Origin: an uncultured Bifidobacteriaceae bacterium
GTDB taxonomy: Bacteria; Verrucomicrobiota; Verrucomicrobiia; Limisphaerales; UBA11358
Length of the DNA: 64,000 bases
NCBI GenBank assembly: GCA_964444085.1
Contig: CAYUGC010000001.1
Span: 9,857-73,856 of the forward strand
Reading direction: 5' to 3'
Part shown: positions 1 through 64,000 of the stretch, one piece after another
Layout of the letters: each line of letters starts with the position of its first letter
Position numbering within the stretch: position 1 is the first letter of the stretch
Position numbers and translations under genes: made by a program
Notes under the pieces: model-generated
Told to the model about the DNA's origin: nothing
The model's input: the letters and a program-made list of their open reading frames with translations, nothing else
Databases searched by the model: none

Positions 1-1
1 G

Positions 2-223
2 GCTGACAAGCTCGACGTGCGCGTGAACGTGGTCGGCGGCGGTCCGCTCGGCCAAGCCGGCGCGACGCGCCATGGCATTTCTCGCGCGCTCCTGAAATTT
101 GACGCCACGCTGCGCCCCGCGCTGAAGGCGGAAGGTTTCCTCACGCGCGACCCGCGCGAACGCGAACGCAAAAAATACGGCCAGCCCGGTGCGCGCGCCC
201 GCTTCCAGTTCTCGAAGCGTTGA
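2..223 (+). CDS. rpsI: 30S ribosomal protein S9, C-terminal part (5' end lies outside the window)
   Basis: In-frame translation from nt 2 reads [30 protein letters not shown]...[14 protein letters not shown]. It carries the conserved S9 GGG-x2-GQA-x-A-x-R-x-GI-x-RAL block and the C-terminal QFSKR tail. A terminator hairpin follows. Confidence 0.85.
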
Positions 224-243
224 TCGCAACGGAAAGTTTCAAA

Positions 244-275
244 ACCCGCTGGCAAAATTGCCGGCGGGTTTTTTA
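244..275 (+). terminator. Rho-independent terminator after rpsI
   Basis: Stem cccgctggc / gccggcggg (one mismatch), loop aaaatt, followed by tttttt. Confidence 0.6.
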
Positions 276-286
276 TTGTCAGCAAT

Positions 287-354
287 CTCCTCATCCTCAT
301 CGTCATTCTCATATCAAAAAAAGAATGACGATGAGCACGGGGATGAGAATGATG
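287..354. repeat. Imperfect long hairpin built from hexamer-phased units (ctcatc... / ...gatgag)
   Basis: Left arm ctcctcatcctcatcgtcattctcat, A-rich loop, right arm aatgacgatgagcacggggatgagaatgatg. A second copy of the same family is at 57819-57906. Confidence 0.5.
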
Positions 355-358
355 TTAA

Positions 359-384
359 TTTCGTGTGTTTCGTGTGTTTCGCGG
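359..384 (+). repeat. Tandem 9-mer tttcgtgtg x2 plus a degenerate third unit
   Basis: tttcgtgtg tttcgtgtg tttcgcgg, read directly from the sequence upstream of argC. Confidence 0.6.
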
Positions 385-400
385 TTAAGATTTTTTGAAA

Positions 401-1462
401 ATGAAAATGAAAAAAGTCGCCATCGTTGGTGCCTCCGGTTACTCCGGCGAAGTCCTCGTGCAGTTGCTCCTCAACCATCCGCACGCAGAACTCGTCGCCG
501 TCACCTCGCGCCAGAACGCCGGGCAGACGCTCGCGCAGGTGTTTCCAAAATTTGCCAGCCACCCGAAATCCAAGACGCTCCGCTTCGTTGAGCCGAACGC
601 CGAAGTCCTGGCGAAGCAGGCTGATGTCGTTTTCCTTGCGCTGCCGCACGGCGTCGCCGCCGAATACGCCATCCCGCTCATCAATGCCGGTTGCACCGTC
701 ATTGATTTGAGCGCTGATTTCCGGCTCCGCAACGCGGACATCTACAAGGAATTTTACGCACACGACCATCCCGCGCCGGAACTGCTGAAAAAATCCGTTT
801 ACGGTCTGCCGGAATTTTATCGGGAAGAGATTAAAAAATCCCTACTCATCGCGTCGCCCGGCTGCTATCCGACGAGCATTTTGCTGCCGACCATTCCGCT
901 GCTGAAGGCCGGACTGATCAAGCCCGCCGGCATCATCGCCGATTCCATGAGCGGCGTCAGCGGCGCGGGCCGCAAAGCCGAGGTGGACTATCTGTTTTGC
1001 GAGTGCAACGAAAGTGTGCGCCCTTACGGCGTGCCGAGGCACCGCCATTTGTCGGAGATCGAGGAACAGCTTTCCTTCGCCGCCGGCACGAAAGTGACGA
1101 TCCAGTTCACGCCGCATTTGATTCCCGTGAACCGCGGCATTTTGACAACACTTTATCTCGCGCCGTCGGAACATTTCAACGATGCCGCCGGTGCGGAGGC
1201 GCTTGGCAAAAAAATCGCCGCGTGTTACCAGTCGGCCTACGCCAACGAACCGTTCGTGCGCATGCTCGAAGGTAAGGCGCTGCCCGACACTAAAAACGTC
1301 GTCGGTACGAACGTCTGCGAAATCGCGTGGCGGCTTGATCCGCGCACCGGACGGCTCATCGTGATGAGCGCCGAGGACAACGTGGTCAAGGGCGCGAGCG
1401 GCCAGGCTGTGCAAAGCCTGAACATCCTGAGCGGCTGGCCGGAAACCGCCGGCTTGGTTTGA
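401..1462 (+). CDS. argC: N-acetyl-gamma-glutamyl-phosphate reductase
   Basis: N-terminal Rossmann motif VAIVGASGYSG. Active-site block SPGCYPTS. C-terminal DNVVKGASGQAVQ typical of ArgC. The start is ambiguous (TTG 395, ATG 401 or ATG 407) because it lies inside a gaaaat repeat. Confidence 0.9.
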   Translation: MKMKKVAIVGASGYSGEVLVQLLLNHPHAELVAVTSRQNAGQTLAQVFPKFASHPKSKTLRFVEPNAEVLAKQADVVFLALPHGVAAEYAIPLINAGCTVIDLSADFRLRNADIYKEFYAHDHPAPELLKKSVYGLPEFYREEIKKSLLIASPGCYPTSILLPTIPLLKAGLIKPAGIIADSMSGVSGAGRKAEVDYLFCECNESVRPYGVPRHRHLSEIEEQLSFAAGTKVTIQFTPHLIPVNRGILTTLYLAPSEHFNDAAGAEALGKKIAACYQSAYANEPFVRMLEGKALPDTKNVVGTNVCEIAWRLDPRTGRLIVMSAEDNVVKGASGQAVQSLNILSGWPETAGLV

Positions 1463-1493
1463 ATTTGAAATCTCAAATTTCAAATTTGAAACC
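1458..1493. repeat. Heptamer-phased palindromic element spanning the argC stop and the next gene's start
   Basis: aatttga aatctca aatttca aatttga. The arms aatttgaaat / atttcaaatt are complementary. A related string, tcaaatctgaaatttgaaatc, recurs at 1743-1765 inside the methyltransferase CDS. Confidence 0.55.
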
Positions 1494-2292
1494 GTCCGCG
1501 CCGTCCACCACGTGGAACGCCGCCGAATACGCGGCGAACTCCGCCGTGCAGCAAAGTTGGGCGCGCGAACTTATCGCCGGGATACACTTGCGCGGCGACG
1601 AGCACATCCTCGACATCGGCTGCGGCGACGGCAAGGTGACGGCGGAACTCGCCCGCGCCGTGCCGCGCGGTTCCGTGACCGGCACCGACGCCTCGGCGGA
1701 AATGATCGCCTTCGCCAAAAAGACTTTTCCGCCAGCCAAGGTTTCAAATCTGAAATTTGAAATCACCGACGCGCGGAAAATCAGTTCCAAAACCAAGTTC
1801 GACGTGGTCTTTTCCAACGCCGCCCTACACTGGGTGGACGACCACGAGGCGATTTTGAGCGGCGCGGCGCGCGTGCTCAAACCAGGCGGACGACTGGTCG
1901 TCTCGTGCGGCGGCAAAGGCAATGCCCACGACGTTTTTCTCGCGCTGCGGCCGGAGATGAGGCTGAAGCACTGGCGCGAATATTTTCGCAAGATGCCGAT
2001 GCCATATTTTTTCTACGCGCCGGGCGATTACGAAAAATGGTTGCCGAAATTCGGTTTCAAAATCCACGCGCTGAAACTCGCGCCGAAAGACGCGGCTTAC
2101 GCCGGCGCGGACGGTTTAGCGACCTGGCTGCGCACGACGTGGCTGCCGTTCGTCCAGCGCGTACCGGAAAATCTGCGCGAGGAATTTATCGCCGCCGTGA
2201 CGCAGCGTTACCTCGCCAAACATCCTCTGGACGCGGACAACAAAATCCACGTCCGCATGGTGCGGCTGGAAATCGAGGCGGAGAAGATTTAA
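1459..2292 (+). CDS. Class I SAM-dependent methyltransferase (trans-aconitate methyltransferase-like)
   Basis: SAM motif I ILDIGCGDGKVT. N-terminal WNAAEYAANSAVQ resembles the Tam family. Motif FDVVFSNAALHWV. The only available start is TTG inside the repeat element, overlapping the argC stop by 4 nt. Confidence 0.7.
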   Translation: MNLKSQISNLKPSAPSTTWNAAEYAANSAVQQSWARELIAGIHLRGDEHILDIGCGDGKVTAELARAVPRGSVTGTDASAEMIAFAKKTFPPAKVSNLKFEITDARKISSKTKFDVVFSNAALHWVDDHEAILSGAARVLKPGGRLVVSCGGKGNAHDVFLALRPEMRLKHWREYFRKMPMPYFFYAPGDYEKWLPKFGFKIHALKLAPKDAAYAGADGLATWLRTTWLPFVQRVPENLREEFIAAVTQRYLAKHPLDADNKIHVRMVRLEIEAEKI

Positions 2293-2365
2293 CCATCAAG
2301 AAACTAAGCAACGAAGGCCGGAAAAAACTTTGTTCCTTGGTTTCTTTGTTGTTCAATTTTTGAAA

Positions 2366-3700
2366 ATGAAAATGCAGTTCAAAGAAATCAGCGGTTCCAT
2401 CGTCGCGCCCACCGGCTTCCTCGCCAGCGGCGTGTTTTGCGACATCAAAAAACTCGGCACCGGCAAAGGCTCGAACAAAGGCCAGAAGCGCGATCTCGCG
2501 CTCATCGTCTCCGAGACGCCCGCGACCGTCGCCGGCATGTTCACCACCAACCAGGTTTGCGCCGCGCCGGTGAAAGTTTGCGTGGAGCGCATGAAAAAAG
2601 GCACGGCGCAAGTCGTCGTCGTCAATTCCGGCAATGCCAATGCCTGCACCGGCAAGCAAGGCATGGCGGATGCGAGCGAAATGGTTTTGTTCACCGAAAA
2701 AACGTTGGCGCTATCCGCCGGCCGCGCGCTGGTCGGCTCGACCGGGCGCATTGGCGTGACAATGCCGATGGACAATGTCCGCGCCGGCATCCTCGAAGCC
2801 GCGATGGAACTCGGCACCACCGCCGCGCACGCCGACCGTGCGACGGAAGCCATCATGACCAGCGACACCAAGCCGAAACAGGTCGCGGTGGAATTCAAGC
2901 TTGGCGGAAGACGCGTTCGCATCGGCGGCATTTGCAAAGGCGCGGGCATGATCCAGCCCGGCATGAGCGCGACCGGCGCGCGACCGGCGGCGTTGCCGCA
3001 CGGCGGCCTGCACGCAACGATGCTTGGCTTTATTACGACCGATGCTGCCGTGGAGCAAAAAGTTTTGCAGGTGGCGCTGCAGGAAGCGGTGGCGCACAGT
3101 TTCAACCGCATCACTGTGGACGGCGACATGAGCACGAACGACACGGTGCTCGTTTTGGCCAACGGCTTGGCCGGCAACAAACCGCTCACGGCCAAAAGCC
3201 CGGAACTGAAAACTTTCCAAGCCGCGCTGAATCACGTCTGCCTCGAACTTGCGAAGAAGATTGTCCGCGATGGCGAGGGCGTTCACCGCGTTGTGACCGT
3301 GCGCGTGAATGGTGCGAAGACGATTCAAGACGCCGATGCCGTCGCGCGCGCGGTCGCGAACAGCGCGCTGGTGAAGACAAGCTGGCACGGCGGCGACCCG
3401 AACTGGGGCCGCATCATTGACGCCATCGGCTATTCGCCGGCGACGGTGGAGGAGGAGAAAATTGACATCGGTTATTCCGCAACCGGCAGCAAAAAGATTC
3501 TCTGGAGTCTCAAGCGCGGTCAGCCGACGAAGGCGACGTTCAAGCAGCTTTGCGCTGCGGTTGCGCCGAGGGAATTTGAACTGCACATCAATCTGAACCT
3601 CGGCAAGGCGAACGCGGTGATGTATGCCGCCGATCTGACCGAGGAGTATGTGGATTTCAACAAGGGCGACGTGACGGACGCCAGTTCACTGGGCGGCTGA
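2366..3700 (+). CDS. argJ: Bifunctional ornithine acetyltransferase / N-acetylglutamate synthase
   Basis: Autoproteolysis site context GGLHATMLGFITTDA. Other family blocks: GFLASGVFCDIKK, KGAGMIQP and NAVMYAADLTEEYV. Start is at ATG 2366 or 2372, inside the shared 18-mer. Confidence 0.9.
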   Translation: MKMQFKEISGSIVAPTGFLASGVFCDIKKLGTGKGSNKGQKRDLALIVSETPATVAGMFTTNQVCAAPVKVCVERMKKGTAQVVVVNSGNANACTGKQGMADASEMVLFTEKTLALSAGRALVGSTGRIGVTMPMDNVRAGILEAAMELGTTAAHADRATEAIMTSDTKPKQVAVEFKLGGRRVRIGGICKGAGMIQPGMSATGARPAALPHGGLHATMLGFITTDAAVEQKVLQVALQEAVAHSFNRITVDGDMSTNDTVLVLANGLAGNKPLTAKSPELKTFQAALNHVCLELAKKIVRDGEGVHRVVTVRVNGAKTIQDADAVARAVANSALVKTSWHGGDPNWGRIIDAIGYSPATVEEEKIDIGYSATGSKKILWSLKRGQPTKATFKQLCAAVAPREFELHINLNLGKANAVMYAADLTEEYVDFNKGDVTDASSLGG

Positions 3701-3740
3701 TTTTCAGCCACAGATGAAACACGGGTTCTGAAAATAAAAA

Positions 3741-3767
3741 AGCCGCTGGAAAAATCCAGCGGCTTTT
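3741..3767. terminator. Bidirectional hairpin terminator between convergent argJ and the ROK kinase gene
   Basis: agccgctgga aaaa tccagcggct, flanked by an A-run upstream and a T-run downstream. Confidence 0.6.
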
Positions 3768-3793
3768 GGTTGCGCTTGAAGGTCAGCCGGCTT

Positions 3794-4840
3794 TTACGCT
3801 TGCCCACGGCTGTGATACATCGCCACGAGCGCGGCACCGATGGCCTGTGAAAGTTCACCGAGTTCCGCCGGCACGATCTTGATGGTTTTTTTCTGCGGTG
3901 CCCAGAGATACGGTTGCGCGGCGGCGCGGATGCCGTTCATGTAACGATCGCGGAATTCCGGCGTGGTGGCCTCATGGTCCATCAATCCGCCGCCAATGAC
4001 CACAATGCCGGCGTCGAACGCCATTGAAAGATTCGCGACGTGGATGCCCATGACGCGCGCCTGAAAGTCAAAAATTTCCAGCGCCAGCGCGTCGCTCTTT
4101 TGGGCACGGGTGCGGAGCGAAAGGACTTTTTCCTTGATGGGCGTGGCGGATTTCGCAAGTTCGTGTTCGGGATGGCGCTTGATGAATTCGGCGAGCAGTT
4201 GCGGCAACCCGGAAATCGTCGTGTAAGCCTCCACGCAGCCCCAGTCACGACCGCAGCCGCAGGTGAAGGGCGTGCTGCCGCCCAAGCCAAGGAGGTGCAA
4301 CGGCACAGGCATATGGCCGGCTTCCATGCCGGCGAGCGTGTCGCCGTCGAGGCAGAGTCCGTCGGCACCGACGAACGCCGCGCCGAGGCCGGAGCCGGGC
4401 ATGAGCATCAGCACGGTGGCCTTGGAATCGCCGCGCGCCAGCCGCGCCTCGGCCACGCCCCCGTAGTTGCCGTCGTTGCCGCAGACGAGCGGCAGTTCGC
4501 GGCCGGCCTGCTTCGCAAGGGCGTTTTTGTAGTCGGTATAAAAGTCCCAACCCGCGAAGCTCTTCGGTAAATTTGGCGTATTGCTCCAAACGCCGTAGCG
4601 TTCATACGGGCCGGGAACCGCGAGGCCGACGCCGGCGACCTGCGACCATTGTAGATTATTTTGCGCAAGGAATTCGCCGGTGCCGGAAATCCACGCATGG
4701 ATGACGGCTTCACGGCCCTTTTCCGAACTGGTGGAACGCTGGAGTACCTTGCTGGAAACCGGCTCGCCGTTTTCCCAGACGGCGCAAAATTTGGTGGTGG
4801 TCGCGCCGCTGTCCGTGCCGATGAAGACTTTATTGCTCAT
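3794..4840 (-). CDS. ROK family sugar kinase
   Basis: VFIGTDSGATTTKF (N-terminal ATPase fold). GNDGNYGGVAEA. ROK zinc motif CGCGRDWGCVEAY. Start moved to the internal ATG (MSNKVFIG) because the upstream 69 codons have no family-like sequence. Confidence 0.8.
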   Translation of the reverse strand: MSNKVFIGTDSGATTTKFCAVWENGEPVSSKVLQRSTSSEKGREAVIHAWISGTGEFLAQNNLQWSQVAGVGLAVPGPYERYGVWSNTPNLPKSFAGWDFYTDYKNALAKQAGRELPLVCGNDGNYGGVAEARLARGDSKATVLMLMPGSGLGAAFVGADGLCLDGDTLAGMEAGHMPVPLHLLGLGGSTPFTCGCGRDWGCVEAYTTISGLPQLLAEFIKRHPEHELAKSATPIKEKVLSLRTRAQKSDALALEIFDFQARVMGIHVANLSMAFDAGIVVIGGGLMDHEATTPEFRDRYMNGIRAAAQPYLWAPQKKTIKIVPAELGELSQAIGAALVAMYHSRGQA

Positions 4841-5143
4841 GGATGAAATATAACTGCGGGTAAGGGTGGCAAACGTCGCCGCGCTTGCCAAAATAATTCT
4901 GGCATCCAATCGTGCTTTATCCTGCGACCGCCTTGGTGATGCTTGACTTATGCGATCCCACTCGGTCAGGTCAAAGTGCGTCGTTTTTATTTTTGCCGCG
5001 CTGGCCGCCGTGCAAGCCACGGCGGTCAGCGTGGTTTTCATCGGCACGCTCGTTCACGCGAGGCTGGCAGCCTTGTCCCGGAATTGTGGGCTACTGCGGT
5101 GCCTGAGGCTTGACTTGCTGGAGCGGCGTAACAAGCTGATGGC

Positions 5144-5632
5144 GTGAGTCCGTTGCTGTGGCATGTCGCCCATACCCGCCCGCGCCGGGAGAAAAAACTG
5201 CTCCAATTTTGCGAGCGGGAAAAGCTCGCCGCCAGCCTGCCGTGCTTCGCGGCGGCGCACCAGTATCGCGGCAAGGCGGTGATCTTCCAGAAGCCGCTGT
5301 TTCCAGGCTATGTTTTCCTGAACCTCGCAGCCGGACAGCGCGACGTGATTTTGCAGAACAAACACCTCGCCGCGCTGCTGGAAATTTCTGATCAGGAATT
5401 GTTCGTCCGCCAACTCGATGAAATCCACCGCGCGCTGGAAACTAATCTGGCAATCCGCCTCGCGCCGGACATCGGCGAGGGCCGGCGCGTGAAAATCAAG
5501 TCCGGCCCGCTGCGCGGCGTCGAGGGCTGGGTGGAAAAACGCCACGGCGTGAACACCGTCCTGCTACGGCTAGACTTCATCGGCCAGGCCGCCGACGTGA
5601 AGCTGGACGCGGCGGATTTGGAATTGAGCTGA
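5144..5632 (+). CDS. NusG-family transcription antiterminator paralog (RfaH/UpxY-like)
   Basis: NGN-like N-terminus WHVAHTRPRREKKLLQF...PLFPGYVFL. KOW-like C-terminus VKIKSGPLRGVEGWVEK. Only 162 aa, GTG start, located at the head of the polysaccharide region. Confidence 0.75.
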   Translation: MSPLLWHVAHTRPRREKKLLQFCEREKLAASLPCFAAAHQYRGKAVIFQKPLFPGYVFLNLAAGQRDVILQNKHLAALLEISDQELFVRQLDEIHRALETNLAIRLAPDIGEGRRVKIKSGPLRGVEGWVEKRHGVNTVLLRLDFIGQAADVKLDAADLELS

Positions 5633-5654
5633 TGCGGCGGAATTGTTTCCGCGC

Positions 5655-6962
5655 TTAAGGCTGCTTGAGGCTCACCGCGCGGTAGAACTTTTTGTCGGTT
5701 GCCGAGGAGTTTTCATCCGTGAAGACGAACGGCGCGGTGTTCGTTTGCACTGAGGTCCAGTTCGCCAAGTCGGAGGAGGATTGCACGGCGTATTGACTGC
5801 CGGCGGTGCCGGTTCCGGTGACGGTGAAGGAGAAATGGCCATCCACCACGCCCGCCGATTCCAAGTAAGCCGGAGCCGCCGGTGTGGGCGAGACGGAAGT
5901 GACCGCCGCTTTGGCGACCGCGTTGGGCACCAGGTTTTGCGGCAGGACGGTCACGGTAAATTTTTGCGAGGTGGAGATTTTTTTGAGGCCGCTTTGAACG
6001 GTGACCGTCACTGTGATGGTCGCCGTGCCGCTGGCCTTAGCCAAGGGTTTGAAGGTCAGCGTGCCGATGGAGTCGGGGCTGGCATAAACGACCTTCGGGG
6101 CGCGGATGAGCTTGGGATTGCTGGATTTGGCGGTCACTTTCATCTTGGTCAGCACCGATTTTTTGCTGCTGGCCGTTTGCAGAACCGAGCCCGGCGAGAT
6201 GCCGGTGAGCGCCACCGCCTGCGCGGGCGAACCCAATCCCAACGTGACATCCGCCAGCGGATCAAGTGTCGGCAAATTGTTGGTAGCCACGACCGTCACG
6301 GTGAAACTACGGGACACCAGGTTGTTTTGCGCCGCGCCGTTGTTGACGGTCACCGTGATGACCACCGTGCCGGTCATGTTGGTCGCCGGCGCAAATGCCA
6401 GCGTGCCGGCGCTGTCGGGGCTGTTGTAATTAATTACCGGGGCCGGAATCAGCGCCGGGTTGCTGGAAACCGCCGTGACATTCAACCCCTGGCCGCTGCC
6501 CAAGCTGATGCCGGTGAGGTCGATGGTTTGCGCCCCGGCATTTTCGTTGATGGCCAAATTATTTAGCGCGTCAAGCGCCGGCGACTGGTAAACCGGTGCG
6601 GGCGGCGCGGGCGGGGTGACGACGGCATTCGCGGTGACGGCGGTGGCCTCGTCGGAAAAATCGCTTTCCACGCCGTCCGCGCCGTAGGTCGTTGCGGCAA
6701 AAAAGTAAGTCGTGCCGTCGGCTAGCCCGGCGATGACCGTGCTGGTGACGTTGCCGACATCCACGGAGTTCGTGTAAGTGCGGCTCGCGCCGCCGTAGTA
6801 GATTTTGTAGCCGGCCACATTCGCGTCCGGGCTGGGGTTCCACGCGAGCGGGACGGAGACATCGGCGATGGCGGACAGTGCAGTGAACGCCAGTAAAAAC
6901 GCCAACCAGCGCAGCGAAGATTTCTTCGCACCGGTTTTTTGGATTGTCGCTGGCCGCATCAC
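5655..6962 (-). CDS. Secreted protein with an N-terminal fibronectin type III domain and two Ig-like repeats
   Basis: Signal-like N-terminus LRWLAFLLAFTALSAIA. FN3 block PLAWNPSPDANVAGYKIYYG...TTYFFAATTY. Two internally similar about 100-aa repeats (SSNPALIPAPVINYNSPDSAGTLAFAP / SSNPKLIRAPKVVYASPDSIGTLTFKP). C-terminal beta-sandwich-like tail. Confidence 0.6.
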   Translation of the reverse strand: MMRPATIQKTGAKKSSLRWLAFLLAFTALSAIADVSVPLAWNPSPDANVAGYKIYYGGASRTYTNSVDVGNVTSTVIAGLADGTTYFFAATTYGADGVESDFSDEATAVTANAVVTPPAPPAPVYQSPALDALNNLAINENAGAQTIDLTGISLGSGQGLNVTAVSSNPALIPAPVINYNSPDSAGTLAFAPATNMTGTVVITVTVNNGAAQNNLVSRSFTVTVVATNNLPTLDPLADVTLGLGSPAQAVALTGISPGSVLQTASSKKSVLTKMKVTAKSSNPKLIRAPKVVYASPDSIGTLTFKPLAKASGTATITVTVTVQSGLKKISTSQKFTVTVLPQNLVPNAVAKAAVTSVSPTPAAPAYLESAGVVDGHFSFTVTGTGTAGSQYAVQSSSDLANWTSVQTNTAPFVFTDENSSATDKKFYRAVSLKQP

Positions 6963-7007
6963 AGGTGGCCTATTGCATAACGACTGCCAATAAACTTCCG
7001 CCGGCGT

Positions 7008-7024
7008 GGAAAAACGCGTTTTCC
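7008..7024. promoter_or_regulatory. Near-perfect palindrome ggaaaaacgcgttttcc in a divergent intergenic region
   Basis: Read directly. Further GGAAA/TTTCC half-sites lie at 7041-7054 and 7091-7125. No binding protein can be assigned. Confidence 0.3.
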
Positions 7025-7400
7025 GCTCCCGGTTGACGGCGGTGGAAAATTTGGGCGGATTATTCCGCGCATATTCAGGGGTTTTGCGGGGTTTTCCGCC
7101 GTCGGAAATTTTCTGGAAAATTTTTCAGACGGCGCGGCGGAAGTCTGGAGGTGAAAGTGTTCAAGACAATTCTGTCAGCTCTGTCCTGAAAAAATACACA
7201 AGATTTGGGCGGCCGAAATCCGCTGAAAACGATGGGAATTTGGACCGGCAAACCGCCCGGATACCCGGCGCAAATGTCTTGTGTTTGCTTCGGAATCGGG
7301 CTAAATGTCGTCAGATTTGGGAAGCCGTGGGTTCCCGGATGGCCGGAAGCATCACGGAAAACGACGCTTGAACCAGCCCGACCATTTGTCTTTGCGCCTC

Positions 7401-8342
7401 ATGCGCCTGAAATCCCCGGAAGAACTGGAGTTCAAGGGGGACGCGCTGAATTTTTTGTTCGGCAAAAGCGGCGCGGGCAAATTCGCCTCGCCCCGCGCCA
7501 CGCACCGGCTGGCGGCGGGCGATGTCCTCGTTTTCAATGGCGTGACCGGCGGTAAAAGCGGCGTGGGCGATGGCAAGAATGAATTTCAATTCTGGAACTT
7601 TTCCGTCTCCTTTGAAAACCTGCTGCCGCTGTTCGCCAGCCACGAAATCAGCCTGCTGCACCACCTCGCCGAAAACCTCAAGGCTACCCGTTTTTTTGCC
7701 GCGCGCACGCCGCTGGCGGCGGACTGCCAGCGGCTGCTCGCGGAGGTGCCGGCGGATTTTAACCTAGACCATCGCGGGCAGTTGCTCCGCATCGCCGCCA
7801 GCGTTTTGGCCTCTGAATTCAAGGTGATTCAGGCGCAGCGCGGCGCGGACGCCGGGCCGGACGACCACGTCGCCCAGGTGTTCGAAAAGCTGTCGGTGTC
7901 CGACCTCATCAACCTTTCCGTCGGCGAGCTGGCGGGCCGGTTCAGTTGTAGCCGCCGACATTTGAACCGGCTGTTCCACCAGCATTTCGGCGTGTCCGTG
8001 GCGTCGTTGCGCATGGAGATGCGGCTGCTCAAGGCGGTCTCGTTGTTGCGCGACGCGAAGGCTAAAATCATCAACGTCGCCGAGGAGTGCGGCTTTAACC
8101 ATCTCGGCCTGTTCAACACCTGTTTCAAGCGGCGCTTCGGCGTCAGCCCCGGCCAGTGGCGCAAGTCCGCCCTGAAGGCCGAGGATGCGTCGCTGCAAAA
8201 AATGGACGACGCCAAAACTACGGCACCGCTGCCGGCCATGCTGGGTGCGGTCGCCAGCAAGATCAGCGGCGGCCCGGAAATCCTGGCCGATTTGCAACGG
8301 CGGAACCTGTTGTCGGCCGGACCGGCGCGGGCAATCGAATGA
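7401..8342 (+). CDS. AraC/XylS family transcriptional regulator
   Basis: C-terminal double HTH: INLSVGELAGRFSCSRRHLNRLFHQHFG and IINVAEECGFNHLGLFNTCFKRRFGVSPGQWR. Start placed at ATG 7401; the ORF-track start at 7305 is possible. Confidence 0.8.
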   Translation: MRLKSPEELEFKGDALNFLFGKSGAGKFASPRATHRLAAGDVLVFNGVTGGKSGVGDGKNEFQFWNFSVSFENLLPLFASHEISLLHHLAENLKATRFFAARTPLAADCQRLLAEVPADFNLDHRGQLLRIAASVLASEFKVIQAQRGADAGPDDHVAQVFEKLSVSDLINLSVGELAGRFSCSRRHLNRLFHQHFGVSVASLRMEMRLLKAVSLLRDAKAKIINVAEECGFNHLGLFNTCFKRRFGVSPGQWRKSALKAEDASLQKMDDAKTTAPLPAMLGAVASKISGGPEILADLQRRNLLSAGPARAIE

Positions 8343-8411
8343 AAACCATGTGTTTCGGCAAGGATTGTGCTTCCGCTGGAGGCGCAATCAGAGGACAATT
8401 TGAAAAAACTT

Positions 8412-9704
8412 ATGCGATCAACCGCTAAACTTATTGCCGTGCTGTCGCTGCCGGTGCTCGCGACAGTTTCCGCGACGGCGCAGGAAGCCGTCCGCAACGT
8501 CCAAGCCGGCGACGCGGCGGCCACGACGCGCATCATCCAAACAGATCCCGACCAGTCGAAAGATTACACTTTTAAGGACGGTGATTTCCGAATGTTGCTC
8601 CAGCCGTCACTCGGCTTGGTTTGGAACGACAACGTCGGACTCTCGCGCAACAATGTCATCAGCGACGTCATCGTGCGGCCGTCGGTCGGACTCGTAGCCA
8701 GCTATCCGCTTGCGCAGAACAACCTTCTATTTATTGATATTTCGCTGGGTTACGACTGGTATTTGCAACACACGGCGTTGAGCACGCTGGCCTTGGATTC
8801 ATCTTCCGGCACGGGGCTTTCCTTCGACCTCGGCGTGCAGGACTTTAATTTTAATTTTCACGACTGGATAAGTTACGTCCAGGATTCCGCGCAGACACCG
8901 AACGCGGCGAATACGGCCAACTACGGCACGTTCCGCAACACCGCCGGCGTGCTGGGCACCTGGGACATGAACCAGGTGGTCTTGTCGCTTGGCTACGACC
9001 ACGAGGACGTGCTGGCCACGAGCAGCTCGTTCAACAGCATCAATCACTCGGCGGAAATGCTCAACGTCCGCGCTGGTTTGAAGGTGAGTTCGCACCTGAC
9101 CACGGGCGTGGAGGGCACGGCGGCATTCACGACTTACGAGCAGTCGGTCTTGAACGGCAACGCCGCCTACACCGCCGGCGGCTACGCGGATTGGCATCCG
9201 GGCAAGGCGTTCGCGGCCACGGTGCGCGGCGGGTTCACGACTTATCAATTTCAGAATACCAGCAAGGCGTCCGGCACCAATGCGTCAATCCACACCGGCA
9301 ATCTGAATTCCTGGTATGGCAGCATCCTCCTGTCGCATCAGCCGCGCGAATCCTTGAGCTATTCGCTGGAGGCCGGCCACGAGGTGCAGCTTGGCATCCA
9401 GTCGGACTTGCTGGAGGACTGGTATGTCCGTCCGAGCATCACTTGGAAAATCATCAAGAACATGAATTTCACCACCGCGTTATTCTACGAGCACGGCGAA
9501 CAGGGCGTCGCTGACAAGGGCGGCAACCTGCGCGAAAATTTCGACTGGTATGGCGGCCAGTTGCTCCTCCAGCAACGGCTGACCAAGCGATTTACGGTCG
9601 GCGCGATTTATCGCCTGACCCTGCGCGCTTCAGACTCAAAAACATCGAACCAGGGCTACACGCAAAATCTCATCGGACTGCAACTCACCTATCATCCGCA
9701 ATGA
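8412..9704 (+). CDS. Putative outer-membrane beta-barrel protein, first gene of the export module
   Basis: Signal peptide MRSTAKLIAVLSLPVLATVSATAQ. Alternating amphipathic beta-strand pattern throughout, rich in aromatic/Gly/Ser/Thr. 4-nt overlap with the Wza-like gene. Confidence 0.55.
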   Translation: MRSTAKLIAVLSLPVLATVSATAQEAVRNVQAGDAAATTRIIQTDPDQSKDYTFKDGDFRMLLQPSLGLVWNDNVGLSRNNVISDVIVRPSVGLVASYPLAQNNLLFIDISLGYDWYLQHTALSTLALDSSSGTGLSFDLGVQDFNFNFHDWISYVQDSAQTPNAANTANYGTFRNTAGVLGTWDMNQVVLSLGYDHEDVLATSSSFNSINHSAEMLNVRAGLKVSSHLTTGVEGTAAFTTYEQSVLNGNAAYTAGGYADWHPGKAFAATVRGGFTTYQFQNTSKASGTNASIHTGNLNSWYGSILLSHQPRESLSYSLEAGHEVQLGIQSDLLEDWYVRPSITWKIIKNMNFTTALFYEHGEQGVADKGGNLRENFDWYGGQLLLQQRLTKRFTVGAIYRLTLRASDSKTSNQGYTQNLIGLQLTYHPQ

Positions 9705-10381
9705 ACCGCTGTCTCCGCCAATTTTCGCGCTTCGATTTGACGTGGTTCGGCCTCGTCGCGCTGCTCGCGTTTTTGCTGCCGGGAAATTCGTTCGCGGCAG
9801 ACACCAACAATTTCGCGATGGACAACACGGCGCTCCGCGTCGGCGCGATGGACGACAAATACCGGCTGTCCGTCGGCGACCAGTTGAGCTTTCAGGTCAT
9901 GGAGGACGAGGAAGACCCGAAGTTGCTCACCGTCACCGATTCCGGCGACTTGCAGGTGCCCAATATCGGACGTTTTCCGGCGGCGGGCAAGACGTGCAAG
10001 CAACTGGCCGCCGGCCTCAAGGTGGAGCTGGAAAAAACTTATTACTACCACGCCACGGTCATTGTGACGGTGGACGCCAAGCCGCGCAGCAGCGGCAAGA
10101 TATACATCGTCGGCGCCATTCACGGGCCAGGCTCGCAGGACATTGGAGGCGACGAGACGCTGACCGTGAGCCGCGCCGTCCTGCGCGCCGGCGGATTCAC
10201 GGAATTTGCCGACCAGAAAAATGTTCGCGTCACGCGCGCCCCGGCGGCGGGCGGCGCGGACGCGAAGAAGGTTTTCACCGTGAACGTCGCCCAGGTTTTT
10301 GAGAAGGGCAAAACCGAGAACGACCTGGAGTTGCTGCCCGGCGACTTGATTTTTGTGCCCGAACGGATGATCCGGTTTTGA
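9701..10381 (+). CDS. Polysaccharide export protein (Wza/OPX family, short form)
   Basis: Poly_export-like block YRLSVGDQLSFQV...GDLQVPNIGRFPAAGKTCKQL. SLBB-like block IYIVGAIHGPG...TVSRAVLRAGG. Ends LLPGDLIFVPE. Confidence 0.8.
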   Translation: MNRCLRQFSRFDLTWFGLVALLAFLLPGNSFAADTNNFAMDNTALRVGAMDDKYRLSVGDQLSFQVMEDEEDPKLLTVTDSGDLQVPNIGRFPAAGKTCKQLAAGLKVELEKTYYYHATVIVTVDAKPRSSGKIYIVGAIHGPGSQDIGGDETLTVSRAVLRAGGFTEFADQKNVRVTRAPAAGGADAKKVFTVNVAQVFEKGKTENDLELLPGDLIFVPERMIRF

Positions 10382-10386
10382 ACCGC

Positions 10387-12546
10387 ATGAAAGATTTGAT
10401 CCCCATTTCGCCTTCGGATTCGGGCCTGCAACTGCTGGAGCCGATGCGGGCGGGCGGCCAGGAACCGGCCGCGCCCAAGTTCCGCATCCAGAAACTGTGG
10501 ATGTTTCTGCGCCAATACTGGTGGATTCCGGTGGCCGCGCTGACATTGAGTTTGAGCGTGGCCATGGTGATTTTTTTCCGCACGCCGCCGGTGTTTTTTT
10601 CCGTCGGCAGCCTGTGGGAGACGGAGAAATTGCGGTTGCCCGACGGCGCGGCGTTCGCCGAGGATCGGGACCATTACCTCGGCACGCAGAACGATGTGCT
10701 CCGCAGCAAAATCCTCCGCGACCTCACGTTGACCCGGCTGCGGGCGACGGATACCAACAGCATCATCCTCGACGAGAACGGCGACCCGCTGGCGGTCGAG
10801 GTCGAGGTGGATTCCGCCCCCAAAAGCTCGGTCTATCTCGTGCAGGCCTCGAGCGCCAACCCGGCGTTCACGCCTCGCTATCTCAACGCGCTGATGGAGC
10901 AGTATCTGGAATATCGCAAAAATGTCCGCAGCCGCGTTTCGTCCGGCACGCTCGCCTCGATCTCCGAGCAGGTGCAGCGACTCGAACGCGACATGAAGCA
11001 GGGCCAGGAGGCGCTCAACGAATACGAGCGCAGCAACAACTTCACGATGATGGCGGAAGAAAGCGCGCAGGAGGTCGCCTATCTGACGAAGCTGAAAACC
11101 GAGCTGTCCGACTACCAGTTACAATACAAGCTGCTCGCCGCGAAGGAACTTGAGGACAACTCCGGCGACGCCAGCCGGGCGAACTCCAAGGACACCATTT
11201 TTGACACGTTGAACAATAACAGTTCCGCCCGCAATGCCGGCGGCGACCGGGCGAACGCGGACAAGGAAATCAAGCTGCTCAAGCTGGAACGCGCGCGGCT
11301 CGCCAAAAACCTGCGCCCCACCCATCCCAAAATGGTCAAGCTGGACCAGGACATCAACCGTGCCGAGCGGCTCGTCGAGGTTTATCACCGCCAAAGCCAG
11401 GACCAGATCGCCGCCGCGCGCGAGGCGCTCCAGATCAAAATTGACAGCCTCGACCAGGCCGTCAAGGACTGGGAAAACAAAATCGCCGGCGTCAACGAGC
11501 GCATTGCCGTCGCCGACGGTCTTAAGCAAAACGTCCTGCGGAATCAAGGCCTTTACGACCGCCTGACCGCGCTGCTGCAAAACGTGGACATCAGCCGCAA
11601 CATTGATCAGGAAACGCTGGCCATCCTCGAACCCGCCTCGCCAGCAAGGCGTTCCTATTCGCAGGCCAAAACGATGCTGACGCAGGCCTTCATCGTTGGG
11701 CTCGGCCTTGGTCTGGGTATCGTCTTTCTCATCACCTTGCGCGACGACCGGTTCAATTCCATGAGCGAGGTCACCGAGCGTTTCGGCGACACCGTTGTCG
11801 GCCAGGTGCCGGAAATGCCGGAGCTGGCGCAGCCCGGCCCGCTCGTCCTGCTGCACGACAACGACGACCGGCATATGTTTGCCGAGTCGTATCGCAATCT
11901 CCGCTCCGCGCTGCTTTACCTCACCGTGGACGGCAAGCGACCGCGCGTGCTGCTCGTCACCAGCGCGGTGCCGAACGAGGGCAAGTCCACCATCGCCACC
12001 AACCTCACCCGCGCGATGGCGCTCGGCGGCTCGAAGGTGCTGCTGATTGACGGCGACCTGCGCAAGGGCCACATTCACGACCGGCTCGCGGTGCCATCCA
12101 AGCCTGGCCTGCACGAACTGCTCCGCCGGCAGGCGGAGCTGGAAGCCGTCATCCAAAAAACCGACCTGCCAAATCTTTTCTTCATCGCGCGCGGCAACGT
12201 CTGCCGCAATCCCGGCGATTTGTTTTTACAGCCGCTGTTCGATGAACTGCTCGCGCAGCTTCGTGAGCAATACGATTACATCGTGCTGGATTGCAGCCCG
12301 GTGTTCGCGGCGGACGATTCCTCCACGCTCGCGCCGAAGGTGGACGGCACGCTGTTTGTCGTGCGCAACCAGTTCACGCACGCCCGCGCCGTGCGCGAGG
12401 CGCTGGAGCTTTTGTTCCAACGGCAGGCGCGCGTGCTCGGCCTGATTTTGAACCGCGCGGACTCGACCGCCAGCAATTATTACTCCTACAAATACGCGGA
12501 GTATTACGCGGTCAATACCGAGGCGGCGGACGATAAAAAATCTTGA
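10387..12546 (+). CDS. Polysaccharide co-polymerase / tyrosine autokinase (Wzc, GumC/EpsG-like, PCP-2a)
   Basis: Two TM segments flank a long coiled-coil periplasmic region. Walker A VTSAVPNEGKSTIATNL. Walker B-like YIVLDCSP. C-terminal tyrosine cluster SNYYSYKYAEYY. Confidence 0.85.
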   Translation: MKDLIPISPSDSGLQLLEPMRAGGQEPAAPKFRIQKLWMFLRQYWWIPVAALTLSLSVAMVIFFRTPPVFFSVGSLWETEKLRLPDGAAFAEDRDHYLGTQNDVLRSKILRDLTLTRLRATDTNSIILDENGDPLAVEVEVDSAPKSSVYLVQASSANPAFTPRYLNALMEQYLEYRKNVRSRVSSGTLASISEQVQRLERDMKQGQEALNEYERSNNFTMMAEESAQEVAYLTKLKTELSDYQLQYKLLAAKELEDNSGDASRANSKDTIFDTLNNNSSARNAGGDRANADKEIKLLKLERARLAKNLRPTHPKMVKLDQDINRAERLVEVYHRQSQDQIAAAREALQIKIDSLDQAVKDWENKIAGVNERIAVADGLKQNVLRNQGLYDRLTALLQNVDISRNIDQETLAILEPASPARRSYSQAKTMLTQAFIVGLGLGLGIVFLITLRDDRFNSMSEVTERFGDTVVGQVPEMPELAQPGPLVLLHDNDDRHMFAESYRNLRSALLYLTVDGKRPRVLLVTSAVPNEGKSTIATNLTRAMALGGSKVLLIDGDLRKGHIHDRLAVPSKPGLHELLRRQAELEAVIQKTDLPNLFFIARGNVCRNPGDLFLQPLFDELLAQLREQYDYIVLDCSPVFAADDSSTLAPKVDGTLFVVRNQFTHARAVREALELLFQRQARVLGLILNRADSTASNYYSYKYAEYYAVNTEAADDKKS

Positions 12547-12741
12547 GGCCAATAGGGCTTCAAACTCCGGGCAACCGGCGATGGGCGAACCAAGCCGTTG
12601 CCCGGCTTTCGGGAGACCAGGCGGTAATTCTCCCGGACGCAGATGAAAAAACCAGATAACCGGCGTGTAGATTCCCGGCGCAAAATCGCGCTGCGAATTG
12701 ACCGGGACGAAGTCTGCCCGCAAATATTTTTGACCTGAACC

Positions 12742-14511
12742 ATGTCCATGCTGTTTTCATTTTTCCGGCTGCTCAAGCGCTGCTACCGCATGGCGCTGCC
12801 GTATGGCCGCGCGAAAATGCTCGGCGTGCTGGGATTGATTTTGTTCAACGGCGTGCTGCAGCTCGTCGGCGTCACGTCCGTCTTTCCGTTCTTCGCGCTC
12901 GCCGCCGACCCGGAACGCCTGCAAAAATCCGCGCTCGGCAGCCGGATCTTGCACCAACTCCCGCCGCTCACGACCAATCAACTGCTGGTCTGGGCCGGCG
13001 GCTTCGCCATCGCGATGCTCGTCATTGCCAGCATCGGCAGTCTGGCCAGCGAAGTCCTGCGCATCCGCTACGCCTACGGCTTCTGTCACTGGTTGCGCGG
13101 GCGTTTGTTTGAATCTTACGCCAGCCAGCCGTATTCATTTTTTCTCCGCCGCAACACCGCCGAGCTAAACCAGCGGATGTTTGACGTGCAGATGTTCATC
13201 CAGAACGTCCTGCTGCCCGTCGGCGAAATCCTGACCCGGCTGGTCATCGTCGTGCTGCTCATCGCCGCCGTCTTCGTGGTGCAGCCGTGGGTGGCGCTCG
13301 GCTCCGCCGTCATCTTCGGTGGATTTTATCTGCTCGTCTTTGTCTGGTTGCGTCCCCGCACCCGGGCCGTTTCCAACGGCCTGCAATTTCACACGGTGGG
13401 ATTTTGGAAAAACACCAGCCAGTTTTTGCAGGGCATCAAGACCGTGCTCGTCCATGGCAAAAGCCGGCACTTCATGGACCGTGCGCTGGAACACTCCGCG
13501 CGCATCGGCGATTTCTCCAGCAAGATCCCGATCTACAGCAACGGCCCGCGCTACCTCATCGAGCCCATTGCGTTCGGCGGATTGATGGCCGTCGTCGTGT
13601 TTCTCGCGCTGCGCGGACGTTCGTTCTCCGACATTTTGCCCAACCTCACCGTGATGGCCTTCGCCGGCTACCGATTGCTGCCCGCGCTGCAACTGCTCTA
13701 CGCCCAGCTCGTCACCATCGCGGCGAACAACTACACGTTGAAGCAGCTTGAAGAGGAAATTCTCGAAATCGAAAAACTGGTTCCGACCACCACTGCCGCT
13801 GCATCCGCCGCGCCATTGAAGTTCCAAAACAAATTGCGGCTGGAGCAAATTGCCTTCCAATACGCCGGCGCGACGGCTCCGGTGCTGAAAGATTTTTCCA
13901 TCGAGATCGCGAAGAACGAATCCGTCGGCATCGCCGGCTCGTCCGGCTCCGGCAAATCCACGCTGGTGGATTTGATTCTCGGATTGCACCAGCCACAGTC
14001 CGGCGCAATCCGCGTGGACGACGAGCCGCTTACCGTCAAAAATTACGACGCGTGGCGGCGCATGATCGGCTACGTGCCGCAGGACATTTACCTGCTCGAC
14101 GACACCATCGAGGCGAACATCGCCTTCGGCCTTGACCCGAAAAACGTGGACGCCGCCGCGTTGCGCGAGGCCGCGCTCGGCGCTCAGATTTTGGAATTTA
14201 TTGAAAAGGAATTGCCACAGGGAATGCACACCACCGTCGGCGAACGCGGCGTGCGTTTGTCCGGCGGCCAACGCCAGCGCATCGGTCTGGCGCGCGCGCT
14301 GTATCATCGCCCGCAGGTTTTGATTTTGGACGAGGCCACCAGCGCGCTCGACCATCAGACTGAACTCGCCGTGATGGAAACCATTCATCGTCTGCAAGGC
14401 ACGCTGACCATCATCACCATCGCGCACCGATTGAGCACGCTGGAACGCTGCGACCGCGTCATCCGCCTGCAAAAAGATTCGCCGGCAGCGGGCGAGGCCC
14501 CGCCACAATGA
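12742..14511 (+). CDS. ABC exporter, fused permease + ATPase (MsbA/PglK-type)
   Basis: N-terminal six-TM region. Walker A GSSGSGKST, signature LSGGQRQR, Walker B LILDEATSALD. Confidence 0.85.
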   Translation: MSMLFSFFRLLKRCYRMALPYGRAKMLGVLGLILFNGVLQLVGVTSVFPFFALAADPERLQKSALGSRILHQLPPLTTNQLLVWAGGFAIAMLVIASIGSLASEVLRIRYAYGFCHWLRGRLFESYASQPYSFFLRRNTAELNQRMFDVQMFIQNVLLPVGEILTRLVIVVLLIAAVFVVQPWVALGSAVIFGGFYLLVFVWLRPRTRAVSNGLQFHTVGFWKNTSQFLQGIKTVLVHGKSRHFMDRALEHSARIGDFSSKIPIYSNGPRYLIEPIAFGGLMAVVVFLALRGRSFSDILPNLTVMAFAGYRLLPALQLLYAQLVTIAANNYTLKQLEEEILEIEKLVPTTTAAASAAPLKFQNKLRLEQIAFQYAGATAPVLKDFSIEIAKNESVGIAGSSGSGKSTLVDLILGLHQPQSGAIRVDDEPLTVKNYDAWRRMIGYVPQDIYLLDDTIEANIAFGLDPKNVDAAALREAALGAQILEFIEKELPQGMHTTVGERGVRLSGGQRQRIGLARALYHRPQVLILDEATSALDHQTELAVMETIHRLQGTLTIITIAHRLSTLERCDRVIRLQKDSPAAGEAPPQ

Positions 14512-15698
14512 CCCGGAAGCCAAGAATTTTTTATTGCGCGTGGACGCCGCCGAGCACGGCGAGCGGTGCGTGCCTCGCCATGCGCCGGCATTTCATCGAG
14601 CGCAAAGATTTCGACACGTTTGTTTTCACCAACGAGCGTTTTGCCGACGACACGGTTCCGTTTCACATCGTCAACCGTCCCCGCTGGCTGGAGCGCGTGA
14701 TGCGCACGCGGTTGCGCCGGCTGGTCCGGCAAATGGAAATGTTGCTCATGGGCTGGTGGCTGCTGCCGCGTGCGCTCAAGCTGGCGCGCGAGTTCAAGCC
14801 GGACGTGGTTTTCACCATTCCCGACAATGATTTTAGCTGGTGCGCGTGGCTGCTCGCGCGGCGGCTGAAAATTCCGCTGGTGACAAATTTTCAGGACTGG
14901 TGGCCGCAGAATCAATTTTGGGCGGACACCGAACGGCCTTTCGGCGCGACGCGGCGCTGGCTGGAACGGCGCTTCCGCCGGATGTATCGCGACAGCGCGC
15001 TGGCGTTTTGCACCAGCGACGGCATGAAGGAATTTCTCGGCTCGCATCCCAATGCCGTGACCTTGCTTCCCTGTCCCGGCCAGCCGCCGGCCAATGTGCC
15101 GCCGGCGAAAGTTCCGGACGGTCGCCGGCCAACGCGGATTCTGTATGCCGGCACCGTTTCGGGCGATTACGGCCGGATGGTTTTGGCGCTCGCCAAACGG
15201 CTGGCGGATCAGCCGCAGTTTGAATTCTTGGTCTATGGCCCGCCGCCCGACTGGTCGCCGGAAGATGTTCAATGGGCGCGTGACCGGAAAATTTTCCACG
15301 GCTTCATTCCGCACGACCAGCTCCGCGCCGTGCTAGCCTCGGCGGATGCTTTTCTCGCCGTGATGAGCTTTGAAAAAAGTTTGGAGATCATGTCGCGCGT
15401 CAGCTTCACGACCAAATTTCTCGAATATACACAATACGGCCGGCCCGTCGTTTTTTGGGGGCCGGAATACTGCCAACCGGTGCGCGTGGCACGGGCGACC
15501 GGCTCCGGCCTCGCCGTCACCACGCCCGAAAGCGGCGCGGTCGTTGAAGGTTTGAACCGCCTGCGCGACGAGGCGGAATATCAACGTCTGGTGGCCGGGG
15601 CGAACCAGGTCGCCGCCACGATTTTCTCGCCGGAAACGATTCACGGAATTTTCCGCGACCGCATCCACGCGGTGCTCGCCGGCCGCCCCGGAATTTAG
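14508..15698 (+). CDS. Putative GT-B fold glycosyltransferase
   Basis: ATGA overlap with the ABC gene. The C-terminal half resembles the GT4 Rossmann domain (ILYAGTVSGDYG...GFIPHDQLRAVLASADAFL...KFLEY). No strong catalytic motif was recognised. Confidence 0.5.
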   Translation: MTRKPRIFYCAWTPPSTASGACLAMRRHFIERKDFDTFVFTNERFADDTVPFHIVNRPRWLERVMRTRLRRLVRQMEMLLMGWWLLPRALKLAREFKPDVVFTIPDNDFSWCAWLLARRLKIPLVTNFQDWWPQNQFWADTERPFGATRRWLERRFRRMYRDSALAFCTSDGMKEFLGSHPNAVTLLPCPGQPPANVPPAKVPDGRRPTRILYAGTVSGDYGRMVLALAKRLADQPQFEFLVYGPPPDWSPEDVQWARDRKIFHGFIPHDQLRAVLASADAFLAVMSFEKSLEIMSRVSFTTKFLEYTQYGRPVVFWGPEYCQPVRVARATGSGLAVTTPESGAVVEGLNRLRDEAEYQRLVAGANQVAATIFSPETIHGIFRDRIHAVLAGRPGI

Positions 15699-15704
15699 CC
15701 CACG

Positions 15705-16583
15705 ATGAAGCCTCCGCTATTTTTGCGTTTCGACGGTTTGGGCGACGCCCTGCTCGTCAACGCGGTCATGCATCAATACGCGCGGGAAAATGGCGGCAAG
15801 GTTTTTGTCGCCACGCGTTATCCTGAACTGTTCGCCGGCACGCCGCAGGTGGTTACGCTGCCGACCACCTCGCAGCGGCTGGCGCATCAGCTCGGCAAAT
15901 TAATGCGGCTGGTCGGGCTGGTGGACTCACTGGTGTATTTGAGTTACCAGCCCGGTGGGCCGGACGCCAAAATGCAGCCGCTGCCGGGCCACATTCTTTC
16001 TATTCTCTCCGCCAAGGCCGGCGTGAAAACTGCGCCGGTGCGCCCGGTGTTGTTTCTCCGCCCGGAAGAATTGCGCGCCGCCGTCCTGCCGGCCGGTGAC
16101 AAACCGTGGATTGCCATGCAATCCACCGGTATCACCACGATGACGGACAACAAAAACTGGTTTCTGGACCGGTTTCAGGCCGTCGCCCGGCAACTGCGCC
16201 AACAATTTCGCATCGCGCAATTCGGCCTGGCGTCCGACCCGCTCATCGAAAACGATCTGGATTTGCGCGACCGCATCAGCCCGCGCCGGGCGGCGGCCAC
16301 GCTGGCTTCGTGCCGCGCGCTGATTTGTCAGGAAGGCTATTTGATGCACGCGGCCACGGCGGTCGGCACGCCGGCGGTGGTTATCTTCGGCGGGTTTATT
16401 TCGCCCGCCGAAAGCGGTTACGACGTGAACGAAAATCTTTTCACCCAGCTCGACTGCGCGCCGTGCTGGCTGCGCACGCCATGTCCCTACGACAAGGAAT
16501 GCATGAAGCAAATTTCCGTCGCGAACGTGCTGTCGGCGCTGGAAAAATTATTGGCGCGGCATCCCGTCCAAAATCGCGCTTGA
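15705..16583 (+). CDS. Glycosyltransferase family 9 (heptosyltransferase-like)
   Basis: N-terminal [12 protein letters not shown]-terminal [20 protein letters not shown] and CAPCW...[13 protein letters not shown], typical of GT9. Confidence 0.7.
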
Positions 16584-17821
16584 AAATTGCCCACTACAAC
16601 ACCCACGCCGACGGCGGTTCGGCAGTTTTGATGCTGCGGTTGCACGCCGCGCTGCGCGAACTTGGCCATGACAGCCGCGTTCGTTATCGGAAAGGAAGCC
16701 TCGCTCTGCCGGAAGCCGAGCGGCGGGAATTTTGCCGGAGCTGGCTCGACCTCCAGCGCGAACGCGTGCGGCAGCGTTTTGAAACCTGGGCGATGCGCCC
16801 CGATGCGCCGTCGTTTTTCGGACGTTACCGCTCGCCGCAGCCCACGCTGCCGGCGGCGGACGATGCGGCGGCGGACATCGTGCATCTGCACTGGGTCAGC
16901 CAGTGGCTCGACCTGCCGAGTTTTCTGGCCGCGATTCCGAAACACATTCCGATTGTCTGGACGATCCACGACATGAGCGCGCTGGCCGGCGGCTGCTTCA
17001 CCGATTTCGGCTGCGACCAAATGGAAAAGACCTGCGCGGTTTGTCCGGTGTTCAAGCCGCCGTTCAACCGCTGGCTCGCCGCGCGGGAATGGCACCGCCG
17101 TTCCCGCGCACTCGCCGGGCGGAAGATTTTCGCCGTCGGCAACAGCGTCTTCACCACCGGCCTCATCAAAAAATCCGCGCTGTTTGCCGACGTGAAAAAA
17201 ATCGCGACCATCCATCCGGCGGTGAAAACCGGCGAGTTCATCCGCCACGAAAAAATGGCCGCCCGCCGACAACTCGGCCTCGCCCCGAACCGTTTCGTCT
17301 TGGGTTTTGGGGCCACGTCGTTAACCGACATTAACAAAGGTTTCAAACGGTTTTGGGACGTTGCGGAAAAAGTCGGCCAAAAACTTGGCGCGGTGGACGC
17401 GCTGGTTTTCGGCGACGGCCTGCCGGCGGTCAGCCGCGCGCGGGTGAATGTGCGCGGCCTTGGCCGGCTGTCGTCGCCGGCGCAGCAAAGCCTCGCGTAT
17501 TCGGCGATGGACGTTTTCATCGTCGCCTCGCGCATGGAAACTTTCGGGCTGGTCGCCACCGAGGCGCAGGCGTGCGGCACGCCGGTGTGGGCGTTCGATG
17601 TTGGCGGTCTGCGCGACGCGGTGCAGGCCGGCGTGACCGGAAATCTGGTGCCGTTCGGCAACACGGAACGGATGGCCGAGGAAATATGCGCGCAAGCCCG
17701 CTCCGGAAATCTGCCGGCGATGGGCGACCGCGCGGCGGCGTGGGTGCGGGAAAATTTCCCGGCGGAAAAAATGGCGGCGCAATATCTGGAACTTTACCAC
17801 GAGGCAATCGCCGAAAAATGA
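16580..17821 (+). CDS. Glycosyltransferase family 4
   Basis: TTG start overlaps the upstream stop (TTGA). Begins [15 protein letters not shown]-terminal EtFG-type motif [20 protein letters not shown]. The long N-terminal extension in the ORF track (from 16106) overlaps the GT9 gene in another frame and was rejected. Confidence 0.75.
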
Positions 17822-18795
17822 GCGCGCCGATGAACATCGTTTTCTGCGCCGACCGCCGCGTGCTGCCCGGCCTGCACGTCGCGATGTATTCGCTGCTGGA
17901 CCGCATCGGCGCGGCGGTGGCGGAAACGCGCTTTTATCTTTTCAGCGACGATTTCGCCGACGGCGATTTGGAATTATTGAGGCAAACACTTTCCGCCACC
18001 GGCAAACCATTCACGCTGGAGCTGTGCCGCGTGGATGCGAAATTGTTCGCCAATTTTCCGCCGTTGAACGGCAGCCATGCCACCTACTACCGGCTGATGG
18101 CGGTTCAGGTGTTGCCGGTGGAGCGGTTTCTTTATGTGGACGCCGACACACTGTGCGACGTGGACGTGGGTGAGCTGAAAGCGTTTGATTTTTGCGGCGC
18201 GCCCGCCGCGCTCGTGCCGGAAGCGCCGCTGGCCGGCGCGGTGGACCGGTTTGTCGCCGAACAGCTCGGCAACAGCGCGACGGAGCCTTACTTCAATTGC
18301 GGCGTGATTCTGGTCAACGTGCCGGAATGGCGGCGGCAGCGCGTGACCGAGCGAGCGATGGAATACATCGCCAAATACCGGCCGCCGTTCCACGACCAGT
18401 CGGCGGTGAATGCCGTTCTGCACGGCCAAATCGCAAGGCTGCCCGAAAAATTCAACTGCATCGCCAATATGCGGAAACATTGGCCGGCTCTGCGTCCCAC
18501 CGGCGTGCCGCTCGACCGGCTGGTGCATTTTCTGGATTATCCGAAGCCGTGGGATTGGCTCGGCGAATTCGTTAATCCGCATCACCGGCTCTGGCGCGCG
18601 GCGCTGGAAAAGACGGCGCTAAAAAATTTCCGCTCGTGGCACGCCACGCCGGCGCGGAAATTTCCGCAGACGTGCAAGGCCTGGGCCGGCTATAAGAAAT
18701 CTTTTAAGGACCGCTGGCTGTTTGCCGGCTATTCACGCGGCTGGCTGAAGCAGGTCAAAGGCTTGCCGGATCAAAACGTGGAGGCGGTGACGTGA
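17818..18795 (+). CDS. Glycosyltransferase family 8
   Basis: [21 protein letters not shown]. DxD in [34 protein letters not shown] overlap with the upstream gene. Confidence 0.8.
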
Positions 18796-19727
18796 GCATT
18801 CAAGCCCCCTTCGGTTTCGTTACCGGTTGCCATGCCGGCGACAAGTTCATGGTTCAGGCCACATTGGCGAGTATCAAATATTTTTGTCCGGGCGTGCCGA
18901 TCTGCCTCGTGGTGGATGGAATCTTTGATGTAGAAGATTTAGTGCGTGAATACGGCGTGATCGTCCTGCGCGTGCCCGACCTGCCTTCGGCGGAAATGCG
19001 CCGGCTCATCGGTAGTAACTACCGCGCCAAGCTTGCGGCGATGTGGAAGGGGCCGTTTGAATTTTTTGTGTGGCTGGACTCGGACGCGATCGTGTGGGGC
19101 GACTTCACCGCGCAAATCCGCCGCGATTTGGATTTTCAAATTTTGTGGAGCGAGATTTCCGTCCCGGCCAGCGCCACGGAAATTCCCGCGTGGCTGCCGC
19201 ACTTTTATTTCGACCCGGAAAAATTGCGACCGTTCGACGCCGGCTTCGACTGGCGCGGGCGGGCTTATTTTTGCACCGGCACCTTTGCCTGTCGGCGCAA
19301 CGCCATTCCGTTTTCCGAGTGGGCGAAGCTCGAAGCGTGGGGCCAGCAGATGCCGGGGCTTTTCGCATGGGGCGAAATGGGCATGCTGAACTACGCCGTC
19401 CATTCGCTGACGCAGCGCGGCCAGATCAAATCCGGTATGGCTGATTTGCAGCACATCTGGGGGCACCATGGTACGGCGGAACTGGCGCGCGACTGCGCCG
19501 GCGCCGGCTGGCGTTTCCCCAAAAATATTTCCCGCCCGCGAGTCGCGCACTTTTGCGGACGCAAGCCGTTCCTGTTTGATCGCGGCGCCTATTCGCAACC
19601 GTTCACCATCGCCCGGCTGGCGCACCACCGCCGGCACCACGGTGAATTCGTCGCGTGGCTGGCCATCCTCAACGAAGACCGCCGGGTGCTGTCCGGCAAG
19701 CTGAAGAAACGGATATTCGGAAAATAA
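18792..19727 (+). CDS. Putative nucleotide-diphospho-sugar transferase (GT-A-like)
   Basis: GTGA overlap with the upstream gene. DxD-like FVWLDSDAIVWGDF. No closer family recognised. Confidence 0.4.
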   Translation: MSIQAPFGFVTGCHAGDKFMVQATLASIKYFCPGVPICLVVDGIFDVEDLVREYGVIVLRVPDLPSAEMRRLIGSNYRAKLAAMWKGPFEFFVWLDSDAIVWGDFTAQIRRDLDFQILWSEISVPASATEIPAWLPHFYFDPEKLRPFDAGFDWRGRAYFCTGTFACRRNAIPFSEWAKLEAWGQQMPGLFAWGEMGMLNYAVHSLTQRGQIKSGMADLQHIWGHHGTAELARDCAGAGWRFPKNISRPRVAHFCGRKPFLFDRGAYSQPFTIARLAHHRRHHGEFVAWLAILNEDRRVLSGKLKKRIFGK

Positions 19728-19737
19728 TTTTTGTTTC

Positions 19738-20604
19738 ATGGGCGAAAACAATTTCCAACCAATCGCGCCGCTGCTGGCCTTTTTGATTCCCGTCGCCCCG
19801 CGCCGCGCGAAGTTCAAATGGGAGCTCGCCTGCCGGCTGCTGCACCAGACCCTCAAGTCCATCCAAAACTCGGCGGACGGAAATTTCTGCGTGGTGGTGG
19901 TCGGCAACGAGCCGCCGGATTTCGATGTGGCGCTGGACTCGCGATTTTGTTTCGTGTCCGTGCCGCCGCCACCGGCACATCCGCCGCCGGCCATCGCGGG
20001 CGTGCTGGACAAGCTGGCGAAAATCACCGCCGCTTGGAATCACACGAAGGCGAAGTGGAACCCGCGTTATGTGATGAAGCTGGACGCGGACGATCTCATT
20101 AGCTCCAAGCTGGTGGGATGGCTCGCCCAAAACAGCGGCGCGCCCGGCTACCTCATTTCGCAGGGCTGGCTGTGGCGGATGAACCTGCGCCCGGTTCTCC
20201 AGCGCACGGAGACTCTGGACCGCATCTGCGGTTCCTGCCTCATTTCCCGCAGCGACCTGGTGGAAAAAACGGGGCCGTTCCGCACGGAAACCGAGGGCGT
20301 GGTGTTGAGCGAGGCGAACGCAAACTTTGCCAAGGCCGACCAGTATTCGCTCATTCCCGGCTCGGCCACCAGCACGCTGCTGGCGAACGATAGCCATCAG
20401 CGTTACGCGGCGCAGTTCGCCTATCTCGGCCACCAGCTGACCGCCGTGCCGTTTCCCGCCGTGGTTTACCGGATGGGCAACGCAGACAGCATCAGCGGCG
20501 CGAAGTGGCACATCCACTCGTTGCGGATGCTGCTCGGCGCCGTGCGCCGGATGCGGCCCATCACGCCCGGCGTGCGCCGGGAATTCATGCTGGAAGCCCG
20601 ATAA
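19738..20604 (+). CDS. Putative GT-A fold glycosyltransferase (GT2-like)
   Basis: LAFLIPVAPR...FCVVVVGNEPP. DxD in YVMKLDADDLI. Confidence 0.5.
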   Translation: MGENNFQPIAPLLAFLIPVAPRRAKFKWELACRLLHQTLKSIQNSADGNFCVVVVGNEPPDFDVALDSRFCFVSVPPPPAHPPPAIAGVLDKLAKITAAWNHTKAKWNPRYVMKLDADDLISSKLVGWLAQNSGAPGYLISQGWLWRMNLRPVLQRTETLDRICGSCLISRSDLVEKTGPFRTETEGVVLSEANANFAKADQYSLIPGSATSTLLANDSHQRYAAQFAYLGHQLTAVPFPAVVYRMGNADSISGAKWHIHSLRMLLGAVRRMRPITPGVRREFMLEAR

Positions 20605-20612
20605 ATCACACT

Positions 20613-21368
20613 ATGAAATCAGATTCCGCCTCCCGGATTTTAAGAAACCTCAAACGGCTGCGAATGCTTTTCTTCGGCGGGCGGACGCCGCGCGCCGCGC
20701 TGGAAGAAATGCGGGCGATGCGCGTGAGTTATTCGCAGTTCGGCGAGGATCTCGTGGTACACAACCACTTTGGCTACCTGGGCCGCACCAGCGGACGGTT
20801 CATTGATGTCGGCGCGTTTCATCCGTTCAAGCTGTCCAACACGAAGCTGTTGAGTTCATTCGGCTGGCACGGTGTCAACATTGACTGCGACCCGGAAAAA
20901 ATTGCGCGCTTTGAAATACAGCGCCCGCATGACTACAACGTCTGCGCCGCCGTGTCGAACACCGTCGAGGAAATGATCTGGCTGCATTATGCGGAAGGCA
21001 CCACCGACCGCCTCGCGCCACGTGACGAACAAAACCTGGTCTCGGTCCAGGGCGAGCAGCCGTTGAAAAGCACGCCCGTCAAATCCATGACACTGACGCA
21101 GATTCTGGACGCGTCGCCGTTTCGCGGAGAACATTTTCAATACCTGAACATTGACTGCGAAGGCCATGACCTTGCGGTGTTGCAGGGGCTGGATTTCCGC
21201 CGTTATGCGCCCGAGCTCATCACCATTGAAGCCTTGAGCGAAACTGCCCGCGCCAACCTGAGCGATTTTCTTGAACCGCTCGGTTACCGGCTGACCGACA
21301 GTGTGCGGCTGACGTTGTTCTTCAAAAAATGCGCGGCGGAAAACACCGCCGGCGCTCTCTCGGTCTGA
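20613..21368 (+). CDS. FkbM family methyltransferase
   Basis: FIDVGAFHPF (SAM motif). NIDCEGHDLAVLQGLDF, characteristic of FkbM-type enzymes. Confidence 0.75.
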   Translation: MKSDSASRILRNLKRLRMLFFGGRTPRAALEEMRAMRVSYSQFGEDLVVHNHFGYLGRTSGRFIDVGAFHPFKLSNTKLLSSFGWHGVNIDCDPEKIARFEIQRPHDYNVCAAVSNTVEEMIWLHYAEGTTDRLAPRDEQNLVSVQGEQPLKSTPVKSMTLTQILDASPFRGEHFQYLNIDCEGHDLAVLQGLDFRRYAPELITIEALSETARANLSDFLEPLGYRLTDSVRLTLFFKKCAAENTAGALSV

Positions 21369-21376
21369 ATTTTCGC

Positions 21377-22234
21377 ATGACTTTTTCGGTGATGATCACC
21401 ACTCGGAACCGCGCGGCGGACTTGCGCCGCACGCTCGCGGTGTTGCGCACTTTGCAGCCCGCACCGCTGGAAACTTTGATCACAGCCGACGGCTGCACGG
21501 ATGATACGGTGGAAACGGTGCGCCGCGAAATGCCGGGGGCAAATCTCATCGTGAACGAAATCGGGCGCGGTTCGGTGGCCTCGCGCGACCGCATGATGCG
21601 CGCAGCACGCGGCGATTTGGTGCTGGCGCTGGACGATGACAGTCATCCCGAACAGTCGGACTGCCTCGCGCGCATCGCGCCGCTGTTCGAGCAAAATCCC
21701 AAGCTGGCCATCGCGCATTTTCCGCAGCGGACGGACGAATATCCGGCGACGCTGACGCAGACGGATTTCGGGCCGGCACGGCTGACGCGGTCGTTTGCCA
21801 ATTCCGGCGCGGTGCTGCTGCGCGCGGTTTATATGGCGTTGCCGGGTTTTCCGCCGGAATTTTTCCATATGTATGAGGAGCCGGATTATGGCCTGCAATG
21901 CGTGGGCGCGGGTTACGAGGTGCTTTACTCGCCGGTCATCACGATTCGGCATCATTATTCCGGTCAGACGCGGAGCGAATTGCGCAATCATCACCGACAT
22001 TCGCGGAATGAATTTTGGAGCGTGCTGTTGCGCTGTCCGTTTCCGCAATGTGTCGGGCTGGTTTTTTACCGGATATTTTCGCAACTCCGTTATGCTGGCA
22101 AACGCGGGCCAGGCTGGATTGTCCGCGAACCAGTTTGGTGGTGGCAGGCGCTGGCGGGCGTGCCGTTTTGCCTGCGTCAACGCCGGGCGGTTCCTTGGGC
22201 GCGCTACCGGAGTTGGCTCCGGCTGCCGGGATAA
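21377..22234 (+). CDS. Glycosyltransferase family 2
   Basis: FSVMITTRNRAADL. ADGCTDDT. LVLALDDDSHPE. Confidence 0.75.
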   Translation: MTFSVMITTRNRAADLRRTLAVLRTLQPAPLETLITADGCTDDTVETVRREMPGANLIVNEIGRGSVASRDRMMRAARGDLVLALDDDSHPEQSDCLARIAPLFEQNPKLAIAHFPQRTDEYPATLTQTDFGPARLTRSFANSGAVLLRAVYMALPGFPPEFFHMYEEPDYGLQCVGAGYEVLYSPVITIRHHYSGQTRSELRNHHRHSRNEFWSVLLRCPFPQCVGLVFYRIFSQLRYAGKRGPGWIVREPVWWWQALAGVPFCLRQRRAVPWARYRSWLRLPG

Positions 22235-22286
22235 TTGTTTGGCGCGAAGTTTGCTAAAAATTAAGTTGGACGTATGTTCCTGAATT

Positions 22287-24317
22287 ATGAAAACCCAGAA
22301 ACCGCTTAAACGAGGCCGGCTCCAGAAAGCTGGCGGACGCTGGTTTTGCCAAGGTTATATGCTGGCTGGCTTGGTCTTGGCTGGGCTGGGCGTTTCGGTT
22401 CGGGCGCAGACTTCGGCCAACGTCACAGATTTTGGCGCGGTGGGCGATGCTGTCCAGTTTTACGTCAACACCACGGCTAAATCATCCATGGTAACGACGA
22501 CTAACCAGTTTTCCAGCGCCGACATCGGCAAGACAATTGAAGTCTTCAAGGTCGGCGTGCAGACCGTCGGTATCAATTCTTACGGCATCAATTCGACCAA
22601 CCGCCTCGACCTCATCGCGACGATCACCAACGTGGTCAGCGGGACGAATCTTTACCTTTCCGTGCCACCGCAGGCGACCTTGCAAAACACCTTTGCTACC
22701 TGTGGCACCGACAACACGTCGGCCATCCGCAAGGCCATCGCCGCTGCCGGCTTGGACGCGACGATTAATTTTCCCGACGGCGTGTTTCTGTGCATGCCGA
22801 CGTTTCACAGCGGAGCCGACGGCTACACGCTGGCGGCGATTTGTCTGAATCGCGGCGGGCTGCATTTTGTCGGCACCGGCAACACCACGCTGCTTTCGCG
22901 CGGGGCTTTTCGCCCGGAGGATTTCTCGGCCTATGGCTGGGGCACGCATCCGTATCGCGGTTATTTGTTCCAAGTCGTCGCGCCGGTCACGAATGATTTA
23001 CCGATCATCGTGGAAAACCTGACGCTCGACGGCGGCCTGCAGCAGGGCAATCTTGATGTCCATGGCATTTACGTAAACGAGATTGACGGCCTCGGTTGGG
23101 ACGTGGGCCATTGCGCGTGGTTGTGCTACGACACCAGCGGTGGCAACACGGAGACCGCGACACACCAGATGTTCACCAACATTGTCGTTCAGCACTGGCG
23201 CGGCGAGATGTTCAAGTCCATTGACCAGAATCGAAACGGCAACATCAGCATCCACAACTCGGTTTTCCGCGACGGCGCCGCGACGGCGCTGAACATCTAT
23301 GGCTCGTGGGACGTGACCAGCAACCGTTTTGAAAACCTGTTCCAAGTCGCGGAATACTTTCAGGCCTACTACACGAACACCTCGTATTTCCAAAACAACT
23401 TCGTCACCAACATCACCGGCAACGGCTGGGCGTGGAACGGCGGCGTGTGGACGGCACCGCCCTTCATCATGCGGGGCAATACATTTTTTTTTACCGGTGT
23501 TGGCCAAAACGGCATCCAGACGATGCCGGCCGCCAACATCAGCGTTTTGAACAATGAAATCCACTGCGCCGATTATATGAGCGTCTTCAATCTCGGCGCG
23601 ACCGGCGCCCAGGGCAGCGTGATGAACAGCAACATCCTCATCGCGGGCAATTCAATCTATGCGCCCGCCAAGCTGTCGGCAGTGTTCGGGTTTGGCGGCA
23701 GCGGCATCAACGGCGTCAGCGGCCTGACGATCTGCAATAACCATGTCTCCGTGCCGCAGCAGATTTTCAATGTTGTCAACGCCGGCCCGCAGCAAATCAA
23801 CGTCAGCTACTCTAACAACGTGATTGATTGCCCGGCTTCCGCATTTCAAACCGGCGCGCCGGGCGCTAACAATTCCCCCTTCGTGTTGGTTCCGGCCAAC
23901 AGCCCCTACACCGCCCAACCGCTCTATCATAGCAGCGTCCGGACCAACCTCATTTCCTACGCCGGCGGGCCGAAACAGCGTCTGGATTATGTTCCCACTG
24001 GCGACATATTTGTTCTCGACGATTCCACGGCCAGTCAGATTCCAGCCGGTGCCTATTTGGAATTCGATAACCGCACTAACCGCTGGGCAACCTACAACGG
24101 CGGCACTGGCGGCGATGTAATCGTGATTCCGTCGGTGAACCCGGTCAGCCCAATCCCCGTCGCCAGCGGCCAGCTCGTGACGTTCTATTGGAACGGCACC
24201 GCATGGACGACCAACACAGCTGCCATTGTGCCGCCCAATGGCGGCACCATCACCATCACCAATCCGCCTGCCACGCCCGTGCACACACCGCCGCCCGGTT
24301 TCCACGTCGTCCATTGA
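22287..24317 (+). CDS. Secreted right-handed parallel beta-helix protein (pectate-lyase superfamily-like)
   Basis: Signal-like N-terminus. NVTDFGAVGDA start typical of this superfamily. Many N/G/I/V-rich coil repeats (NNHVS, SNNVIDC, GNSIYA). Pro-rich C-terminus. Confidence 0.6.
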   Translation: MKTQKPLKRGRLQKAGGRWFCQGYMLAGLVLAGLGVSVRAQTSANVTDFGAVGDAVQFYVNTTAKSSMVTTTNQFSSADIGKTIEVFKVGVQTVGINSYGINSTNRLDLIATITNVVSGTNLYLSVPPQATLQNTFATCGTDNTSAIRKAIAAAGLDATINFPDGVFLCMPTFHSGADGYTLAAICLNRGGLHFVGTGNTTLLSRGAFRPEDFSAYGWGTHPYRGYLFQVVAPVTNDLPIIVENLTLDGGLQQGNLDVHGIYVNEIDGLGWDVGHCAWLCYDTSGGNTETATHQMFTNIVVQHWRGEMFKSIDQNRNGNISIHNSVFRDGAATALNIYGSWDVTSNRFENLFQVAEYFQAYYTNTSYFQNNFVTNITGNGWAWNGGVWTAPPFIMRGNTFFFTGVGQNGIQTMPAANISVLNNEIHCADYMSVFNLGATGAQGSVMNSNILIAGNSIYAPAKLSAVFGFGGSGINGVSGLTICNNHVSVPQQIFNVVNAGPQQINVSYSNNVIDCPASAFQTGAPGANNSPFVLVPANSPYTAQPLYHSSVRTNLISYAGGPKQRLDYVPTGDIFVLDDSTASQIPAGAYLEFDNRTNRWATYNGGTGGDVIVIPSVNPVSPIPVASGQLVTFYWNGTAWTTNTAAIVPPNGGTITITNPPATPVHTPPPGFHVVH

Positions 24318-24375
24318 AGCCGCCCGGTTGCGTGGTAAAAAATTCCCGGTCTTGCGCCAGCGGTGGCGGAAAGCC

Positions 24376-25617
24376 ATGACTTCCCCCTCAATCAAATTGC
24401 CTTCGTGGATTTGCAGCCAGATTGGCGCCCGCGAGCACTTCGCCATCCCGCGCGCATTGCATCTAAACGGCCAGCTCGCCGCGCTCTGCACGGATTTTTG
24501 GGCCGGCCCGGTGACGCGCAAACTGGCTGCCGGCAAGCTGCGCCCGCTCGCCGCGCGGTTTCATCCCGATTTGACGCGGCAATCAGGACTTGTCCATTCA
24601 TGGAACTTGCGTTCGCTCGGCTGGGAATTTCTCCTGCGCCGGAAATTTGCCGGCGAGCCGTATCTTGGTTTTATCGAGGTCGGGAAAAGATTTTCCACTA
24701 GCGTGCGCGAATATTTGAAACGCCGGACGGACTTGAATGGCCGTTCCCTTTTCTTTGCCTACGACACCGGCGCATTGGAATCGCTCGCGTGGTGCCGCGC
24801 ACAAAAAATCAAATGCGTCCTGAACCAGATGGATCCGAATCGCGTGGAAGTGGACCTGGTGCGCGCGGAGGAAACAAACTGGCCCGGCTGGTCCCTGCGC
24901 CGCCTGCAGGTGCCGGAGGAGTATTTCGCCCGGCGCGAACAGGAGTGGTCACTGGCCGACCGCATCGTCGTGAACTCGGAATTCTCCCGGCAGGCTTTGC
25001 TCCAGCAGGGCGTGCCCGCCGAAAAGCTGGTCGTCATCCCGCTGTGCTTTGAAACCGGCGAAGCCAATTGTGAATCCGAAATCGTAAATCATAAATCAGA
25101 CGCTCCGCTGCGCGTGCTGTTTCTCGGCCAGGTGATTTTGCGCAAGGGCATCCAGTATCTGCTCGCCGCCGCGCGGCAACTGGAAAAGGAAAACATCCAT
25201 TTCGATGTCGTCGGGCCGGTTGGAATTTCGCAGGCGGCCATCTCATCCGCGTCCGGCAACGTAACGTTTCACGGCCGCACCAGCCGTGATCAGGCAGCGG
25301 ATTGGTATCGGCAGGCGGACGTGTTTGTCCTGCCGACACTCTCGGACGGCTTTGCTCTCACGCAACTGGAGGCGATGGCACACGGCCTGCCGGTCGTCGC
25401 CACGCCGAACTGCGGCGCGGTCGTCACCGACGGCGCGGACGGCTTCCTCGTCCCGCCGCGCGATGCGGATGCGCTGGCGCAAACTTTTAGGCGCTACCTC
25501 ACGCAGCCGGAACTGCTGCCGGCGCAGGCGGCAGCGGCGCGGGGAAAATCCCGCCAGTTCACGCTGAACCGGCTGGCGGAAAACCTGGCGCAACTGGAGG
25601 CTGATTTGCGGAAGTGA
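24376..25617 (+). CDS. Glycosyltransferase family 4, with a repeat-encoded linker insertion
   Basis: C-terminal domain LRVLFLGQVILRKG...VFVLPTLSDGFALTQLEAMAHGLPVV. The inter-domain linker ANCESEIVNHKSDA is encoded by a heptamer array at 25073-25100. Confidence 0.75.
   Translation: MTSPSIKLPSWICSQIGAREHFAIPRALHLNGQLAALCTDFWAGPVTRKLAAGKLRPLAARFHPDLTRQSGLVHSWNLRSLGWEFLLRRKFAGEPYLGFIEVGKRFSTSVREYLKRRTDLNGRSLFFAYDTGALESLAWCRAQKIKCVLNQMDPNRVEVDLVRAEETNWPGWSLRRLQVPEEYFARREQEWSLADRIVVNSEFSRQALLQQGVPAEKLVVIPLCFETGEANCESEIVNHKSDAPLRVLFLGQVILRKGIQYLLAAARQLEKENIHFDVVGPVGISQAAISSASGNVTFHGRTSRDQAADWYRQADVFVLPTLSDGFALTQLEAMAHGLPVVATPNCGAVVTDGADGFLVPPRDADALAQTFRRYLTQPELLPAQAAAARGKSRQFTLNRLAENLAQLEADLRK
25073..25100 (+). 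repeat. Intragenic AATC-phased heptamer array (4 units)
   Basis: aatccga aatcgta aatcata aatcaga, in frame inside the GT4 gene. Its units match the hairpin arms at 62114-62185. Confidence 0.7.
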
Positions 25618-25683
25618 TTTTTCCGCGCCATTCGCCAGTTGTCTTTGGCCGTTCAACCCCGATAATCTTCTGGCTCGGAACTT

Positions 25684-27192
25684 GTGCTGAACCTGTTGTT
25701 CATATTTCCCTTTTCGTTTTGGGTCGTGATCGCGCTGCTGACCGGCGGCGGCATCGCGGCGTTCCGGCGCATCCACGACGCCACTAGCATCCCGCTACTG
25801 GCGGTGCTGGGCACGACCGCCGCCTGGTATGTCGGCGACGCGTTCTATAATGACTACGCGAACAACCACGCCAAAATATTTACGCCGGAGACCCTGTCCG
25901 GCGCGTGGTGGCAGGTGGCGTGGTTCATCCTCGTGATTCTGCTGACGGTGCGGCCGCTGCACGAAAGAATCAATGGCCCGCTGGCCGCGCGGCCCAGCGG
26001 CGTGATGCAGTTGTTCCAGCACGGCGTCGGTTTTCCGGAAATCCAAAAGCAGCTAAACATCCTGTTCACCGGCTGCGCGGCGGTGTGGCTTATCCTGTTG
26101 GTGATCGCACTGATCCTTCTGAAGGCCGAAATTCCCTATTACCTTTTCCCGTTCCTCGGCTATAAGGCGAACCCCTGGTCGCACGGGCGCATCGGCTCCG
26201 GCTTCGACGCGTTTTCCATCATCGCCGTCTATCTGCAACTGCTGACAACCTCGATGTTTGGCGTGGTTGCCGCGCTGGCGACCACGCCGCGCGTCCGGCG
26301 GCTCGCGTTGCTGTTCGTGCTGCTGTCGTGGCCGGCGTTCGTCTTCGACCGCACGCGCAACACGATGCTGGCGATGGCGGTGCCGGCGGTGTTGAGTTGG
26401 GTGTTCCTACGGCTGCGCGGCGGGATGTGGAAAAAAGTCCTCGTGCTGCTTGCGTGCTTCGTCGTGGTTAACACCTGGATGAAGTTCGTCATCGCCAACC
26501 GCTCCTCGATGAGCATTACCGACGCGTTTCACAACAAAGGTCTAAATCTCGCCGCCCAGGAAAAAGTCCACAACGAGGGTTTGAACATGTTTGAGGAATT
26601 GTGCTGGGTCAGCACGTTCATTGACAACGGCCAATACCAAATCAACTGGGGACAGCGCTATTTTGCCGAACTGGTGAACCCGATTCCGCGCGGCCTCTGG
26701 CACGGCAAGCCGCTCATCGGCCTCGACTACGCCATGGCGCGCGGCCACGGCGACGCCAACGACACGCACGGCGGCGTCAATACCACCATCTCCACCGGCT
26801 TTATCGGCCAGGGCGTCGTGAACTTTGGCCGCGTGCTTGGCCCGGCGGCAGCGTCCATTTTGATGAGTCTCTGGATCGTCTGGCTCGCGCGGCTGGACTT
26901 GACGGTGCATCAGCTCGGCCGGCTGCCGCTTTACAGCCTCGGCCTCATCCTGACTTTCAACCTGGGTCGCGACATCACACTCATCACCTTGTATCCATTC
27001 GTGTTTGGCGCGCTGGCCATCTGGTTTCTGGAACATTATCAACTCATCAAGACGTCGCCGGAAACCAGCGTCACAGTGTCCTCGCCAACGCAAAAAAGTG
27101 CCCGCACAGCCGCTGCCGGAAAAATGCCCTTTGCCCGGCGCGCGACCGGCGGCTTTGTCCGGCGCGACAATTTTCAACGCCCGCCGAATTGA
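25684..27192 (+). CDS. Putative O-antigen/EPS polymerase (Wzy-like) polytopic membrane protein
   Basis: About 10-12 hydrophobic segments with a large loop in the C-terminal third. GTG start. Lies in a Wzc/Wza context. No sequence motif is diagnostic. Confidence 0.5.
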   Translation: MLNLLFIFPFSFWVVIALLTGGGIAAFRRIHDATSIPLLAVLGTTAAWYVGDAFYNDYANNHAKIFTPETLSGAWWQVAWFILVILLTVRPLHERINGPLAARPSGVMQLFQHGVGFPEIQKQLNILFTGCAAVWLILLVIALILLKAEIPYYLFPFLGYKANPWSHGRIGSGFDAFSIIAVYLQLLTTSMFGVVAALATTPRVRRLALLFVLLSWPAFVFDRTRNTMLAMAVPAVLSWVFLRLRGGMWKKVLVLLACFVVVNTWMKFVIANRSSMSITDAFHNKGLNLAAQEKVHNEGLNMFEELCWVSTFIDNGQYQINWGQRYFAELVNPIPRGLWHGKPLIGLDYAMARGHGDANDTHGGVNTTISTGFIGQGVVNFGRVLGPAAASILMSLWIVWLARLDLTVHQLGRLPLYSLGLILTFNLGRDITLITLYPFVFGALAIWFLEHYQLIKTSPETSVTVSSPTQKSARTAAAGKMPFARRATGGFVRRDNFQRPPN

Positions 27193-27208
27193 TCCGAAAT
27201 AATCCAAC

Positions 27209-28444
27209 GTGCAAAATTCCCCCAACAATTTTTCCCTGCCCAAGGACACGCGCGTCGCCGTGTTGTTCCAGCGCTTCGGTCCGTATCACCACGCGCGGCT
27301 CAACGCCGCCGGGCGGTTGATGTCCGTCTGCGGCATCGAGGCGTGTGGCATGGAAAATACCTACGCCTGGGACAAGGTCGAGGGCGCGGCGGCGTTCACG
27401 CGCGTCACGCTCACCGAGCGCGAGACCGACACATGCGAGTGGCGGCAGGAGTTGCGCCGGAAAACGTGGCAGGCACTGGATGAATTAAAACCGCAGGTCG
27501 TCGCCGTCCCCGGCTGGTCGTTCGTGGATGCGTTGAGTGCGCTCGAATGGTGCGCGGCCAGCCACACGCCGGCGGTGGTCATGTCCGAAAGCACCGCGTG
27601 GGACGAGCGCCGCACGTTTTGGAAGGAGTGGATCAAGACGCGGCTGGTGAAGATGAATTCCGCCGGGCTGGCCGGCGGCACGCCACACGAAAAATATCTC
27701 GTCCAGCTCGGCCTCGAACCGGAGCGCGTCTTTTCCGGCTACGATGTCGTGGACAACGATTATTTCCGGCAACAGACCGACGCCGCCCGCGCCGACGCGC
27801 CAAACCTGCGGCAAAAATTTGGTCTGCCGGAAAAATATTTTCTGGCGAGCGCGCGGTTCGTCGGGAAGAAAAACCTGCTCTGCCTGCTGCAAGCCTACGC
27901 GCGTTACCGTGAACTGGCGCAAAGCAAAAACGACCGCTGGTCGTTCGTTTTGCTCGGCGACGGCCCGCTCAAGCCGGACCTGAAGCAATTGGTTGCCGAT
28001 TTGAAACTGGACGGCTGTGTCCAGATGCCCGGCTTCAAGCAATACCACGAACTGCCGGTTTATTTCGGCCTTGCCGGCGCATTCGTCCACGCCAGCACGA
28101 CCGAGCAGTGGGGTCTCGTCGTCAACGAGGCGATGGCTTCCGGCCTGCCAGTGCTGGTGTCCAACCGCTGCGGTTGTGCGGCGGATCTGGTTTCGGCGGG
28201 CGTCAACGGCTTCCAATTTGACCCCGGGAAAACCGATGAACTCGCGGAACTGCTCCGCAAAATTTCCGCGCCAGATTTTCCGCTCGCCAATTTCCGCGCG
28301 GCCAGCCGCAAAATTGTCTCCGTGTGGGGGCCGGAGCGTTTCGCCACCGGCCTGCGCGACGCCGTGGCCGTCGCCCTGAAATACCCGCACCCGCGCCTTG
28401 GCTGGCTCGACCGCGCGCTGCTGCGTTTGATGCTGCGCCGGTGA
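27209..28444 (+). CDS. Glycosyltransferase family 4
   Basis: FLASARFVGKKN. AFVHASTTEQWGLVVNEAMASGLPVLVS (E-x7-E region). Confidence 0.75.
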   Translation: MQNSPNNFSLPKDTRVAVLFQRFGPYHHARLNAAGRLMSVCGIEACGMENTYAWDKVEGAAAFTRVTLTERETDTCEWRQELRRKTWQALDELKPQVVAVPGWSFVDALSALEWCAASHTPAVVMSESTAWDERRTFWKEWIKTRLVKMNSAGLAGGTPHEKYLVQLGLEPERVFSGYDVVDNDYFRQQTDAARADAPNLRQKFGLPEKYFLASARFVGKKNLLCLLQAYARYRELAQSKNDRWSFVLLGDGPLKPDLKQLVADLKLDGCVQMPGFKQYHELPVYFGLAGAFVHASTTEQWGLVVNEAMASGLPVLVSNRCGCAADLVSAGVNGFQFDPGKTDELAELLRKISAPDFPLANFRAASRKIVSVWGPERFATGLRDAVAVALKYPHPRLGWLDRALLRLMLRR

Positions 28445-28468
28445 AGCGCGCCGATTTTCCATTTTGAA

Positions 28469-29695
28469 ATGATCAAGTCCGCTCATCTCACGGCGTCGGT
28501 TTCGCGCAAGGCCGGCGGGCTGTTTGACGCGGTGCTGCGGTTGGCGCAGTCGGAGCAGCAGCTCGGCGCGACGGTGAAAGCCTTCGGCCTGCGCGACGAA
28601 AACACCGATGCGGATCTGCCGGCATGGGCACCGGCACCGGTGGCGGCATTTCCGCCTGGCTGGCCGAACGGCATCGGTCGCGCGCCCGGATTTCTTGCGG
28701 AGCTGGAGGCGTTCGCGCCGGACATCTGCCACACGCATGGCTTGTGGCTTTATCCCAGCGTCGCCGTCAATAATTACGGACGAAAAACCAAACGGCCTTG
28801 CGTCATCTCGCCACACGGGATGCTCGACCCGTGGGCGCTGAAAAATTCGCGCTGGAAAAAACAAATCGCGTGGTATTTATTTGAAGCGGCGCACCTGCGC
28901 GGCGCGCGCTGCCTCCGTGCGCTTTGCCAGTCAGAAGCTGATTCCATCCGCCAGCTCGGACTCAAAAACGAGATCGTGGTCATCCCGAACGGGATTGATT
29001 TGCCGTCCGGCGTGACGCCCGCCGCGCCACCATGGAATAATTTTGTCGCGCCCGGGAAAAAAGTATTGCTCTTCCTGAGCCGGATTCATCCGAAGAAAGG
29101 GTTGGTCAATTTGCTGAAAGCGTGGCCGGCAAATCAGCAATCGGCAATCGGCAATCAGCAATCTGGTGATTGGGTTCTCGCCATCGCCGGCTGGGAGCAA
29201 GGTGGACACGAAGCGGAGTTGAAACAGCTTTGTAACGACCGGGAAATTCCCTTCGCCGACATTCGCGAGCCATCCTCCATTCTCCATTCTCCATCCTCCG
29301 TGCTGTTTCTCGGCCCGCAGTTCAACGCCAACAAAGTCGCGTGTTATCATCATTGCAACGCGTTCGTGTTGCCGTCGTTCAGCGAAGGTTTGCCAATGGT
29401 CGTGCTCGAGGCGTGGGCGAATGCCAAGCCGGTGCTGATGACGCCGGAATGTAATTTGCCGGAAGGTTTTCCAGCCGGCGCGGCGCTGAAAATCGAACCA
29501 AACGAAGCGGGCATCGCCGCCGGCCTGCAAAATCTTTTTGCCATGAGCGGCGCAGATCGCGCCGCGATGGGCAACCGTGCGCGGATGCTGGTGGAAGCTC
29601 ACTTCACTTGGACGCAAGTTGGCAGCCAGATGCACGCTGTCCACGAATGGATTTTGGGCGGCGGCGCCAGGCCGAATTGCGTCTTGGACGCTTGA
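28469..29695 (+). CDS. Glycosyltransferase family 4, with two repeat-encoded insertions
   Basis: LLFLSRIHPKKG. AFVLPSFSEGLPMVVLEAWANAKPVLMT. Low-complexity peptides ANQQSAIGNQQSG and EPSSILHSPSS are encoded by heptamer arrays. Confidence 0.75.
   Translation: MIKSAHLTASVSRKAGGLFDAVLRLAQSEQQLGATVKAFGLRDENTDADLPAWAPAPVAAFPPGWPNGIGRAPGFLAELEAFAPDICHTHGLWLYPSVAVNNYGRKTKRPCVISPHGMLDPWALKNSRWKKQIAWYLFEAAHLRGARCLRALCQSEADSIRQLGLKNEIVVIPNGIDLPSGVTPAAPPWNNFVAPGKKVLLFLSRIHPKKGLVNLLKAWPANQQSAIGNQQSGDWVLAIAGWEQGGHEAELKQLCNDREIPFADIREPSSILHSPSSVLFLGPQFNANKVACYHHCNAFVLPSFSEGLPMVVLEAWANAKPVLMTPECNLPEGFPAGAALKIEPNEAGIAAGLQNLFAMSGADRAAMGNRARMLVEAHFTWTQVGSQMHAVHEWILGGGARPNCVLDA
29132..29166 (+). repeat. Intragenic heptamer array aatcagc aatcggc aatcggc aatcagc aatctgg
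   Basis: Read directly. ABBA arrangement of two unit variants. The reverse complement of the array at 58544-58575 uses the same aatcggc unit. Confidence 0.7.
29270..29299 (+). repeat. Intragenic heptamer array ccatcct ccattct ccattct ccatcct
   Basis: Read directly. ABBA arrangement, 104 nt downstream of the previous array in the same gene. Confidence 0.7.
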
Positions 29696-29727
29696 AGCGG
29701 CGCGCGGAAAACCTTTACCCTTTGACC

Positions 29728-30309
29728 ATGAGCGAAACGTCATCCCAGCCCGGCGGCCAGCCGACGGTGGATTTGTCGAGCTATTCGCCCGGCCGGTTTG
29801 ACCGCGGCGCGGGCCGGCTGAAAGAGGTGCTTTGGCTCGTCGTCAGCCTGGTTTTGTTCCGGCTGTGTCCGTTCAGTTTTTCGGCGCTGAAATGTTCCGT
29901 CCTTCGGGCGTTCGGCGCAAAGGTTGGGAAAAATGTCACCATCAAGCCGCAGGTGAAAATCACGTTTCCGTGGAAGCTCACCGTCGGCGACCACGTCTGG
30001 CTCGGTGAGGAAAGCTGGCTGCTGAATCTCGAACTCATCACCGTCGGTAGCCACGTCTGCATTTCGCAGCGCGCGTTTCTTTGCACCGGCAGCCACGATT
30101 ACAAACGCGCCAGTTTCAATCTCATTACGAAACAAATCATTGTCGAAAACGGCGCGTGGCTTGGCGCGGGCTGTTGGGTCGGGCCGGGCGTCGCGGTCGG
30201 CGCGCACGCCGTTTTGACCGCCGGTTCCGTGGCGGCCAAAAATCTGGAGGCGAATGGAATTTATCGCGGCAACCCCGCCGTGTTTGTGAAGCCGCGCATC
30301 ATTTCCTGA
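29728..30309 (+). CDS. Hexapeptide-repeat acetyltransferase (WcaF-like)
   Basis: N-terminal membrane-associated segment VLWLVVSLVLFRLCPF. Left-handed beta-helix repeats (GKNVTIKPQVKI, GDHVWLGEESWL, GSHVCISQRAFL, GAWLGAGCWVGPGVAVGAHAVL). Confidence 0.75.
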   Translation: MSETSSQPGGQPTVDLSSYSPGRFDRGAGRLKEVLWLVVSLVLFRLCPFSFSALKCSVLRAFGAKVGKNVTIKPQVKITFPWKLTVGDHVWLGEESWLLNLELITVGSHVCISQRAFLCTGSHDYKRASFNLITKQIIVENGAWLGAGCWVGPGVAVGAHAVLTAGSVAAKNLEANGIYRGNPAVFVKPRIIS

Positions 30310-30316
30310 AAAATTC

Positions 30317-31891
30317 ATGGCTGTGCTCCAAAAAATCTTCTGCCGCCAATGGGCGCTGCTGGCGTTGCCGCTCGGCTACCTGTGGTTCCGGCTGATTGAC
30401 AATCTGCGGCTGGAATGGTCGTCCAATCCGCAATACAGCTACGGCCTCGTCGTGCCGCTGCTGGTCGCCGGTCTGCTCCTGCGCCGCTGGCATCACGCGA
30501 AACAAATTCCGCACGATGATTCTGCCGCCGGGAAATTTCTTTTGCCGGCGCTGCTCTGCGGTGCACTCGCATTTTTTTACCTGCCGACACGGCTGATTGA
30601 GGAAGCCACTCCGGAATGGCGTCCGATTCAATGGCTGCTCGGCATCGAGACCATCGGCCTGACGCTTTACGCAATTCGGCTCGCCGGTGGAAAATTCTGG
30701 CGGCGGCAACTGGCCTTTCCCATTGCGTTCTTTCTGGTCGCGATTCCGTGGCCCACGCTGTTAGAAGCGCCAATCATCCAGGGCTTGAGTCGCATGAACG
30801 CCGGCATGGTCGTCAACGTCCTCGGCTTCCTCGACGTGCCGGCCATCCAGCACGGCAACGTCATCGAGGTTAGCACCGGACTCGTCGGCATCAACGACGC
30901 GTGCAGCGGCATCCGCTCGTTCCAGTCCAGCCTGATGATCGCGCTGTTCCTCGGCGAATTTTATCTATTCAATTGGCGGCGGCGCGTCTTCCTGATTCCG
31001 TTCGGCTTCGCGCTGGCGATGCTGCTGAACATTTTTCGCGCGTCGCTGCTCACTTGGATCGCGGCGAAAAAAGGCACCGGCGCGATTGCCGAATATCACG
31101 ACGAAGCCGGCCTGACCATTCTGCTCGTCTGCACCGCGCTGCTGTGGGGCGCGGCGTGGCTGCTGAATCTGCGCAAAAAATCCGGCGCCGAAATTCTGGT
31201 GGCAAAAAATATTTCCAGCAACGCGACTGCCAGCGAAAATGTTTTCCGGCGCGTGAGCTGGTTTGGTTTGGTTCTGGTCATCTGGATTGTCGCTGTCGAG
31301 TGCGGTGTGGAGCTTTGGTATCACGTCCGTGAATCCCATTTGCAACCTGCCGCAAGCTGGACGGTGAATTTTCCGCGCGCCAATCCGACTTTCCAAAATG
31401 TGCCCATCACGACCGACGACCGCACGCTGTTGCGGTTTGACGAAGGCCAGAAAGGCCGCTGGCGCGAGGCCGACGGCACGGACTGGCAGGCGTTTTATTT
31501 CGCGTGGCATCCCGGCCGCGTCGCCGGCTATCTCGCCAAGCGCCACACGCCGGACATCTGCATCACTGCCGCCGGACTGAAACAAATCGGCGATACCGAA
31601 CTGACATTGATGACCGTTGGTAAAGTGGTTTTGCCGATGCGGCATTACGTTTTTGAGACGTCCAGCGGCCGGCTGCAAGTTTACCAATGCCACTGGGAAG
31701 CCGGCCTGCCCGCCGCCGCCTACACCGCCGAGGAATCCGCGCGCTTCAACCTCGTCCGAGGTGTCTGGGCCGGGCGCGGCAACCATGGGCAAAAAGTTTT
31801 GGAGGTCATCCTCGCCGGCTACGAAAACGCCGATCAGGCAAAAGCCGCGCTCGAACAACGGCTGAACCAGCTCATCAAGGTGGAAAACTAA
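30317..31891 (+). CDS. Exosortase fused to a C-terminal EpsI-like domain
   Basis: Exosortase blocks: NPQYSYGLVVPLL, FFLVAIPWP, catalytic-Cys block INDACSGIRS, NIFRASLL (Arg), YHDEAG (His). From about aa 300 there is an extra TM, then an EpsI-like domain with KRHTPDICITAAGLK. Confidence 0.8.
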   Translation: MAVLQKIFCRQWALLALPLGYLWFRLIDNLRLEWSSNPQYSYGLVVPLLVAGLLLRRWHHAKQIPHDDSAAGKFLLPALLCGALAFFYLPTRLIEEATPEWRPIQWLLGIETIGLTLYAIRLAGGKFWRRQLAFPIAFFLVAIPWPTLLEAPIIQGLSRMNAGMVVNVLGFLDVPAIQHGNVIEVSTGLVGINDACSGIRSFQSSLMIALFLGEFYLFNWRRRVFLIPFGFALAMLLNIFRASLLTWIAAKKGTGAIAEYHDEAGLTILLVCTALLWGAAWLLNLRKKSGAEILVAKNISSNATASENVFRRVSWFGLVLVIWIVAVECGVELWYHVRESHLQPAASWTVNFPRANPTFQNVPITTDDRTLLRFDEGQKGRWREADGTDWQAFYFAWHPGRVAGYLAKRHTPDICITAAGLKQIGDTELTLMTVGKVVLPMRHYVFETSSGRLQVYQCHWEAGLPAAAYTAEESARFNLVRGVWAGRGNHGQKVLEVILAGYENADQAKAALEQRLNQLIKVEN

Positions 31892-33112
31892 ATGCGGATC
31901 ACCCTCGTCAATCAGGCCTTTCATCCCGATGTTGTCTCCAGCGGGCAGCATCTGACCGACCTTGCGGTCGCGCTGGTGGAGCGCGGCCACGACGTGACCG
32001 TCGTCACCAGCCGCCGTGCTTACGATGATTCCACCAGGACTTTTCCGAAACATGAAGCGTGGCGCGGCATCAAGATATTCCGTGTGTTCAACACCGGTTT
32101 TGGCAAGCGCGCAAAATGGCGGCGCGCGGTGGATTTTCTGACATTTCTGATTTCATGTTGTTTCCGGTTGGTGCTGCTGCCGAAACCGGATGTCATTGTG
32201 GCACTGACCTCACCGCCGCTGGTGTCAGTTATCGCCGCCGCGTTCGCGAAACTGCGTGGCGCGAAATTCTGCTATTGGATCATGGACTTGAATCCCGACG
32301 AAGCCATCGCCGCCGGCTGGCTGTCGCCGGATTCGTTCGCGGCGAAATGGTTGGAACGGCTGTCGCGCTTTAGCCTGCGGCGCGCGGCGTCCGTGGTGGT
32401 GCTGGACAAATTCATGCAGCAGCGGATTCTGGCAAAAAATATTCCCGCCGAAAAAATTGCGGTGATTCCGCCGTGGTCGCACGATTCGGAAGTAAAATTT
32501 GATGCCGCTGGCCGCGCGCAATTTCGGAAAACGCACGAACTGGAAAACAAGTTCGTCATCATGTATGCCGGCAACCACAGCCCGTGCCATCCGCTCGACA
32601 CCATTCTTGCCGCCGCAAAAACTTTGGCTGCCAGCGAGCCGGAAATCTTCTTCTGTTTCGTCGGTGGCGGCTCGGAACATCGCCGCGTGAAAGATTTCGC
32701 GACGGAAAACCAATTGCCGAACGTCCTTTGCCTGCCATATCAGCCGCTGGAACAGCTCGCCGGCGTTTTGTCGGCGTCGGATTTACATCTCGTCGTAATG
32801 GGCGACCTGTTCGTCGGCCTCGTGCATCCGTGCAAGGCCTACAATCTGCTCCGCGTGAACGCGCCGATTCTTTACATGGGGCCGCGTCCCAGTCACATCT
32901 CGGAAATTCTGGACGAGCTGAACGGCCGGCTGCCCGGCGCAGCCACGCCGCACGGCGACCCAGCGGCGGCGGTCAAATCAATCCTTGAATTGAAACTGGC
33001 CGTGTCCCAAGCTGCGCGCAAGGATGCCGTGCCTTTGGACGGGCGTTTTTCCAAAGAAAATTTGCTGCCGCAACTGGTGGCGGCGATTGAATGCGCCGGC
33101 CAAAAAAATTAA
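31892..33112 (+). CDS. Glycosyltransferase family 4 (WcaI-like)
   Basis: MRITLVNQAFHPDVVSSGQHLTDLAVALVERGHDVTVVTS. FVIMYAGNHSPCHPL. The start codon directly abuts the exosortase stop codon. Confidence 0.75.
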   Translation: MRITLVNQAFHPDVVSSGQHLTDLAVALVERGHDVTVVTSRRAYDDSTRTFPKHEAWRGIKIFRVFNTGFGKRAKWRRAVDFLTFLISCCFRLVLLPKPDVIVALTSPPLVSVIAAAFAKLRGAKFCYWIMDLNPDEAIAAGWLSPDSFAAKWLERLSRFSLRRAASVVVLDKFMQQRILAKNIPAEKIAVIPPWSHDSEVKFDAAGRAQFRKTHELENKFVIMYAGNHSPCHPLDTILAAAKTLAASEPEIFFCFVGGGSEHRRVKDFATENQLPNVLCLPYQPLEQLAGVLSASDLHLVVMGDLFVGLVHPCKAYNLLRVNAPILYMGPRPSHISEILDELNGRLPGAATPHGDPAAAVKSILELKLAVSQAARKDAVPLDGRFSKENLLPQLVAAIECAGQKN

Positions 33113-33148
33113 GCGAACCACTTTTGATTTTACAACCACGATTACCGA

Positions 33149-35017
33149 ATGTTTGGTGAACTGGACAAATATGTGCTGGTCTTTTTGACCGGCCTGCTCG
33201 TGACCTACCTGCTCACGCCGGTCGTGCGTGGACTGGCGCACAAATACGGCGTCGTGGACAAGCCGGACGAGCGGCGGCCGCACAAGCGCATCACCGCGCG
33301 CGGCGGCGGCGTGGCGGTGGTCATCGGCGTCCACGCGGCTTGCCTGATGGCGGTATTGTTTCCGTGGTCGCAGTCGGGCGGCGCGCTGGATTTCGGCTGG
33401 TGGCAGAAATATGCGCTGGCCTCGCTGGTGCTGCTGGTGGTGGGCGTGGTTGACGATGTGCGCGGAATGCGGCCGACCGTCAAACTCAGCGGACAAATCG
33501 CGGCGGCTTTGGTGATGTGGTTTTCAGGCACGCGGTTCGGCCAGTTGCTGGGCCACGATCTGCCGCCGGTGGTGGATTGCGCGATGGTGGTCATCTGGCT
33601 CGTCGCCATCATCAATGCGTTCAACCTGATTGACGGCCTCGACGGCCTGGCGTCGGGGCTGGCGAGCATTTCCGCCGTGGGTTTGACGGGCATTTTGCTG
33701 ATGCAAAACGTGTCCGGCGAAGTGCTGCTGCTCGCCGGTTTTGTTGGCGCGTGTCTCGGTTTCCTGCGCTACAATTTTCATCCCGCGAGCATTTTTCTCG
33801 GCGACACCGGCAGTATGTTTCTCGGCTTCACGCTCGGCGTGGTTTCATTGCAAACCTTCACAAAAAACACGTTCCTGATTTCCATGACGATTCCCATCAT
33901 GGTGCTGGGTGTGCCGATTTACGACGCGCTGTTGGCGATCTGGCGGCGCTCGGTGCGCTCGTGGGTGAACGGCACCGGCGGCAAGCGCGGCATCATGCAG
34001 CCGGACGTGGAACACCTGCATCACCGGCTGGCGAAATCCGGCTTGAGCACGCAGCGCGTGGCGACGTTTCTCTATATTTTGAACGGCGGGCTGGTGACCG
34101 TCGGGCTGTCCATCATGTTTTTCCAGTCGCACGCGGCGGGGATTTTTCTCATCGCTCTGCTGGCCGGCGTGTATGTGCTGATGCGGCAGCTCGCCGTGAT
34201 CGAACTGCGCGAAACGGGCCGCGCGCTGCTGATGGGCCTGCACCGGCCGACGCACACGACTTTCAAGGCGCTGGCGTATCCGGTGTGGGATATGATTTGC
34301 CTGTCCGGTTCGCTGGCGGCGATCATGTGGTTTATTGAGGGGCTGCGCGTGGATTTCTGGCACATTTGGTTCGTGGATCTACCGGTATGGGCGACGCCGA
34401 CGTTTTCGCTGCTGGCGCTTTCGCGCACCTACATCACGCAATGGCAGCGCGCGCGCTTGCGTGACGTGCTGATGGTGCTGTGCTGGCTGCAGGCGGGAAT
34501 TCTCTTGAGCCTCGGCCTGGCGCTGGTGATCGACCCGGCGAACGGATCAAAATGGATCGTGCGCGCGGTGCTCGTTGCGGGCACGAGCCATCCGGTCATC
34601 ATCGCCTCGCGGCTGATTTACCGGTGCATCGAAGAGGCGGTCCTGTGGCTGCGGCGGCAGGATGAGGCGTCCGGCCAGCTGGAGCGCGTACTGCTTTATG
34701 GCGCCGGCACGCGGGCACAGCTTTTTTTGAAGGACCGCGCGCTGAAAATTTCCAAGAAGCCGGACGGCCGCCATCTGCTCGGTTTTATTGACGACGAAAA
34801 ATCGCTGTATTTCCAATGGGTTTATGGTTTCCTCGTGCTGGGCGGGCTGAAGGAGCTGCCGCAGTTGATTGAACGCCGGCGCGTGAACCGGGTCATTATT
34901 GTGTCCGAACTATTGCCGGAAAGCCGCGCGGCCATTCAAGAAATCACCACGCGGTTCGGTGTGAAGTTGAGCGAATGGGAGCCGGCGGAACATGAAATAA
35001 AACTGCCGGCAAACTGA
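33149..35017 (+). CDS. Polyprenyl-phosphate N-acetylhexosamine-1-phosphate transferase (WecA/MraY family) with an extra C-terminal TM + Rossmann-like module
   Basis: WecA blocks: GGGVAVV, VDDVRG, NAFNLIDGLDGLA, NFHPASIFLGDTGSMFLG, HLHHRL. After about aa 370 come four more TM segments, then RVLLYGAGTRAQLFLK...LLGFIDDE...LGGLKELPQLIERRRVNRVIIVS. Confidence 0.75.
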   Translation: MFGELDKYVLVFLTGLLVTYLLTPVVRGLAHKYGVVDKPDERRPHKRITARGGGVAVVIGVHAACLMAVLFPWSQSGGALDFGWWQKYALASLVLLVVGVVDDVRGMRPTVKLSGQIAAALVMWFSGTRFGQLLGHDLPPVVDCAMVVIWLVAIINAFNLIDGLDGLASGLASISAVGLTGILLMQNVSGEVLLLAGFVGACLGFLRYNFHPASIFLGDTGSMFLGFTLGVVSLQTFTKNTFLISMTIPIMVLGVPIYDALLAIWRRSVRSWVNGTGGKRGIMQPDVEHLHHRLAKSGLSTQRVATFLYILNGGLVTVGLSIMFFQSHAAGIFLIALLAGVYVLMRQLAVIELRETGRALLMGLHRPTHTTFKALAYPVWDMICLSGSLAAIMWFIEGLRVDFWHIWFVDLPVWATPTFSLLALSRTYITQWQRARLRDVLMVLCWLQAGILLSLGLALVIDPANGSKWIVRAVLVAGTSHPVIIASRLIYRCIEEAVLWLRRQDEASGQLERVLLYGAGTRAQLFLKDRALKISKKPDGRHLLGFIDDEKSLYFQWVYGFLVLGGLKELPQLIERRRVNRVIIVSELLPESRAAIQEITTRFGVKLSEWEPAEHEIKLPAN

Positions 35018-35043
35018 CAGCGGCAAAAAAACTACCAATCCAA

Positions 35044-36711
35044 ATGCGCAAAATCACCATCGTCATTTCCGTTTTCATCGTCCTCTTGCTGGTGGGCTAC
35101 ACCGGCTATCGCGGCTACAAGGTCTGGAAGCAGGACCACTGGCTCACGATGGCCCGCGGCTTTGCGGCCAAGGGCGACGCCCGCAACGAAATCCTCTGCC
35201 TGCGCCAGGCGCTGACCTTGAACCCGCAAAATTCCGATGCCTGCCATCTGATGGCTGACCTCGCCGACGCCACCCATTCCGACGCGGCGCTGGTCTGGCG
35301 GCAGCGGCTGGTGGACTTGAATCCCAAGTCGCTCGGCGAACGGCTGGCGTTGATGCAGACGGCCATGAATTTCGGTGATTTCGCCGTTGCGTCCAACGCG
35401 CTGGCCGGCGTGGCGGCGGCGGATCAAAAGACCGCCATTTTCCAGACCGCCGCCGGTTTGCTGGCGGCGGGGGGCGGGCAAACCCCGGCGGCAAAGGCGT
35501 ATTTTACCGAGGCCATCAAACTGGACTCAAACAACTTCATCCCGCAATTGAACCTGGCGGCGCTGCAATTGCGCGGCGCCAACGCGGTCGAGGCGGCGGC
35601 GGCGCGGGACAACCTGAAGCGCATCAGCCTGACGGCGACGAACCTCACCGTCCGCCACCAGGCGAAGCGCGAACTGATTGCGGACGCCATCCGCTTCGAT
35701 GATTTCGGCACCGCCGAGGCGCTCACGAAAGATCTGGTCGCGCCGACGAACGCATTTTTCCCCGACCGGCTGTTGCGGCTGGACGTGTTGCTCAAGGACA
35801 AGAACCCGGAGCTGAATTCCACGCTGGCCGCGTGCGAACGCGATGCGGCGGAAAGTCCGGCCCAGCTGTCGGGCATGGCGGTCTGGCTGATGAAAAACCT
35901 TTCGCCGGAACAGGCGCTGGCCTGGCTGCAAACCTTGCCGAACCCCACCCGGACCAACCAGCCGGCGGCACCGCTGATGGCCGAATGTCAGTTGCGCATG
36001 GGCGACTGGAAAAAATTGCAGGTCGGCATCCAGGGCCAAAATTGGAATGATCTGGAATTTGTGCGCCACGCGTTCCTGGCGCGGGCGCTGCGCGGCCAGG
36101 ATTTGCAGGAGGCGTCCGCCGGCGAGTGGGTGGTGGCGCTGAACATCGCCAACGACCAGAAGGGCGCGCTGATTTCGCTGTCCCGCATGGCGGCGGCGTG
36201 GCAGTGGCACAGCGAGACAGAGGCGCTGCTCTGGCTGGTGGTCAACCGTTATCCCGAGGAACGTTGGGCCCCGCCGGTGCTGATGCAGTCGCTCATCAAC
36301 GGCGGTCGCACGCGGCCGCTGCTGCAGTTGTTCGGCCTGCTGTCCCGGCGGAATCCGGCGGATCTGGAGATGAAAAACAACTTGGCCTTTGCGGCGCTGC
36401 TGCTGGGGGCGCAGGAGTTGAACCCGCACGAATTGGCGAAGGAGATTTACACCAAATCGCCGCAAAGCCCGGCGTTTGCAGCGACGTATGCCTACTCGCT
36501 TTATCTGCAAAAGCAATATGCCGACGCGCTCAAAGTCATGCAGGCGCTGGCCGCAAAGGATTTGGACAACCCGGCGGTCGCTGGCTATTACGGCCTCGTG
36601 CTCAAGGCGACGGGCAATGCGGACAAGGCCAAGGTTTATCTGCGGCTGGCGCTGCGGATAAAGCTGCTGCCGGAAGAACAGGCGCTGTTTCAACAGGCAC
36701 TGATCAACTGA
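35044..36711 (+). CDS. TPR repeat protein with an N-terminal membrane anchor
   Basis: N-terminal TM ITIVISVFIVLLLVGY. Repeated 34-aa helical Ala/Leu-rich units (e.g. ALTLNPQNSDACHLMADL, AIKLDSNNFIPQLNLAAL). Last gene of the co-directional block. Confidence 0.7.
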   Translation: MRKITIVISVFIVLLLVGYTGYRGYKVWKQDHWLTMARGFAAKGDARNEILCLRQALTLNPQNSDACHLMADLADATHSDAALVWRQRLVDLNPKSLGERLALMQTAMNFGDFAVASNALAGVAAADQKTAIFQTAAGLLAAGGGQTPAAKAYFTEAIKLDSNNFIPQLNLAALQLRGANAVEAAAARDNLKRISLTATNLTVRHQAKRELIADAIRFDDFGTAEALTKDLVAPTNAFFPDRLLRLDVLLKDKNPELNSTLAACERDAAESPAQLSGMAVWLMKNLSPEQALAWLQTLPNPTRTNQPAAPLMAECQLRMGDWKKLQVGIQGQNWNDLEFVRHAFLARALRGQDLQEASAGEWVVALNIANDQKGALISLSRMAAAWQWHSETEALLWLVVNRYPEERWAPPVLMQSLINGGRTRPLLQLFGLLSRRNPADLEMKNNLAFAALLLGAQELNPHELAKEIYTKSPQSPAFAATYAYSLYLQKQYADALKVMQALAAKDLDNPAVAGYYGLVLKATGNADKAKVYLRLALRIKLLPEEQALFQQALIN

Positions 36712-36736
36712 TCACGCCGCTTGTTTCATTTGATCA

Positions 36737-36774
36737 AAACGCAGGCCGGTCATAATTGACCGGCCTGCGTTTTG
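36737..36774. terminator. Perfect hairpin terminator after the TPR gene
   Basis: aaacgcaggccggtca taat tgaccggcctgcgttt, a 16-bp perfect stem with A/T runs on both sides. Confidence 0.75.
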
Positions 36775-36897
36775 TTGTCTGGCGCGGACTGGACTTCGCG
36801 TGAAGATACGAGGTGAGCGTGCTGATTATGCCGGGCTTCACGTCTTTTGCGCCACGCTTTTTCTCCGTCAGCCTCAAGCGCCAGCCGACCACGCCGC

Positions 36898-36930
36898 AAA
36901 AAAACAAACCGGCCATGGCTGGCCGGCTTG
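36898..36930 (-). terminator. Hairpin terminator downstream of the PEP-CTERM gene (minus strand)
   Basis: Minus strand reads aagccggccagccatggccggtttgttttttt: a GC stem followed by a T-run. Confidence 0.55.
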
Positions 36931-36956
36931 TCCTAATGGAACAAACAAAAACTGGC

Positions 36957-37613
36957 TTAAGAAACCTTGTCTTTGCGGAGGATGCGAACCGTGCTCACGC
37001 CAAACGGCAGGAGCAGCAGCACGCCGGCCACCACGGTGCTCGGTTCCGGCACCATGCCCAAAAGCGGCTGGGCATAGCCACGATTGGCATCGGTCAGGGT
37101 CAGGGCAAACACGCCGTAAGCGCCGCCGGAGGCGTTGGTGGAGTTGCCTGCGCCAAGGGCAGTTTGGGCGTCAACCACGAAGGCATTGGCCACGCCGCCG
37201 GGGCTGCCCTGAAAATACCAGATGGCCTGCTGGAGCTGGTTCGCCGAATTCGGGTCGCCATAGACATAACCGTAGCTGGCCAGATCGCCGGAGCCAAATT
37301 CGCTGTAGAGCCAAGCCGTGCCGAGAGTGACATTGGCCGGGCCGCCGCTGTTGGCCGGCGTCACCGTGTCAGAGGAGACGTAATTATAGGTCGTGCCGTT
37401 CCACGCATAGACCGTCGAGTTCAGGCAGAACGAAGTGAACGTGCCGAGACCCGATGAATTGACATTGATGGCATCGCCATAGGCACCGCCAATCGTTAGC
37501 GTGCCGGAATAGGTTCCGTTGTAGGAAATGGTGGCAAACGCACTCGTGGTGGCCAGCAGGCTGGCCGCACCAACGATGGCGCACAACTGTTTTACGATTT
37601 TGGGAGTTTTCAT
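36957..37613 (-). CDS. PEP-CTERM sorting-domain protein (predicted exosortase substrate)
   Basis: Signal peptide MKTPKIVKQLCAIVGAASLLATTSAFA. C-terminal VPEPSTVVAGVLLLLPFGVSTVRILRK, i.e. PEP motif + TM + basic tail. Confidence 0.85.
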   Translation of the reverse strand: MKTPKIVKQLCAIVGAASLLATTSAFATISYNGTYSGTLTIGGAYGDAINVNSSGLGTFTSFCLNSTVYAWNGTTYNYVSSDTVTPANSGGPANVTLGTAWLYSEFGSGDLASYGYVYGDPNSANQLQQAIWYFQGSPGGVANAFVVDAQTALGAGNSTNASGGAYGVFALTLTDANRGYAQPLLGMVPEPSTVVAGVLLLLPFGVSTVRILRKDKVS

Positions 37614-38020
37614 TTTGTTTTGGTTGTCCGCATTCTTGTTTTGGCTCGCCGTTCAAGCCACAACCGCCCGGCGGACATTTGGTTTTTGTTTGTTCAGTTA
37701 GCTCTTCAGTCGAATCTTAAACTTTCAACTGCGCTCATTTCATCAGTTAGCGGAAGTTTTCTCTATCACATAATGGGACATCAATACCTATTTTTGGGAC
37801 ACGGCGGATTTGGCGTCTGCAAGTTGTTTACCTCGGTTCGCCAGCGCCCTCTCCGCACCAGTCCACGGAAGCGACCGAAACGTTTCAGGAGCCGCCCGTA
37901 AATAATCGTAGCATCTCCACAAACCGTCGGATATTCTCGGCTGGATTTCAACTAACACGCGGCAGTGGATGTGTTTAACGGTTCAATGGATGTTTGCCCA
38001 TCGCCGGATTTGAATAAGAA

Positions 38021-39880
38021 ATGCACGAACCATTAAAAAATGGCAGCGTCCCGCTTTTGGCCAGCCAGCCGGCTTCCGCCAACGCTTTTCCGCCGGGAAA
38101 GTGCCTCCATGAATGGTTCGAGGTTCAGTCGGCCTGCACTCCCGACGCGACCGCGCTGACTTTTGAGCAACAGCATCTCACTTACCGCCAACTCAACGAA
38201 CGCGCCAACCAGCTCGCCCATCACCTGCGCCAGCTCGGCGTAAAACCAGAAACGCTCGTCGGCCTCTTCGTCGAACGCTCGCTGGATTTGCTCGTCGGCC
38301 TGCTCGGTATCCTCAAGGCCGGCGGCGCCTACGTGCCGATGGATCCGCAATACCCGCAGGCGCGGCTCGCGTTCATGATGCAGGACGCCGGCGCGGCGGT
38401 CATCGTCACCCAAGAAAATCTGGCGGCGCAGCATCCGATGCCGAATGCAAAATTGGTCTGCCTCGACACCGACTGGCCGACGATTGCCAGCGAGCCAAAA
38501 ACCAATCCGGCCAATTTCACCAAGCCGGAAAACCTAGCGTATGTCATTTACACGTCCGGCTCCACCGGCACGCCCAAAGGCTCGTTGATTTCGCACCACA
38601 ACGTCGTGCGGCTGTTTCAGGCCACGGAAAATTGGTTTCACTTCAATCAAGGCGATGTCTGGACGCTGTTTCATTCCAGCGCGTTTGATTTTTCCGTCTG
38701 GGAAATCTGGGGTGCGCTGCTTTACGGCGGCCGGCTGGTGGTCGTGCCGTTTCACACCAGCCGCTCGCCAGAAATTTTTCGTCGGCTTTTATGCGACGAA
38801 AAAGTGACGGTACTCAACCAGACGCCGTCGGCCTTCCGCCAGTTACTGCACGCCGATGAACTCGCGCCGGCCGGCGAAAAACTTTCCCTTCGTTATGTTA
38901 TCTTCGGTGGCGAGGCGCTGGATTTCAAAAGCCTGAAACCGTGGTTCAACCGCCACGGCGACGAGCAGCCGCAACTCGTGAACATGTATGGCATCACCGA
39001 AACCACGGTGCACGTCACCTATCGCCCCATCCGCGCGGCGGACACGGACAGCAGCAGCGTCATCGGCGTGCCGATTCCCGACCTGCAAATTTATCTGCTC
39101 GATGAAAATCGCCAGCCCGTGCCCGACGGCACGCCGGGCGAAATTTGCGTCGGCGGCACCGGTGTCGGGCGCGGTTATTTCAACCGGCCGGACCTCACGG
39201 CAAAAAAATTTATTTCAGATCCCTTTTCAGCAAATTCGGACAACCTGCTTTATTGTTCCGGCGATTTGGGTCGCTATCTTCCGAACGGCGATTTGGAATA
39301 TCTCGGACGCATTGACCAGCAGGTGAAGGTGCGGGGCTTTCGGATTGAACTGGGGGAGATTGAGACGGTGTTGAGCCAGCATCCAAGCCTGCGCGATAGC
39401 GTGGTCATCGCCCGGGATGACCAGCTTGGCGAGAAACAACTGGTGGCTTACGTCGTGCCCAAGGACAAGGCCCCGACGGTGATGGAATTGCGCGCGCACC
39501 TGATGCAGCGGTTGCCCGACTACATGGTGCCCGCCGCGTTCGTCACGCTGGATGTGTTGCCTCTAACAGAGCACGGCAAGTTGAACCGGCAGGCATTGAT
39601 TCAACAAGAAGAGGCGGTTGCATTAGCCACGGGTGTGACGTATCAGGCACCGCGCACGGAGTTGGAGTGGAAGCTGGTGGAAATTTGGCAAGGTGCGTTG
39701 CAGCGGGAAGGCATTGGCATCCGCGACGACTTCTTCGCACTTGGCGGACATTCCCTGCTGGTTTTCACCGTGATATCGCGGATCGCTGGAACGCTTAAAT
39801 TACAGTTGCCGGTCAGCATGCTATTCGAACACCGGACCATCGAGACGCTGGCCCGGCAAATCGAAGCCGACCGTTCAACC
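38021..39880 (+). other. NRPS module 1 (A-T); hand-read specificity code DFWNIGMVHK (Thr)
   Basis: Code residues read from FDFSVW, LNQTPS, VIFGGE, NMYGITETTVH and K520, by alignment to GrsA-PheA positions 235-517. No condensation domain precedes it. Boundaries approximate. Confidence 0.7.
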
Positions 39881-42800
39881 TTGGATAAAGCCCCGCCCCT
39901 GCCGCGAGCGGACCGGACGCAGCCGCTGCCCATGTCGGTGGGACAACAGCAACTGTGGTTGGTGCAACAAACCTTGCCGGATCCCGCCACCTACAACGAG
40001 CCAGTGGTCTATCATCTGCTTGGGTCGGTGGCGGTCGCTTGTCTCAAAAAATCTTTGGAAGCGATTTGGGAACGCCATGAAGTCCTGCGCACCGCCTTGG
40101 TTCAAGAAGGCGAATCCTTGGTGCAAAAAATCTTCCCGGCTAAAATGCTGGACCTGCCGTGGGAGGAGCTGGATCTGCGCGCAGTGCCGGCCAGCGAACG
40201 GCAGGTGGCAATGGAGCGGCACCTGATGGAAGTGAGCCGCCGGCCCTTTGATCTGGCGCAAGCGCCGTTATGGCGGGTGTTGTGGATGACGCTGGCGAAC
40301 CATGAGCATCAACTGGCTGTCATTTTCCATCACGCCATTGTTGACGAGTGGTCTGAACGTTTGTTTTTCGACGAGTGGCGCCGCTTGTATGCGGCGGAGG
40401 CGGACCCCGCGAAAGCGGGGCTGGCGGAGTTGCCGGTGCAATACGCCGATTATGCCGCATGGCAACGCTCACGGTTGACCGATGAATTTCTCCGGCGCGA
40501 ACGGGCTTACTGGTTGCAGCAACTCCAAAACATGCCGCCGCCGCTGAAATTGCCCGGCGACCAGTCGGCAGGCGGACGACGCAGCGGCCGGGGCGGAACC
40601 TATCGCTTTGAACTGTCTGGCCCCGTGGCTGAAAATCTGCGGAGCTGGGCGCAACAAGAGGGTGTGACCAACTTTGCCTGGATGCTGGCGGCGTTCCAGG
40701 CCTGGCTATATCGCTTTACGGGACAGGCGGACTTGGTGGTGGGATCGCCGGTGACTAACCGGGAGCAGCCCGAAACACAAAGTCTGTTCGGCTATTTTCT
40801 GAACACGCTGCCGCTGCGAATCCGGGTTGAAAAACAGGAGAGCCTTCGGGCATTTGCGCGCCGGGTCGGAAAAATGGTGCAGGCGGGGCTGGAGCACAAG
40901 GCCCTGCCCTTTGAGCAGATGGTGGCGATGGTGGCCCCGGAACCAGCCGGCGTTCGCGGGCCGATCTATCAAGTGATGTTCGTGCTGCTGGAACAAGGGC
41001 TGCCGCCGTGGAAACCGGCAGGAATCGAAGCCCGCCAGATTGACGCCGACACGCGCACGAGCAAGAACGACCTGACTTTGTTTGTTGAGGCGGAAGGGGC
41101 GGTTTGGAAATGTGCTTTGGAATATGCCGCCGAAGTGTTCACCGAGGAAGCGGCGGCCCGCACGGCAATTTACTTGCAGGAGTGGTTTGCTTCGCTCGCT
41201 GCCAATCCGGATGGAATGATCGAATGCCTGAACCTGTTGCCGGCGGCGGAACGACGCAAAATCCAAATGGAGTGGAATGCAACGGCGAGGGGGTATCCGC
41301 CGGACAAATGTGTGCATGAATTGTTTGAGGAACAGGTCGAGCGGACGCCGGAAGCGATCGCGCTGGAGTTCGAAGGACAGTCATTGACGTATCGGGAACT
41401 TAACCAGCACGCCAATCAACTGTCCCGGCATCTGAAAAAACTGGGCGTGGGTCCCGAGACGCTGGTGGGACTGTGCGTGGAACGCTCACCGGCGATGGTC
41501 GTAGGCTTGTTGGGCATTCTCAAGGCGGGCGGCGCGTATGTGCCGTTGGATCCAGATTATCCGAAAGCGCGGCTGGATTGGTTGCTGAAAAACGCGGCCA
41601 TAAAATGGTTGATAACCCAAACTCATCTCGCCAGCCGCTTCTCGCCGGCACAAAATCAAAACCTGATTTGCTTGGACCAGGCATCGTTCAATGAACCTAA
41701 AGACAATCTGAAGGTTCATGGCTCACCCAAAAACCTGGCCTACGTCCTCTTCACTTCCGGTTCCACGGGGTTGCCTAAGGGGGTTGCCATGGAACACGGT
41801 TCACTCGTCAACCTGCTGTGCTGGCAGGTGCAGCAAGCGCCCGCCCCGCAACGCACCCTCCAGTTCGCGTCAGTGTGTTTTGACGTGTCCTTTCAAGAAA
41901 TATTCTCGACTTTGATCAACGGCGGAACCTTGGTTTTGGTCAACCCGGCGGTGCGGTCAAATCCGGCGGAACTCTTTGAATTCATCCAAGCCCGGCGGCT
42001 GGAACGGCTTTTTTTACCGGTCGTCATGTTGCAGGAACTTGCGGAAGCCGCCCAGCAATCTTCCGGTGCCGCCGTCAACTTGAGGGACGTCATCACGGCC
42101 GGAGAACAACTGCGGATCACCCCGTCAATCCGCCGCTTTTTCGCGCGACACACAGCTTGTTTTTTGCACAATCACTACGGCCCGACCGAGTCCCATGTGG
42201 TGACCGCCCTGCCGCTGCCGAAAAATCCCAGTGATTGGCCCGAACTACCAGCGATTGGACGGCCGATTTTCAACACTACAATATATCTGCTGGACACCGA
42301 ACTTCAACCCGTGCCCATCGGGTTGGCCGGCGAGTTGTATATTGGCGGTGCCGGAGTGGCGCGAGGCTATCTGAATCGGCCAGACCTGACGGCGGAACGG
42401 TTCATCCCCGACCCCTTTTCGGCGAAGCCGGAAGCAAGGCTATACAAGACCGGGGATTTATGTCGTTACTTGCCTGACGGCAACATTGAATTTTTGGGGC
42501 GGATTGACCAACAGGTAAAAATCCGCGGGTTCCGCGTCGAACTGGGCGAAATCGAAGCGGTGCTGGGAACGCATCCGCAAGTGGCTGGTTGCGCGGTGGT
42601 GGCGCAGCAAAATGGCGGGGGAATTTTTTTGACTGCCTATGTGGTGACGCGCGCGGTCGCGCCGTTGACCGGGCCGGTATTGCGGGAGTGGTTGAGGGAA
42701 AAATTGCCGGATTACATGGTGCCGGCCCGGTTTGCAACCCTGCCCGCCCTGCCGCTCACGCCCAACGGAAAGCTTGACCGACAGGCATTGGGTCGGCTGG

Positions 42801-45800
42801 AGAACACAGTGGAACTGGCCGCCAGCGAAACGTATCAAGCCCCGCGCACGGAGTTGGAACGAAAACTGGTCGAAATTTGGCAAGGCCTATTGGGACGGGA
42901 AAGCATCGGCATTCACGACAACTTCTTCGCCCTCGGCGGCCATTCCCTGCTCGCCGTCAGATTGGTGTTCCGCATCCAGGAAGCCTTTGGCGTGAGCCTG
43001 CCGGTAAAGTTGGTATCCGAATGTCCCACCATCGCGGAGTTGAGTGAAGCGCTGGCGCGGCAGTCGCCAGTCAAAACCATTTCCATACCGCGTCGGCCAC
43101 GGAAAGTGGTGGGCGAACCGGCGCGTTATCCGGCGTCGTTCAGCCAGGAGCAGTTGTGGTTCATTGACCAATTGGAACCCGACAGCGCAGTCTATAACGT
43201 GCCGCTGGCGCTGCGTTTGCGCGGCGGGCTGGATCAGACGCGGCTGACGCAAAGTTTGAACCGGGTGATCGCGCGGCACGAGGCGCTGCGCACCATTTTC
43301 GCGGCGGAACAGGGCGTGCCGGTGCAAGTTGTCCGGCCCGAACTGAAGCTGCCTTTGGCGGTGACGGATTTGAGCGGCCAGCCCGACCCGGAGGTGGAGG
43401 CGCAACGGCTGATGTTACAGTCGGCGGGCAAGCCGTTTGACCTTCAGCGCGGGCCGCTAGTGCGGGCGGAGCTCTTCACGCTGGAGGCGGAAGACCAGAT
43501 ACTGTTGTTGACCATTCACCACATTGTGTTCGACGGGTGGTCCATTGACGTGCTGCTCAAAGATCTCGCCGCAGGTTATGCGGGCGAAAAACTTTTGCCG
43601 GCCTCGTTGCAGTATGGCGACTTCGCGGCCTGGCAGCGGGCGCACCTCACAACTCAAAAAGTGGAGCAACATCTGGCCTACTGGCGGGAACACCTGGCGG
43701 GCGTGCCGACCGTCCTCGAACTCCCCACCGACCAGCCCCGCAGCGGCGGTAGCCAGCGCGGTGCCCAACACTATTTCACCCTCCCGCTCGAGCTGACGGC
43801 CCAGCTCCGCGCCCTTGCCCAACAACATAACACCACTCTCTTCACCACCCTGTTGGCGGCGTTTCAGACGTTGCTGCACCGGTTTTCGGGGCAGCAATCC
43901 ATTCTGGTGGGTTCACCGATTTCAGGCCGTTTGCTGAACGAGAGCGAAAATTCCATCGGCTTCTTCGTGAACATGCTGCCGTTGAAGGCGGATTTTTCCG
44001 GCAACCCGGCTTTTTCAAATTTGCTGCAACAGGTTCATCAGAACGTTTGGGCGGCGCAAAGTCATCAGGAATTGCCGTTCGAAAGACTGGTTGCCGAGCT
44101 GCAGCCGCAGCGCGATCCGAACCGAAACCCGCTTTTCCAAGCCGCTTTCATCTTCGAAGTCGCGACGCCGCTGCTACCACAGATTCCCGGCCTGAAACTG
44201 GAGCTGGAACAAGTCCGGACGCCCACGGTCAAATTTGATCTGACGTTGACCCTGGCGGAAAAAGGCGGCGGCCTGCAATGTCTTTGGGAATATGCCGCCG
44301 GAACTTTTGGGACGGAAACCATTTCGCGCTGGTCGAAGTATTTTGAAACACTGCTGGTCTCGCTGGTCACAAATCCTGATTGCTTGATAAACGATTTGGA
44401 TTTGCTGCCTGCGGGCGAGCGTTCGCTTCTGCTCGGCGAGTGGAGTGCGACCGCCGGCGAGTATGCGCGCGGTGCGAGCGTGGCGGGGTTGTTTGTGGAG
44501 CAGGTGAAATTGCGGCCCAGTGCGGTGGCTTTAAGCTGGAGCGGCGGGCAGTTGAGCTACGGTGAACTCAATGAACGCGCCAACCAACTGGCGCATCATC
44601 TGCGTTCTCTGGGCGTGGGTCTGGAGACGCCCGTGGGTGTGTTGCTATCGCGCTCGGTGGACTATGTCGTCAGCGTGCTCGCCATCTTGAAGGCTGGTGG
44701 CGCGTATGTCCCGCTGGATTTGGAATATCCGGTGGAACGCCTGAAGTTCATGCTTGCCGACAGCGGCTGCAAGGTGGTTATTACCGCCCAGGATTTCAAA
44801 CTGTCCGGGGCGACGGAGTTGAACCTGGCTACGGCCGCGCCTTCCATCGCCGGTTGTCCGAAGGCCAATCTTGACTTGGTCAGCACGGCGGAATCGCTGG
44901 CCTATGTCATCTACACCTCCGGCTCCACCGGCCAGCCCAAGGGCGTCGCCATCCCCCAGCGCGGCGTGGTCCGTTTGGTGCGCGGCCAGACCTACGCTAG
45001 CTTTGATTCCTCCCAGCGCTTCCTGCTCTTGGCCGCCACCGCCTTTGACGCCAGCACCTTCGAGCTGTGGGCACCCCTGCTCAACGGTGGCGTCTGCGTC
45101 CTCTATCCCGAAGCGCTTGCCGATTACGCCCATCTGGAACAAGTGATCCGCGAACAGAACGTCACCTGTCTCTGGCTCACCGCCGGTTTGTTCAACCAGA
45201 TCATGGATGTTCGTCCTTCCGTCTTACAGACGATCAAACAGGTGCTGGCCGGCGGCGAGACCTTGTCCGTGGCCCATGTGCGCAAGGCGTTGAAACTCCT
45301 CCCGCACCTGCGCCTGACCAACGGCTACGGCCCCACCGAGTCCACCACCTTCGCCTGCACCTACGACCTTCCGCCGCACTTCACCGGCGCTTCGGTGCCC
45401 ATCGGCCGGCCCCTCGCCAACACCCAGTGCTATGTGCTCGATGCGCAGTTGCAGCCGGTGCCCGTCGGCGTGCCGGGCGAGCTTTACCTCGGCGGCGACG
45501 GCCTGGCGCGCGGCTACCTCAACCGGCCGGAGCTGACGGCGGAGAAATTTATCCCGAATCCATTCGACGCGAAAAACGCCACGCGCCTCTACCGGACGGG
45601 CGACCGGGTGCGCTGGCGGGCGGGCGGGAACCTCGAATTTTTGGGCCGCCTGGACAATCAGGTCAAGCTGCGCGGTTTCCGCATTGAACTGGGGGAGATC
45701 GAGTCGGTGTTGAACGGTCAGGCTGGCGTCCGCGCAAGCGTGGTGGTGGCGCGGGACAACCAGCTCGGCGAAAAACAGCTCGTCGCCTATGTCGTGCCCA

Positions 45801-47032
45801 AGGGGACACCGCCCACCGTCACGGAACTGCGGGAACATCTGCTCCAGCGGCTGCCCGACTACATGGTGCCCGCCATGTTCGTCACGCTGGAAGCGCTGCC
45901 GTTGACCGCCCACGGCAAGGTGGATCGCAACGCCCTGCCCACACCAGACTCCCGCCTCGAATCCGGTGCCGAGTTCACCGCCCCGCGCAATCCCACCGAA
46001 ACCAAACTTGCCGCCTTGTGGCAGGAACTCCTCGGCCTGAAGCAGATCAGCATCCACGACAACTTCTTCGCCCTCGGCGGCCATTCTCTGCTCGCGGTGA
46101 GGCTGGTCAATGAAATCAAGCGACAGATGTCTTTTGATCTGCCGATTCGAATGGTGTTCCAGCATCCGACGATTCAGGAATTGGCCAAAGTGTTGCCAGA
46201 GCAAAAAAACACCGCCCGCCGGCCCGAATTGATCCAGCTCCAGCCAGGCACCGCTGGCCCGGAGCTTTTTTTCCTGATTGATGAAGGCAGCCTCGGCCTG
46301 CTTAAGCTCGCGCATTTTCTCAACAAAGACCTGCGCCTGTATGCCTCAGTGGTGCCGATTCCCGAAACCACGTTGCGCGCGGCGGCGAAAAAAGACCTTT
46401 CTGCGCTGCCCCGCATGGAGGAGTGGGCGGCGAAACACGTTGCCCTCATCCGCAGCCGCAAAATCACCGGGCCCATCCGTCTCGCGGGCCATTGTTTCGG
46501 CGGGATGCTCGCCTTTGAGGTTGCCCGGCAGTTGCAGGCCGCCGGCGTCCGGGTGGAAACCGTATTGCTGCTCGACACCTGGATGATGATGCCGACTTTC
46601 TGGGGCGTGAAAAAGGCGTGGGTGAGCGAGCACTTCGGTAAACTTTTCCGGCAAGGCCCGAAATATCTCTGGCGCAAAAGCCGCCGCCGGATTGACATCG
46701 AAAAAAAGGAGCTGACCTCCCGCTTCGACCTCGCCTTCAGCGACGATTTCAACGTGCAAATCCCATGGGCCATCATCGCCCGGATTTACCGGCACGCCTT
46801 GCAGGGCTACCGGCCGGAGCCGCTGGCAACGCGGGGAATATTGTTCATCTCGCAGGACGACTGGATATCAAACGCCTTTCGCCCACAGGACAATACGCTC
46901 GGTGCCCGCCGCGTTTTTGGCGGCGGCGTGACGGTCGTGGATGTGCCCGGCAACCATGTGACCGTCCTGCAGGAAACCCACCTGCCGGCTCTCGCCGAAC
47001 ACTACAACCGGAATTTGAAGCCATCACCATGA
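38021..47032 (+). CDS. Three-module non-ribosomal peptide synthetase (A-T-C-A-T-C-A-T-TE)
   Basis: Three sets of adenylation core motifs (YTSGSTGTPKG / FTSGSTGLPKG / YTSGSTGQPKG; YGITE / YGPTE / YGPTE; GELxIGG; A10 Lys at aa 520, 1584, 2633). Three carrier motifs FFALGGHSLL (Ser 578, 1642, 2689). Two condensation His motifs (HHAIVDEWS at aa 770, HHIVFDGWS at aa 1833). C-terminal alpha/beta-hydrolase thioesterase with GHCFGG. Confidence 0.95.
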   Translation: MHEPLKNGSVPLLASQPASANAFPPGKCLHEWFEVQSACTPDATALTFEQQHLTYRQLNERANQLAHHLRQLGVKPETLVGLFVERSLDLLVGLLGILKAGGAYVPMDPQYPQARLAFMMQDAGAAVIVTQENLAAQHPMPNAKLVCLDTDWPTIASEPKTNPANFTKPENLAYVIYTSGSTGTPKGSLISHHNVVRLFQATENWFHFNQGDVWTLFHSSAFDFSVWEIWGALLYGGRLVVVPFHTSRSPEIFRRLLCDEKVTVLNQTPSAFRQLLHADELAPAGEKLSLRYVIFGGEALDFKSLKPWFNRHGDEQPQLVNMYGITETTVHVTYRPIRAADTDSSSVIGVPIPDLQIYLLDENRQPVPDGTPGEICVGGTGVGRGYFNRPDLTAKKFISDPFSANSDNLLYCSGDLGRYLPNGDLEYLGRIDQQVKVRGFRIELGEIETVLSQHPSLRDSVVIARDDQLGEKQLVAYVVPKDKAPTVMELRAHLMQRLPDYMVPAAFVTLDVLPLTEHGKLNRQALIQQEEAVALATGVTYQAPRTELEWKLVEIWQGALQREGIGIRDDFFALGGHSLLVFTVISRIAGTLKLQLPVSMLFEHRTIETLARQIEADRSTLDKAPPLPRADRTQPLPMSVGQQQLWLVQQTLPDPATYNEPVVYHLLGSVAVACLKKSLEAIWERHEVLRTALVQEGESLVQKIFPAKMLDLPWEELDLRAVPASERQVAMERHLMEVSRRPFDLAQAPLWRVLWMTLANHEHQLAVIFHHAIVDEWSERLFFDEWRRLYAAEADPAKAGLAELPVQYADYAAWQRSRLTDEFLRRERAYWLQQLQNMPPPLKLPGDQSAGGRRSGRGGTYRFELSGPVAENLRSWAQQEGVTNFAWMLAAFQAWLYRFTGQADLVVGSPVTNREQPETQSLFGYFLNTLPLRIRVEKQESLRAFARRVGKMVQAGLEHKALPFEQMVAMVAPEPAGVRGPIYQVMFVLLEQGLPPWKPAGIEARQIDADTRTSKNDLTLFVEAEGAVWKCALEYAAEVFTEEAAARTAIYLQEWFASLAANPDGMIECLNLLPAAERRKIQMEWNATARGYPPDKCVHELFEEQVERTPEAIALEFEGQSLTYRELNQHANQLSRHLKKLGVGPETLVGLCVERSPAMVVGLLGILKAGGAYVPLDPDYPKARLDWLLKNAAIKWLITQTHLASRFSPAQNQNLICLDQASFNEPKDNLKVHGSPKNLAYVLFTSGSTGLPKGVAMEHGSLVNLLCWQVQQAPAPQRTLQFASVCFDVSFQEIFSTLINGGTLVLVNPAVRSNPAELFEFIQARRLERLFLPVVMLQELAEAAQQSSGAAVNLRDVITAGEQLRITPSIRRFFARHTACFLHNHYGPTESHVVTALPLPKNPSDWPELPAIGRPIFNTTIYLLDTELQPVPIGLAGELYIGGAGVARGYLNRPDLTAERFIPDPFSAKPEARLYKTGDLCRYLPDGNIEFLGRIDQQVKIRGFRVELGEIEAVLGTHPQVAGCAVVAQQNGGGIFLTAYVVTRAVAPLTGPVLREWLREKLPDYMVPARFATLPALPLTPNGKLDRQALGRLENTVELAASETYQAPRTELERKLVEIWQGLLGRESIGIHDNFFALGGHSLLAVRLVFRIQEAFGVSLPVKLVSECPTIAELSEALARQSPVKTISIPRRPRKVVGEPARYPASFSQEQLWFIDQLEPDSAVYNVPLALRLRGGLDQTRLTQSLNRVIARHEALRTIFAAEQGVPVQVVRPELKLPLAVTDLSGQPDPEVEAQRLMLQSAGKPFDLQRGPLVRAELFTLEAEDQILLLTIHHIVFDGWSIDVLLKDLAAGYAGEKLLPASLQYGDFAAWQRAHLTTQKVEQHLAYWREHLAGVPTVLELPTDQPRSGGSQRGAQHYFTLPLELTAQLRALAQQHNTTLFTTLLAAFQTLLHRFSGQQSILVGSPISGRLLNESENSIGFFVNMLPLKADFSGNPAFSNLLQQVHQNVWAAQSHQELPFERLVAELQPQRDPNRNPLFQAAFIFEVATPLLPQIPGLKLELEQVRTPTVKFDLTLTLAEKGGGLQCLWEYAAGTFGTETISRWSKYFETLLVSLVTNPDCLINDLDLLPAGERSLLLGEWSATAGEYARGASVAGLFVEQVKLRPSAVALSWSGGQLSYGELNERANQLAHHLRSLGVGLETPVGVLLSRSVDYVVSVLAILKAGGAYVPLDLEYPVERLKFMLADSGCKVVITAQDFKLSGATELNLATAAPSIAGCPKANLDLVSTAESLAYVIYTSGSTGQPKGVAIPQRGVVRLVRGQTYASFDSSQRFLLLAATAFDASTFELWAPLLNGGVCVLYPEALADYAHLEQVIREQNVTCLWLTAGLFNQIMDVRPSVLQTIKQVLAGGETLSVAHVRKALKLLPHLRLTNGYGPTESTTFACTYDLPPHFTGASVPIGRPLANTQCYVLDAQLQPVPVGVPGELYLGGDGLARGYLNRPELTAEKFIPNPFDAKNATRLYRTGDRVRWRAGGNLEFLGRLDNQVKLRGFRIELGEIESVLNGQAGVRASVVVARDNQLGEKQLVAYVVPKGTPPTVTELREHLLQRLPDYMVPAMFVTLEALPLTAHGKVDRNALPTPDSRLESGAEFTAPRNPTETKLAALWQELLGLKQISIHDNFFALGGHSLLAVRLVNEIKRQMSFDLPIRMVFQHPTIQELAKVLPEQKNTARRPELIQLQPGTAGPELFFLIDEGSLGLLKLAHFLNKDLRLYASVVPIPETTLRAAAKKDLSALPRMEEWAAKHVALIRSRKITGPIRLAGHCFGGMLAFEVARQLQAAGVRVETVLLLDTWMMMPTFWGVKKAWVSEHFGKLFRQGPKYLWRKSRRRIDIEKKELTSRFDLAFSDDFNVQIPWAIIARIYRHALQGYRPEPLATRGILFISQDDWISNAFRPQDNTLGARRVFGGGVTVVDVPGNHVTVLQETHLPALAEHYNRNLKPSP
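39920..43076 (+). other. NRPS module 2 (C-A-T); hand-read code DVQFIAHVVK (Pro-like)
   Basis: Code residues read from FDVSFQ, LFLPVV, VITAGE, NHYGPTESHVV and K1584. One position differs from the canonical Pro code DVQLIAHVVK. Boundaries approximate. Confidence 0.65.
43126..46211 (+). other. NRPS module 3 (C-A-T); hand-read code DAFWLGGTFK (Val)
   Basis: Code residues read from FDASTF, LWLTAG, VLAGGE, NGYGPTESTTF and K2633. Boundaries approximate. Confidence 0.7.
46222..47029 (+). other. NRPS thioesterase domain with Cys in the nucleophile-elbow position
   Basis: GxSxG position reads G-H-C-F-G (codon tgt at 46493-46495, aa 2825). Candidate catalytic His in VDVPGNHVTVL near the C-terminus. 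Confidence 0.75.
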
Positions 47033-47778
47033 GCGCGCCGCCGCCGGCCGTCTGGCGCAAAATTTCCAAAATCCCGCCCGTCGCCCCGGCGGAAATTCAC
47101 GTCTGGCGGATTAACCTCCTCTGCCCGCTGGCAGAAATCGCGCGGCTGCAAAATGTTTTATCCGCCGCCGAAAAAAAACAGTCAGCGCGCTATCATTTCG
47201 CCCATGACCAGAGGCGTTTCATCGTTCGCCGCGCCGTTTTGCGGCAATTGCTGGCCGCCCAGCTTGGCCTGCATCCGGAAGAAATCAAAATTGATTCCGC
47301 CAATTTTCAAAAACCAAAAATTGCCGCTACGCAAAATTCTGACGGACTGCGGTTCAGCTCCAGCCACTCCGCCGACTGGGCGCTGATTGCCCTCGCGCAA
47401 AATCGCGAGGTGGGCGTGGATGTGGAACAGCACCGGCCCCTGCCCGACGCCGGTGACCTGGTGCGGAATTCTTTCTCGGATTTTGAAATCGCCGAATTTG
47501 AGCGCCTGCCCGAACCGGCGCGAACGGAAGGATTTTTCAACTGCTGGACGCGCAAGGAGGCGTTCGTGAAAGCCATCGGCCTCGGGCTGGCGTATTCGCT
47601 CAAAAAATTTTCCGTCACGCTGGCACCGGGTCGGCCCGCCGCGCTGGTGGACGTGGCCGGCGATTCCGTCGCGCGCAAAAAATGGCTCATGGCTTCCCTG
47701 AACGTTGCGCCCGCCCACTCAGCGGCGCTGTTTTTTGAGGCCGGGCCATCGGCCATCCGCTGTTTTGCATGGCATTGA
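47029..47778 (+). CDS. Sfp-type 4'-phosphopantetheinyl transferase
   Basis: ATGA overlap with the NRPS stop. Motifs GVDVEQH and FFNCWTRKEAFVKAIG (W/F-x2-KEA-x2-K). Confidence 0.85.
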   Translation: MSAPPPAVWRKISKIPPVAPAEIHVWRINLLCPLAEIARLQNVLSAAEKKQSARYHFAHDQRRFIVRRAVLRQLLAAQLGLHPEEIKIDSANFQKPKIAATQNSDGLRFSSSHSADWALIALAQNREVGVDVEQHRPLPDAGDLVRNSFSDFEIAEFERLPEPARTEGFFNCWTRKEAFVKAIGLGLAYSLKKFSVTLAPGRPAALVDVAGDSVARKKWLMASLNVAPAHSAALFFEAGPSAIRCFAWH

Positions 47779-47910
47779 TGGTTGTTGGTATCGTCAATCG
47801 CGCCAGAAGGATTGTCCGGTTGCATTTGGAGCGTGGCATCAATGAAAGCATGTGTTTGAGAGTGCTGAAGAACCGCGTGACCGTCAGCCACATTCGGAAC
47901 ACTTTGAACT

Positions 47911-48633
47911 TCAGCGCAGAACGAGGCGTTGTGTTTTCAGCCAGCGTTCCGCCGTTAAATAATCCGGGCATAAACGCTCCACTTCTAGCCAAAATTGGTC
48001 GGAATGATTCATCTGCCGGCGGTGTGCCAGTTCATGCAAAATGATATAGTCCCGCACAAAATCTGGCGTCTGAATCAACCGCCAGTTCAATGAAATCGTG
48101 CCCCTCCTCGAACAGGAGCCCCACCGCGACTTCTGGTTTCTGACTGACACGCGCGAAATTTTAATGCCGTGAAGTGCTGCCAGCTCCATGACTTTCACCG
48201 GAAGTTCTTGTTGGGCGAGTTTACGGAGATGCTTTTGAATCGCCGGCCTCAAATCCACAGACACATTGCGGAGGGTTAAAAACTCTGGGCCAAATCGAAT
48301 CTGGCCCGCTGTCTCAATCTCAATCTTGACCCGCTCGCCCCGAAAATAAATCTCGGTTCCCAGCTTCCATTCATTCGAGGTTTTGGGCTGCGATTCCAAC
48401 TTCTGAATTTGATGTTCCAGCCAGCCGATGTTTCTGGCTAAAAAATCTTTGGCCGTGGATATTGAGCCACTTCTAGGAACCGTGACCCGAGCAACCCCGT
48501 CAGGCCGTAAACGAAGCAGATAACGACGTGCTTTGGGATTATGCACGAACAATAGCGGCACCGACCTTGTGCCGATTTGAACGGTGTCGGGCTGGGGCAG
48601 GTCGGGTTTTAATCGGAAGAAACGGTCAAACAT
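47911..48633 (-). CDS. YgjP-like (DUF45 / SprT-like) zinc metallopeptidase
   Basis: HELAHRRQMNHSDQFW zinc-binding block, preceded by WGSCSRRGTISLNWRL. Confidence 0.75.
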   Translation of the reverse strand: MFDRFFRLKPDLPQPDTVQIGTRSVPLLFVHNPKARRYLLRLRPDGVARVTVPRSGSISTAKDFLARNIGWLEHQIQKLESQPKTSNEWKLGTEIYFRGERVKIEIETAGQIRFGPEFLTLRNVSVDLRPAIQKHLRKLAQQELPVKVMELAALHGIKISRVSVRNQKSRWGSCSRRGTISLNWRLIQTPDFVRDYIILHELAHRRQMNHSDQFWLEVERLCPDYLTAERWLKTQRLVLR

Positions 48634-48654
48634 TCGTGAACGTCTTTCCCTCCA

Positions 48655-49218
48655 TTAAAGCAAAGATTTGACCACGGTTTGATGGAGCAGATTTTTAACT
48701 TCAATTCGCTCCGGGATGACATTTTTTTGAACAAGTGTTTTAAGAACGGCGTTGAGCCATTCACGAGACACCTCAATTGTGCCAAGCTCGAACTCTGGAA
48801 TTTTGCCCTCTTCCTGCAAAAGCCGAAAGTTTGAAAGCCTGATTTGGATACCCTCCTTCTCCCCTTTCAAATCAAGTTCCGCGCTGATGATCCGGTTTTC
48901 TTTGTCGATTTCCAGCGCAGTCATCTTCCCATATTTCTTTAAAACGCCGCTGTTGATTTCTGCTCTGATTTTTTGAATTTGCGCCCCCCTCGGCAACATC
49001 CTGAAAAAGATAATTTTAAGCGTATCCACCAATCCGTCGCTGGCTTTGAATAAGTCCGAAAATTGCATGGGGTCCAATATGGATGTGGCTAGGGTTTGCG
49101 GCAAGTCTCCCATTTGTGAGAACACCGATGCCAACACTGGAAATGGAACCCCGTTGGCGGTTGAATATGTTTTCGGTGCCAAGCAAATCACGCGAATGAG
49201 AGATGCTTGGATGGTCAT
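48655..49218 (-). CDS. Hypothetical protein
   Basis: ORF in the lower-GC stretch. No recognisable motif. Alternative starts at Met36 or Met51 are possible. Confidence 0.35.
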   Translation of the reverse strand: MTIQASLIRVICLAPKTYSTANGVPFPVLASVFSQMGDLPQTLATSILDPMQFSDLFKASDGLVDTLKIIFFRMLPRGAQIQKIRAEINSGVLKKYGKMTALEIDKENRIISAELDLKGEKEGIQIRLSNFRLLQEEGKIPEFELGTIEVSREWLNAVLKTLVQKNVIPERIEVKNLLHQTVVKSLL

Positions 49219-49595
49219 GGATGCGGGCGGGCGTCAGACACAATTCAATTTGTTTTACGACCTCCCTCAACCCGGCCAAGTTCAAACCTTCACCTGGCCT
49301 GTGGCCACAGCCGCGCTTGTTTCGATGAGATACATCTCGTCGTCAGCAAGCGGTTTGCGGCTCCATTCTACATCCTCAATCTTCAACCCTCGCTTTGCCA
49401 TTTGCGTCTTCTGTGCCTTTTTGCGGCTATAAATCCGTGCCCATTCGTGGTTAAAAGTTGATTCGTCGTGGTCGGGACGGTGCCAGCCCTGCGCCGTCCG
49501 CTGTCAGGCGCTTCCCCGTCTTCCGCCGGACGGCTTACGTCCGTTGCGGGATGCCTCCCCGCGCGCCGGTTAGTGTCTCTGTATCTGCAACTGCC

Positions 49596-49715
49596 TTTCG
49601 GGTTCATGGAGTACCGACAACCTATGTTCTCGACCAGCAAGGGAAAGTCGTGTGGGCAGGCCATCCCTCAGGTATGACATTTGTGAAAGTGGTGGCGGGC
49701 CTTTTGAAGCCATAA
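49596..49715 (+). pseudogene. Remnant of the C-terminus of a TlpA/ResA-like thioredoxin-fold protein
   Basis: Translation FRVHGVPTTYVLDQQGKVVWAGHPSG resembles the V-x-G-x-PT-x-x-x-ID-x-x-G-K-I-V end of TlpA-family proteins. No CxxC-bearing N-terminal part is present upstream in frame. Confidence 0.35.
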
Positions 49716-49735
49716 ACCAGTCCCAATCATTTACA

Positions 49736-50194
49736 TCAGTATTTAGTCCCCAAACTTACCAGATGCTCTTCAAAATACCCGGCCAGATTCATAATGGTCC
49801 CAAGCTGTAGTTTTGCGGGTGAGTCTGGTTTTTGGTGGATGTCCTCCGGTTCTCCCAATTCTCTCCAAGCTCCGGTTCTGGTGTCATTGAGGATCTGCAA
49901 CAAAATCTCTTTGTATTCCGGCTTCAACTTTAGCGCCCAGATTCCAGCTTTTTCACTTAAGCATTCCTTCGCCAATTTTTCCGCCGCCTTTTTCAACTCA
50001 CCCCGATGCTGTGTCAAAGATATGTTCAACAGATTCTCCCGGTCAAACGACTCCGCATCATGGTTTCCCTTCGACATCCTGGCCGGAAGCAGCTTTGTGA
50101 ACGGGAAATTTGTGAGCAGGGCCTTCAGCACCTCTGCCTCTTTTTGCTGAAGTTCGTATTCCCATCGATCACCTGTCTGGTTAAGCAATTTCAT
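49736..50194 (-). CDS. Small ClpS-coupled protein (possibly DUF2017-like)
   Basis: ATGA overlap with the clpS stop. Helical, acidic. ILNDTRTGAWRELG and NLAGYFEEHLVSL resemble, from memory, the ClpS-neighbour family DUF2017. This assignment is tentative. Confidence 0.4.
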   Translation of the reverse strand: MKLLNQTGDRWEYELQQKEAEVLKALLTNFPFTKLLPARMSKGNHDAESFDRENLLNISLTQHRGELKKAAEKLAKECLSEKAGIWALKLKPEYKEILLQILNDTRTGAWRELGEPEDIHQKPDSPAKLQLGTIMNLAGYFEEHLVSLGTKY

Positions 50195-50493
50195 TCCGCC
50201 GGCTCCATTGTTGCCTGAAGTTTGTATTTATGGAGCTGGTGAACGTAAAACTCGGCCTTCTCCGCACCTTCCCTGGTCAGCACACTCTTTCCTTTTTCAT
50301 GCACCTCCATCATGTGTTTTTCCGCCTTCTGCCTGTTCCAACCAAAGATTTTCATGAAGACGTGGGTGACATAAACCATCAGATTCACGGGGTCGTTCCA
50401 ACAGATGACATAAAAGGTGGGTGCCAGATCATCGTCGGACTCGGGCTTTTTCCTGAGGACCGGTTTCGTGACTGGTTCTAAAACGGTCGGCAT
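50191..50493 (-). CDS. clpS: ATP-dependent Clp protease adaptor ClpS
   Basis: FYVICWNDPVNLMVYVTHVFMKIFGWNRQKAEKHMMEVHEKGKSVL matches the ClpS core. About 100 aa. Confidence 0.8.
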   Translation of the reverse strand: MPTVLEPVTKPVLRKKPESDDDLAPTFYVICWNDPVNLMVYVTHVFMKIFGWNRQKAEKHMMEVHEKGKSVLTREGAEKAEFYVHQLHKYKLQATMEPAE

Positions 50494-50495
50494 TA

Positions 50496-51836
50496 TTATG
50501 CAAGTTTCGCAAGCTTTTCACGAACGTAATCAATATGGCCGCGCAGCACATAAAACCGGTCGGCAAACGATGCTGGCACCTTGATCCGTTTCACCGCCTT
50601 TTCAATCTCATCCAGCCGTTCGTGCATTTCCTTCCGTTTGGCCGGCGTTATTTCCCGGACAAGCTCCCGCTCCAGCACCAGCAACGCGCGATACCACCGG
50701 TAAAGGCGCAACTGGATCCGCCATTTATAGGTCGCCGGAATCAACCGCAGGCCGGGGATCAGCACCAGCATCATCGGAATAAAAGCCACGAGGATGCGGT
50801 TGGCCAGGCTTGCAATCCAGAACGGAAGCTCGCGATACAAGAACGTCTTGCCGGACTTGTAGTAACGGCTGGCATCCGGGCTAATCCTAAATTCATGTTC
50901 TTTTGGATTGGGGAACTCACCCTGATTTTGGAGCATGCTGGCGTTCCCATGAACTTCGCGGGCCGCTTCCAGCAATAAATCTGACACCGCCGCATTCAAC
51001 TTTGGCCGGGCCACGAGTTCCACGGTCGGTCCGATGAGCCAAACATCTTGCCCCGGCAGGTTTTTGCCGAAATCGATGAAACCTTCTGGCAGGCGCAGCT
51101 TGTTCAAATAGTTGAACCGCCGGGTGTAGGCGTCTGCCTGTTCAAAACTTAATAGCTGAATTCCTGGTGACCGCAGCAACATTCGCATGGTTTGTGACGA
51201 GGCTGAATCGCTCATCATAAACACCGCGTCAACGGTTCCGGCCAACAGCTGCTTCGCGGCGGCGTTCGCATCCAAATCCAGCAACTGGGTTATTCCATCA
51301 GCGGTGAGGCCGTTCGTCTGGAGCAAGGTCAAGGCTAGCGAATGGGTTCCACTCCCAACCGAACCGATGGCCAGCTGCTTCCCAGCCAGCCCAGACAGCA
51401 GGCTTATGTTTGTATTGCCACGGTAGAATATGAGCAGCGGTTCGTAGGCGATGTTTCCGAGCGAAATCAAATTCTGGGTGTTTGTGCCATCCGCCACACC
51501 GCCCTGAACGAAGCCGACATCCACCCGTGAGGTGGGGGCTTCCAAGCGCTGAAGGTTTTCCAGCGAGCCTTGCGAGGGAATGATTTCCAACGTCACGCCA
51601 TTGCGGGCGAGAATGTCCCGATACTTTTCGGCATTTCTTTCGAAGGTGCTTCCCGGCGGGCCGCTGGTGATGGTGAGGATGCGTGGCGGGGCCGAATGAA
51701 TGAACCAGTAAATCGCAAAGCAGCTGATGAGGCTGATAAAGCAGACCACGATAAGCGACAGGCTCCAACTCAGCCCAAAATTCTCCGTGAAGATGGCCAC
51801 GATCCGGGACAGGCTGAATTTGCGTTCGGTTTTCAT
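50496..51836 (-). CDS. TAXI-family (TRAP-type) solute-binding-like protein with N- and C-terminal TM segments
   Basis: LTITSGPPGSTFERNAEKY...IIPSQGSLENLQRL...VDVGFVQGGVA resembles TAXI receptors. C-terminal TM helices and a coiled tail. Start moved to the internal ATG (MKTERKF). Confidence 0.6.
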   Translation of the reverse strand: MKTERKFSLSRIVAIFTENFGLSWSLSLIVVCFISLISCFAIYWFIHSAPPRILTITSGPPGSTFERNAEKYRDILARNGVTLEIIPSQGSLENLQRLEAPTSRVDVGFVQGGVADGTNTQNLISLGNIAYEPLLIFYRGNTNISLLSGLAGKQLAIGSVGSGTHSLALTLLQTNGLTADGITQLLDLDANAAAKQLLAGTVDAVFMMSDSASSQTMRMLLRSPGIQLLSFEQADAYTRRFNYLNKLRLPEGFIDFGKNLPGQDVWLIGPTVELVARPKLNAAVSDLLLEAAREVHGNASMLQNQGEFPNPKEHEFRISPDASRYYKSGKTFLYRELPFWIASLANRILVAFIPMMLVLIPGLRLIPATYKWRIQLRLYRWYRALLVLERELVREITPAKRKEMHERLDEIEKAVKRIKVPASFADRFYVLRGHIDYVREKLAKLA

Positions 51837-52024
51837 GCAACCATTTTCAATCACAATAACAACACCGGCAGGATAATGGTTTTGCCAAGCATCGCAATCA
51901 ATCACCATCAAGCCATCCAAATCGGATTGAGCGTCGTTGAACTTGTCCAAATTCTAGGGCAATCCCTCATCATGGACATCGATCTGACTGGGTTCTCTGC
52001 CAACAAAGACATGCGCTTTTCGAT

Positions 52025-52348
52025 TTGTTAATTCTGGCCATGTATGCTGATGGACACCTTTCATCGGCTAAAGATGAACAATTGCAGAAATTGTTGGCTG
52101 GAATGGGATTTGTTGAGGAACCAGATAGCCAACGTGAATTTGATGCGGCTGTGACCAGGATCAGGCCCAGCATTCAATCCATTCACAAAGCCAAGGAGCT
52201 GGCTTTGGGTTTGGCTGATGAATTCACCGCTCGTCCGCAACACAAGCAGGTATTTGCAGCCGTAGAGCAGATTATGACCTTTGACAACAACATCAGCACT
52301 TTGGAAAACACATTGCTGATGGAACTGCGGATGAAATTCAGGTTGTGA
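52025..52348 (+). CDS. TerB-like small protein (possibly frameshifted at its 5' end)
   Basis: LILAMYADGHLSSAKDEQL and a second half FDNNISTLENTLLMEL fit the two-repeat ADG-x-E pattern of TerB-family proteins. Only a TTG start is available. The upstream ORF end MDIDLTGFSANKDMRFSIC lies in the adjacent frame. Confidence 0.35.
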   Translation: MLILAMYADGHLSSAKDEQLQKLLAGMGFVEEPDSQREFDAAVTRIRPSIQSIHKAKELALGLADEFTARPQHKQVFAAVEQIMTFDNNISTLENTLLMELRMKFRL

Positions 52349-52459
52349 ATGGGAAGTGCGGTTTCCTCATTAAAACCAGCAGTTTTATCTTGGTGAATGC
52401 TTTTGAACTAGCTTTAATGGGCCTGCGGTAAACATTCATACAAATAACACAATAAAATC

Positions 52460-52750
52460 ATGGCCAAAGCACTGACCAAATCCCAAATCGTATCTGCCAT
52501 CGCAGACAAAAACAGCCTCACCAAAAAGCAAGCTGGCGAGATCCTGGAACAACTCGCCTGTCTCGCTTACAAACATGCCAAGGACTCGTTCACCATCCCT
52601 GGTCTCGGCAAGCTCGTTCTGGTCAATCGCAAGGCCCGCATCGGCCGTAATCCTGCTACTGGGGAAACGATCCAAATCAAGGCCAAGAAAGTCGTGAAGT
52701 TCCGCGTCGCCAAAGCTGCCAAAGACGCGATTCTTGGTGTGAAGAAATAG
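52460..52750 (+). CDS. hup: HU family DNA-binding protein
   Basis: MAKALTKSQIVSAIA...GKLVLVNRKARIGRNPATGETIQIKAKKVVKFR has the beta-arm RNPxTGE signature. 96 aa. Confidence 0.85.
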   Translation: MAKALTKSQIVSAIADKNSLTKKQAGEILEQLACLAYKHAKDSFTIPGLGKLVLVNRKARIGRNPATGETIQIKAKKVVKFRVAKAAKDAILGVKK

Positions 52751-52766
52751 TTTTGGATTTCATTCA

Positions 52767-52798
52767 AAGGCACCCTGTTCATTCAGGGTGCCTTTTTT
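52767..52798 (+). terminator. Rho-independent terminator after hup
   Basis: aaaggcaccctg ttcattc agggtgcctttttt. Confidence 0.75.
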
Positions 52799-52986
52799 CC
52801 ATCAGTGATCACCTTGTTGATGAAAGATGAAACAACTGCTGTTGACGCTGAAAAAAGTAAGCCTGGCAGGGCGGGGTTTTAGCAGGCTCGTCAAATACTG
52901 GCTTGAACAACTTTAAACGACTCAATTTGACTTGGGCTAGTTGTTGGTTTTGACAGAAAAACCAATGCCCCTTTGAACATAAAGGA

Positions 52987-53061
52987 TGGTGCGCGCTGCA
53001 GGTTTCGAACCTGCGACCCCTACCGTGTGAAGGTAATGCTCTACCACTGAGCTAAGCGCGC
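52987..53061 (-). tRNA. tRNA-Val (anticodon CAC)
   Basis: Reverse complement folds as a cloverleaf: GCGCGCT-TA-GCTC-AGTGGTA-GAGC-A-TTACC-TTCACAC-GGTAG-GGGTC-GCAGG-TTCGAAA-CCTGC-AGCGCGC-A-CCA. 75 nt, encoded CCA, anticodon loop TTCACAC. Confidence 0.9.
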
Positions 53062-53184
53062 AAAAACTGGCGAATTTGCCCCAAAAACCCGTTCGCAAGC
53101 GGACAAGAGACTAGCGGGCGCCGCCAGTTGTGGCAAGGTTTTTTAGGACGGGCGGGCCAAACCGTGCGACGGCGGCAAGGCGGC

Positions 53185-53616
53185 TCATTTCCATTCAAAA
53201 TCATGCCCGCCGTGGATTTTTCCGGCGGTCAGCAGCAGGTGGTAGGTGACGTTGTTGGTCAGAGCTTGCGGACGGGTGCCCGGCACCGCCGGCTTGAGGC
53301 CGCGGATGAACTGGCCGTAGAAAAAAGTTTTGACCGGCGCAGAATTGGAATCCGAAACGAGGTGCCAGAGCGGCAGCGTGTTTTGATTGGTCTGATACGC
53401 CGCGAGCGGCACGATCCGGATTTCGGTGAGCCGGAGCGGGCGGTCCAGGCCGAACATCAGGTTGGGCAACGCGCCGGTGCGCGCCGCCGGTCGCAGGTCG
53501 CGGCTGGTGTGAAATATCCGCACGGTCTGGGGCTGAAACCAGTTCGTGAAGCCGGCAAGGTAAACCGCCGCCAGCACCAGTGTGCCGGCGATCAGCAGCC
53601 AAGTTTTTCGTTCCAT
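53185..53616 (-). CDS. Hypothetical membrane-anchored protein
   Basis: N-terminal TM WLLIAGTLVLAAVYLAGF. No family recognised. Confidence 0.4.
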   Translation of the reverse strand: MERKTWLLIAGTLVLAAVYLAGFTNWFQPQTVRIFHTSRDLRPAARTGALPNLMFGLDRPLRLTEIRIVPLAAYQTNQNTLPLWHLVSDSNSAPVKTFFYGQFIRGLKPAVPGTRPQALTNNVTYHLLLTAGKIHGGHDFEWK

Positions 53617-53693
53617 GGTGAATATATTGTAACGTGGCGACAATTTGAGGCGTCGAACTGCATGAGCCAGACGTCCGCCAGTCCGCCGTGGTT

Positions 53694-54497
53694 ATGAAAA
53701 TCTGCCCAGTTCAAGATCCGCGCCCTAGCCGGGAAGGTTTTTTCCCCGGCCAGTGGCGGGCTTTCACGCTAATCGAACTGCTGGTGGTCATCGCCATCAT
53801 CGCCATTCTGGCGGCCATGCTGCTGCCGGCCTTGAGCCGCGCGAAGGAAACTGCGCGGCGCATTTCGTGCATGAACAATCTCCGGCAGTTGGGTCTCGCC
53901 TCGCGCCTATATGTGGACGAAAACCAGGGGACTTATCCAACGCGTTCCGGCACCGACCGCTGGCCAGACAAATTCTACGACAACTACGGCAAGAGCGCCA
54001 AGCTGCTGCTCTGCCCGACCGACGGTCTCAACGGAATCATTCCCCAAACCGGCGGCAGTTCCAACAACGTGGCCGACGCCGCGCCGCGCAGCTACCTGAT
54101 CAACGGCTGGAACGATTGGTATGCCGACCACATCGGCACCACGGCTTTTCCGGCGGTGGAAGCGGCCGCAGCTCGAAACGGGTTGAAGGAAAACGCCATC
54201 GTTTATCCCAGCGACACCGTGGTGCTGGGGGAGAAAATCTCGGACGCGGGCGATTACTACATGGATCTTTTTGAAAACCCGCAGGTCGGTGGCAACGACG
54301 CCAGCGTGGCTGAACAATGCCGCCACGACAACCGCAACGCCAGCTCGCTGGCGAACGGCCAAAGCGGCTCCGGCGGCTCGGATTACGCGATGGCTGACGG
54401 CAGTGCGCGGTTCATCAAATATCCGCAGGCGGTGTCGCCGCTTCATCTCTGGTGCGTGACCGACACCAACCGCGGGTTGAACGCCTGGAAGTTTTGA
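53694..54497 (+). CDS. Prepilin-type N-terminal cleavage/methylation domain protein (pseudopilin-like, DUF1559-style)
   Basis: [26 protein letters not shown] class III signal. C-terminal ...[14 protein letters not shown] block, common in planctomycete/verrucomicrobial pseudopilin-like proteins. Confidence 0.75.
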
Positions 54498-54600
54498 GTC
54501 TGGGCGACAGAGACAAACTTAAATTGCCGTGAGCGTGGGATTTATCGTAACTTGTGGTTTGCCAGCACAGTCTGCTTTGGCGAATTAAACCATCAATTTT

Positions 54601-55836
54601 ATGTCGGAAAAATCAAACGGCGGCAAAGGTAAGTGGATTCTGCTCGCGGCAGTGCTTGCGGCGGGCGTGGGCGGCTATTTTTATTTCCACCACGGCGGCA
54701 GCGAAAAATTGAGCTACAACACTGTGGCGGTGACGCGCGGCGAACTCACCGCGACGGTCACGGCGACGGGCATCTTGAACCCGGTGGTGAACGTCACGGT
54801 CGGCAGCCAGGTGTCGGGCCGCATCAGTAAATTGTATGTGGATTACAATTCACCGGTGACCAAGGGCCAGGTGCTCGCGGAAATTGATCCTTCGACATAC
54901 CAGGCCACGGTTGAGCAGGTCACCGCCGACCTCGCGAACGCGAAGGCAAACCTGGAGCTGCAACAGGCGCAGTTTGAGCGCAACGCCGAGCTGTTTACAA
55001 ACAAACTCGTTTCCGGTTCGGACTACGATACGGCGCTGGCCACCTTGCATGAGGCAGAAGCGATGGTGAAGATCAAGCGGGCATCGCTCGACAACGCGCT
55101 GGTGAACCTGAACTACTGCAAAATCGTCTCGCCGGTTGACGGCGTGGTGATTTCGCGCGCGGTGGAACTTGGTCAGACGGTTGCCTCCAGCTTCAACACG
55201 CCGACCATCTTCCAGATCGCGAACGACCTGACCAAGATGCAGATCGACTCGAACGTGGCCGAAGCCGACATCGGCGGCGTGGTGGAGGGCCAGAGCGTGG
55301 AGTTCGGGGTGGACGCGTATCCGCTGCGGACGTTTCACGGTTCGGTGGCGCAGGTGCGTAATTCGCCCATCACGGTCAATAACGTGGTCACCTACGACAC
55401 GGTCATCAGCGTGACGAACACGGATTACAAATTGAAGCCGGGCATGACGGCGAACGTCTCCGTCATCGTGGCGCAGCGGGATGATGCGGTGCTGCTGAAG
55501 AATGCCGCGCTGCGATTCCGTCCGCCGGACAACGCGGTGATTTTGACCAACGAAGTGGCAGGTGGTTTGGCGACGAATGGGGTCGCCGCCAGCAAAGGCC
55601 CGCGTAAGGGCAAGGGCAACCGCAGTGTTCGCACGGTGTATGTCCTCACCGGCGACGAGAACGCGCCGCAGTTGAAGGCGGTGCAGATCAAGACCGGCAT
55701 CACGGATGGCCTGTTCACCGAGGTCGCCGAGGGTTTGAAGGAAGGTGATAAAGTCGTCTCCGGCGTCGTCAACAACGATTCACAAGGTTCCGCGTCAACC
55801 TCCAGCCCGTTTGGCGGTGGATTTCCGCGCCGCTAA
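54601..55836 (+). CDS. Efflux periplasmic adaptor (HlyD/MacA family)
   Basis: N-terminal TM. Lipoyl-like GRISKLYVDYNSPVTKGQVLAEID. Coiled-coil hairpin. CKIVSPVDGVV. Beta-barrel block MTANVSVIV. Confidence 0.8.
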   Translation: MSEKSNGGKGKWILLAAVLAAGVGGYFYFHHGGSEKLSYNTVAVTRGELTATVTATGILNPVVNVTVGSQVSGRISKLYVDYNSPVTKGQVLAEIDPSTYQATVEQVTADLANAKANLELQQAQFERNAELFTNKLVSGSDYDTALATLHEAEAMVKIKRASLDNALVNLNYCKIVSPVDGVVISRAVELGQTVASSFNTPTIFQIANDLTKMQIDSNVAEADIGGVVEGQSVEFGVDAYPLRTFHGSVAQVRNSPITVNNVVTYDTVISVTNTDYKLKPGMTANVSVIVAQRDDAVLLKNAALRFRPPDNAVILTNEVAGGLATNGVAASKGPRKGKGNRSVRTVYVLTGDENAPQLKAVQIKTGITDGLFTEVAEGLKEGDKVVSGVVNNDSQGSASTSSPFGGGFPRR

Positions 55837-55846
55837 AATTACTGCC

Positions 55847-57816
<1,970 letters not shown>

Positions 57817-57818
57817 AT

Positions 57819-57906
57819 CCATCCTGCTCGTCCCCATCGTCATCCCCATTCCCCAAAATAATTTTCAAATTTGAGGATGACGATGAGGACGAGGATGAGG
57901 ATGATG
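57819..57906. repeat. Imperfect long hairpin of hexamer-phased units, second copy of the 287-354 family
   Basis: Left arm catcctgctcgtccccatcgtcatccccattcccc, AT-rich loop, right arm gaggatgacgatgaggacgaggatgaggatgatg. Shares the core catcgtcat / atgacgatg with 287-354. Confidence 0.5.
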
Positions 57907-57914
57907 TTTCCGGC

Positions 57915-58922
57915 ATGACCACCGAGATTCTCTCCACCCATACTCCGGCGCTTTTCCAGAAAGCCGTCCGCCGCGCCGCCGAACTGCTGCGCGCCGGCGA
58001 AGTGGTGGCGCTGCCGACGGAAACGGTCTATGGCCTCGCCGCCAATGCGCTGGACGAAAACGCCGTCGCGAAAATTTTCCAGATCAAAGGCCGCCCGGCG
58101 CACAATCCCATCATCGTTCACGTTGCGGGAAACGAAATGGCCAAAAGTTGTGTGGGGGAATTTTCGGCGGCGGCGGACAAACTTTCCAAATCCTTCTGGC
58201 CTGGCCCGCTGACGCTGGTGCTGCCGCGCGCGAAAAATATTCCTGATGTTGTGACTGCCGGTGGCGAAACCGTGGGCGTGCGTTGGCCGAGCCATCCGTT
58301 CATGCAGGCGGTGATTCGTGAATGTGGTTTTCCGCTGGCTGCGCCGAGCGCCAATTTGTCCAACCAGATTTCACCGACGAACGCGGAACACGTCCGCGCG
58401 CAGCTCGGCGGAAAAATTCCGCTCATCGTGGACGGCGGGCAGTCGCAGGTTGGCATCGAATCCACGGTGCTGGACTTGACGGTGGCACCGGCGCGGATTT
58501 TGCGGCCGGGGATGATCCACGCGGAATCGCTGGCGGCGGCCGGATTGCCGATCGCCGATTGCCGATCGCCGATGGAAGACACCTCATTGAAAAGCCCTGG
58601 TCAATTGAAGAGGCACTACTCGCCAAAGGCAAAATTGATTATCACCTCTTGGAAAGACGATGCCGATCTGGCCGCGCAAATTGGCAGTTGGAAATTGGAG
58701 GTCGAAAATGTCCACATCATCGCCCATACCAACATCCCCGCCAGTTTTGGCGCGGCAAACGTGAGCGTGATTCCGCACGACGCGGAGGCGTTTGCGCGGG
58801 CGCTTTACGGGGAGCTGCACCGCTGTGACGCGGCGGGCGCGAAGCTGATTATTGTGGAGGCACCGCCGGAGGCACTGGCATGGGCCGGCATCGCCGACCG
58901 GCTGCGGCGCGCGGCGGCGTGA
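57915..58922 (+). CDS. tsaC: L-threonylcarbamoyladenylate synthase (Sua5/YwlC-type TsaC), with a repeat-encoded linker insertion
   Basis: YrdC-domain blocks LPTETVYGLAANA, KGRPAHNPIIVHV, APSANLSNQISPT. Sua5 C-terminal domain after the linker. The linker GLPIADCRSPME is encoded by a heptamer array. Confidence 0.8.
   Translation: MTTEILSTHTPALFQKAVRRAAELLRAGEVVALPTETVYGLAANALDENAVAKIFQIKGRPAHNPIIVHVAGNEMAKSCVGEFSAAADKLSKSFWPGPLTLVLPRAKNIPDVVTAGGETVGVRWPSHPFMQAVIRECGFPLAAPSANLSNQISPTNAEHVRAQLGGKIPLIVDGGQSQVGIESTVLDLTVAPARILRPGMIHAESLAAAGLPIADCRSPMEDTSLKSPGQLKRHYSPKAKLIITSWKDDADLAAQIGSWKLEVENVHIIAHTNIPASFGAANVSVIPHDAEAFARALYGELHRCDAAGAKLIIVEAPPEALAWAGIADRLRRAAA
58544..58575 (+). repeat. Intragenic heptamer array ttgccga tcgccga ttgccga tcgccga
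   Basis: Read directly. ABAB arrangement. Its reverse complement contains aatcggc units identical to those at 29139-29152. Confidence 0.7.
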
Positions 58923-58928
58923 CGGAAA

Positions 58929-60752
58929 TCATTCGGCTTCCCAGCGCTGCCGGTCGGTGAGGAACAGGCCGGAGAGCAAACCGTAAGGCGCGACTTTCAG
59001 CGGGAACGACGGTGGAATCTGGTTGGCTGCGACGGTCTTCAGGCAGAAATTCCCCCAACTGTCCACGCCGCCTTGCAGGCATTCGGTGAACAGTTTCCCG
59101 TCCAGCGTATTGAGCGTGAGATAGAGCCCGCGCACCTGCTTGGTGTAGTCGTTGAACAGGAAAAACTCATACTGCGAATTGATGGTGATCCAGGCGCATT
59201 GGCGGTCGCCATACCAGGCCACGGCCCAGGGGATGTCGCTCATCATCAGCTCATCCGGACGCATCCAGCCAGAGACCTTCTGGATTTCCGGCGGGTAATA
59301 CGGCGGGTAGGCGACGGGCGAAATCTTCGGCGGCAGCAGGCTTGTGACGAACGCCTGGCAGGAGACCAGCACCATCAGGACGATGACAGCCAGCCGCGCC
59401 TGCGGCGACGGCGTGTTCATCTGGTTCAACAGCGTCAGGAAAAAGACGACGCCGAAAATCACCACGAGCGGCGTGAGCAGCACGAGCAGGTTTTCCGAAT
59501 TGATCTCCGGCGAGATGGCGGAAAGCTGCGTCCGGCCCAATGACTGCACGACAACAAACACACCGAGGCACATCATTGTAAAATAGCGCAGCCGCCGGGC
59601 GGCGCCATTCCGCAGCCCCAGCAGCAGTCCGGCGAAAAATAGCACGGCCACCCAACTGCCGCCGACTCGCAGCAGGTCGTTCTGCAAAATGAGCCGAGTG
59701 TTCACCAGAAATTTGCTCAAGTAGGGCCGCACCCAGTAGGCCGAGGCCAGGTCGGGATTCACCGACTGCATCAGTCGCGCACCGGGAAAGGCATACGTCC
59801 CTTCCACCACCGCATAACCGGCGGTGCCGAACAACGTGCCGCTCACCGAGAGATTGCGGATCAGCCACGGGGCCACCGCCAGGCCAAACGCCAGAAATGC
59901 GGCCACCGCCAGACCCGGCCGCCGCACGCCGCCAAAAAGCGTCATGAAAATCGCCACCGGCACAATCACCCAGCCGAACGCATAGCGCGTCAGCATTCCC
60001 GTGCCGACCAGCACGCCGGCAGTGACGGCCAGCAGGAACATTTTTTTGACCGGCGGCGCCTCGGCGCGGCCCAGCTCCTCAATTTTCAGCAGGCACCACA
60101 CCAGCCCCAGGAAAATCACGAGCAGCAGCAGCGTGGACTGGCCGGACACGCTGAATTTCCACAGTTCATCCGCGCCGAGGGTCAGCACCGCCGTCAGCCA
60201 GGCCGTTGGCGCGCCGAACAATTTTTTGGTGAGCAAAAACGTCAGCGCCACCACCGTCAGCAGCAGCACCTGATTTAGCAGGGCGACGAGGAATTCCGGC
60301 CGGTAGCGCAGGAACTTTCCGTCCTCCGCCCAAAACGGCTTGCGCGTCTGCACCTTCCATTCCGGCTGCCAGAGCTTCATCAGACCCGCGAGCACGGTCG
60401 GATACACCGGCGGATTGGCGAGGTCGGGATGTGCGCTGTTGAGTTCCGCAAAATCCACCGCGTTGGTCAGCGGGAGTTCGCCGATGTGCTGGGCGTGGTT
60501 GTGCTTGGAAACCAGAAAGACGCTGAATGGCCGGATGAAATCCGTGGTGTAGCCCTTGCCTTCGGCCACGTTGCGCGCCACCTGCGCCGCGTCCATCGCC
60601 TCCGCCGAGTTGAAGCCGCGATACTCCGTCAGGTTGTAAAGCACCGCCAGCCCGATGACCGCCACGGCCAGCGGCAGCAATTGCAGCCAGCGTGAAAACC
60701 GCCCAACTTCCAGCGTGTGGATCAGGTGCTGGAGCTTTTCCGAAATCATCAT
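58929..60752 (-). CDS. Polytopic membrane protein, GT-C fold glycosyltransferase-like (ArnT/PMT, GT39/83-like)
   Basis: About 12 TM segments. First-loop acidic block SAEAMDAAQVARNVAEGKGYTT, typical of GT-C enzymes. Soluble C-terminal domain. The start lies 3 nt after the response-regulator stop on the same strand. Confidence 0.5.
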   Translation of the reverse strand: MMISEKLQHLIHTLEVGRFSRWLQLLPLAVAVIGLAVLYNLTEYRGFNSAEAMDAAQVARNVAEGKGYTTDFIRPFSVFLVSKHNHAQHIGELPLTNAVDFAELNSAHPDLANPPVYPTVLAGLMKLWQPEWKVQTRKPFWAEDGKFLRYRPEFLVALLNQVLLLTVVALTFLLTKKLFGAPTAWLTAVLTLGADELWKFSVSGQSTLLLLVIFLGLVWCLLKIEELGRAEAPPVKKMFLLAVTAGVLVGTGMLTRYAFGWVIVPVAIFMTLFGGVRRPGLAVAAFLAFGLAVAPWLIRNLSVSGTLFGTAGYAVVEGTYAFPGARLMQSVNPDLASAYWVRPYLSKFLVNTRLILQNDLLRVGGSWVAVLFFAGLLLGLRNGAARRLRYFTMMCLGVFVVVQSLGRTQLSAISPEINSENLLVLLTPLVVIFGVVFFLTLLNQMNTPSPQARLAVIVLMVLVSCQAFVTSLLPPKISPVAYPPYYPPEIQKVSGWMRPDELMMSDIPWAVAWYGDRQCAWITINSQYEFFLFNDYTKQVRGLYLTLNTLDGKLFTECLQGGVDSWGNFCLKTVAANQIPPSFPLKVAPYGLLSGLFLTDRQRWEAE

Positions 60753-60755
60753 AAT

Positions 60756-62111
60756 TCAAAATCCTTCCAAGTGATATTCGTGCAGCTTGCGATGGAACGT
60801 CCGCCGGCTCATGCCGATTTTTTTCGCCGCGTGCGTGCGGTTGCCGTCGGTCTCTTTCAGGGCACGGATGATCAATTGCTTCTCTGCATCTTTCACGGTC
60901 AAATCTTTTCCAGCAAGAATTTTCGGTTCGACCGCGCCGCCGTGCCGCACCGACGGCGGCAAATCCCGCAGCGTCACACGCTCGCCCCGGCTCAAAACCA
61001 CCGCGTGCTCAATGGCCGTCCGCAGCTCGCGCACGTTGCCCGGCCAGGAGAAATTCATCAAGGCTTCGAGCGCGTCCGCCGTGAAATCGTTCACCGCCTT
61101 GCCATTTTCCTTGGCAAACTCGCGCAGGAAACTCTGCGCCAGCAGCGGAATGTCGCCCGTCCGCTCGCGCAGCCGCGGCAGTTCAATCTCCACCACGCGC
61201 AGCCGGAAAAACAAGTCCTCGCGGAATTTTCCGGCCTTCACCAGCTCTTCCAAATTTTTGTTCGTCGCCGCGACCAGCCGCACGTCGGCGGTCAGCGTTT
61301 TGTTGGAACCGACGCGTTCAAAAGTTCTTTCGCCAAGAAACCGCAGCAGTTTCACCTGAATCGTCGCGTCAATCTCGCCGATTTCATCCAGGAAAAGTGT
61401 TCCGCCCTGCGCCTGCTCGAAGCGCCCGATGCGCCGCTCGTGCGCGCCGGTGAACGCGCCGCGCTCGTGGCCGAACAGCTCGCTTTCCAGCAGCGTGGGC
61501 GCGAGCGCCGCGCAATGCACGGTCACGAACGGCTGCTTGGCGCGCGGGCTCAACTGATGCAGCGCCTTCGCGATGAGTTCTTTGCCCGTGCCGCTTTCGC
61601 CCAGCACCAAAACCGTCGCGCGCGTCGGCGCGACCTGCTGGATGATCTCGAAAATCTCCGTCATCACCGGCGACTGGCCGATGATGTTTTCCATCCCGAA
61701 CTTGGCGTCCAGCTGCTTGCGCAGCGAGACATTTTCCACCTCAAGGTTTTGCTGTTTCAGTGCGCGGGCAATCCGCATTTCCAGTTCATCAATTTGCAGC
61801 CGGCCTTTGGCGATGTAATCATCCGCGCCGCGCTTCATCGCGTCCACCGCCAGTTCCTCAGAGCCGTAAGCTGTCATCAAAATGCAGATCGGCGGTTTTG
61901 TCAGCGACTTCGCCCGTGAAATCAATTTCATGCCGTCCTCGTTCGGCAGGCGGTAATCGGTGAGCATCACGTCGAAATTTTCCGACTCCAAAAGATTCAT
62001 CGCCGCCTTCGCATCCTCGGCGATGTAAACGTCGTAGCGTTCCTCGAGCGCCGCGCGCAAACCTTCGCGCGTCGTCTTCTCGTCATCCACGATGAGTAAT
62101 GTCGGCTTCAT
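60756..62111 (-). CDS. Sigma-54-dependent response regulator (NtrC family)
   Basis: Receiver [13 protein letters not shown]...[13 protein letters not shown]+ Walker [15 protein letters not shown] sigma-54 contact loop. C-terminal Fis-type [23 protein letters not shown]. Confidence 0.9.
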
Positions 62112-62113
62112 AA

Positions 62114-62185
62114 GATTTACGATATGCGATTTACGATTTACGAGCCGCCCGCCGAAACGCGCGTAAATCGTATATCGTAAATCGG
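62114..62185. repeat. Long hairpin of heptamer-phased units in the kinase / regulator intergenic spacer
   Basis: Left arm gatttacgatatgcgatttacgatttacgag. Right arm cgtaaatcgtatatcgtaaatcgg. About 22 nt are complementary with one mismatch. GC-rich loop. Confidence 0.65.
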
Positions 62186-62195
62186 AAATTCAATT

Positions 62196-63449
62196 TCATC
62201 CTTTCGTCTTGGCTTCGAGTAACCGTGGTTTTCTTTCGTGCAAGGGCAACCAAATCCGAAAGGTCGTGCCTTTGCCGACGTGGCTTTCCAGTTCGATGCG
62301 GCCGTTGTGCGCGCGGATGATGCGCTGGACGATCATCAGGCCGAGGCCGCTGCCTTTTTTCTTGGTCGTGTAAAACGGCTCGAAAATGCGGTTGAGCTGT
62401 TCCTGCGGAATGCCGCCACCAGTGTCGGTCACGCTCACCCAAACCGCGTCGCTATTTTCGCCGGTCTGGAGTGTGAGTGTACCGCCGGTGGTCATCGCCT
62501 GCGACGCATTCTTCACGAGGTTCACCAACACCTGCTGGATTTGCGTCGTGTCAATCGGCGTCGCCGTCAATTGTCGCGCCGGTTTGGTCTTAATGACGAT
62601 GCCGCGGTTCTCGATTTCCGGTCGCAGCAAATCCACCGTTTTCTCCACCACGTCGTTGAGTGAACAAATTTTCATTATCAGCGGCGAGGGCCGGATCGCG
62701 CCGAGAAATTGCGTGACGATGTAATCCAGCCGGTGAATCTCGCCCTTGGCCACTTCTAAATACTGTTCCAGCTTGCCGGCGACTTCGACGGCTTCGGTGG
62801 TGGGACAGGCTTCCGGCCTGTCCAGTTTCCGTTTTGAACCGGACAGGCGAGACGCCTGTCCCGCCACTTTCAACTTTTTCACCTCGCGCTCCATCAGTTG
62901 CAGATGGATGTGCAGCGCGTTGAGCGGATTGCCGATTTCGTGCGCCACGCTGGCGGCGAGGAGCGTGAGCGCCTGGACGCGTTCGCTTTCGATGGCCTCG
63001 AAAGTTTTCTGCCGTGCCTCGGTGGCGTCGTGCAAGATCAGCGCCACGCCGGAACTGCCAATCGCCGTGCCGTCGAGCGGTGCGGCGTAGAGTCGGAGAA
63101 ATCGCGGACGCGGATAATGCACCTCGAATTCGTGCCGCGTGACGTGCGCGCCGCCGTCGTGATCGGCGCGGGAAATCTTTTCCCAGTCCACCTCCGGCAG
63201 AAATTTTGTGATGTGCAATTCCTCTTCGCCCGGCTGCATGCCGATGAGCCGCGTGACGGCGTGGTTGAAGTAAATCACCCGGCCATGTTCGTCCACCACC
63301 AGCACGCCGTCCTCGATGGTGTTGAACAGCGTTTCGAGAAAACTCCGTTCGCGCGCGAGGCGTTGGACGACGGTTTGCAACCCTTCAGTGTCCAGCCGTC
63401 CGATACGGCCAAGCACTTTATCGAGAAAACTGGATTTGGCTGCTGCCAT
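62196..63449 (-). CDS. PAS-domain sensor histidine kinase (NtrB-like, soluble)
   Basis: PAS block TIEDGVLVVDEHGRVIYFN. H-box ASVAHEIGNPLNAL. N-box LVNLVKNASQAM. G-boxes DTGGGIP and GSGLGL. No TM segments. Confidence 0.85.
   Translation of the reverse strand: MAAAKSSFLDKVLGRIGRLDTEGLQTVVQRLARERSFLETLFNTIEDGVLVVDEHGRVIYFNHAVTRLIGMQPGEEELHITKFLPEVDWEKISRADHDGGAHVTRHEFEVHYPRPRFLRLYAAPLDGTAIGSSGVALILHDATEARQKTFEAIESERVQALTLLAASVAHEIGNPLNALHIHLQLMEREVKKLKVAGQASRLSGSKRKLDRPEACPTTEAVEVAGKLEQYLEVAKGEIHRLDYIVTQFLGAIRPSPLIMKICSLNDVVEKTVDLLRPEIENRGIVIKTKPARQLTATPIDTTQIQQVLVNLVKNASQAMTTGGTLTLQTGENSDAVWVSVTDTGGGIPQEQLNRIFEPFYTTKKKGSGLGLMIVQRIIRAHNGRIELESHVGKGTTFRIWLPLHERKPRLLEAKTKG
62802..62861. repeat. 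Two GGACAGG...CCTGTCC hairpins embedded in frame in the kinase gene
   Basis: gggacaggcttccggcctgtcc (62802-62823) and ggacaggcgagacgcctgtcc (62841-62861, perfect 9-bp stem). They encode AGQASRLSGSKRKLDRPEACPT between the two DHp helices. Confidence 0.7.
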
Positions 63450-64000
63450 TGGCGATTTCGTTTTTAGAGTAGTAGCATAATGGCTCAGTTAATGGATTCG
63501 TCAAACCCAAAACATAACAGTTTGGCACAGTAAACACCTGTCTTCACAGGGAGCCAAACCGGGGCACAATCCGTTTATTAAAGCAATTGGAAATAACCTG
63601 AGTCTCTTTCAAAACCGCTGGCAAAGACGAGCCGAGACCCGGTTTGTCGTGTTTTGTCGCAATTTGGCGCGTTTTGGCGTTTTTGTCACCCATGTTTCGG
63701 TGCGCCGCCGGGCGAATGTCCTGGGCCGCCGGTACCAATCAGTCGGCTTGGCTGCGCCTTCTGGAACCCCAGTTGACGGCATCTGGTCTCAAAAGATTAC
63801 CAGCGATTACCGAAAATGACCGGAATTCGAATTTTACACACTTTACACACCCCAAAAAACTTTACCTTTTCTTTACCAAAATAATTTTTTGAAAGGTAAA
63901 GGTCCGGTCAGACGAGGCACACCTCATCCGTCGTTCCGACACGTTGACTCGCTTGCTCCCGCGCGCTCGGCCCTGCGGGCCTCCGTCCTGCGTCCGAAGT

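Follow-up and report, generated by a model that had tools for sequence, protein, structure and literature searches.

As comparison with related loci shows at the sequence level, the NRPS gene in a 64,000-nucleotide stretch of Limisphaerales (Verrucomicrobiota) DNA from a peat metagenome, hereafter the window, is not a stray secondary-metabolite gene, but one version of a Limisphaerales-specific cassette. By the same comparison, the cassette consists of a short-peptide NRPS, a 4'-phosphopantetheinyl transferase (PPTase), and a small PEP-CTERM surface protein, and it usually resides at one type of exosortase/EPS locus. The NRPS itself appears to be ordinary, whereas the cassette around it has not been described before and is probably related to the surface or matrix; the peptide most likely has its role at the cell surface or in the matrix rather than as an independent antibiotic or siderophore. 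The explanation taken as a whole (intact NRPS and PPTase, lineage cassette, thioester domain-like partner, surface or matrix peptide) is regarded as moderately probable. No paper connecting an NRPS with an exosortase was found in the literature searched.

The synthetase and its predicted tripeptide

The synthetase and PPTase genes comprise the following features:

38021..47032, forward strand: NRPS gene, 3003 aa, A-T-C-A-T-C-A-T-TE (from ORF, Pfam, and core motifs)
38117..39610, forward strand: A1 adenylation domain, code DFWNIGMVHK (Thr)
39662..39865, forward strand: T1 carrier domain, LGGHS, Ser578; 5' part 82% nucleotide-identical to T2
39914..41230, forward strand: C1 condensation domain, variant active-site motif HHAIVDE
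41306..42805, forward strand: A2 adenylation domain, code DVQFIAHVVK (Pro-like)
42854..43060, forward strand: T2 carrier domain
43124..44431, forward strand: C2 condensation domain, HHIVFDG, LCL-like
44468..45955, forward strand: A3 adenylation domain, code DAFWLGGTFK (Val)
45998..46201, forward strand: T3 carrier domain
46253..47029, forward strand: thioesterase (TE) domain, Cys-Asp-His triad (GHCFGG, LLLDT, PGNH)
47029..47778, forward strand: Sfp-type PPTase, ACPS and AASDHPPT_N domains

Pfam matches (AMP-binding, AMP-binding_C, and PP-binding three times each, Condensation twice, Thioesterase once, and no other domain) and core motifs reproduced the domain order given in an earlier note on this DNA. 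That note had also claimed that starter C, epimerisation (E), and methylation (MT) domains are absent, which was borne out: a stop codon lies immediately 5' of the ATG, so that no starter C domain could be hidden, and the spacing of the core motifs would not accommodate an E or MT domain. The overlap of the PPTase gene with the NRPS stop codon (ATGA at 47029) was confirmed, and an MbtH-like motif occurs in no frame of the window, as claimed. Codon usage of the NRPS gene is native (r = 0.93), and its dN/dS versus relatives is 0.11-0.34; purifying selection and native composition, together with the domains, motifs, specificity codes, LCL-like C domains, and ATGA coupling, indicate an intact NRPS and PPTase that are subject to selection.

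The Stachelhaus codes were re-derived by MAFFT alignment against GrsA-PheA, for which the procedure returned its own canonical code (DAWTIAAICK), and all three were identical to those extracted earlier. Comparison with the nearest solved A domains is consistent with the predicted substrates. For A1, the nearest single-A homologue is ObiF1, a beta-hydroxy-amino-acid enzyme, and entry 5n9w, the Thr-specific Thr1, matches too; for A2, it is the Pro-activating TycB1, with GrsB1 (Pro) also ranking high, and the A2 code is one residue off the canonical Pro code. For A3, the Val-activating first A domain of LgrA is a match. Thr-Pro-Val are the predicted product residues, the substrate codes being predictions only.

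When the C domains were subtyped, as the earlier note had suggested, both resembled TycC6 (LCL reference) far more closely than TycB1 (DCL reference) (for C2, 3.5e-77 vs 4e-19). The note had overlooked that C1 carries HHAIVDE where HHxxxDG is expected. The HHxxxDE-WS motif was found again in other intact NRPSs (e.g. P0089); condensation by C1 is considered putative, and the variant motif is counted against the main explanation. Also overlooked was the nucleophile of the TE, which is a cysteine (GHCFGG, aa 2823-2828). The Cys-Asp-His triad is invariant across the TE clade down to 46% identity, and the Cys nucleophile is present in 14 of 15 TE representatives at at least 45% identity. Some family members (L090, L117-L120) contain a Ser-TE, which indicates that Cys is not required for the association.

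Judging from the domain families, the PPTase would convert the three carrier domains into the holo form, and A1, A2, and A3 would load L-Thr, L-Pro, and L-Val. The two LCL-type C domains would then assemble H-Thr-Pro-Val-S-T3, its N-terminal amine free and its residues neither epimerised nor methylated; the TE would accept the tripeptide on its active-site Cys and release it, a linear tripeptide being the simplest outcome.

This plan resembles the ACV synthetase type, which has three modules, an A-T start, a terminal TE, and Val as the third residue, and from which the tripeptide is hydrolysed off with a free amine; the NRPS described here differs in lacking an E domain before the TE, in its first and second substrates, and in the Cys of the TE. 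AusA of the two-gene aureusimine operon of Staphylococcus aureus is likewise a compact NRPS that starts A-T and lacks a starter C domain; it has a dedicated Sfp-type PPTase (AusB) encoded after it and puts Val into a short peptide product. It is the best NCBIfam match of the NRPS, below the curated cut-off (2199.5 vs 2500), and AusB is weakly matched by the PPTase, again below cut-off (54.7 vs 225). AusA has two modules instead of three and a terminal reductase domain instead of the Cys-TE, and belongs to another phylum and genomic context. The closest solved TE, albeit a weak match (E = 7e-9), is that of AB3403 (A1S_0115; PDB 4zxh) from Acinetobacter baumannii, which shares the Cys nucleophile and the position-I Asp (PMC11298585), to which the catalytic Asp of the present TE (LLLDT) aligns. 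One relative, L004, has the same C-A(Gly)-T-TE(Cys) plan as AB3403. The latter differs from the NRPS of the window in that it consists of one C-A-T-TE module supplied by a separate acyl-ACP, is linked to a lipopeptide-like product, and lacks an exosortase or PEP-CTERM context.

The PEP-CTERM partner and the exosortase/EPS locus

The surroundings of the synthetase gene contain:

7305..27192, forward strand: rest of the EPS locus (AraC regulator, Wza-like export protein, Wzc-like kinase, PglK/MsbA-like ABC exporter, glycosyltransferases, FkbM methyltransferase)
12742-14511: the PglK/MsbA-like ABC exporter, not adjacent to the NRPS gene
27209..36711, forward strand: conserved exosortase core block (GT4, GT4, WcaF-family acetyltransferase, exosortase, GT4, WecA-like transferase, TPR protein)
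30317..31891: exosortase
36957..37613, reverse strand: PEP-CTERM protein, 218 aa, conserved NRPS partner with putative thioester domain
37774..37801, forward strand: direct repeat TGGGACA-N14-TGGGACA in the divergent intergenic region
54601-58922: MacAB-like pump, not adjacent to the NRPS gene

The exosortase reached the cut-off of no curated subtype (XrtA, 96.6 vs 208; XrtD, 125 vs 400). The divergent gene, previously proposed to encode its substrate, does end in a true PEP-CTERM signal (VPEPS, a transmembrane helix, and RKDK). As for the supposed lack of an exporter, none adjoins the NRPS gene, but two are present elsewhere in the window.

The partner looks like a thioester domain (TED), and its thioester is putative. 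It contains all three TED motifs (F62-C63-L-N, L-Q128-Q-A-I-W132, and A-Q182-P-L-L), all among its invariant residues, which include C63, Q128, W132, and Q182 and match published TED motifs (PMC4450167, PMC6194298). A profile search with the partner matched SfbI-TED, aligned at these motifs, and the top two PDB matches of the partner model (pLDDT 95) were SfbI-TED (E = 5e-4, probability 0.99) and Cpa-TED, at TM-scores of only 0.44-0.50. The Pfam TED and NCBIfam models did not detect the partner, and the TED match was absent for the full-length partner model. With the TEDs of the Gram-positive TIE adhesins SfbI and Cpa, the partner shares the beta/three-helix/beta topology; it differs in having Leu in place of Thr before Q128, in being a single 160-aa domain without a stalk, and in its anchoring, which in this diderm relies on PEP-CTERM/exosortase and not on LPXTG/sortase.

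Recurrence and diversification of the cassette

An NRPS or PPTase was seen at 13 of 80 related exosortase loci (23 judgeable), in three gene arrangements; as the metagenomic loci are partly redundant (L036 = L114; L082-L084 near-identical), these counts are approximate. Besides the arrangement of the window, there is one (L011 and L002) in which the genes are the same but the exosortase block lies inverted on the other side, and one (L004 and L112) in which a single strand carries NRPS, partner, PPTase, and exosortase in succession, the PPTase gene overlapping the exosortase gene by 22 nt. In a search anchored on the partner, a divergent NRPS adjoined it in all 10 contigs, which have the TGGGACA-N14-TGGGACA repeat in common; in 26 fetched loci, the repeat is conserved 5' of the partner gene. 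A PPTase homologue lies directly 3' of the NRPS in most loci reaching that far. As an NRPS is missing from the visible flanks of some 10 of the 23 judgeable exosortase loci, and as L121 has the partner and NRPS pair without an exosortase block nearby, the link between NRPS and exosortase is frequent, not obligatory. The link to the exosortase locus suspected in the earlier note is supported by comparative genomics, product and mechanism remaining predicted; the opposite of an NRPS unlinked to EPS loci in relatives was seen, the pair recurring in all three arrangements.

Comparison of the loci also shows much faster swapping, insertion, and deletion among the peptide-coding modules than change in the genes beside them. 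Predicted peptides differ even between near-identical loci (Thr-Val, Thr-Val-Val, Ser-like-Val-Val, Ala-Val-?), and other relatives add Val-Gly-Asp-like and more. Between the window and L123, dS is 0.96 for the NRPS and 0.20 for the flanking partner gene; the partners are 93% identical, the NRPSs only 60%. In the sister locus (L036/L114), the Thr module is joined straight to C2-A3; the C1-A2 unit, for which no orthologue was found when sought, is missing, and the T domain is a T3-like/T2-like mosaic. Junction and mosaic support the recombination previously read from the similarity of T1 and T2, whose claimed nucleotide identity of ∼80% held (82%), but over 122 nt only (39638-39759 vs 42830-42951). 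Further repeats inside the gene are A1sub/A3sub (76% over 287 nt) and T2/T3 (94% over 50 nt). Family synthetases all start A-T without a starter C domain, which implies a free N-terminal amine in their products; the single-module relative L004 is C-A-T-TE.

Possible roles of the peptide

From the cassette context and the TED-like partner, we infer that the peptide acts at the surface or in the matrix together with the partner and the exosortase system. A conceptual analogue for a surface-directed role is Dlt D-alanylation, in which an NRPS-like A domain and a carrier protein serve to modify a polymer of the cell surface. The A domains found here gave matches to DltA models; DltB/DltD-like transfer proteins are absent, and the enzyme here, with its several modules and its TE, is a peptide synthetase. 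Counting against a surface or matrix role, the peptide would be cytoplasmic and the partner periplasmic or surface-located, and no exporter or transferase conserved in the cassette was found.

This lack would also suit an independent diffusible metabolite (signal, antibiotic, siderophore, or surfactant precursor), a rather unlikely alternative in which proximity to the EPS/PEP-CTERM genes comes only from shared regulation while a biofilm grows, or from location in a variable accessory region, and the peptide makes no molecular contact with partner or exosortase. It is in line with the partner being conserved while the peptide varies, as between the window and L123, and with the location of the NRPS in the variable "cargo" end, which in other genomes holds PEP-CTERM genes only. 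There are precedents: the AB3403 operon, needed for biofilm/pellicle formation and surface motility, is merely linked to biofilm (PMC5376624), and N-acyl amino acid synthases (Craig, Cherry & Brady 2011) lie beside PEP-CTERM/exosortase genes, according to a passage in PMC7293339. Together with the XrtA-associated acyl-CoA ligase family (TIGR03098), the latter illustrate that acyl/aminoacyl small-molecule biosynthesis genes can sit inside exosortase/EPS loci, although both are single enzymes and not a modular NRPS with PPTase. Contact-free proximity is at odds with the adjoining NRPS in every partner-anchored contig, with the persistence of the association through three rearrangements, and with the co-directional arrangement in which the partner lies between NRPS and PPTase, the exosortase comes last, and stop and start codons overlap.

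The tight operon coupling in L004 and L112 would fit a covalent joining of the peptide to the surface system via its free amine, which we consider quite improbable. The amine could attack a Cys63-Gln182 thioester of the partner to yield a gamma-glutamyl isopeptide, or the peptide could play the part that the lipid II cross-bridge has for sortase, as the nucleophile that resolves the acyl-enzyme of the exosortase. The alpha-amine should stay free given the A-T start, the first residue is small wherever assignable (Thr, Ser, Ala, or Val), and a Cys-TE thioester acyl-enzyme should favour aminolysis or transfer. TED thioesters are known to react with primary amines (PMC4450167), and the exosortase acceptor has been given as "an unknown periplasmic nucleophile" (PMC1569441). 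Yet this chemistry is putative throughout, the NRPS is cytoplasmic whereas thioester and exosortase active site are extracytoplasmic, single-module relatives beside exosortases (L004) probably yield N-acylated products, and many exosortase loci of the same type lack an NRPS, so that the peptide cannot be a general acceptor. A strained ring (beta-lactone or beta-lactam) formed by the Cys-TE as a reactive warhead is disfavoured as highly improbable despite the Cys nucleophile and the beta-hydroxyl of the N-terminal Thr, since the TEs of obafluorin ObiF and sulfazecin SulM have their Asp after strand beta7 (position II) and use a C-terminal beta-hydroxy or beta-amino residue (PMC11298585), whereas here the Asp is at position I, the predicted C-terminal residue is Val, and close relatives in the same family have Ser in the TE.

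The synthetase and its release domain

Three genes form the cassette considered here, and a fourth, encoding an exosortase, and an intergenic repeat lie close to them:

38021..47032, plus strand: nonribosomal peptide synthetase (NRPS), 9,012 nt, 3003 aa
47029..47778: phosphopantetheinyl transferase (PPTase), 249 aa, PF01648 and PF22624, two-lobed ACPS superfamily (Sfp-type)
36957..37613, minus strand: divergent PEP-CTERM gene (the partner), 218 aa
30317-31891: exosortase
37774-37801, plus strand: direct repeat TGGGACA-N14-TGGGACA

The Pfam content of the NRPS (AMP-binding, AMP-binding_C and PP-binding three times each, Condensation twice and Thioesterase once) did not extend beyond the A, T, C and TE families, and a reductase domain was absent. 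Core motifs gave the order A-T-C-A-T-C-A-T-TE, the same as in an earlier note made from the sequence alone: SGSTGxPKG, FDxS, YGxTE, GRxDxQVKxRGxRIELGEIE and the GK motif were found in all three modules, and the carrier-domain motif LGGHSL at residues 574, 1638 and 2685. As the stop-free region opens only 3 nt 5′ of the ATG and A1 starts at about residue 33, there is no room upstream for a hidden starter C domain; the motif spacing does not accommodate an E or MT domain either, as had been claimed. The MbtH-like gene reported missing was likewise not detected when every frame of the window was scanned for its motif.

All A domains were aligned to GrsA-PheA, and recovery of the canonical code of this reference (DAWTIAAICK) validated the alignment register. 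The codes of A1 (DFWNIGMVHK), A2 (DVQFIAHVVK) and A3 (DAFWLGGTFK, predicted to specify Val) were exactly those previously extracted by hand. The nearest solved A domains lend independent support to the substrate predictions. A1 had its top match in ObiF1, a β-hydroxy amino acid enzyme, and also matched 5n9w, the Thr-specific Thr1; the top single-domain match of A2 was the Pro-activating TycB1, with a high score for GrsB1 as well; and A3 matched the initial, Val-activating A domain of LgrA.

Subtyping placed both C domains with the LCL class, much nearer the LCL reference TycC6 than DCL TycB1 or E domains, and an all-L peptide is therefore expected. C2 carries the canonical motif HHIVFDG, whereas C1 reads HHAIVDE, with Glu in place of the Gly of HHxxxDG, a deviation that had been overlooked. 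The variant HHxxxDE-WS was found again in other intact NRPSs of the sequence pool, for instance in protein P0089, which contributes the C domain nearest to C1 within that pool (48% identity); HHxxxDE is thus probably a natural subclass, a lesion being unlikely. C1 was also considered as a dehydrating C-modAA domain (AmbE type, converting Thr to Dhb), but this was rejected, as it is much nearer ordinary elongation C domains (Txo1/Txo2 e-61/e-60 and TycC6 e-42, compared with e-24 for AmbE, 7r9x).

The nucleophile elbow of the TE, GHCFGG, contains Cys2825 instead of Ser, which had also escaped notice. The closest solved TE, AB3403 (4zxh; elbow GWCFGG), has Cys, too. Among relatives retrieved with the T3-TE fragment as query (46–88% identity), Cys, Asp (LLLDT) and His (PGNH) were invariant in all that cover the sites; a sequencing error or a pseudogene lesion is excluded by this invariance of Cys within the clade. 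When counted over the 145 nearest 50%-cluster representatives covering the site, Cys occurred in 14/15 at ≥45% identity, in 5/28 at 35–45% and in 15/102 below that range. β-Lactone- or β-lactam-forming Cys-TEs (ObiF, SulM) have their Asp at position II (after β7) and act on a C-terminal β-hydroxy or β-amino residue (PMC11298585). Of these features, the TE in question shares the Cys nucleophile and lacks the other two: its Asp falls on the one that AB3403 has at position I and is kept in 143 of 147 relatives. Asp at position I, together with Val as the last residue, disfavors this type of release. The same Cys-TE clade (49–59% identity) also terminates PKS/NRPS hybrids in other Verrucomicrobiota (loci L012, L013 and L014; layouts T-aminotransferase-C-A-T-TE, AT-ACP-C-A-T-TE and KR-T-TE), which makes it a lineage-wide release domain. 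A restriction of the clade to exosortase-linked NRPSs is refuted by these hybrids, and by the Ser-TEs found instead of Cys-TEs in some members of the partner- or exosortase-linked family.

The start codon of the PPTase gene overlaps the TGA of the NRPS gene as ATGA, and the enzyme is Sfp-type, both as previously described. The motifs VGVDVE and WTRKEAFVKA are readable in its translation; it scored below the curated equivalog cut-offs (HetI, 147.6 versus 370; AusB, 54.7 versus 225; AcpT, 55.9 versus 174). Going by established domain functions, the PPTase would prime T1–T3, A1, A2 and A3 would load Thr, Pro and Val, C1 and C2 would build Thr-Pro-Val-S-T3, and the Cys-TE would form a thioester acyl-enzyme before freeing the peptide. 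Linear H-Thr-Pro-Val-OH would be the simplest product. The protein is an ordinary linear NRPS with ordinary chemistry, its architecture resembling that of ACV synthetase. By operon plan, AusA/AusB is the closest known system, with an AusA score of 2199.5 versus the cut-off of 2500; AusA ends in a reductase domain, unlike the NRPS, which ends in Thioesterase. The operon of AB3403, the closest TE, also affects biofilm and motility.

The exosortase locus and the cassette

The exosortase was identified by PF09721 (132 bits versus a cut-off of 25.7) and by the TIGR04178 signature (54.3 versus 23), and its Cys, within the motif ACSGIRS, is invariant. It is a 524-aa fusion of an EpsH-type N-terminal domain and a conserved C-terminal domain of ∼200 aa. 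Because none of the curated subtype cut-offs was reached (XrtD, 125 versus 400; XrtA, 96.6 versus 208; others lower), it looks like an unnamed subtype specific to Verrucomicrobiota. The acceptor of exosortases was described as "an unknown periplasmic nucleophile" (Haft 2006, PMC1569441), and a later resolution was not found in the literature searched.

Whether the NRPS is linked to this locus beyond the window was assessed by an exosortase-anchored scan, which yielded 80 metagenomic loci (46–86% identity) with the conserved core GT4-GT4-acetyltransferase-exosortase-GT4-WecA-TPR. NRPS/PPTase genes were visible in 13/80, with 23 loci judgeable (NRPS/PPTase shown, or flanks of ≥3 kb to either side of the core); redundancy among some of the metagenomic loci makes these counts approximate. 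Three arrangements occurred: TPR> <partner NRPS>, as in the window; an NRPS-PPTase pair convergent to the exosortase block; and NRPS> partner> PPTase> exosortase> on one strand. Locus L004 (C-A-T-TE, then partner homologue, PPTase and exosortase) is of the one-strand kind. A 485-kb contig (L011) and locus L002 contain the gene set of the window with the exosortase block inverted on the other side (partner, A-T-C-A-T-C-A-T-TE, PPTase, TPR, WecA-like, GT4, exosortase, acetyltransferase, GT4). In L004 and L112, PPTase stop and exosortase start share 22 nt, and in L110 a gap of 19 nt lies between them. The PPTase is translationally coupled to the exosortase in some genomes. L112, also of the one-strand arrangement, has an α/β-hydrolase-like ORF with an HSMGG elbow (2013-2771, plus strand) between the partner gene and the PPTase gene. 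Exosortase loci without a visible NRPS carry one or more PEP-CTERM genes at that position.

When the partner was used as the anchor instead, the NRPS was divergently adjacent in 10/10 contigs (L114–L123), down to a partner identity of 49%; in one of these, L121, the exosortase block was not nearby. NRPS, PPTase and partner form one unit, the attachment of which to this type of exosortase locus is frequent, not obligatory. The earlier note had allowed that the NRPS might prove unlinked to such loci in relatives; recurrence of the linkage contradicts this. Genetic coupling of an NRPS to a TED-like PEP-CTERM protein (see below) and an exosortase is well supported by these comparisons and was unexpected, and no paper linking an NRPS to an exosortase was found in the literature searched.

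The identical NRPS protein is encoded on ENA metagenome contig ERZ27245394 (76.8 kb). Among species-representative genomes, a MAG of Limisphaerales obtained from palsa peat is nearest (95% identity over T3-TE), and the close relatives are all Verrucomicrobiota from bog or peat samples. Composition of the NRPS gene is native (GC3 0.72; codon-usage r = 0.93 versus its neighbours), which leaves a recent horizontal insertion unsupported. NRPS segments, PPTase and partner gene are under purifying selection (dN/dS 0.11–0.41).

Between the partner and NRPS genes lies the exact direct repeat TGGGACA-N14-TGGGACA, with a 21-bp period. The window has a single copy, as does each of 26 fetched loci (L002, L004, L011, some among L034–L063 and L109–L123), some of them without NRPS. 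Wherever its position was checked (window, L002, L004, L051, L058, L112, L114, L117, L119, L121 and L123), the repeat was upstream of a gene of the PEP-CTERM family in opposite orientation, 44–366 nt from the TED-like gene, and it is conserved to ∼50% protein identity. Its form suggests that a dimeric or tandem regulator binds there. Directly at the start of the partner gene lies another conserved block, TGGCTCGNCGTYCAAGCCAC. Scans of the intergenic region for sigma-70 promoters and terminators gave nothing above chance.

The partner protein as a TED-like protein

The partner gene is located on the strand opposite the NRPS, between it and the exosortase block, and its product has a signal peptide (a hydrophobic N-terminal leader ending in ...SAFA) and a textbook PEP-CTERM tail, VPEPSTVVAGVLLLLPFGVSTVRILRKDKVS, consisting of PEP motif, TM helix and basic cluster. 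This tail is nearly invariant among 49 homologues; the short PEP-CTERM HMMs scored the partner below threshold. None of its 62 homologues is named or has a Pfam domain, and Pfam and NCBIfam did not assign the partner itself to a family. Besides the sorting signal, F59, F62, C63, G98, A100, Q128, W132 and Q182 are invariant in the 49 homologues.

This pattern was compared with thioester domains (TEDs), which fold into a β-barrel plus a three-helix bundle and whose motifs are set in a β/three-helix/β topology (PMC4450167, PMC6194298). In agreement with the motif definitions, the partner carries F62-C63-L-N, L-Q128-Q-A-I-W132 and A-Q182-P-L-L in that order. In the Q128 motif, which is located in the central helix of the structural model, Leu replaces the Thr of TQxx-φ-W, a motif not fully conserved among TEDs (PMC4450167, PMC6194298). 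Searching all PDB sequences with the family profile returned three weak matches only, one of them the TED of SfbI (5a0l, E = 1.5); this alignment falls exactly on QxAIWY and the C-terminal YQNLL, to which A-Q182-P-L-L aligns. By its position, the Gln aligned with Q182 would be Gln261, the bond-forming Gln of SfbI (PMC4450167).

The full-length AF2 model, including signal peptide and TM helix, did not match a TED and gave Foldseek noise only. The mature domain was modeled with high confidence (pLDDT 95.1, pTM 0.91) as four strands, then helices, then two strands. Among 350,542 PDB chains, its top Foldseek match was the TED of SfbI (E = 5e-4, prob 0.99, TMq 0.44), followed by that of Cpa (E = 0.057, prob 0.91, TMq 0.50), the TM-scores being moderate. 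The Pfam TED model PF08341 did not match any of the 49 members at E ≤ 10; pairwise identity between TEDs drops to 12% (PMC4450167). Taken together, homology of the partner to the TED fold is likely, and its Cys-Gln thioester is putative. TEDs were reported exclusively from Gram-positive bacteria (PMC4450167), and a later survey lists Firmicutes and Actinobacteria only; the literature searched did not include a paper naming both thioester domains and PEP-CTERM.

Module exchange, possible role and surroundings

The peptides predicted for related synthetases differ in length and composition.

Table. Peptides predicted for the NRPSs of the window and of related metagenomic loci.
Locus; predicted peptide; length
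Window; Thr-Pro-Val; 3003 aa
L114; Thr-Val; 1953 aa
L115; Thr-Val-Val; 2998 aa
L123; Ser-like-Val-Val
L011; Ala-Val-?
L121; Val-Ala-?
L119; Val-Gly-Asp-like
L117; Ala-(C-T without A)-Asp-like
L089; Ser-Val

L114 and L115 encode an identical partner (P0038), yet a bimodular and a trimodular NRPS, respectively; within a population, a C-A(Val)-T unit has been duplicated or deleted very recently. The partner of L123 is 93% identical to that of the window, and dS between these two loci is 0.20 for the partner gene versus 0.96 for the NRPS, which indicates module replacement, not point divergence. The T1/T2 similarity on which the earlier note had based internal duplication or recombination is real (82% at the nucleotide level), but short (122 nt) and one of several intragenic repeats. 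Recombination at this place is nevertheless supported: in L036 and L114, the Thr module is fused straight to C2-like and Val modules, and the T domain combines a T3-like with a T2-like half. In the window, the T1/T2 repeat thus lies at the joint where a C1-A2 unit was inserted or deleted. Wherever the start is visible, synthetases of the partner- or exosortase-linked family open with A-T, the single C-A-T-TE of L004 being the exception; the products of this A-T type would all carry a free amine. In L117 (1995-9575) and L118 (1995-9464), both on the minus strand, the layout is A-T-C-T-C-A-T-TE; the middle module without A domain would imply trans-loading, module skipping or a decaying module. 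Such natural swaps, insertions and deletions between near-identical loci (Thr-Val, Thr-Val-Val, Thr-Pro-Val, Ser-like-Val-Val) are useful for studies of NRPS evolution.

As a whole, the cassette (an NRPS for a short free-amine peptide, a PPTase, and a PEP-CTERM-anchored TED-like protein at an exosortase/EPS locus) is a new combination of known kinds of parts. Its operonic coupling to the TED-like protein and the exosortase points, on genetic grounds, to a role of the peptide at the cell surface or in the matrix. The comparative data support and extend the link to the exosortase locus at which the earlier note had hinted. N-acyl amino acid synthases set a precedent for small-molecule enzymes linked to exosortase loci, going by the mention of Craig et al. 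2011 in PMC7293339. Read conservatively, the cassette is a new and easily recognizable accessory of exosortase loci, and the partner extends TEDs to a new phylogenetic setting and a new type of anchor: the TED adhesins so far described are Gram-positive, sortase-anchored and host-binding, whereas here peat Verrucomicrobia have a TED-like protein with a PEP-CTERM anchor. Exosortase/PEP-CTERM systems occur widely among environmental bacteria.

A bolder reading would be a self-contained system of covalent surface ligation in a diderm. The peptide would offer its free N-terminal amine as the matching nucleophile to the partner's Cys-Gln thioester or to the exosortase acyl-enzyme, and the sorted protein would end up covalently joined either to a genome-encoded, rapidly diversifying tag made of peptide or to a matrix component decorated with peptide. 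We consider this improbable: the NRPS is cytoplasmic, but both targets are extracytoplasmic; no exporter is conserved with the cassette; some exosortase loci lack the NRPS; and the single-module C-A-T-TE relatives probably make N-acylated products. If ligation did occur, the partner would be the first case of a TED with a ligand made by its own bacterium in a lineage that is not Gram-positive, and the system could reveal the acceptor chemistry of exosortases. The more modest reading, an accessory peptide cassette acting at the cell surface or in the matrix, is the one we prefer.

The statement that the window lacks an exporter holds in part: it contains a PglK/MsbA-like ABC exporter (12742-14511) and a MacAB-like pump (54601-58922), but neither adjoins the NRPS. 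The latter system, comprising an HlyD-like protein, an ABC ATPase and MacB_PCD/FtsX permeases, is a possible export route; it is preceded by a type IV pilin-like N_methyl/DUF1559 protein (53688-54497). Right after the PPTase gene, GC falls to 0.50–0.53 (47900-53100); this stretch encodes a YgjP-like metallopeptidase with atypical codon usage (r = 0.54), a ClpS homologue, a TAXI-family solute-binding protein, an HU-like gene and, on the minus strand, a tRNA (52990-53061), and may be a separate, possibly acquired segment. Over 36–54 kb, Rfam detected a tRNA alone.

Upstream of the NRPS, an EPS locus of ∼30 kb encodes an AraC regulator, a Wza-like export protein, a Wzc-like tyrosine kinase, an ABC exporter, many glycosyltransferases, an FkbM methyltransferase and a WcaF-family acetyltransferase, in addition to the exosortase, GT4, WecA-like transferase and TPR protein. 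Large ORFs of 676, 502, 311 and 288 aa within it (22287-24317, 25684-27192, 18792-20604) had no match in Pfam or NCBIfam; a homologue of the 502-aa gene is kept upstream of the GT4 pair in relatives.

Follow-up and report, generated by a model that had tools for sequence, protein, structure and literature searches.

A cysteine-nucleophile thioesterase ending a short nonribosomal peptide synthetase beside an exosortase locus of an uncultured Limisphaerales bacterium

Among thioesterases of solved structure, the best sequence match to the domain described here is AB3403 of Acinetobacter baumannii (ABBFA_003403 / A1S_0115 orthologue, PDB 4zxh/4zxi), with an E value of 7.8e-9 for the domain alone and 151 bits for a carrier-thioesterase profile; by Foldseek it ranks third. 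Both are type I nonribosomal peptide synthetase (NRPS) thioesterases with a Cys in G-x-C-F-G-G and an acid Asp after beta6 (x-x-x-D-T), such that GGWCFGG...VMIDT of AB3403 aligns with AGHCFGG...LLLDT here. Identity is only about 23-30%, however, and AB3403 belongs to a lipopeptide-like pathway, in a single C-A-T-TE module that an acyl carrier protein supplies, is without exosortase context, and has a shorter and different lid. The AB3403 operon affects biofilm and surface motility (PMC5376624), and the chemistry of its thioesterase is biochemically uncharacterised (PMC11298585; PMC5376624), as is that of the clade described below.

ObiF and SulM likewise use a Cys nucleophile and an acyl-thioester enzyme intermediate, and SulM also frees a tripeptide, but in these enzymes a beta-OH or a sulfamated beta-NH on the residue being released closes a four-membered ring. 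The acid of AB3403 and EntF is at the canonical site, whereas in ObiF and SulM it is displaced, lying after beta7 with none after beta6 (PMC11298585; PMC6668435); we follow the naming of these acid sites as 'position I' and 'position II' (PMC11298585). The motif of SulM is Gln-Cys-Asn, and mining for SulM has used this motif together with a Dap-specific terminal A domain as criteria (PMC11298585). The Ser type I thioesterases EntF, SrfA-C, NocB, Vlm2 and tautomycetin thioesterase have the fold of our domain and likewise stand behind a carrier domain, with the triad residues at the same sites, the nucleophile following beta5, the Asp following beta6 and the His following beta8; they differ in having Ser for Cys and in their unrelated lid sequences. 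SyrC and CmaE are Cys alpha/beta-hydrolases that act as acyl shuttles; they are stand-alone proteins that transfer aminoacyl groups between carrier proteins through a Cys thioester, whereas the domain described here is fused to a synthetase.

The synthetase and its release domain

The window, by which we mean the whole 64,000-nucleotide stretch of DNA analysed, carries a three-module NRPS whose host is an uncultured Limisphaerales (Verrucomicrobiota) bacterium from peat soil. The features of the synthetase and of the gene that follows it are:

38021..47032, + strand: NRPS gene, 3003 aa, A-T-C-A-T-C-A-T-TE (ORF list, translation, Pfam)
46085..46087, + strand: Ser2689, phosphopantetheine attachment site of the last carrier domain (GGHSL motif, PP-binding match)
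46205..47029, + strand: thioesterase domain, about 275 C-terminal residues of the NRPS (PF00975, AlphaFold2 model, Foldseek)
46493..46495, + strand: tgt, Cys2825, nucleophile, in GHCFGG (LAGHCFGG) (codon in the frame of ORF 38021..47032, alignments, model)
46574..46576, + strand: gac, Asp2852 (LLLDTW), after beta6, 'position I', putative catalytic acid (aligns with the AB3403 Asp in VMIDTR)
46856..46861, + strand: gac gac, Asp2946-Asp2947 (ISQDDW), loop after beta7, 'position II'-like (alignment A1, D219; secondary structure)
46955..46957, + strand: cat, His2979 (PGNHVT), catalytic histidine after beta8 (invariant H251 in A1; aligns with AB3403 PGDH)
47029..47778, + strand: phosphopantetheinyl transferase, Sfp/HetI-type (Pfam ACPS and AASDHPPT_N; NCBIfam HetI 147.6 bits, below the HetI cut-off)

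Pfam identifies three AMP-binding, two Condensation, three PP-binding and one Thioesterase domain, with neither a starter C domain nor an E domain; the carrier serines are Ser578, Ser1642 and Ser2689, and the C-domain motifs are HHAIVDE (residue 770) and HHIVFDG (residue 1833). A Thr-Pro-Val product had been proposed in a sequence-only reading of this DNA, and the A-domain specificity codes (DFWNIGMVHK / DVQFIAHVVK / DAFWLGGTFK, the third predicting Val) agree with it; the predicted peptide has a free N-terminus. The last carrier domain (Ser2689) hands this predicted tripeptide to the thioesterase. The phosphopantetheinyl transferase gene overlaps the NRPS stop codon (ATGA), and a homologue follows the thioesterase in genome loci L001-L007, L010, L081-L084, L086 and L087.

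The C-terminal domain, immediately downstream of a PP-binding domain, is a thioesterase as first read, matching PF00975 with 68.5-75.5 bits against a Pfam cut-off of 26.4. Cys2825 of the 3003 residues sits inside IRLAGHCFGGMLAFEVAR in the translation of the ORF, and an AlphaFold2 model of the domain (mean pLDDT 90.5) places GHCFG between strand 91-96 and helix 98-112, a strand-turn-helix nucleophile elbow; no GxSxG occurs elsewhere in 46205..47029. An alignment against thioesterase families had been suggested as a check, and in phmmer alignments to four thioesterases of solved structure Cys2825 falls in the nucleophile column, opposite the Cys in GGWCFGG of AB3403 and opposite the GxSxG serine in AGYSMGG (7r0x polyketide synthase thioesterase), AGHSSGG (tautomycetin thioesterase) and GGWSFGG (NocB thioesterase). 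Codon, alignments and model elbow thus concur with the original assignment of tgt as the nucleophile, and the domain has the marks of a type I thioesterase in its profile score above threshold, its G-x-(S/C)-x-G elbow, and its His and Asp positions. The top Foldseek matches of the model are also type I thioesterases (Vlm2, AB3403, tautomycetin, NocB and Pks13), although with TM-scores of 0.53-0.62 across all of them these scores do not discriminate.

The triad geometry was read from alignment and secondary structure, and on this reading the triad acid is most likely Asp2852, a position kept in nearly all Ser and Cys relatives (D124, at least 90% conserved in A1). The post-beta7 pair Asp2946/Asp2947, where ObiF and SulM have their acid, may serve as the catalytic acid instead; Asp2947 is near-invariant in the Cys clade only, as judged from A1 and from comparison with the Ser sister clade.

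Distribution and descent of the cysteine

A base-call error, or an inactive and decayed domain, would make the Cys an artefact, for which we found no supporting point. Cys codons occur at the homologous position in 11 independent assemblies, in both synonymous forms (TGT in nine, TGC in two) and among flanking codons that differ synonymously, which rules out a sequencing error; decay is ruled out by the intact reading frame, the conservation of all core motifs and the confident model, leaving an artefact with a negligible chance of being right. The Cys is invariant in 20/20 homologues of alignment A1 and present in every clade member scoring at least 260 bits with a thioesterase-only profile, and GHCFGG is kept in about 30 protein clusters.

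Cys thioesterases had been described as rare, which is true of characterised examples but not of sequences, where the Cys form is a minority rather than a rarity. It accounts for 15 of 117 thioesterase matches among representative NRPSs that lie outside the window's clade and have 3000 aa or more, and for 32 thioesterases versus 63 with Ser among 80 genome loci, both samples being biased upward in that the query itself carries Cys; AB3403 (4zxh) also has a Cys. In a neighbour-joining tree Cys has been gained several times independently. Profile scores and the tree place the window's Cys clade, whose members are Limisphaerales metagenome-assembled genomes, as monophyletic within a mostly Ser (GHSFGG) group. 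AB3403 lies away from this clade, whose nearest relatives are Ser-type, and the Cys common to the two is probably convergent.

The Ser sister clade (GHSFGG; L009-L013, L086/L087, P0049 and P0150), which is uncharacterised, is 33-37% identical to the window's domain and similarly ends short A/T/C synthetases that are followed by a phosphopantetheinyl transferase. It differs in its Ser nucleophile and is without the Cys-clade motifs IDEGSLGL, YLWRKSRRRI and SQDDW. A PEP-CTERM gene follows in L010, and L086/L087 share the entire exosortase locus with the window, with a Ser-type thioesterase (GHSFGG, 179 bits) in the same place; the exosortase and WecA-like proteins of L086/L087 are 69% and 82% identical to those of the window, compared with 55% and 60% for L005, which has a Cys thioesterase. 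As judged by sequence, a lineage-specific Ser-to-Cys replacement has occurred within a single family of orthologous thioesterases. Because Ser sister enzymes occupy the same gene neighbourhood, we regard the Cys as a lineage variant that gives no sign of ring-forming chemistry. Taken alone, the Cys is no pointer to a new chemistry, since a Ser-type enzyme is found at the same locus position.

Chain release and ring closure

We consider it probable that the domain is an ordinary chain-release thioesterase acting via a peptidyl-thioester, with the Cys as a lineage variant, and that it is not a cyclase of the ObiF/SulM type. L-Thr-L-Pro-L-Val with its N-terminus free would be carried on Ser2689 and then pass to Cys2825, which His2979 and most likely Asp2852 would activate, giving a peptidyl-thioester enzyme intermediate. 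An external nucleophile would then resolve the thioester, by default water, giving a linear tripeptide, or possibly a dedicated acceptor. Orthologous thioesterases, as annotated, end short (two to three module) and highly variable NRPS cassettes in a PEP-CTERM/exosortase polysaccharide locus. The peptides predicted for different lineages include Thr-Pro-Val, Thr-Val-Val, Cys-Val-X and Val-Thr-Asn, and across the clade they are di- or tripeptides with Val, Leu, Cys, Gly, Asn or an unassigned residue at the C-terminus. This variation makes a shared intramolecular ring closure unlikely and favours an external nucleophile.

A cyclising or oligomerising thioesterase could form a Thr side-chain lactone, a head-to-tail cyclotripeptide, or a Thr-Pro-Val cyclodimer built iteratively on the thioesterase. 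The top Foldseek match is the oligomerising valinomycin thioesterase Vlm2 (E 1.4e-14), Thr would provide a side-chain nucleophile and Pro a turn, and a thioester intermediate retains high acyl-transfer potential, the rationale offered for ObiF (PMC6668435). However, the Foldseek scores are non-discriminating, as noted above, and near-identical thioesterases of the clade take di- and tripeptides with varied N-terminal residues, among them Val, whose side chain offers no nucleophile. Rings of nine or ten members are moreover strained and uncommon, and we view cyclisation as rather unlikely.

Formation of a four-membered beta-lactone or beta-lactam ring, as by ObiF and SulM, is highly improbable. 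What is in common is the Cys nucleophile (Cys2825), and Asp2946/Asp2947 do lie after beta7, 32-33 residues before the His compared with 30 in ObiF/SulM. However, the predicted product ends in Val, so that the C-terminal residue offers no beta-nucleophile, neither beta-OH nor beta-NH, and because the beta-hydroxy residue is N-terminal such ring formation does not fit, a misfit already recognised in the sequence-only reading. The domain has Asp at position I (Asp2852) where ObiF has Gly, its motif is His-Cys-Phe rather than Gln-Cys-Asn, the terminal A domain is not Dap-specific, and Ser orthologues exist. Both enzymes are also remote in sequence and fold: the carrier-thioesterase profile scores ObiF1 at 43.8 bits versus 151 bits for AB3403, this weak match spanning the carrier domain and the thioesterase's N-terminal half, SulM is absent from the top 60 matches of that profile, and neither ObiF nor SulM is in the Foldseek top 50. 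Of the properties of the ObiF/SulM class we thus find one, the Cys nucleophile, and find neither the absence of Asp after beta6, nor the beta-OH/beta-NH residue, nor Gln-Cys-Asn with a Dap A domain.

The exosortase locus and a possible envelope acceptor

Upstream of the synthetase are the following features:

24226..36711, + strand: polysaccharide block of GT4 glycosyltransferases, WcaF-like acetyltransferase, exosortase, GT4, WecA-like phosphotransferase and TPR protein (Pfam, NCBIfam)
30317..31891, + strand: exosortase (EpsH family) with a C-terminal extension (PF09721 132 bits; exosortase/archaeosortase signature TIGR04178 54.3 bits against a cut-off of 23)
36957..37613, - strand: PEP-CTERM protein, 218 aa; signal peptide; sorting signal VPEPSTVVAGVLLLLPFGVSTVRILRK at the C-terminus (translation, motif scan)

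Genes for polysaccharide export stand farther upstream, starting at about 9.7 kb, and in the profile search no named exosortase (Xrt) subtype reaches its cut-off for 30317..31891. The PEP-CTERM gene is divergent from the NRPS, and its product has a sorting signal composed of VPEPS, a hydrophobic helix and a basic tail. Exosortase, sorting-signal protein and polysaccharide genes are therefore together, as expected of a PEP-CTERM/exosortase locus, in the order polysaccharide glycosyltransferases, exosortase, TPR protein, divergent PEP-CTERM protein, NRPS and phosphopantetheinyl transferase.

This locus is kept in at least six lineages (the window, L005, L082, L083/L084, L085 and L086/L087), with the polysaccharide block syntenic in L005, L082 and L083-L087; the arrangement is inverted in some lineages, and the adjacency of NRPS and locus survived. 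In L005 a homologue of the PEP-CTERM protein (39% identity, E 5e-29) occupies this divergent position too, and a like arrangement of the locus surrounds homologues at 76, 59 and 50% identity. In L004, L005, L082 and L010 a small PEP-CTERM gene comes immediately after the phosphopantetheinyl transferase. L006 and L007 have thioesterases of the clade and no exosortase within 10 kb. By gene order, it is the synthetase as a fixed part of an exosortase locus, rather than the Cys, that is the less ordinary point, and the NRPS may be a functional part of the PEP-CTERM/exosortase system to which it is linked.

In the literature searched we found no paper linking an NRPS to an exosortase. N-acyl amino acid synthases have been linked to PEP-CTERM systems (Craig, Cherry and Brady 2011, as cited in PMC7293339). 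As far as that citing account goes, they resemble the window's NRPS in making small amino-acid-derived products from genes conserved beside PEP-CTERM/exosortase and polysaccharide genes, and differ in being GNAT-like acyltransferases, not NRPSs, with N-acylated single amino acids as products.

With this precedent, so far as the citing account describes it, it is conceivable, although on balance unlikely, that the Cys2825 peptidyl-thioester is passed to a dedicated exosortase/polysaccharide acceptor, for example the amino or hydroxyl group of a lipid-linked sugar, so that the short variable peptide ends on the cell envelope. The conserved adjacency of NRPS and phosphopantetheinyl transferase to the PEP-CTERM protein and exosortase block, which outlived inversion, and the small PEP-CTERM genes after the transferase are consistent with this, although a shared pathway does not follow from gene linkage, L006 and L007 depart from it, and an NRPS-specific acceptor-handling enzyme was not identified. 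The lid (domain residues 126-200) has 15 K/R versus 7 D/E, and is strongly conserved and basic across the clade although the peptides vary; the lineage-to-lineage variation of the peptides resembles that of surface-structure loci, and L083 and L084 differ by one module while their PEP-CTERM proteins are identical, albeit with assembly collapse as a possible cause. The Pks13 thioesterase, which transfers an acyl chain to trehalose, is among the Foldseek matches, and SyrC and CmaE provide an analogy for Cys-borne acyl transfer. The same job would be done by the Ser-type orthologues, however, so the Cys is no evidence for transfer. The conserved basic lid and the fixed locus speak for hydrolysis no more than for transfer to a common acceptor.

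A more elaborate proposal, to which we assign only a slim chance, is that the short, strain-variable peptide serves the PEP-CTERM/exosortase system as a building block. The thioesterase, Cys or Ser, would load it onto an envelope precursor such as a lipid-linked sugar; once exported, the peptide would become a decoration of the polysaccharide, or it would offer its free amine as the acceptor for exosortase-attached PEP-CTERM proteins. If true, this would have its counterpart in the peptide cross-bridge of sortases and be the first NRPS-dependent step in exosortase biology.

With ordinary chain release as the favoured reading, the Cys thioesterase alone carries modest weight, adding a well-populated clade of Cys release domains with a canonical acid position. 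The natural Ser/Cys orthologue pair in one genomic setting is a clean system for the effect of a Ser-to-Cys change on hydrolysis versus acyl transfer. The context weighs more: an NRPS cassette that is short, diversifies rapidly and brings its own phosphopantetheinyl transferase is fixed next to a PEP-CTERM protein and an exosortase/polysaccharide operon in several Limisphaerales lineages, and a possible small-peptide supply line next to an exosortase would be a concrete and testable lead on the sorting chemistry and its acceptor.

The synthetase and its terminal thioesterase

[quoted passage not shown]

38021..47032, forward strand: NRPS reading frame, 9012 bases, 3003 residues

Pfam matches (AMP-binding three times, Condensation twice, PP-binding three times and Thioesterase once) give the architecture A-T-C-A-T-C-A-T-TE. 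The three A domains were mapped onto GrsA-PheA, using a reference sequence from which the published code DAWTIAAICK was recovered as a control, and yielded the specificity codes DFWNIGMVHK, DVQFIAHVVK and DAFWLGGTFK, in that order. From established Stachelhaus codes we take these to be Thr, Pro and Val, so that the tripeptide proposed in the sequence-only reading stands, and as the window NRPS has neither a starter C domain nor an E domain, it is predicted to make Thr-Pro-Val without acylation, probably all-L. In the first condensation domain HHAIVDE (residue 770, window 40328) replaces the usual HHxxxDG, and the second keeps a canonical HHIVFDG. In the 42944 and 46085 regions of the window, carrier domains T2 and T3 share an identical stretch, IHDNFFALGGHSLLAVRLV, and inter-module repeats of this kind probably explain the contig breaks inside the NRPS in most related metagenome contigs (loci L001-L003 and L081).

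The thioesterase matches PF00975 with 68.5 bits in the whole protein and 75.5 bits in the last 327 residues (cut-off 26.4). Codon 46493-46495 is tgt and encodes residue 2825, within IRLAGHCFGGMLAFEVAR. In phmmer alignments against all PDB chains, the Cys2825 column pairs with the Cys of the Acinetobacter baumannii NRPS AB3403 (GGWCFGG), and with the GxSxG Ser of 7r0x (AGYSMGG) and of the tautomycetin (AGHSSGG) and NocB (GGWSFGG) thioesterases. An AlphaFold2 model of residues 2729-3003 (mean pLDDT 90.5, pTM 0.89) puts the Cys at the classical nucleophile elbow, flanked by strand 91-96 and helix 98-112 (domain numbering). Codon, alignments and model thus agree, and the Cys nucleophile noticed earlier is correctly located. 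The best 50 Foldseek matches are the Vlm2, AB3403, tautomycetin, NocB, Pks13, DEBS and FAS thioesterases; the domain does not match the exosortase-A-associated hydrolase families, and its NCBIfam matches, at E up to 0.01, are only Pks13 and EntF.

Conservation and distribution of the cysteine

A Cys codon is present at the homologous position in 11 independent assemblies (the window and related loci L001-L008, L081 and L082), as TGT in nine and TGC in two, with synonymous differences in the adjoining codons, which answers the doubt that tgt might be a sequencing error. Cys97 and His251 (domain numbering) are invariant in an alignment of the window domain with 20 database homologues, Asp124 is conserved in at least 90%, and with a thioesterase-only profile all proteins and loci above about 260 bits show G-[HQY]-C-F-x-G. 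Judged from these sequences, the Cys is not an error and is under selection.

The 13 sequences of the window's clade that were placed in a neighbour-joining tree, nine of them from species-representative genomes, form a single all-Cys group, to which each of the eight best of 80 loci (L001-L008) belongs. Their sources are essentially all metagenome-assembled genomes of Limisphaerales / Verrucomicrobia subdivision 3 from peat, bog and soil, the locus L001 being 95% identical to the window. The nearest relatives of the clade have GHSFGG, at 33-37% identity and 130-190 bits.

The SulM paper terms Cys 'less common', and cites AB3403 as a third structural example (PMC11298585). We counted 15 Cys and 102 Ser nucleophiles among NRPS representatives that lie outside the window's clade and are 3000 aa or longer, and 32 Cys and 63 Ser among the 80 genome loci, both samples having been fetched with Cys-containing queries and therefore overestimating the frequency of Cys. 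The best 150 representative matches were mostly giant many-carrier synthetases, because the search profile built from the alignment kept carrier-domain columns (376 positions), and all representative matches were re-scored with the thioesterase-only profile. Even given their bias, these samples show that Cys thioesterases are numerous. The tree contains at least five separate Cys groups, including GWCVGG (gammaproteobacterial metagenome-assembled genomes), GLCAGG (cyanobacteria), GHCYGG and GYCMGG, and isolated Cys cases (L015, L024) lie within Ser groups. Four large NRPS representatives (P0033, P0034, P0039 and P0064) each carry two Cys-type thioesterase-like domains with GYCFGG; in the internal one (residue ~1050-2400) Asn replaces Asp at the post-beta6 acid position, and the C-terminal one has Asp there.

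The domain does not belong with the obafluorin and sulfazecin thioesterases ObiF and SulM. In both, the catalytic Asp is placed on the loop that follows beta7 ('position II') and the canonical post-beta6 'position I' has no Asp, being Gly in ObiF; both depend on a released residue with a beta-OH or a sulfamated beta-NH. SulM is further marked by the motif Gln-Cys-Asn and by a last A domain specific for Dap (PMC11298585, PMC6668435). In contrast, window Asp2852 (LLLDTW) occupies position I, aligned with the AB3403 Asp, the motif is His-Cys-Phe, and the last residue of the predicted peptide is Val. By homology, Asp2852 is the putative catalytic acid. The two enzymes are also remote in sequence and fold: neither is among 53 PDB matches at E up to 1 in a phmmer search with the domain alone, or among the best 50 in Foldseek, and with a carrier-thioesterase profile AB3403 scores 151 bits and ObiF1 43.8 bits, with SulM outside the best 60. 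An ObiF/SulM-type enzyme is thus ruled out, and four-membered ring formation is effectively excluded. A caveat to this is that an Asp pair after beta7 (Asp2946/Asp2947, ISQDDW) is kept in the Cys clade and missing from the Ser sister clade.

The exosortase locus around the synthetase

The NRPS lies beside a polysaccharide locus of about 27 kb, which is preceded by an AraC-type regulator gene and is upstream of a PEP-CTERM gene.

Window features flanking the NRPS
30317..31891: exosortase, 524 aa (PF09721 132 bits; TIGR04178 signature above cut-off)
36957..37613, reverse strand: PEP-CTERM protein, 218 aa, secreted, divergent from the NRPS and about 400 bp before it
47029..47778: Sfp/HetI-type phosphopantetheinyl transferase, start overlapping the thioesterase stop (ATGA)
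polysaccharide locus: Wza-like and Wzc-like export genes, ABC transporter, many glycosyltransferases
polysaccharide locus: WcaF-like acetyltransferase
polysaccharide locus: WecA-like phosphotransferase and PrsT-like TPR protein

The C-terminal end of the PEP-CTERM protein is the sorting signal VPEPSTVVAGVLLLLPFGVSTVRILRKDKVS; between its gene and the NRPS there are no promoter-like sites and a single terminator-like site, below the number that chance would give. The window exosortase reaches the cut-off of no named exosortase (Xrt) subtype, its best match being XrtD with 125 bits (cut-off 400), and may represent an undescribed subtype of Verrucomicrobiota, as far as profile scores indicate. 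About 240 residues extend it at the C-terminus.

This arrangement recurs. Wherever a related locus has sequence past the thioesterase, a phosphopantetheinyl transferase homologue follows. L005 and L082 have thioesterases 63-64% identical to the window's, and there too the NRPS and this PEP-CTERM protein (39% identity, E 5e-29) are divergent; the exosortase block is on the other side, past the phosphopantetheinyl transferase and on the opposite strand, so that the adjacency has outlived a rearrangement. In the reverse direction, we searched for homologues of the PEP-CTERM protein and inspected three with long contigs (76, 59 and 50% identity); all three are in the same locus, in the order glycosyltransferases, acetyltransferase, exosortase, GT4, WecA-like, TPR, PEP-CTERM, NRPS. 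Where the contig runs past the NRPS (L083, L084, L086 and L087) the synthetase terminates in a thioesterase followed by a phosphopantetheinyl transferase; the L085 contig stops within the first A domain.

PEP-CTERM genes in related loci
L005 546..1277 and L082 988..1686, reverse strand: same family as window 36957..37613 (reverse), ~215-245 aa
L083-L087 10001..10693/10642, forward in locus orientation: same family
L004 4490..4786, L010 7116..7424, L005 11651..12046 and L082 12167..12496, reverse strand: small PEP-CTERM genes, ~100-130 aa

The family of larger, secreted proteins has 62 database homologues, is always divergent from the NRPS (window, L005, L082, L083-L087), and may be the dedicated exosortase substrate of the locus; its two members scanned (window and L005) match nothing in Pfam or NCBIfam. 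In L004, L005, L082 and the Ser-type L010 the small genes come immediately 3' of the one for the phosphopantetheinyl transferase, with none at this place in the window; two of the four proteins carry Pro/Cys-rich repeats (PPCPPPCPPP). Linkage is not universal in the clade, as no exosortase lies within 10 kb in L006 or L007, and the case of L007 shows that the Cys clade is not confined to exosortase-linked cassettes. In L007 a class-III aminotransferase domain stands before the module that the thioesterase ends (a polyketide/beta-amino-acid-type hybrid). Window ~49200..54600, which encodes an NMT1-like protein and a DUF1559/N-methyl (prepilin-like) protein, has a G+C of 0.50-0.53 against 0.58-0.62 around it, and its ~5.4 kb correspond to ~1.5 kb in the 95%-related L001 (between 3083 and 4628); it may be an insertion.

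Proposed peptide release and apparent exchange of the cassette

Predicted peptides and architectures of synthetases that end in a thioesterase of the Cys clade
window: Thr-Pro-Val
L083: Thr-Val
L084: Thr-Val-Val
L005: Cys-Val-(DIWHFGQIDK)
L082: Val-Thr-Asn
L004: peptide ending in Leu
P0024 (protein representative): Val-Gly
P0025 (protein representative): C-A(Val)-T-TE
L007 52..5628: aminotransferase-C-A(Cys)-T-TE

One thioesterase type thus serves di- and tripeptides with differing first and last residues; this speaks for an external nucleophile rather than a fixed intramolecular cyclisation. The best supported reading is an ordinary two-step release, in which Thr-Pro-Val would be transferred from Ser2689 to Cys2825 to give a thioester acyl-enzyme, and an incoming external nucleophile would then be activated by His2979 with Asp2852. 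Hydrolysis is the default for short linear peptides, and cyclisation or oligomerisation by the thioesterase is less likely. A serious rival to hydrolysis is transfer of the peptide to an acceptor of the adjacent envelope pathway, for which the linkage to the exosortase/polysaccharide locus speaks, as does a lid that is conserved (15 K/R to 7 D/E; YLWRKSRRRI nearly invariant) while the peptides vary; a thioester intermediate, moreover, favours aminolysis. The idea that every exosortase-linked cassette begins with Thr or Cys, as would suit ligation chemistry, is ruled out by L082 (Val-Thr-Asn) and by P0021 and P0024, which have Val first.

The L083 and L084 contigs have an identical PEP-CTERM protein and the same neighbours, with synthetases of 1953 aa (Thr-Val; 3728..9589, reverse) and 2998 aa (Thr-Val-Val; 593..9589, reverse). 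The difference reflects either recent gain or loss of a module or assembly collapse; we do not take it as proof of the former, since the two Val modules of L084, at 91% identity, permit a collapse in L083.

In L086/L087 the exosortase and WecA-like protein are 69% and 82% identical to the window's, and the synthetase (1995..9575, reverse; Cys-(module without A domain)-Asn) has a Ser-type thioesterase (GHSFGG, 179 bits), whereas L005, more distant by the same two proteins (55% and 60%), has a Cys-type thioesterase. Ser and Cys cassettes therefore fill the same slot of one conserved system, and the NRPS/thioesterase cassette seems to have been exchanged without the genes around it, much as happens in variable surface-antigen loci.

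The Cys that had been singled out as special is real, yet less special than proposed. On sequence grounds the domain is a new, uncharacterised member of the known Cys-nucleophile type I thioesterases, with a canonical acid position and Ser orthologues. The AB3403 thioesterase resembles it in its Cys nucleophile and post-beta6 Asp, and its chemistry is likewise uncharacterised; the AB3403 operon leads to an unusual lipopeptide-like product, Ac-505, and affects biofilm and motility (PMC5376624). No NRPS-exosortase connection was found in the literature searched, and the term co-occurrences checked trace to citations on N-acyl amino acid synthases (Craig et al. 2011, as cited in PMC7293339). The part that merits attention is the synthetase's conserved place within an exosortase locus.

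Follow-up and report, generated by a model that had tools for sequence, protein, structure and literature searches.

The heptamer array within the sua5 gene is, on balance, probably a coding heptanucleotide microsatellite in a mutationally self-renewing slot, which occupies the first, unstructured half of the linker between YrdC and Sua5. Its best explanation is as one of several hundred heptamer arrays of ~31 bp that each genome of Verrucomicrobia subdivision 3 / Limisphaerales characteristically contains, a pattern that is much larger than the Sua5 array and apparently undescribed. The evidence for this explanation comprises the lack of net insertion, conservation of the slot, units that differ by small steps, the excess of period 7 across the clade, a permissive position in the protein, a pairing signature at the level of DNA, the presence of partner arrays, fast and patchy turnover, and agreement with the heptanucleotide excess known from other prokaryotes. 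The window referred to throughout is the whole 64,000-nucleotide stretch of DNA that was analysed.

The Sua5 array and its host gene

The host gene, tsaC2/sua5 (57915-58922, plus strand), encodes an L-threonylcarbamoyladenylate synthase of 335 amino acids with two Pfam domains, PF01300 (Sua5_yciO_yrdC, residues 23-199, E 2.6e-61) and PF03481 (Sua5_C, residues 221-335, E 3e-22). The closest solved structure is that of P. abyssi Sua5 (PDB 6f87, E 1.3e-68), and the two domains, joined by a linker with the motif SPG..HY.P (here SPGQLKRHYSP), place the protein in the TsaC2/Sua5 group. The array at slot 1 (s1; 58543-58573, plus strand) consists of GATTGCC, GATCGCC, GATTGCC, GATCGCC and a final GAT, in the context ggaTTGCCGATCGCCGATTGCCGATCGCCGATGg. 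TRF reports period 7 with 4.4 copies (87% match) as well as period 14 with 2.2 copies (100% match), with the consensus GATTGCCGATCGCC. With 31 bases s1 belongs among the heptanucleotide long simple sequence repeats (SSRs), defined by at least three head-to-tail copies of a 7-nt unit. A repeat search returned two identical 14-mers (58543-58556 and 58557-58570), and this exact duplication, in which two variants alternate strictly, has the look of a recent event involving two units. The same search of the window gave no inverted partner for 58543-58573, so s1 is not palindromic.

The array encodes G-LPIADCRSP-M, the codons of LPIADCRSPM spanning 58545-58574. This peptide (residues 211-220) is inter-domain, because the Pfam domains end at residue 199 and begin at residue 221. 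TRF and the Pfam boundaries together bear out the preliminary description of an in-frame heptamer array in the linker between the YrdC and Sua5 domains; the coordinates then given, 58544-58575, were off by one to two bases. The linker carrying s1 is predicted to be disordered: in the AF2 model (mean pLDDT 69) slot 1 is part of a coil (residues 209-227), with pLDDT below 50 at residues 215-233, and a second slot, discussed below, falls at a helix end and in the loop that follows.

Slot 1 in related genomes

The array had been described as inserted, with the caveat that an ancestral peptide among Sua5 orthologs would speak against this. The best 120 orthologs (77-100% identity, from Verrucomicrobiae metagenome-assembled genomes) are nearly all 335 amino acids long and are ungapped at the array. 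The linker is of normal length when set against archaeal and outgroup Sua5 too: it is two residues shorter than that of P. abyssi Sua5 (PDB 6f87), and the RPG..xPG spacer of 27 residues compares with typically 24-33 residues in 124 outgroup representatives (40-58% identity). None of these 124 outgroup linkers has a 7-residue periodicity. Many close-clade orthologs have the peptides LPIADCRLPI or LPIANCQLPI, which correspond to (TTGCCGA)n and (TTGCCAA)n, each read in three frames; peptides of the LPIADCRLPI type are ancestral in the close clade, the very finding that the preliminary description had named as speaking against it. Length differences at slot 1 within this set of 120 orthologs are 0-2 codons.

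For comparison at the DNA level, 80 orthologous loci of Verrucomicrobia subdivision 3 / Limisphaerales were fetched from species-representative genomes (69-84% amino acid identity), giving 81 with the window. Some of these differ by a few more codons at slot 1, and all 120 orthologs and all 81 loci are in frame at the array. When the DNA of the linker's variable part is matched against itself, period 7 scores best in 65 of the 81 loci (~80%), with a mean self-match of 0.53 compared to 0.20-0.30 at other periods. About two dozen units occupy the slot. They are lineage-specific, form a network of small substitutional changes and keep a single register downstream of conserved Gly-Glu codons; they include GATTGCC, CATTGCC, AAATTTC, AACATTC, AACATCC, AACATCG, AAAGTCC, AGAGTCC, AGAGTTC, AGAATCC, AGAATTC, AACCTCC, ACAGTCC, GGAAAGC, GCAGAAG and CCGGAAA. 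Even the nearest relatives differ, with GATTGCC/GATCGCC in the window, GATTGCC/AATTGCC in L084, AATTGCG/AATTGCC in L083, a mosaic in L081 and 4.6 copies of AAATTTC in L082. The last two agree at 23 of 33 aligned bases and have a common xAATTxC skeleton. Peptides of unrelated chemistry fill the same slot in different orthologs.

Turnover is fast. Within clusters of at least 90% identity the slot columns are 2.6-fold more variable than the rest (p = 8e-7), and one such cluster holds both GEISNFKFQISNS and GLAIADCQLPMEET alleles. The contigs bearing these two alleles (L085 and L086) align gap-free over 5.1 kb at 98.1% identity, yet exactly at slot 1 they differ at 31 of 61 bases. Adjacent conserved codons within this patch have also changed, synonymously, and its length is the same. 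The swap fits homologous exchange of a short patch with its anchors in the conserved flanks; such exchange between strains would explain why slot content does not track the flank tree. Between close relatives the unit sequence varies and the copy number does not. A phase-variable contingency locus was rejected on the absence of copy-number polymorphism, on all orthologs being in frame and on the host being a housekeeping enzyme.

Heptamer arrays across the clade

A census of 1.35 Mb (the window plus related loci; TRF, at least 3 copies, at least 80% match) found 170 arrays of period 7, compared to 35 of period 6, 17 of period 8, 10 of period 9 and 6 of period 3. Shuffled sequence gave 3 period-7 arrays, a more than 50-fold excess for the real sequence, and in the window itself 7 period-7 runs were counted where Markov shuffles gave 0.2. 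With both Sua5 slots set aside, 87 arrays remain, or ~65 per Mb. Whether coding, intergenic or perfect, arrays have their length peak at 30-32 nt (4.3-4.6 copies). By our home-made gene caller (coding fraction 90.5%), 123 of the 170 arrays are wholly within coding sequence, 17 are at an edge and 30 are intergenic; of the arrays outside the Sua5 slots, 40 are coding, 17 are at an edge and 30 are intergenic. The GC content is 41% in arrays, compared to 57% for the loci. On the coding strand they are A-rich and G-poor, and TA-containing (TAA/TAG-type) trimers are depleted, which fits the need for stop-free reading in all three frames.

The window holds several further arrays on the plus strand. 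A GT4-family glycosyltransferase gene (28469-29695; PF13579/PF00534) has two. Its slot 1 (29127-29163) is a fivefold AATCAGC/AATCGGC array, in the order AATCAGC, AATCGGC, AATCGGC, AATCAGC, AATC, encoding ANQQSAIGNQQS; in orthologs this position has other 7-periodic peptides or, in several, lacks 8 residues, a genuine 8-residue indel. Its slot 2 (29270-29299; CCATCCT/CCATTCT, 4.3 copies) encodes PSSILHSPSS and in orthologs has PATSNQQPAT and similar peptides of variable length. A second glycosyltransferase gene (24397-25617) contains a degenerate array detected by TRF (25073-25098; AATCCGA, AATCGTA, AATCATA, AATCA). Of known RNA families, an Rfam search of the window found a tRNA alone.

The preliminary description had linked the GT4 and Sua5 arrays through a complementary unit. 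The complementarity itself is real: the reverse complement of TTGCCGA is, cyclically, AATCGGC, the unit of the array at 29127-29163. Both arrays also lie in loops, as had been proposed, and the TrpD, GT4 and HK arrays are likewise in variable loops; across the clade, arrays occur chiefly in loops, in linkers and at gene junctions. The further step, that one repeat family had entered unrelated genes and always preserved the frame, is not supported. Canonical units number 73 among the 169 arrays, and the frequency of identical units at distant sites is 3.4% within a genome compared to 1.5% between genomes (p = 0.07), near chance. A meaningful link between the GT4 and Sua5 arrays was rejected, unit identity at distant sites being near the between-genome baseline. 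The words enriched in the 169 arrays are GAA/TTC and TTTC; AATC is not among the enriched tetramers, and a shared AATC core or single repeat family was rejected. A third AATCGGC site (62924-62937) is nothing more than the codons of a conserved HisKA H-box, HEIGNPL. Preservation of the frame reflects survivorship, as a 7-nt unit cannot keep the frame stepwise.

An assembly artefact was rejected, as arrays of ~31 nt are shorter than the k-mers implied by contig names such as k141; such an origin is also contradicted by recurrence in JGI, ENA and NCBI assemblies from many projects. A G-quadruplex reason for the preference for about four units was rejected too, since the units are AT-rich and almost none is of G/C-run type. 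No paper on heptamer repeats in Verrucomicrobia, Pedosphaera or Limisphaerales, or on a tie between such repeats and IVP proteins, came up in literature searches, and none was found on slot conservation within coding regions.

A proposed mechanism for a self-renewing slot

We propose that slipped-strand mispairing and intra-array conversion, in a preferred 7-nt register, would keep the copies alike and allow new variants to spread. Intra-strand template switching could give rise to the complementarity of nearby arrays, and short-patch homologous recombination anchored in the RPGMIHAE and SPG..HY.P codons could shuffle slot alleles between strains. Selection would do no more than screen out arrays that break the reading frame, bring in stop codons, alter linker length or fall where the protein does not permit them. 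LPIADCRSPM would then be a spacer that is tolerated and has no function particular to it.

Four observations sit uneasily with this explanation. Simple slippage shifts length by 7 nt and with it the frame, yet the slots are near-constant in length; we therefore assume that homogenisation proceeds by length-neutral conversion or paired events. The narrow peak at 30-32 nt is unlike the decaying distribution expected of slippage. Arrays in the TrpD loop would imply one-step multi-unit events. Covariation of complementary arms, in place of template switching, could mean selection for a stem. These four observations lead to the two alternatives considered next.

Complementary arms

Within 700 nt, an inverted match of at least 13/14 to two units occurs for 39 of 169 arrays, compared to 2 of 169 controls (20-fold); direct matches over the same distance occur for 12 arrays and 4 controls. 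The 28 unique complementary pairs include compact intergenic hairpins, pairs ~350 nt apart around a small gene, the Sua5 s1/s2 pair (~100 nt apart) and a pair formed by the Sua5 upstream spacer and slot 1 (~650 nt apart). In the window, an AAATTTC-like array at the N-terminus of a Pfam-identified methyltransferase gene (1462-1491, plus strand, TRF) is the left arm of an inverted pair whose TTTGAAA-like right arm lies 250 nt downstream in the same gene (1742-1763, plus strand) and is 91% complementary to it. An intergenic hairpin is formed by 4.3 copies of GATTTAC (62111-62143, TRF) and 4 copies of GTAAATC (62162-62189), both unstranded, with a fold z of -2.55.

Slot 2 of Sua5 (s2; 58678-58699, plus strand) lies in Sua5_C and in the window is degenerate (AAATTGG, CAGTTGG, AAATTGG, A; TRF period 7, 3.1 copies), encoding QIGSWKLE. 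TRF detects arrays at this slot in 42 loci, and its length does not vary in the 81 sequences; its units include AAATTTC, CAACTTT, AATCGGC, ATTCAAA and AACTCTC. The s1 and s2 units are more complementary within than between genomes (permutation p = 0.0018, the shared ancestry of loci being ignored). Perfect yet differing pairs occur in L001, L002 and L032, and covarying s1:s2 pairs include ATTGCCA:AATTGGC, GATTGCC:AATCGGC and CCGGAAA:GTTTCCG. The same association is visible in the protein set, where LPIADCR accompanies QIGNRQSAIGN and LPIANCQ accompanies QIGNWQLAIG.

Such covariation would be expected if selection maintained the arrays as the two sides of long-range duplexes of RNA (or DNA), such as elements for RNase III processing or for stability, in which the unit sequence is free while the partners remain complementary. 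The 20-fold enrichment of partners agrees with this, arms also covary across genomes around IVP genes, and duplexes of s1 with s2 of the same genome are more stable than permuted ones (-21.4 compared to -18.6 +/- 0.58, in a permutation that ignores shared ancestry). Three significant folds point the same way: a ~30-bp stem in the L002 Sua5 gene (z = -6.6), the L077 IVP cassette described below, and the window hairpin. The majority of arrays, however, are partnerless, and a strong s1/s2 duplex is found in only ~10% of sampled genomes. In the window s2 is weakly complementary to s1 via G-U pairs (duplex -34.4 kcal/mol), and the s1-s2 stem is present in the MFE structure yet is no better than shuffles (z = -0.5). 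A ~30-bp stem within an essential coding region is also without obvious benefit. A wobble signature of sense RNA was sought in the paired arms and not seen: sense-strand mismatches are G:T in 17 cases and A:C in 26, and antisense duplexes are the more stable. These mismatch counts identify the pairing signature as DNA-level rather than sense-RNA. We regard selected stems as an unlikely account of the arrays.

Array length and one-step gains

The TrpD loop is KVSGVG and array-free in 20 of 27 orthologs. Six others have arrays of differing units that add 4 to 24 residues, the largest gain being an in-frame inverted heptamer pair in L082 (+24 residues). Since the units differ and the net gains are not multiples of 7, these arrays would be the product of multi-unit one-step events. 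Arrays are also associated with 23S_rRNA_IVP genes (13/14), a count that derives from ~4 independent loci. One ABC/MacB junction contains an inserted IVP cassette whose ends are arrays, and in the L077 IVP cassette the complementary ends fold into a closing stem (z = -3.9).

Arrays that arise de novo, with a narrow length of 30-32 nt and in the company of IVP genes, might be written by a dedicated activity, lineage-specific and independent of sequence, that installs runs of ~31 nt from a 7-nt seed in one step. Sequence would be overwritten, as the unchanged length of the Sua5 linker would suggest, or inserted; reiterative repair synthesis could underlie the process, and Avd-like IVP proteins might be involved. 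Neither an enzyme nor a template was found, the IVP association goes back to few loci, and slot units change by the small steps that ordinary mutation and conversion would produce. The slot swap between L085 and L086 brings flanking synonymous changes with it, as recombination predicts. We judge a writing activity of this kind to be unlikely as well.

Taken together, a one-step writer or selected RNA-processing stems would mean that Limisphaerales have a sequence-independent system of their own that installs and maintains ~31-nt arrays, often in complementary pairs, at defined slots within genes and at the junctions between them. To this more general proposition we attach a low but real probability. 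Were it true, the array in the Sua5 linker would have a job to do and would not be mutational debris.

Possible insertion by mobile elements

Elsewhere in the clade some hairpins composed of heptamer arrays are real insertions. The ~80-nt hairpin element at 62112-62195, flanked on both sides by ATGA, is absent from L081, L083 and L084, where the flanking genes overlap by ATGA. This element, the in-frame inverted pair of L082 TrpD, the 8-residue indel at GT4 slot 1 and the cassette at the ABC/MacB junction are what a small repeat family transposing in frame into genes and adding a surface peptide, in the manner of a Rickettsia palindromic element (RPE), would be expected to leave. The 73 unit types, the absence of an AATC core and unit sharing near chance count against one such family. 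At Sua5 the site has no added length, no palindrome and no shared element sequence, and it is occupied in most orthologs, which means that nothing entered recently. The RPE-like reading of the Sua5 array is very improbable; at this locus it is refuted by the equal linker length, and the interpretation of the array as an inserted mobile repeat is wrong here.

Chance, or protein-level selection for a periodic peptide in what might be nothing more than a low-complexity linker, deserves practically no credence and is refuted because period 7 is best in 65 of 81 linkers and arrays number 170 against 3 in shuffles; exact DNA periodicity is, moreover, found in intergenic arrays too, and one slot is filled by peptides of unrelated chemistry.

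Significance and comparison with known systems

The clade can serve as a comparative system in which arrays are found at orthologous positions, in hundreds per genome, essential genes included. How units turn over, how constant array length is and how partners covary can all be measured across many assembled genomes, so that slippage, template switching, recombination and selection become separately testable. The pattern also shows that a process acting on DNA can impose a 7-residue periodicity on loop peptides of housekeeping proteins. In this lineage, which is abundant in soil and freshwater, heptamer slots bear on alignments, phylogenies, structure prediction and the placing of domain boundaries.

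Heptamer repeats were recognised around 1990 (STRR) as a peculiarity of some bacterial genomes, and a general excess of them has been known since 2007. The cyanobacterial STRR repeats are mainly intergenic. Heptanucleotide repeats are the commonest long SSR class of SSR-rich prokaryotes and are ascribed to polymerase slippage (Mrazek, Guo and Shah 2007, as reviewed in PMC4679880 and PMC4692102). Prokaryotic long SSRs of 5-11 nt are described for Burkholderia, Xanthomonas, cyanobacteria and actinobacteria and not for Verrucomicrobia, and units that are not a multiple of 3 are expected to avoid coding regions (PMC4679880, PMC4692102). The Limisphaerales arrays resemble this class in their tandem 7-nt units, the large excess of period 7 and the many units; they differ in that most lie in frame within genes and, at orthologous positions, keep their length while the unit changes.

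The closest parallels are individual heptamer families. Xanthomonas heptamer repeats favour ~4 units, sometimes as inverted pairs (PMC4692102), and GGGAATC of Xanthomonas and GGGGAYT of Nostoc are like the present arrays in their ~4-unit size, in sites occupied in related species and in some inverted pairs (PMC4692102). In both families the same intergenic sites are used in related species, with sequence and length varying (PMC4692102). The Limisphaerales arrays, in contrast, comprise 73 canonical units, nearly all AT-rich, and prefer ~4.4 units without an obvious quadruplex motif. Xanthomonas, Nostoc and STRR repeats are predominantly intergenic and have one or a few conserved G-tract units, whereas here coding loops are the main location (123 of 170 in coding sequence), the units are many and the arrays have 41% GC. 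The STRR repeats of Calothrix and Nostoc are similar in that a genome holds several different tandem heptamers (PMC4692102). They belong to another phylum and have few unit classes, and they are not known to have conserved slots inside essential genes.

Two further systems resemble parts of the pattern. The in-frame palindromic elements of Rickettsia, to which the preliminary description likened the Sua5 array, show that repeat-derived in-frame peptides can be tolerated on protein surfaces. They are 100-150 bp long, have a conserved sequence and add residues. The analogy fails at Sua5: the array there lacks both a palindrome and a conserved element sequence, and the protein gains no peptide from it. 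Elsewhere in the clade the comparison does suit array gains such as the L082 TrpD insertion. The second system is the 23S rRNA intervening sequences, which carry IVP (PF05635) genes and are excised at stems of the kind seen in L077, where the complementary ends on either side of an IVP gene pair up as a closing stem. Cassettes of the L077 type differ from them in lying between protein-coding genes and in having as their ends heptamer arrays whose unit differs by genome.

Array alleles within and upstream of Sua5

Contigs L085 and L086, which share 98.1% identity across 5.1 kb, differ at 31 of 61 bases (3612-3672 in both) precisely at slot 1, the heptamer array in the YrdC-Sua5 linker (58543-58573 in the window). 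One contig carries an AAATTTC array and the other a GATTGCC-type array with length unchanged, and synonymous changes flank it. The difference is, as judged from the aligned contigs, a short-patch allele swap.

Immediately 5' of the Sua5 start lies a spacer of 98 nt in the window (57817-57914) but of only 3 nt in the relatives L083 and L084. The window spacer is predicted to form a strong hairpin (-40 kcal/mol; z, the folding energy relative to shuffled sequence, = -5.6) whose 3' arm is a GAGGAT/GACGAT hexamer repeat (57872-57906). At this junction other genomes carry inverted heptamer arrays (AACATTC/GTTGAAT).

Other regions of the window

Between 48000 and 53100 the GC content is lowered (0.51-0.56 vs about 0.60) and the ORFs are only small and weakly coding; a tRNA gene (52990-53061, minus strand) sits near the end of this stretch, which may be an integrated island. 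Relatives have TrpD upstream of the efflux operon; no TrpD was seen at the corresponding window position. A single ORF of 3003 aa occupies 38021-47032 on the plus strand.

Bracketed cassettes

In L077 (8292-8709) a 23S_rRNA_IVP gene (PF05635, an Avd-like four-helix-bundle protein of ~120 aa) has complementary heptamer arrays at both ends, and array-bracketed genes of this kind are also present in L001, L008, L017, L031, L033, L046, L074 and L076; the unit varies by genome, with the complementarity of the two arms retained. Of the 14 IVP-family genes sampled, 13 carry arrays at the ends. The L077 cassette is predicted to fold with a closing stem (z = -3.9). The cassette separates the gene for the ABC ATPase from that for the MacB permease; in the window these two genes overlap by ATGA (56608-56611) and form an empty site.

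Palindromes and a junction hairpin at the kinase gene

Within the kinase gene, two in-frame palindromes (62803-62823 and 62841-62861) with common 8-nt arms, GGACAGGC...GCCTGTCC, occupy a variable loop after the HisKA H-box, where L083 has another palindrome. Both resemble non-heptameric hairpins inserted in frame. An apparent two-unit array at 62924-62937 (AATCGGCAATCCGC on the minus strand) was rejected: it encodes the conserved H-box motif HEIGNPL and is therefore a false positive in pattern searches.

In L081, L083 and L084, the closest relatives, the histidine-kinase gene shares an ATGA overlap with the gene for the sigma-54 response regulator. In the window the two genes flank an intergenic hairpin of ~80 nt (62112-62195), built of four GATTTAC units, a 19-nt loop and four GTAAATC units (predicted fold -31 kcal/mol, z = -2.55). 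ATGA is present on either side of this element, and the two copies resemble a 4-bp target duplication.
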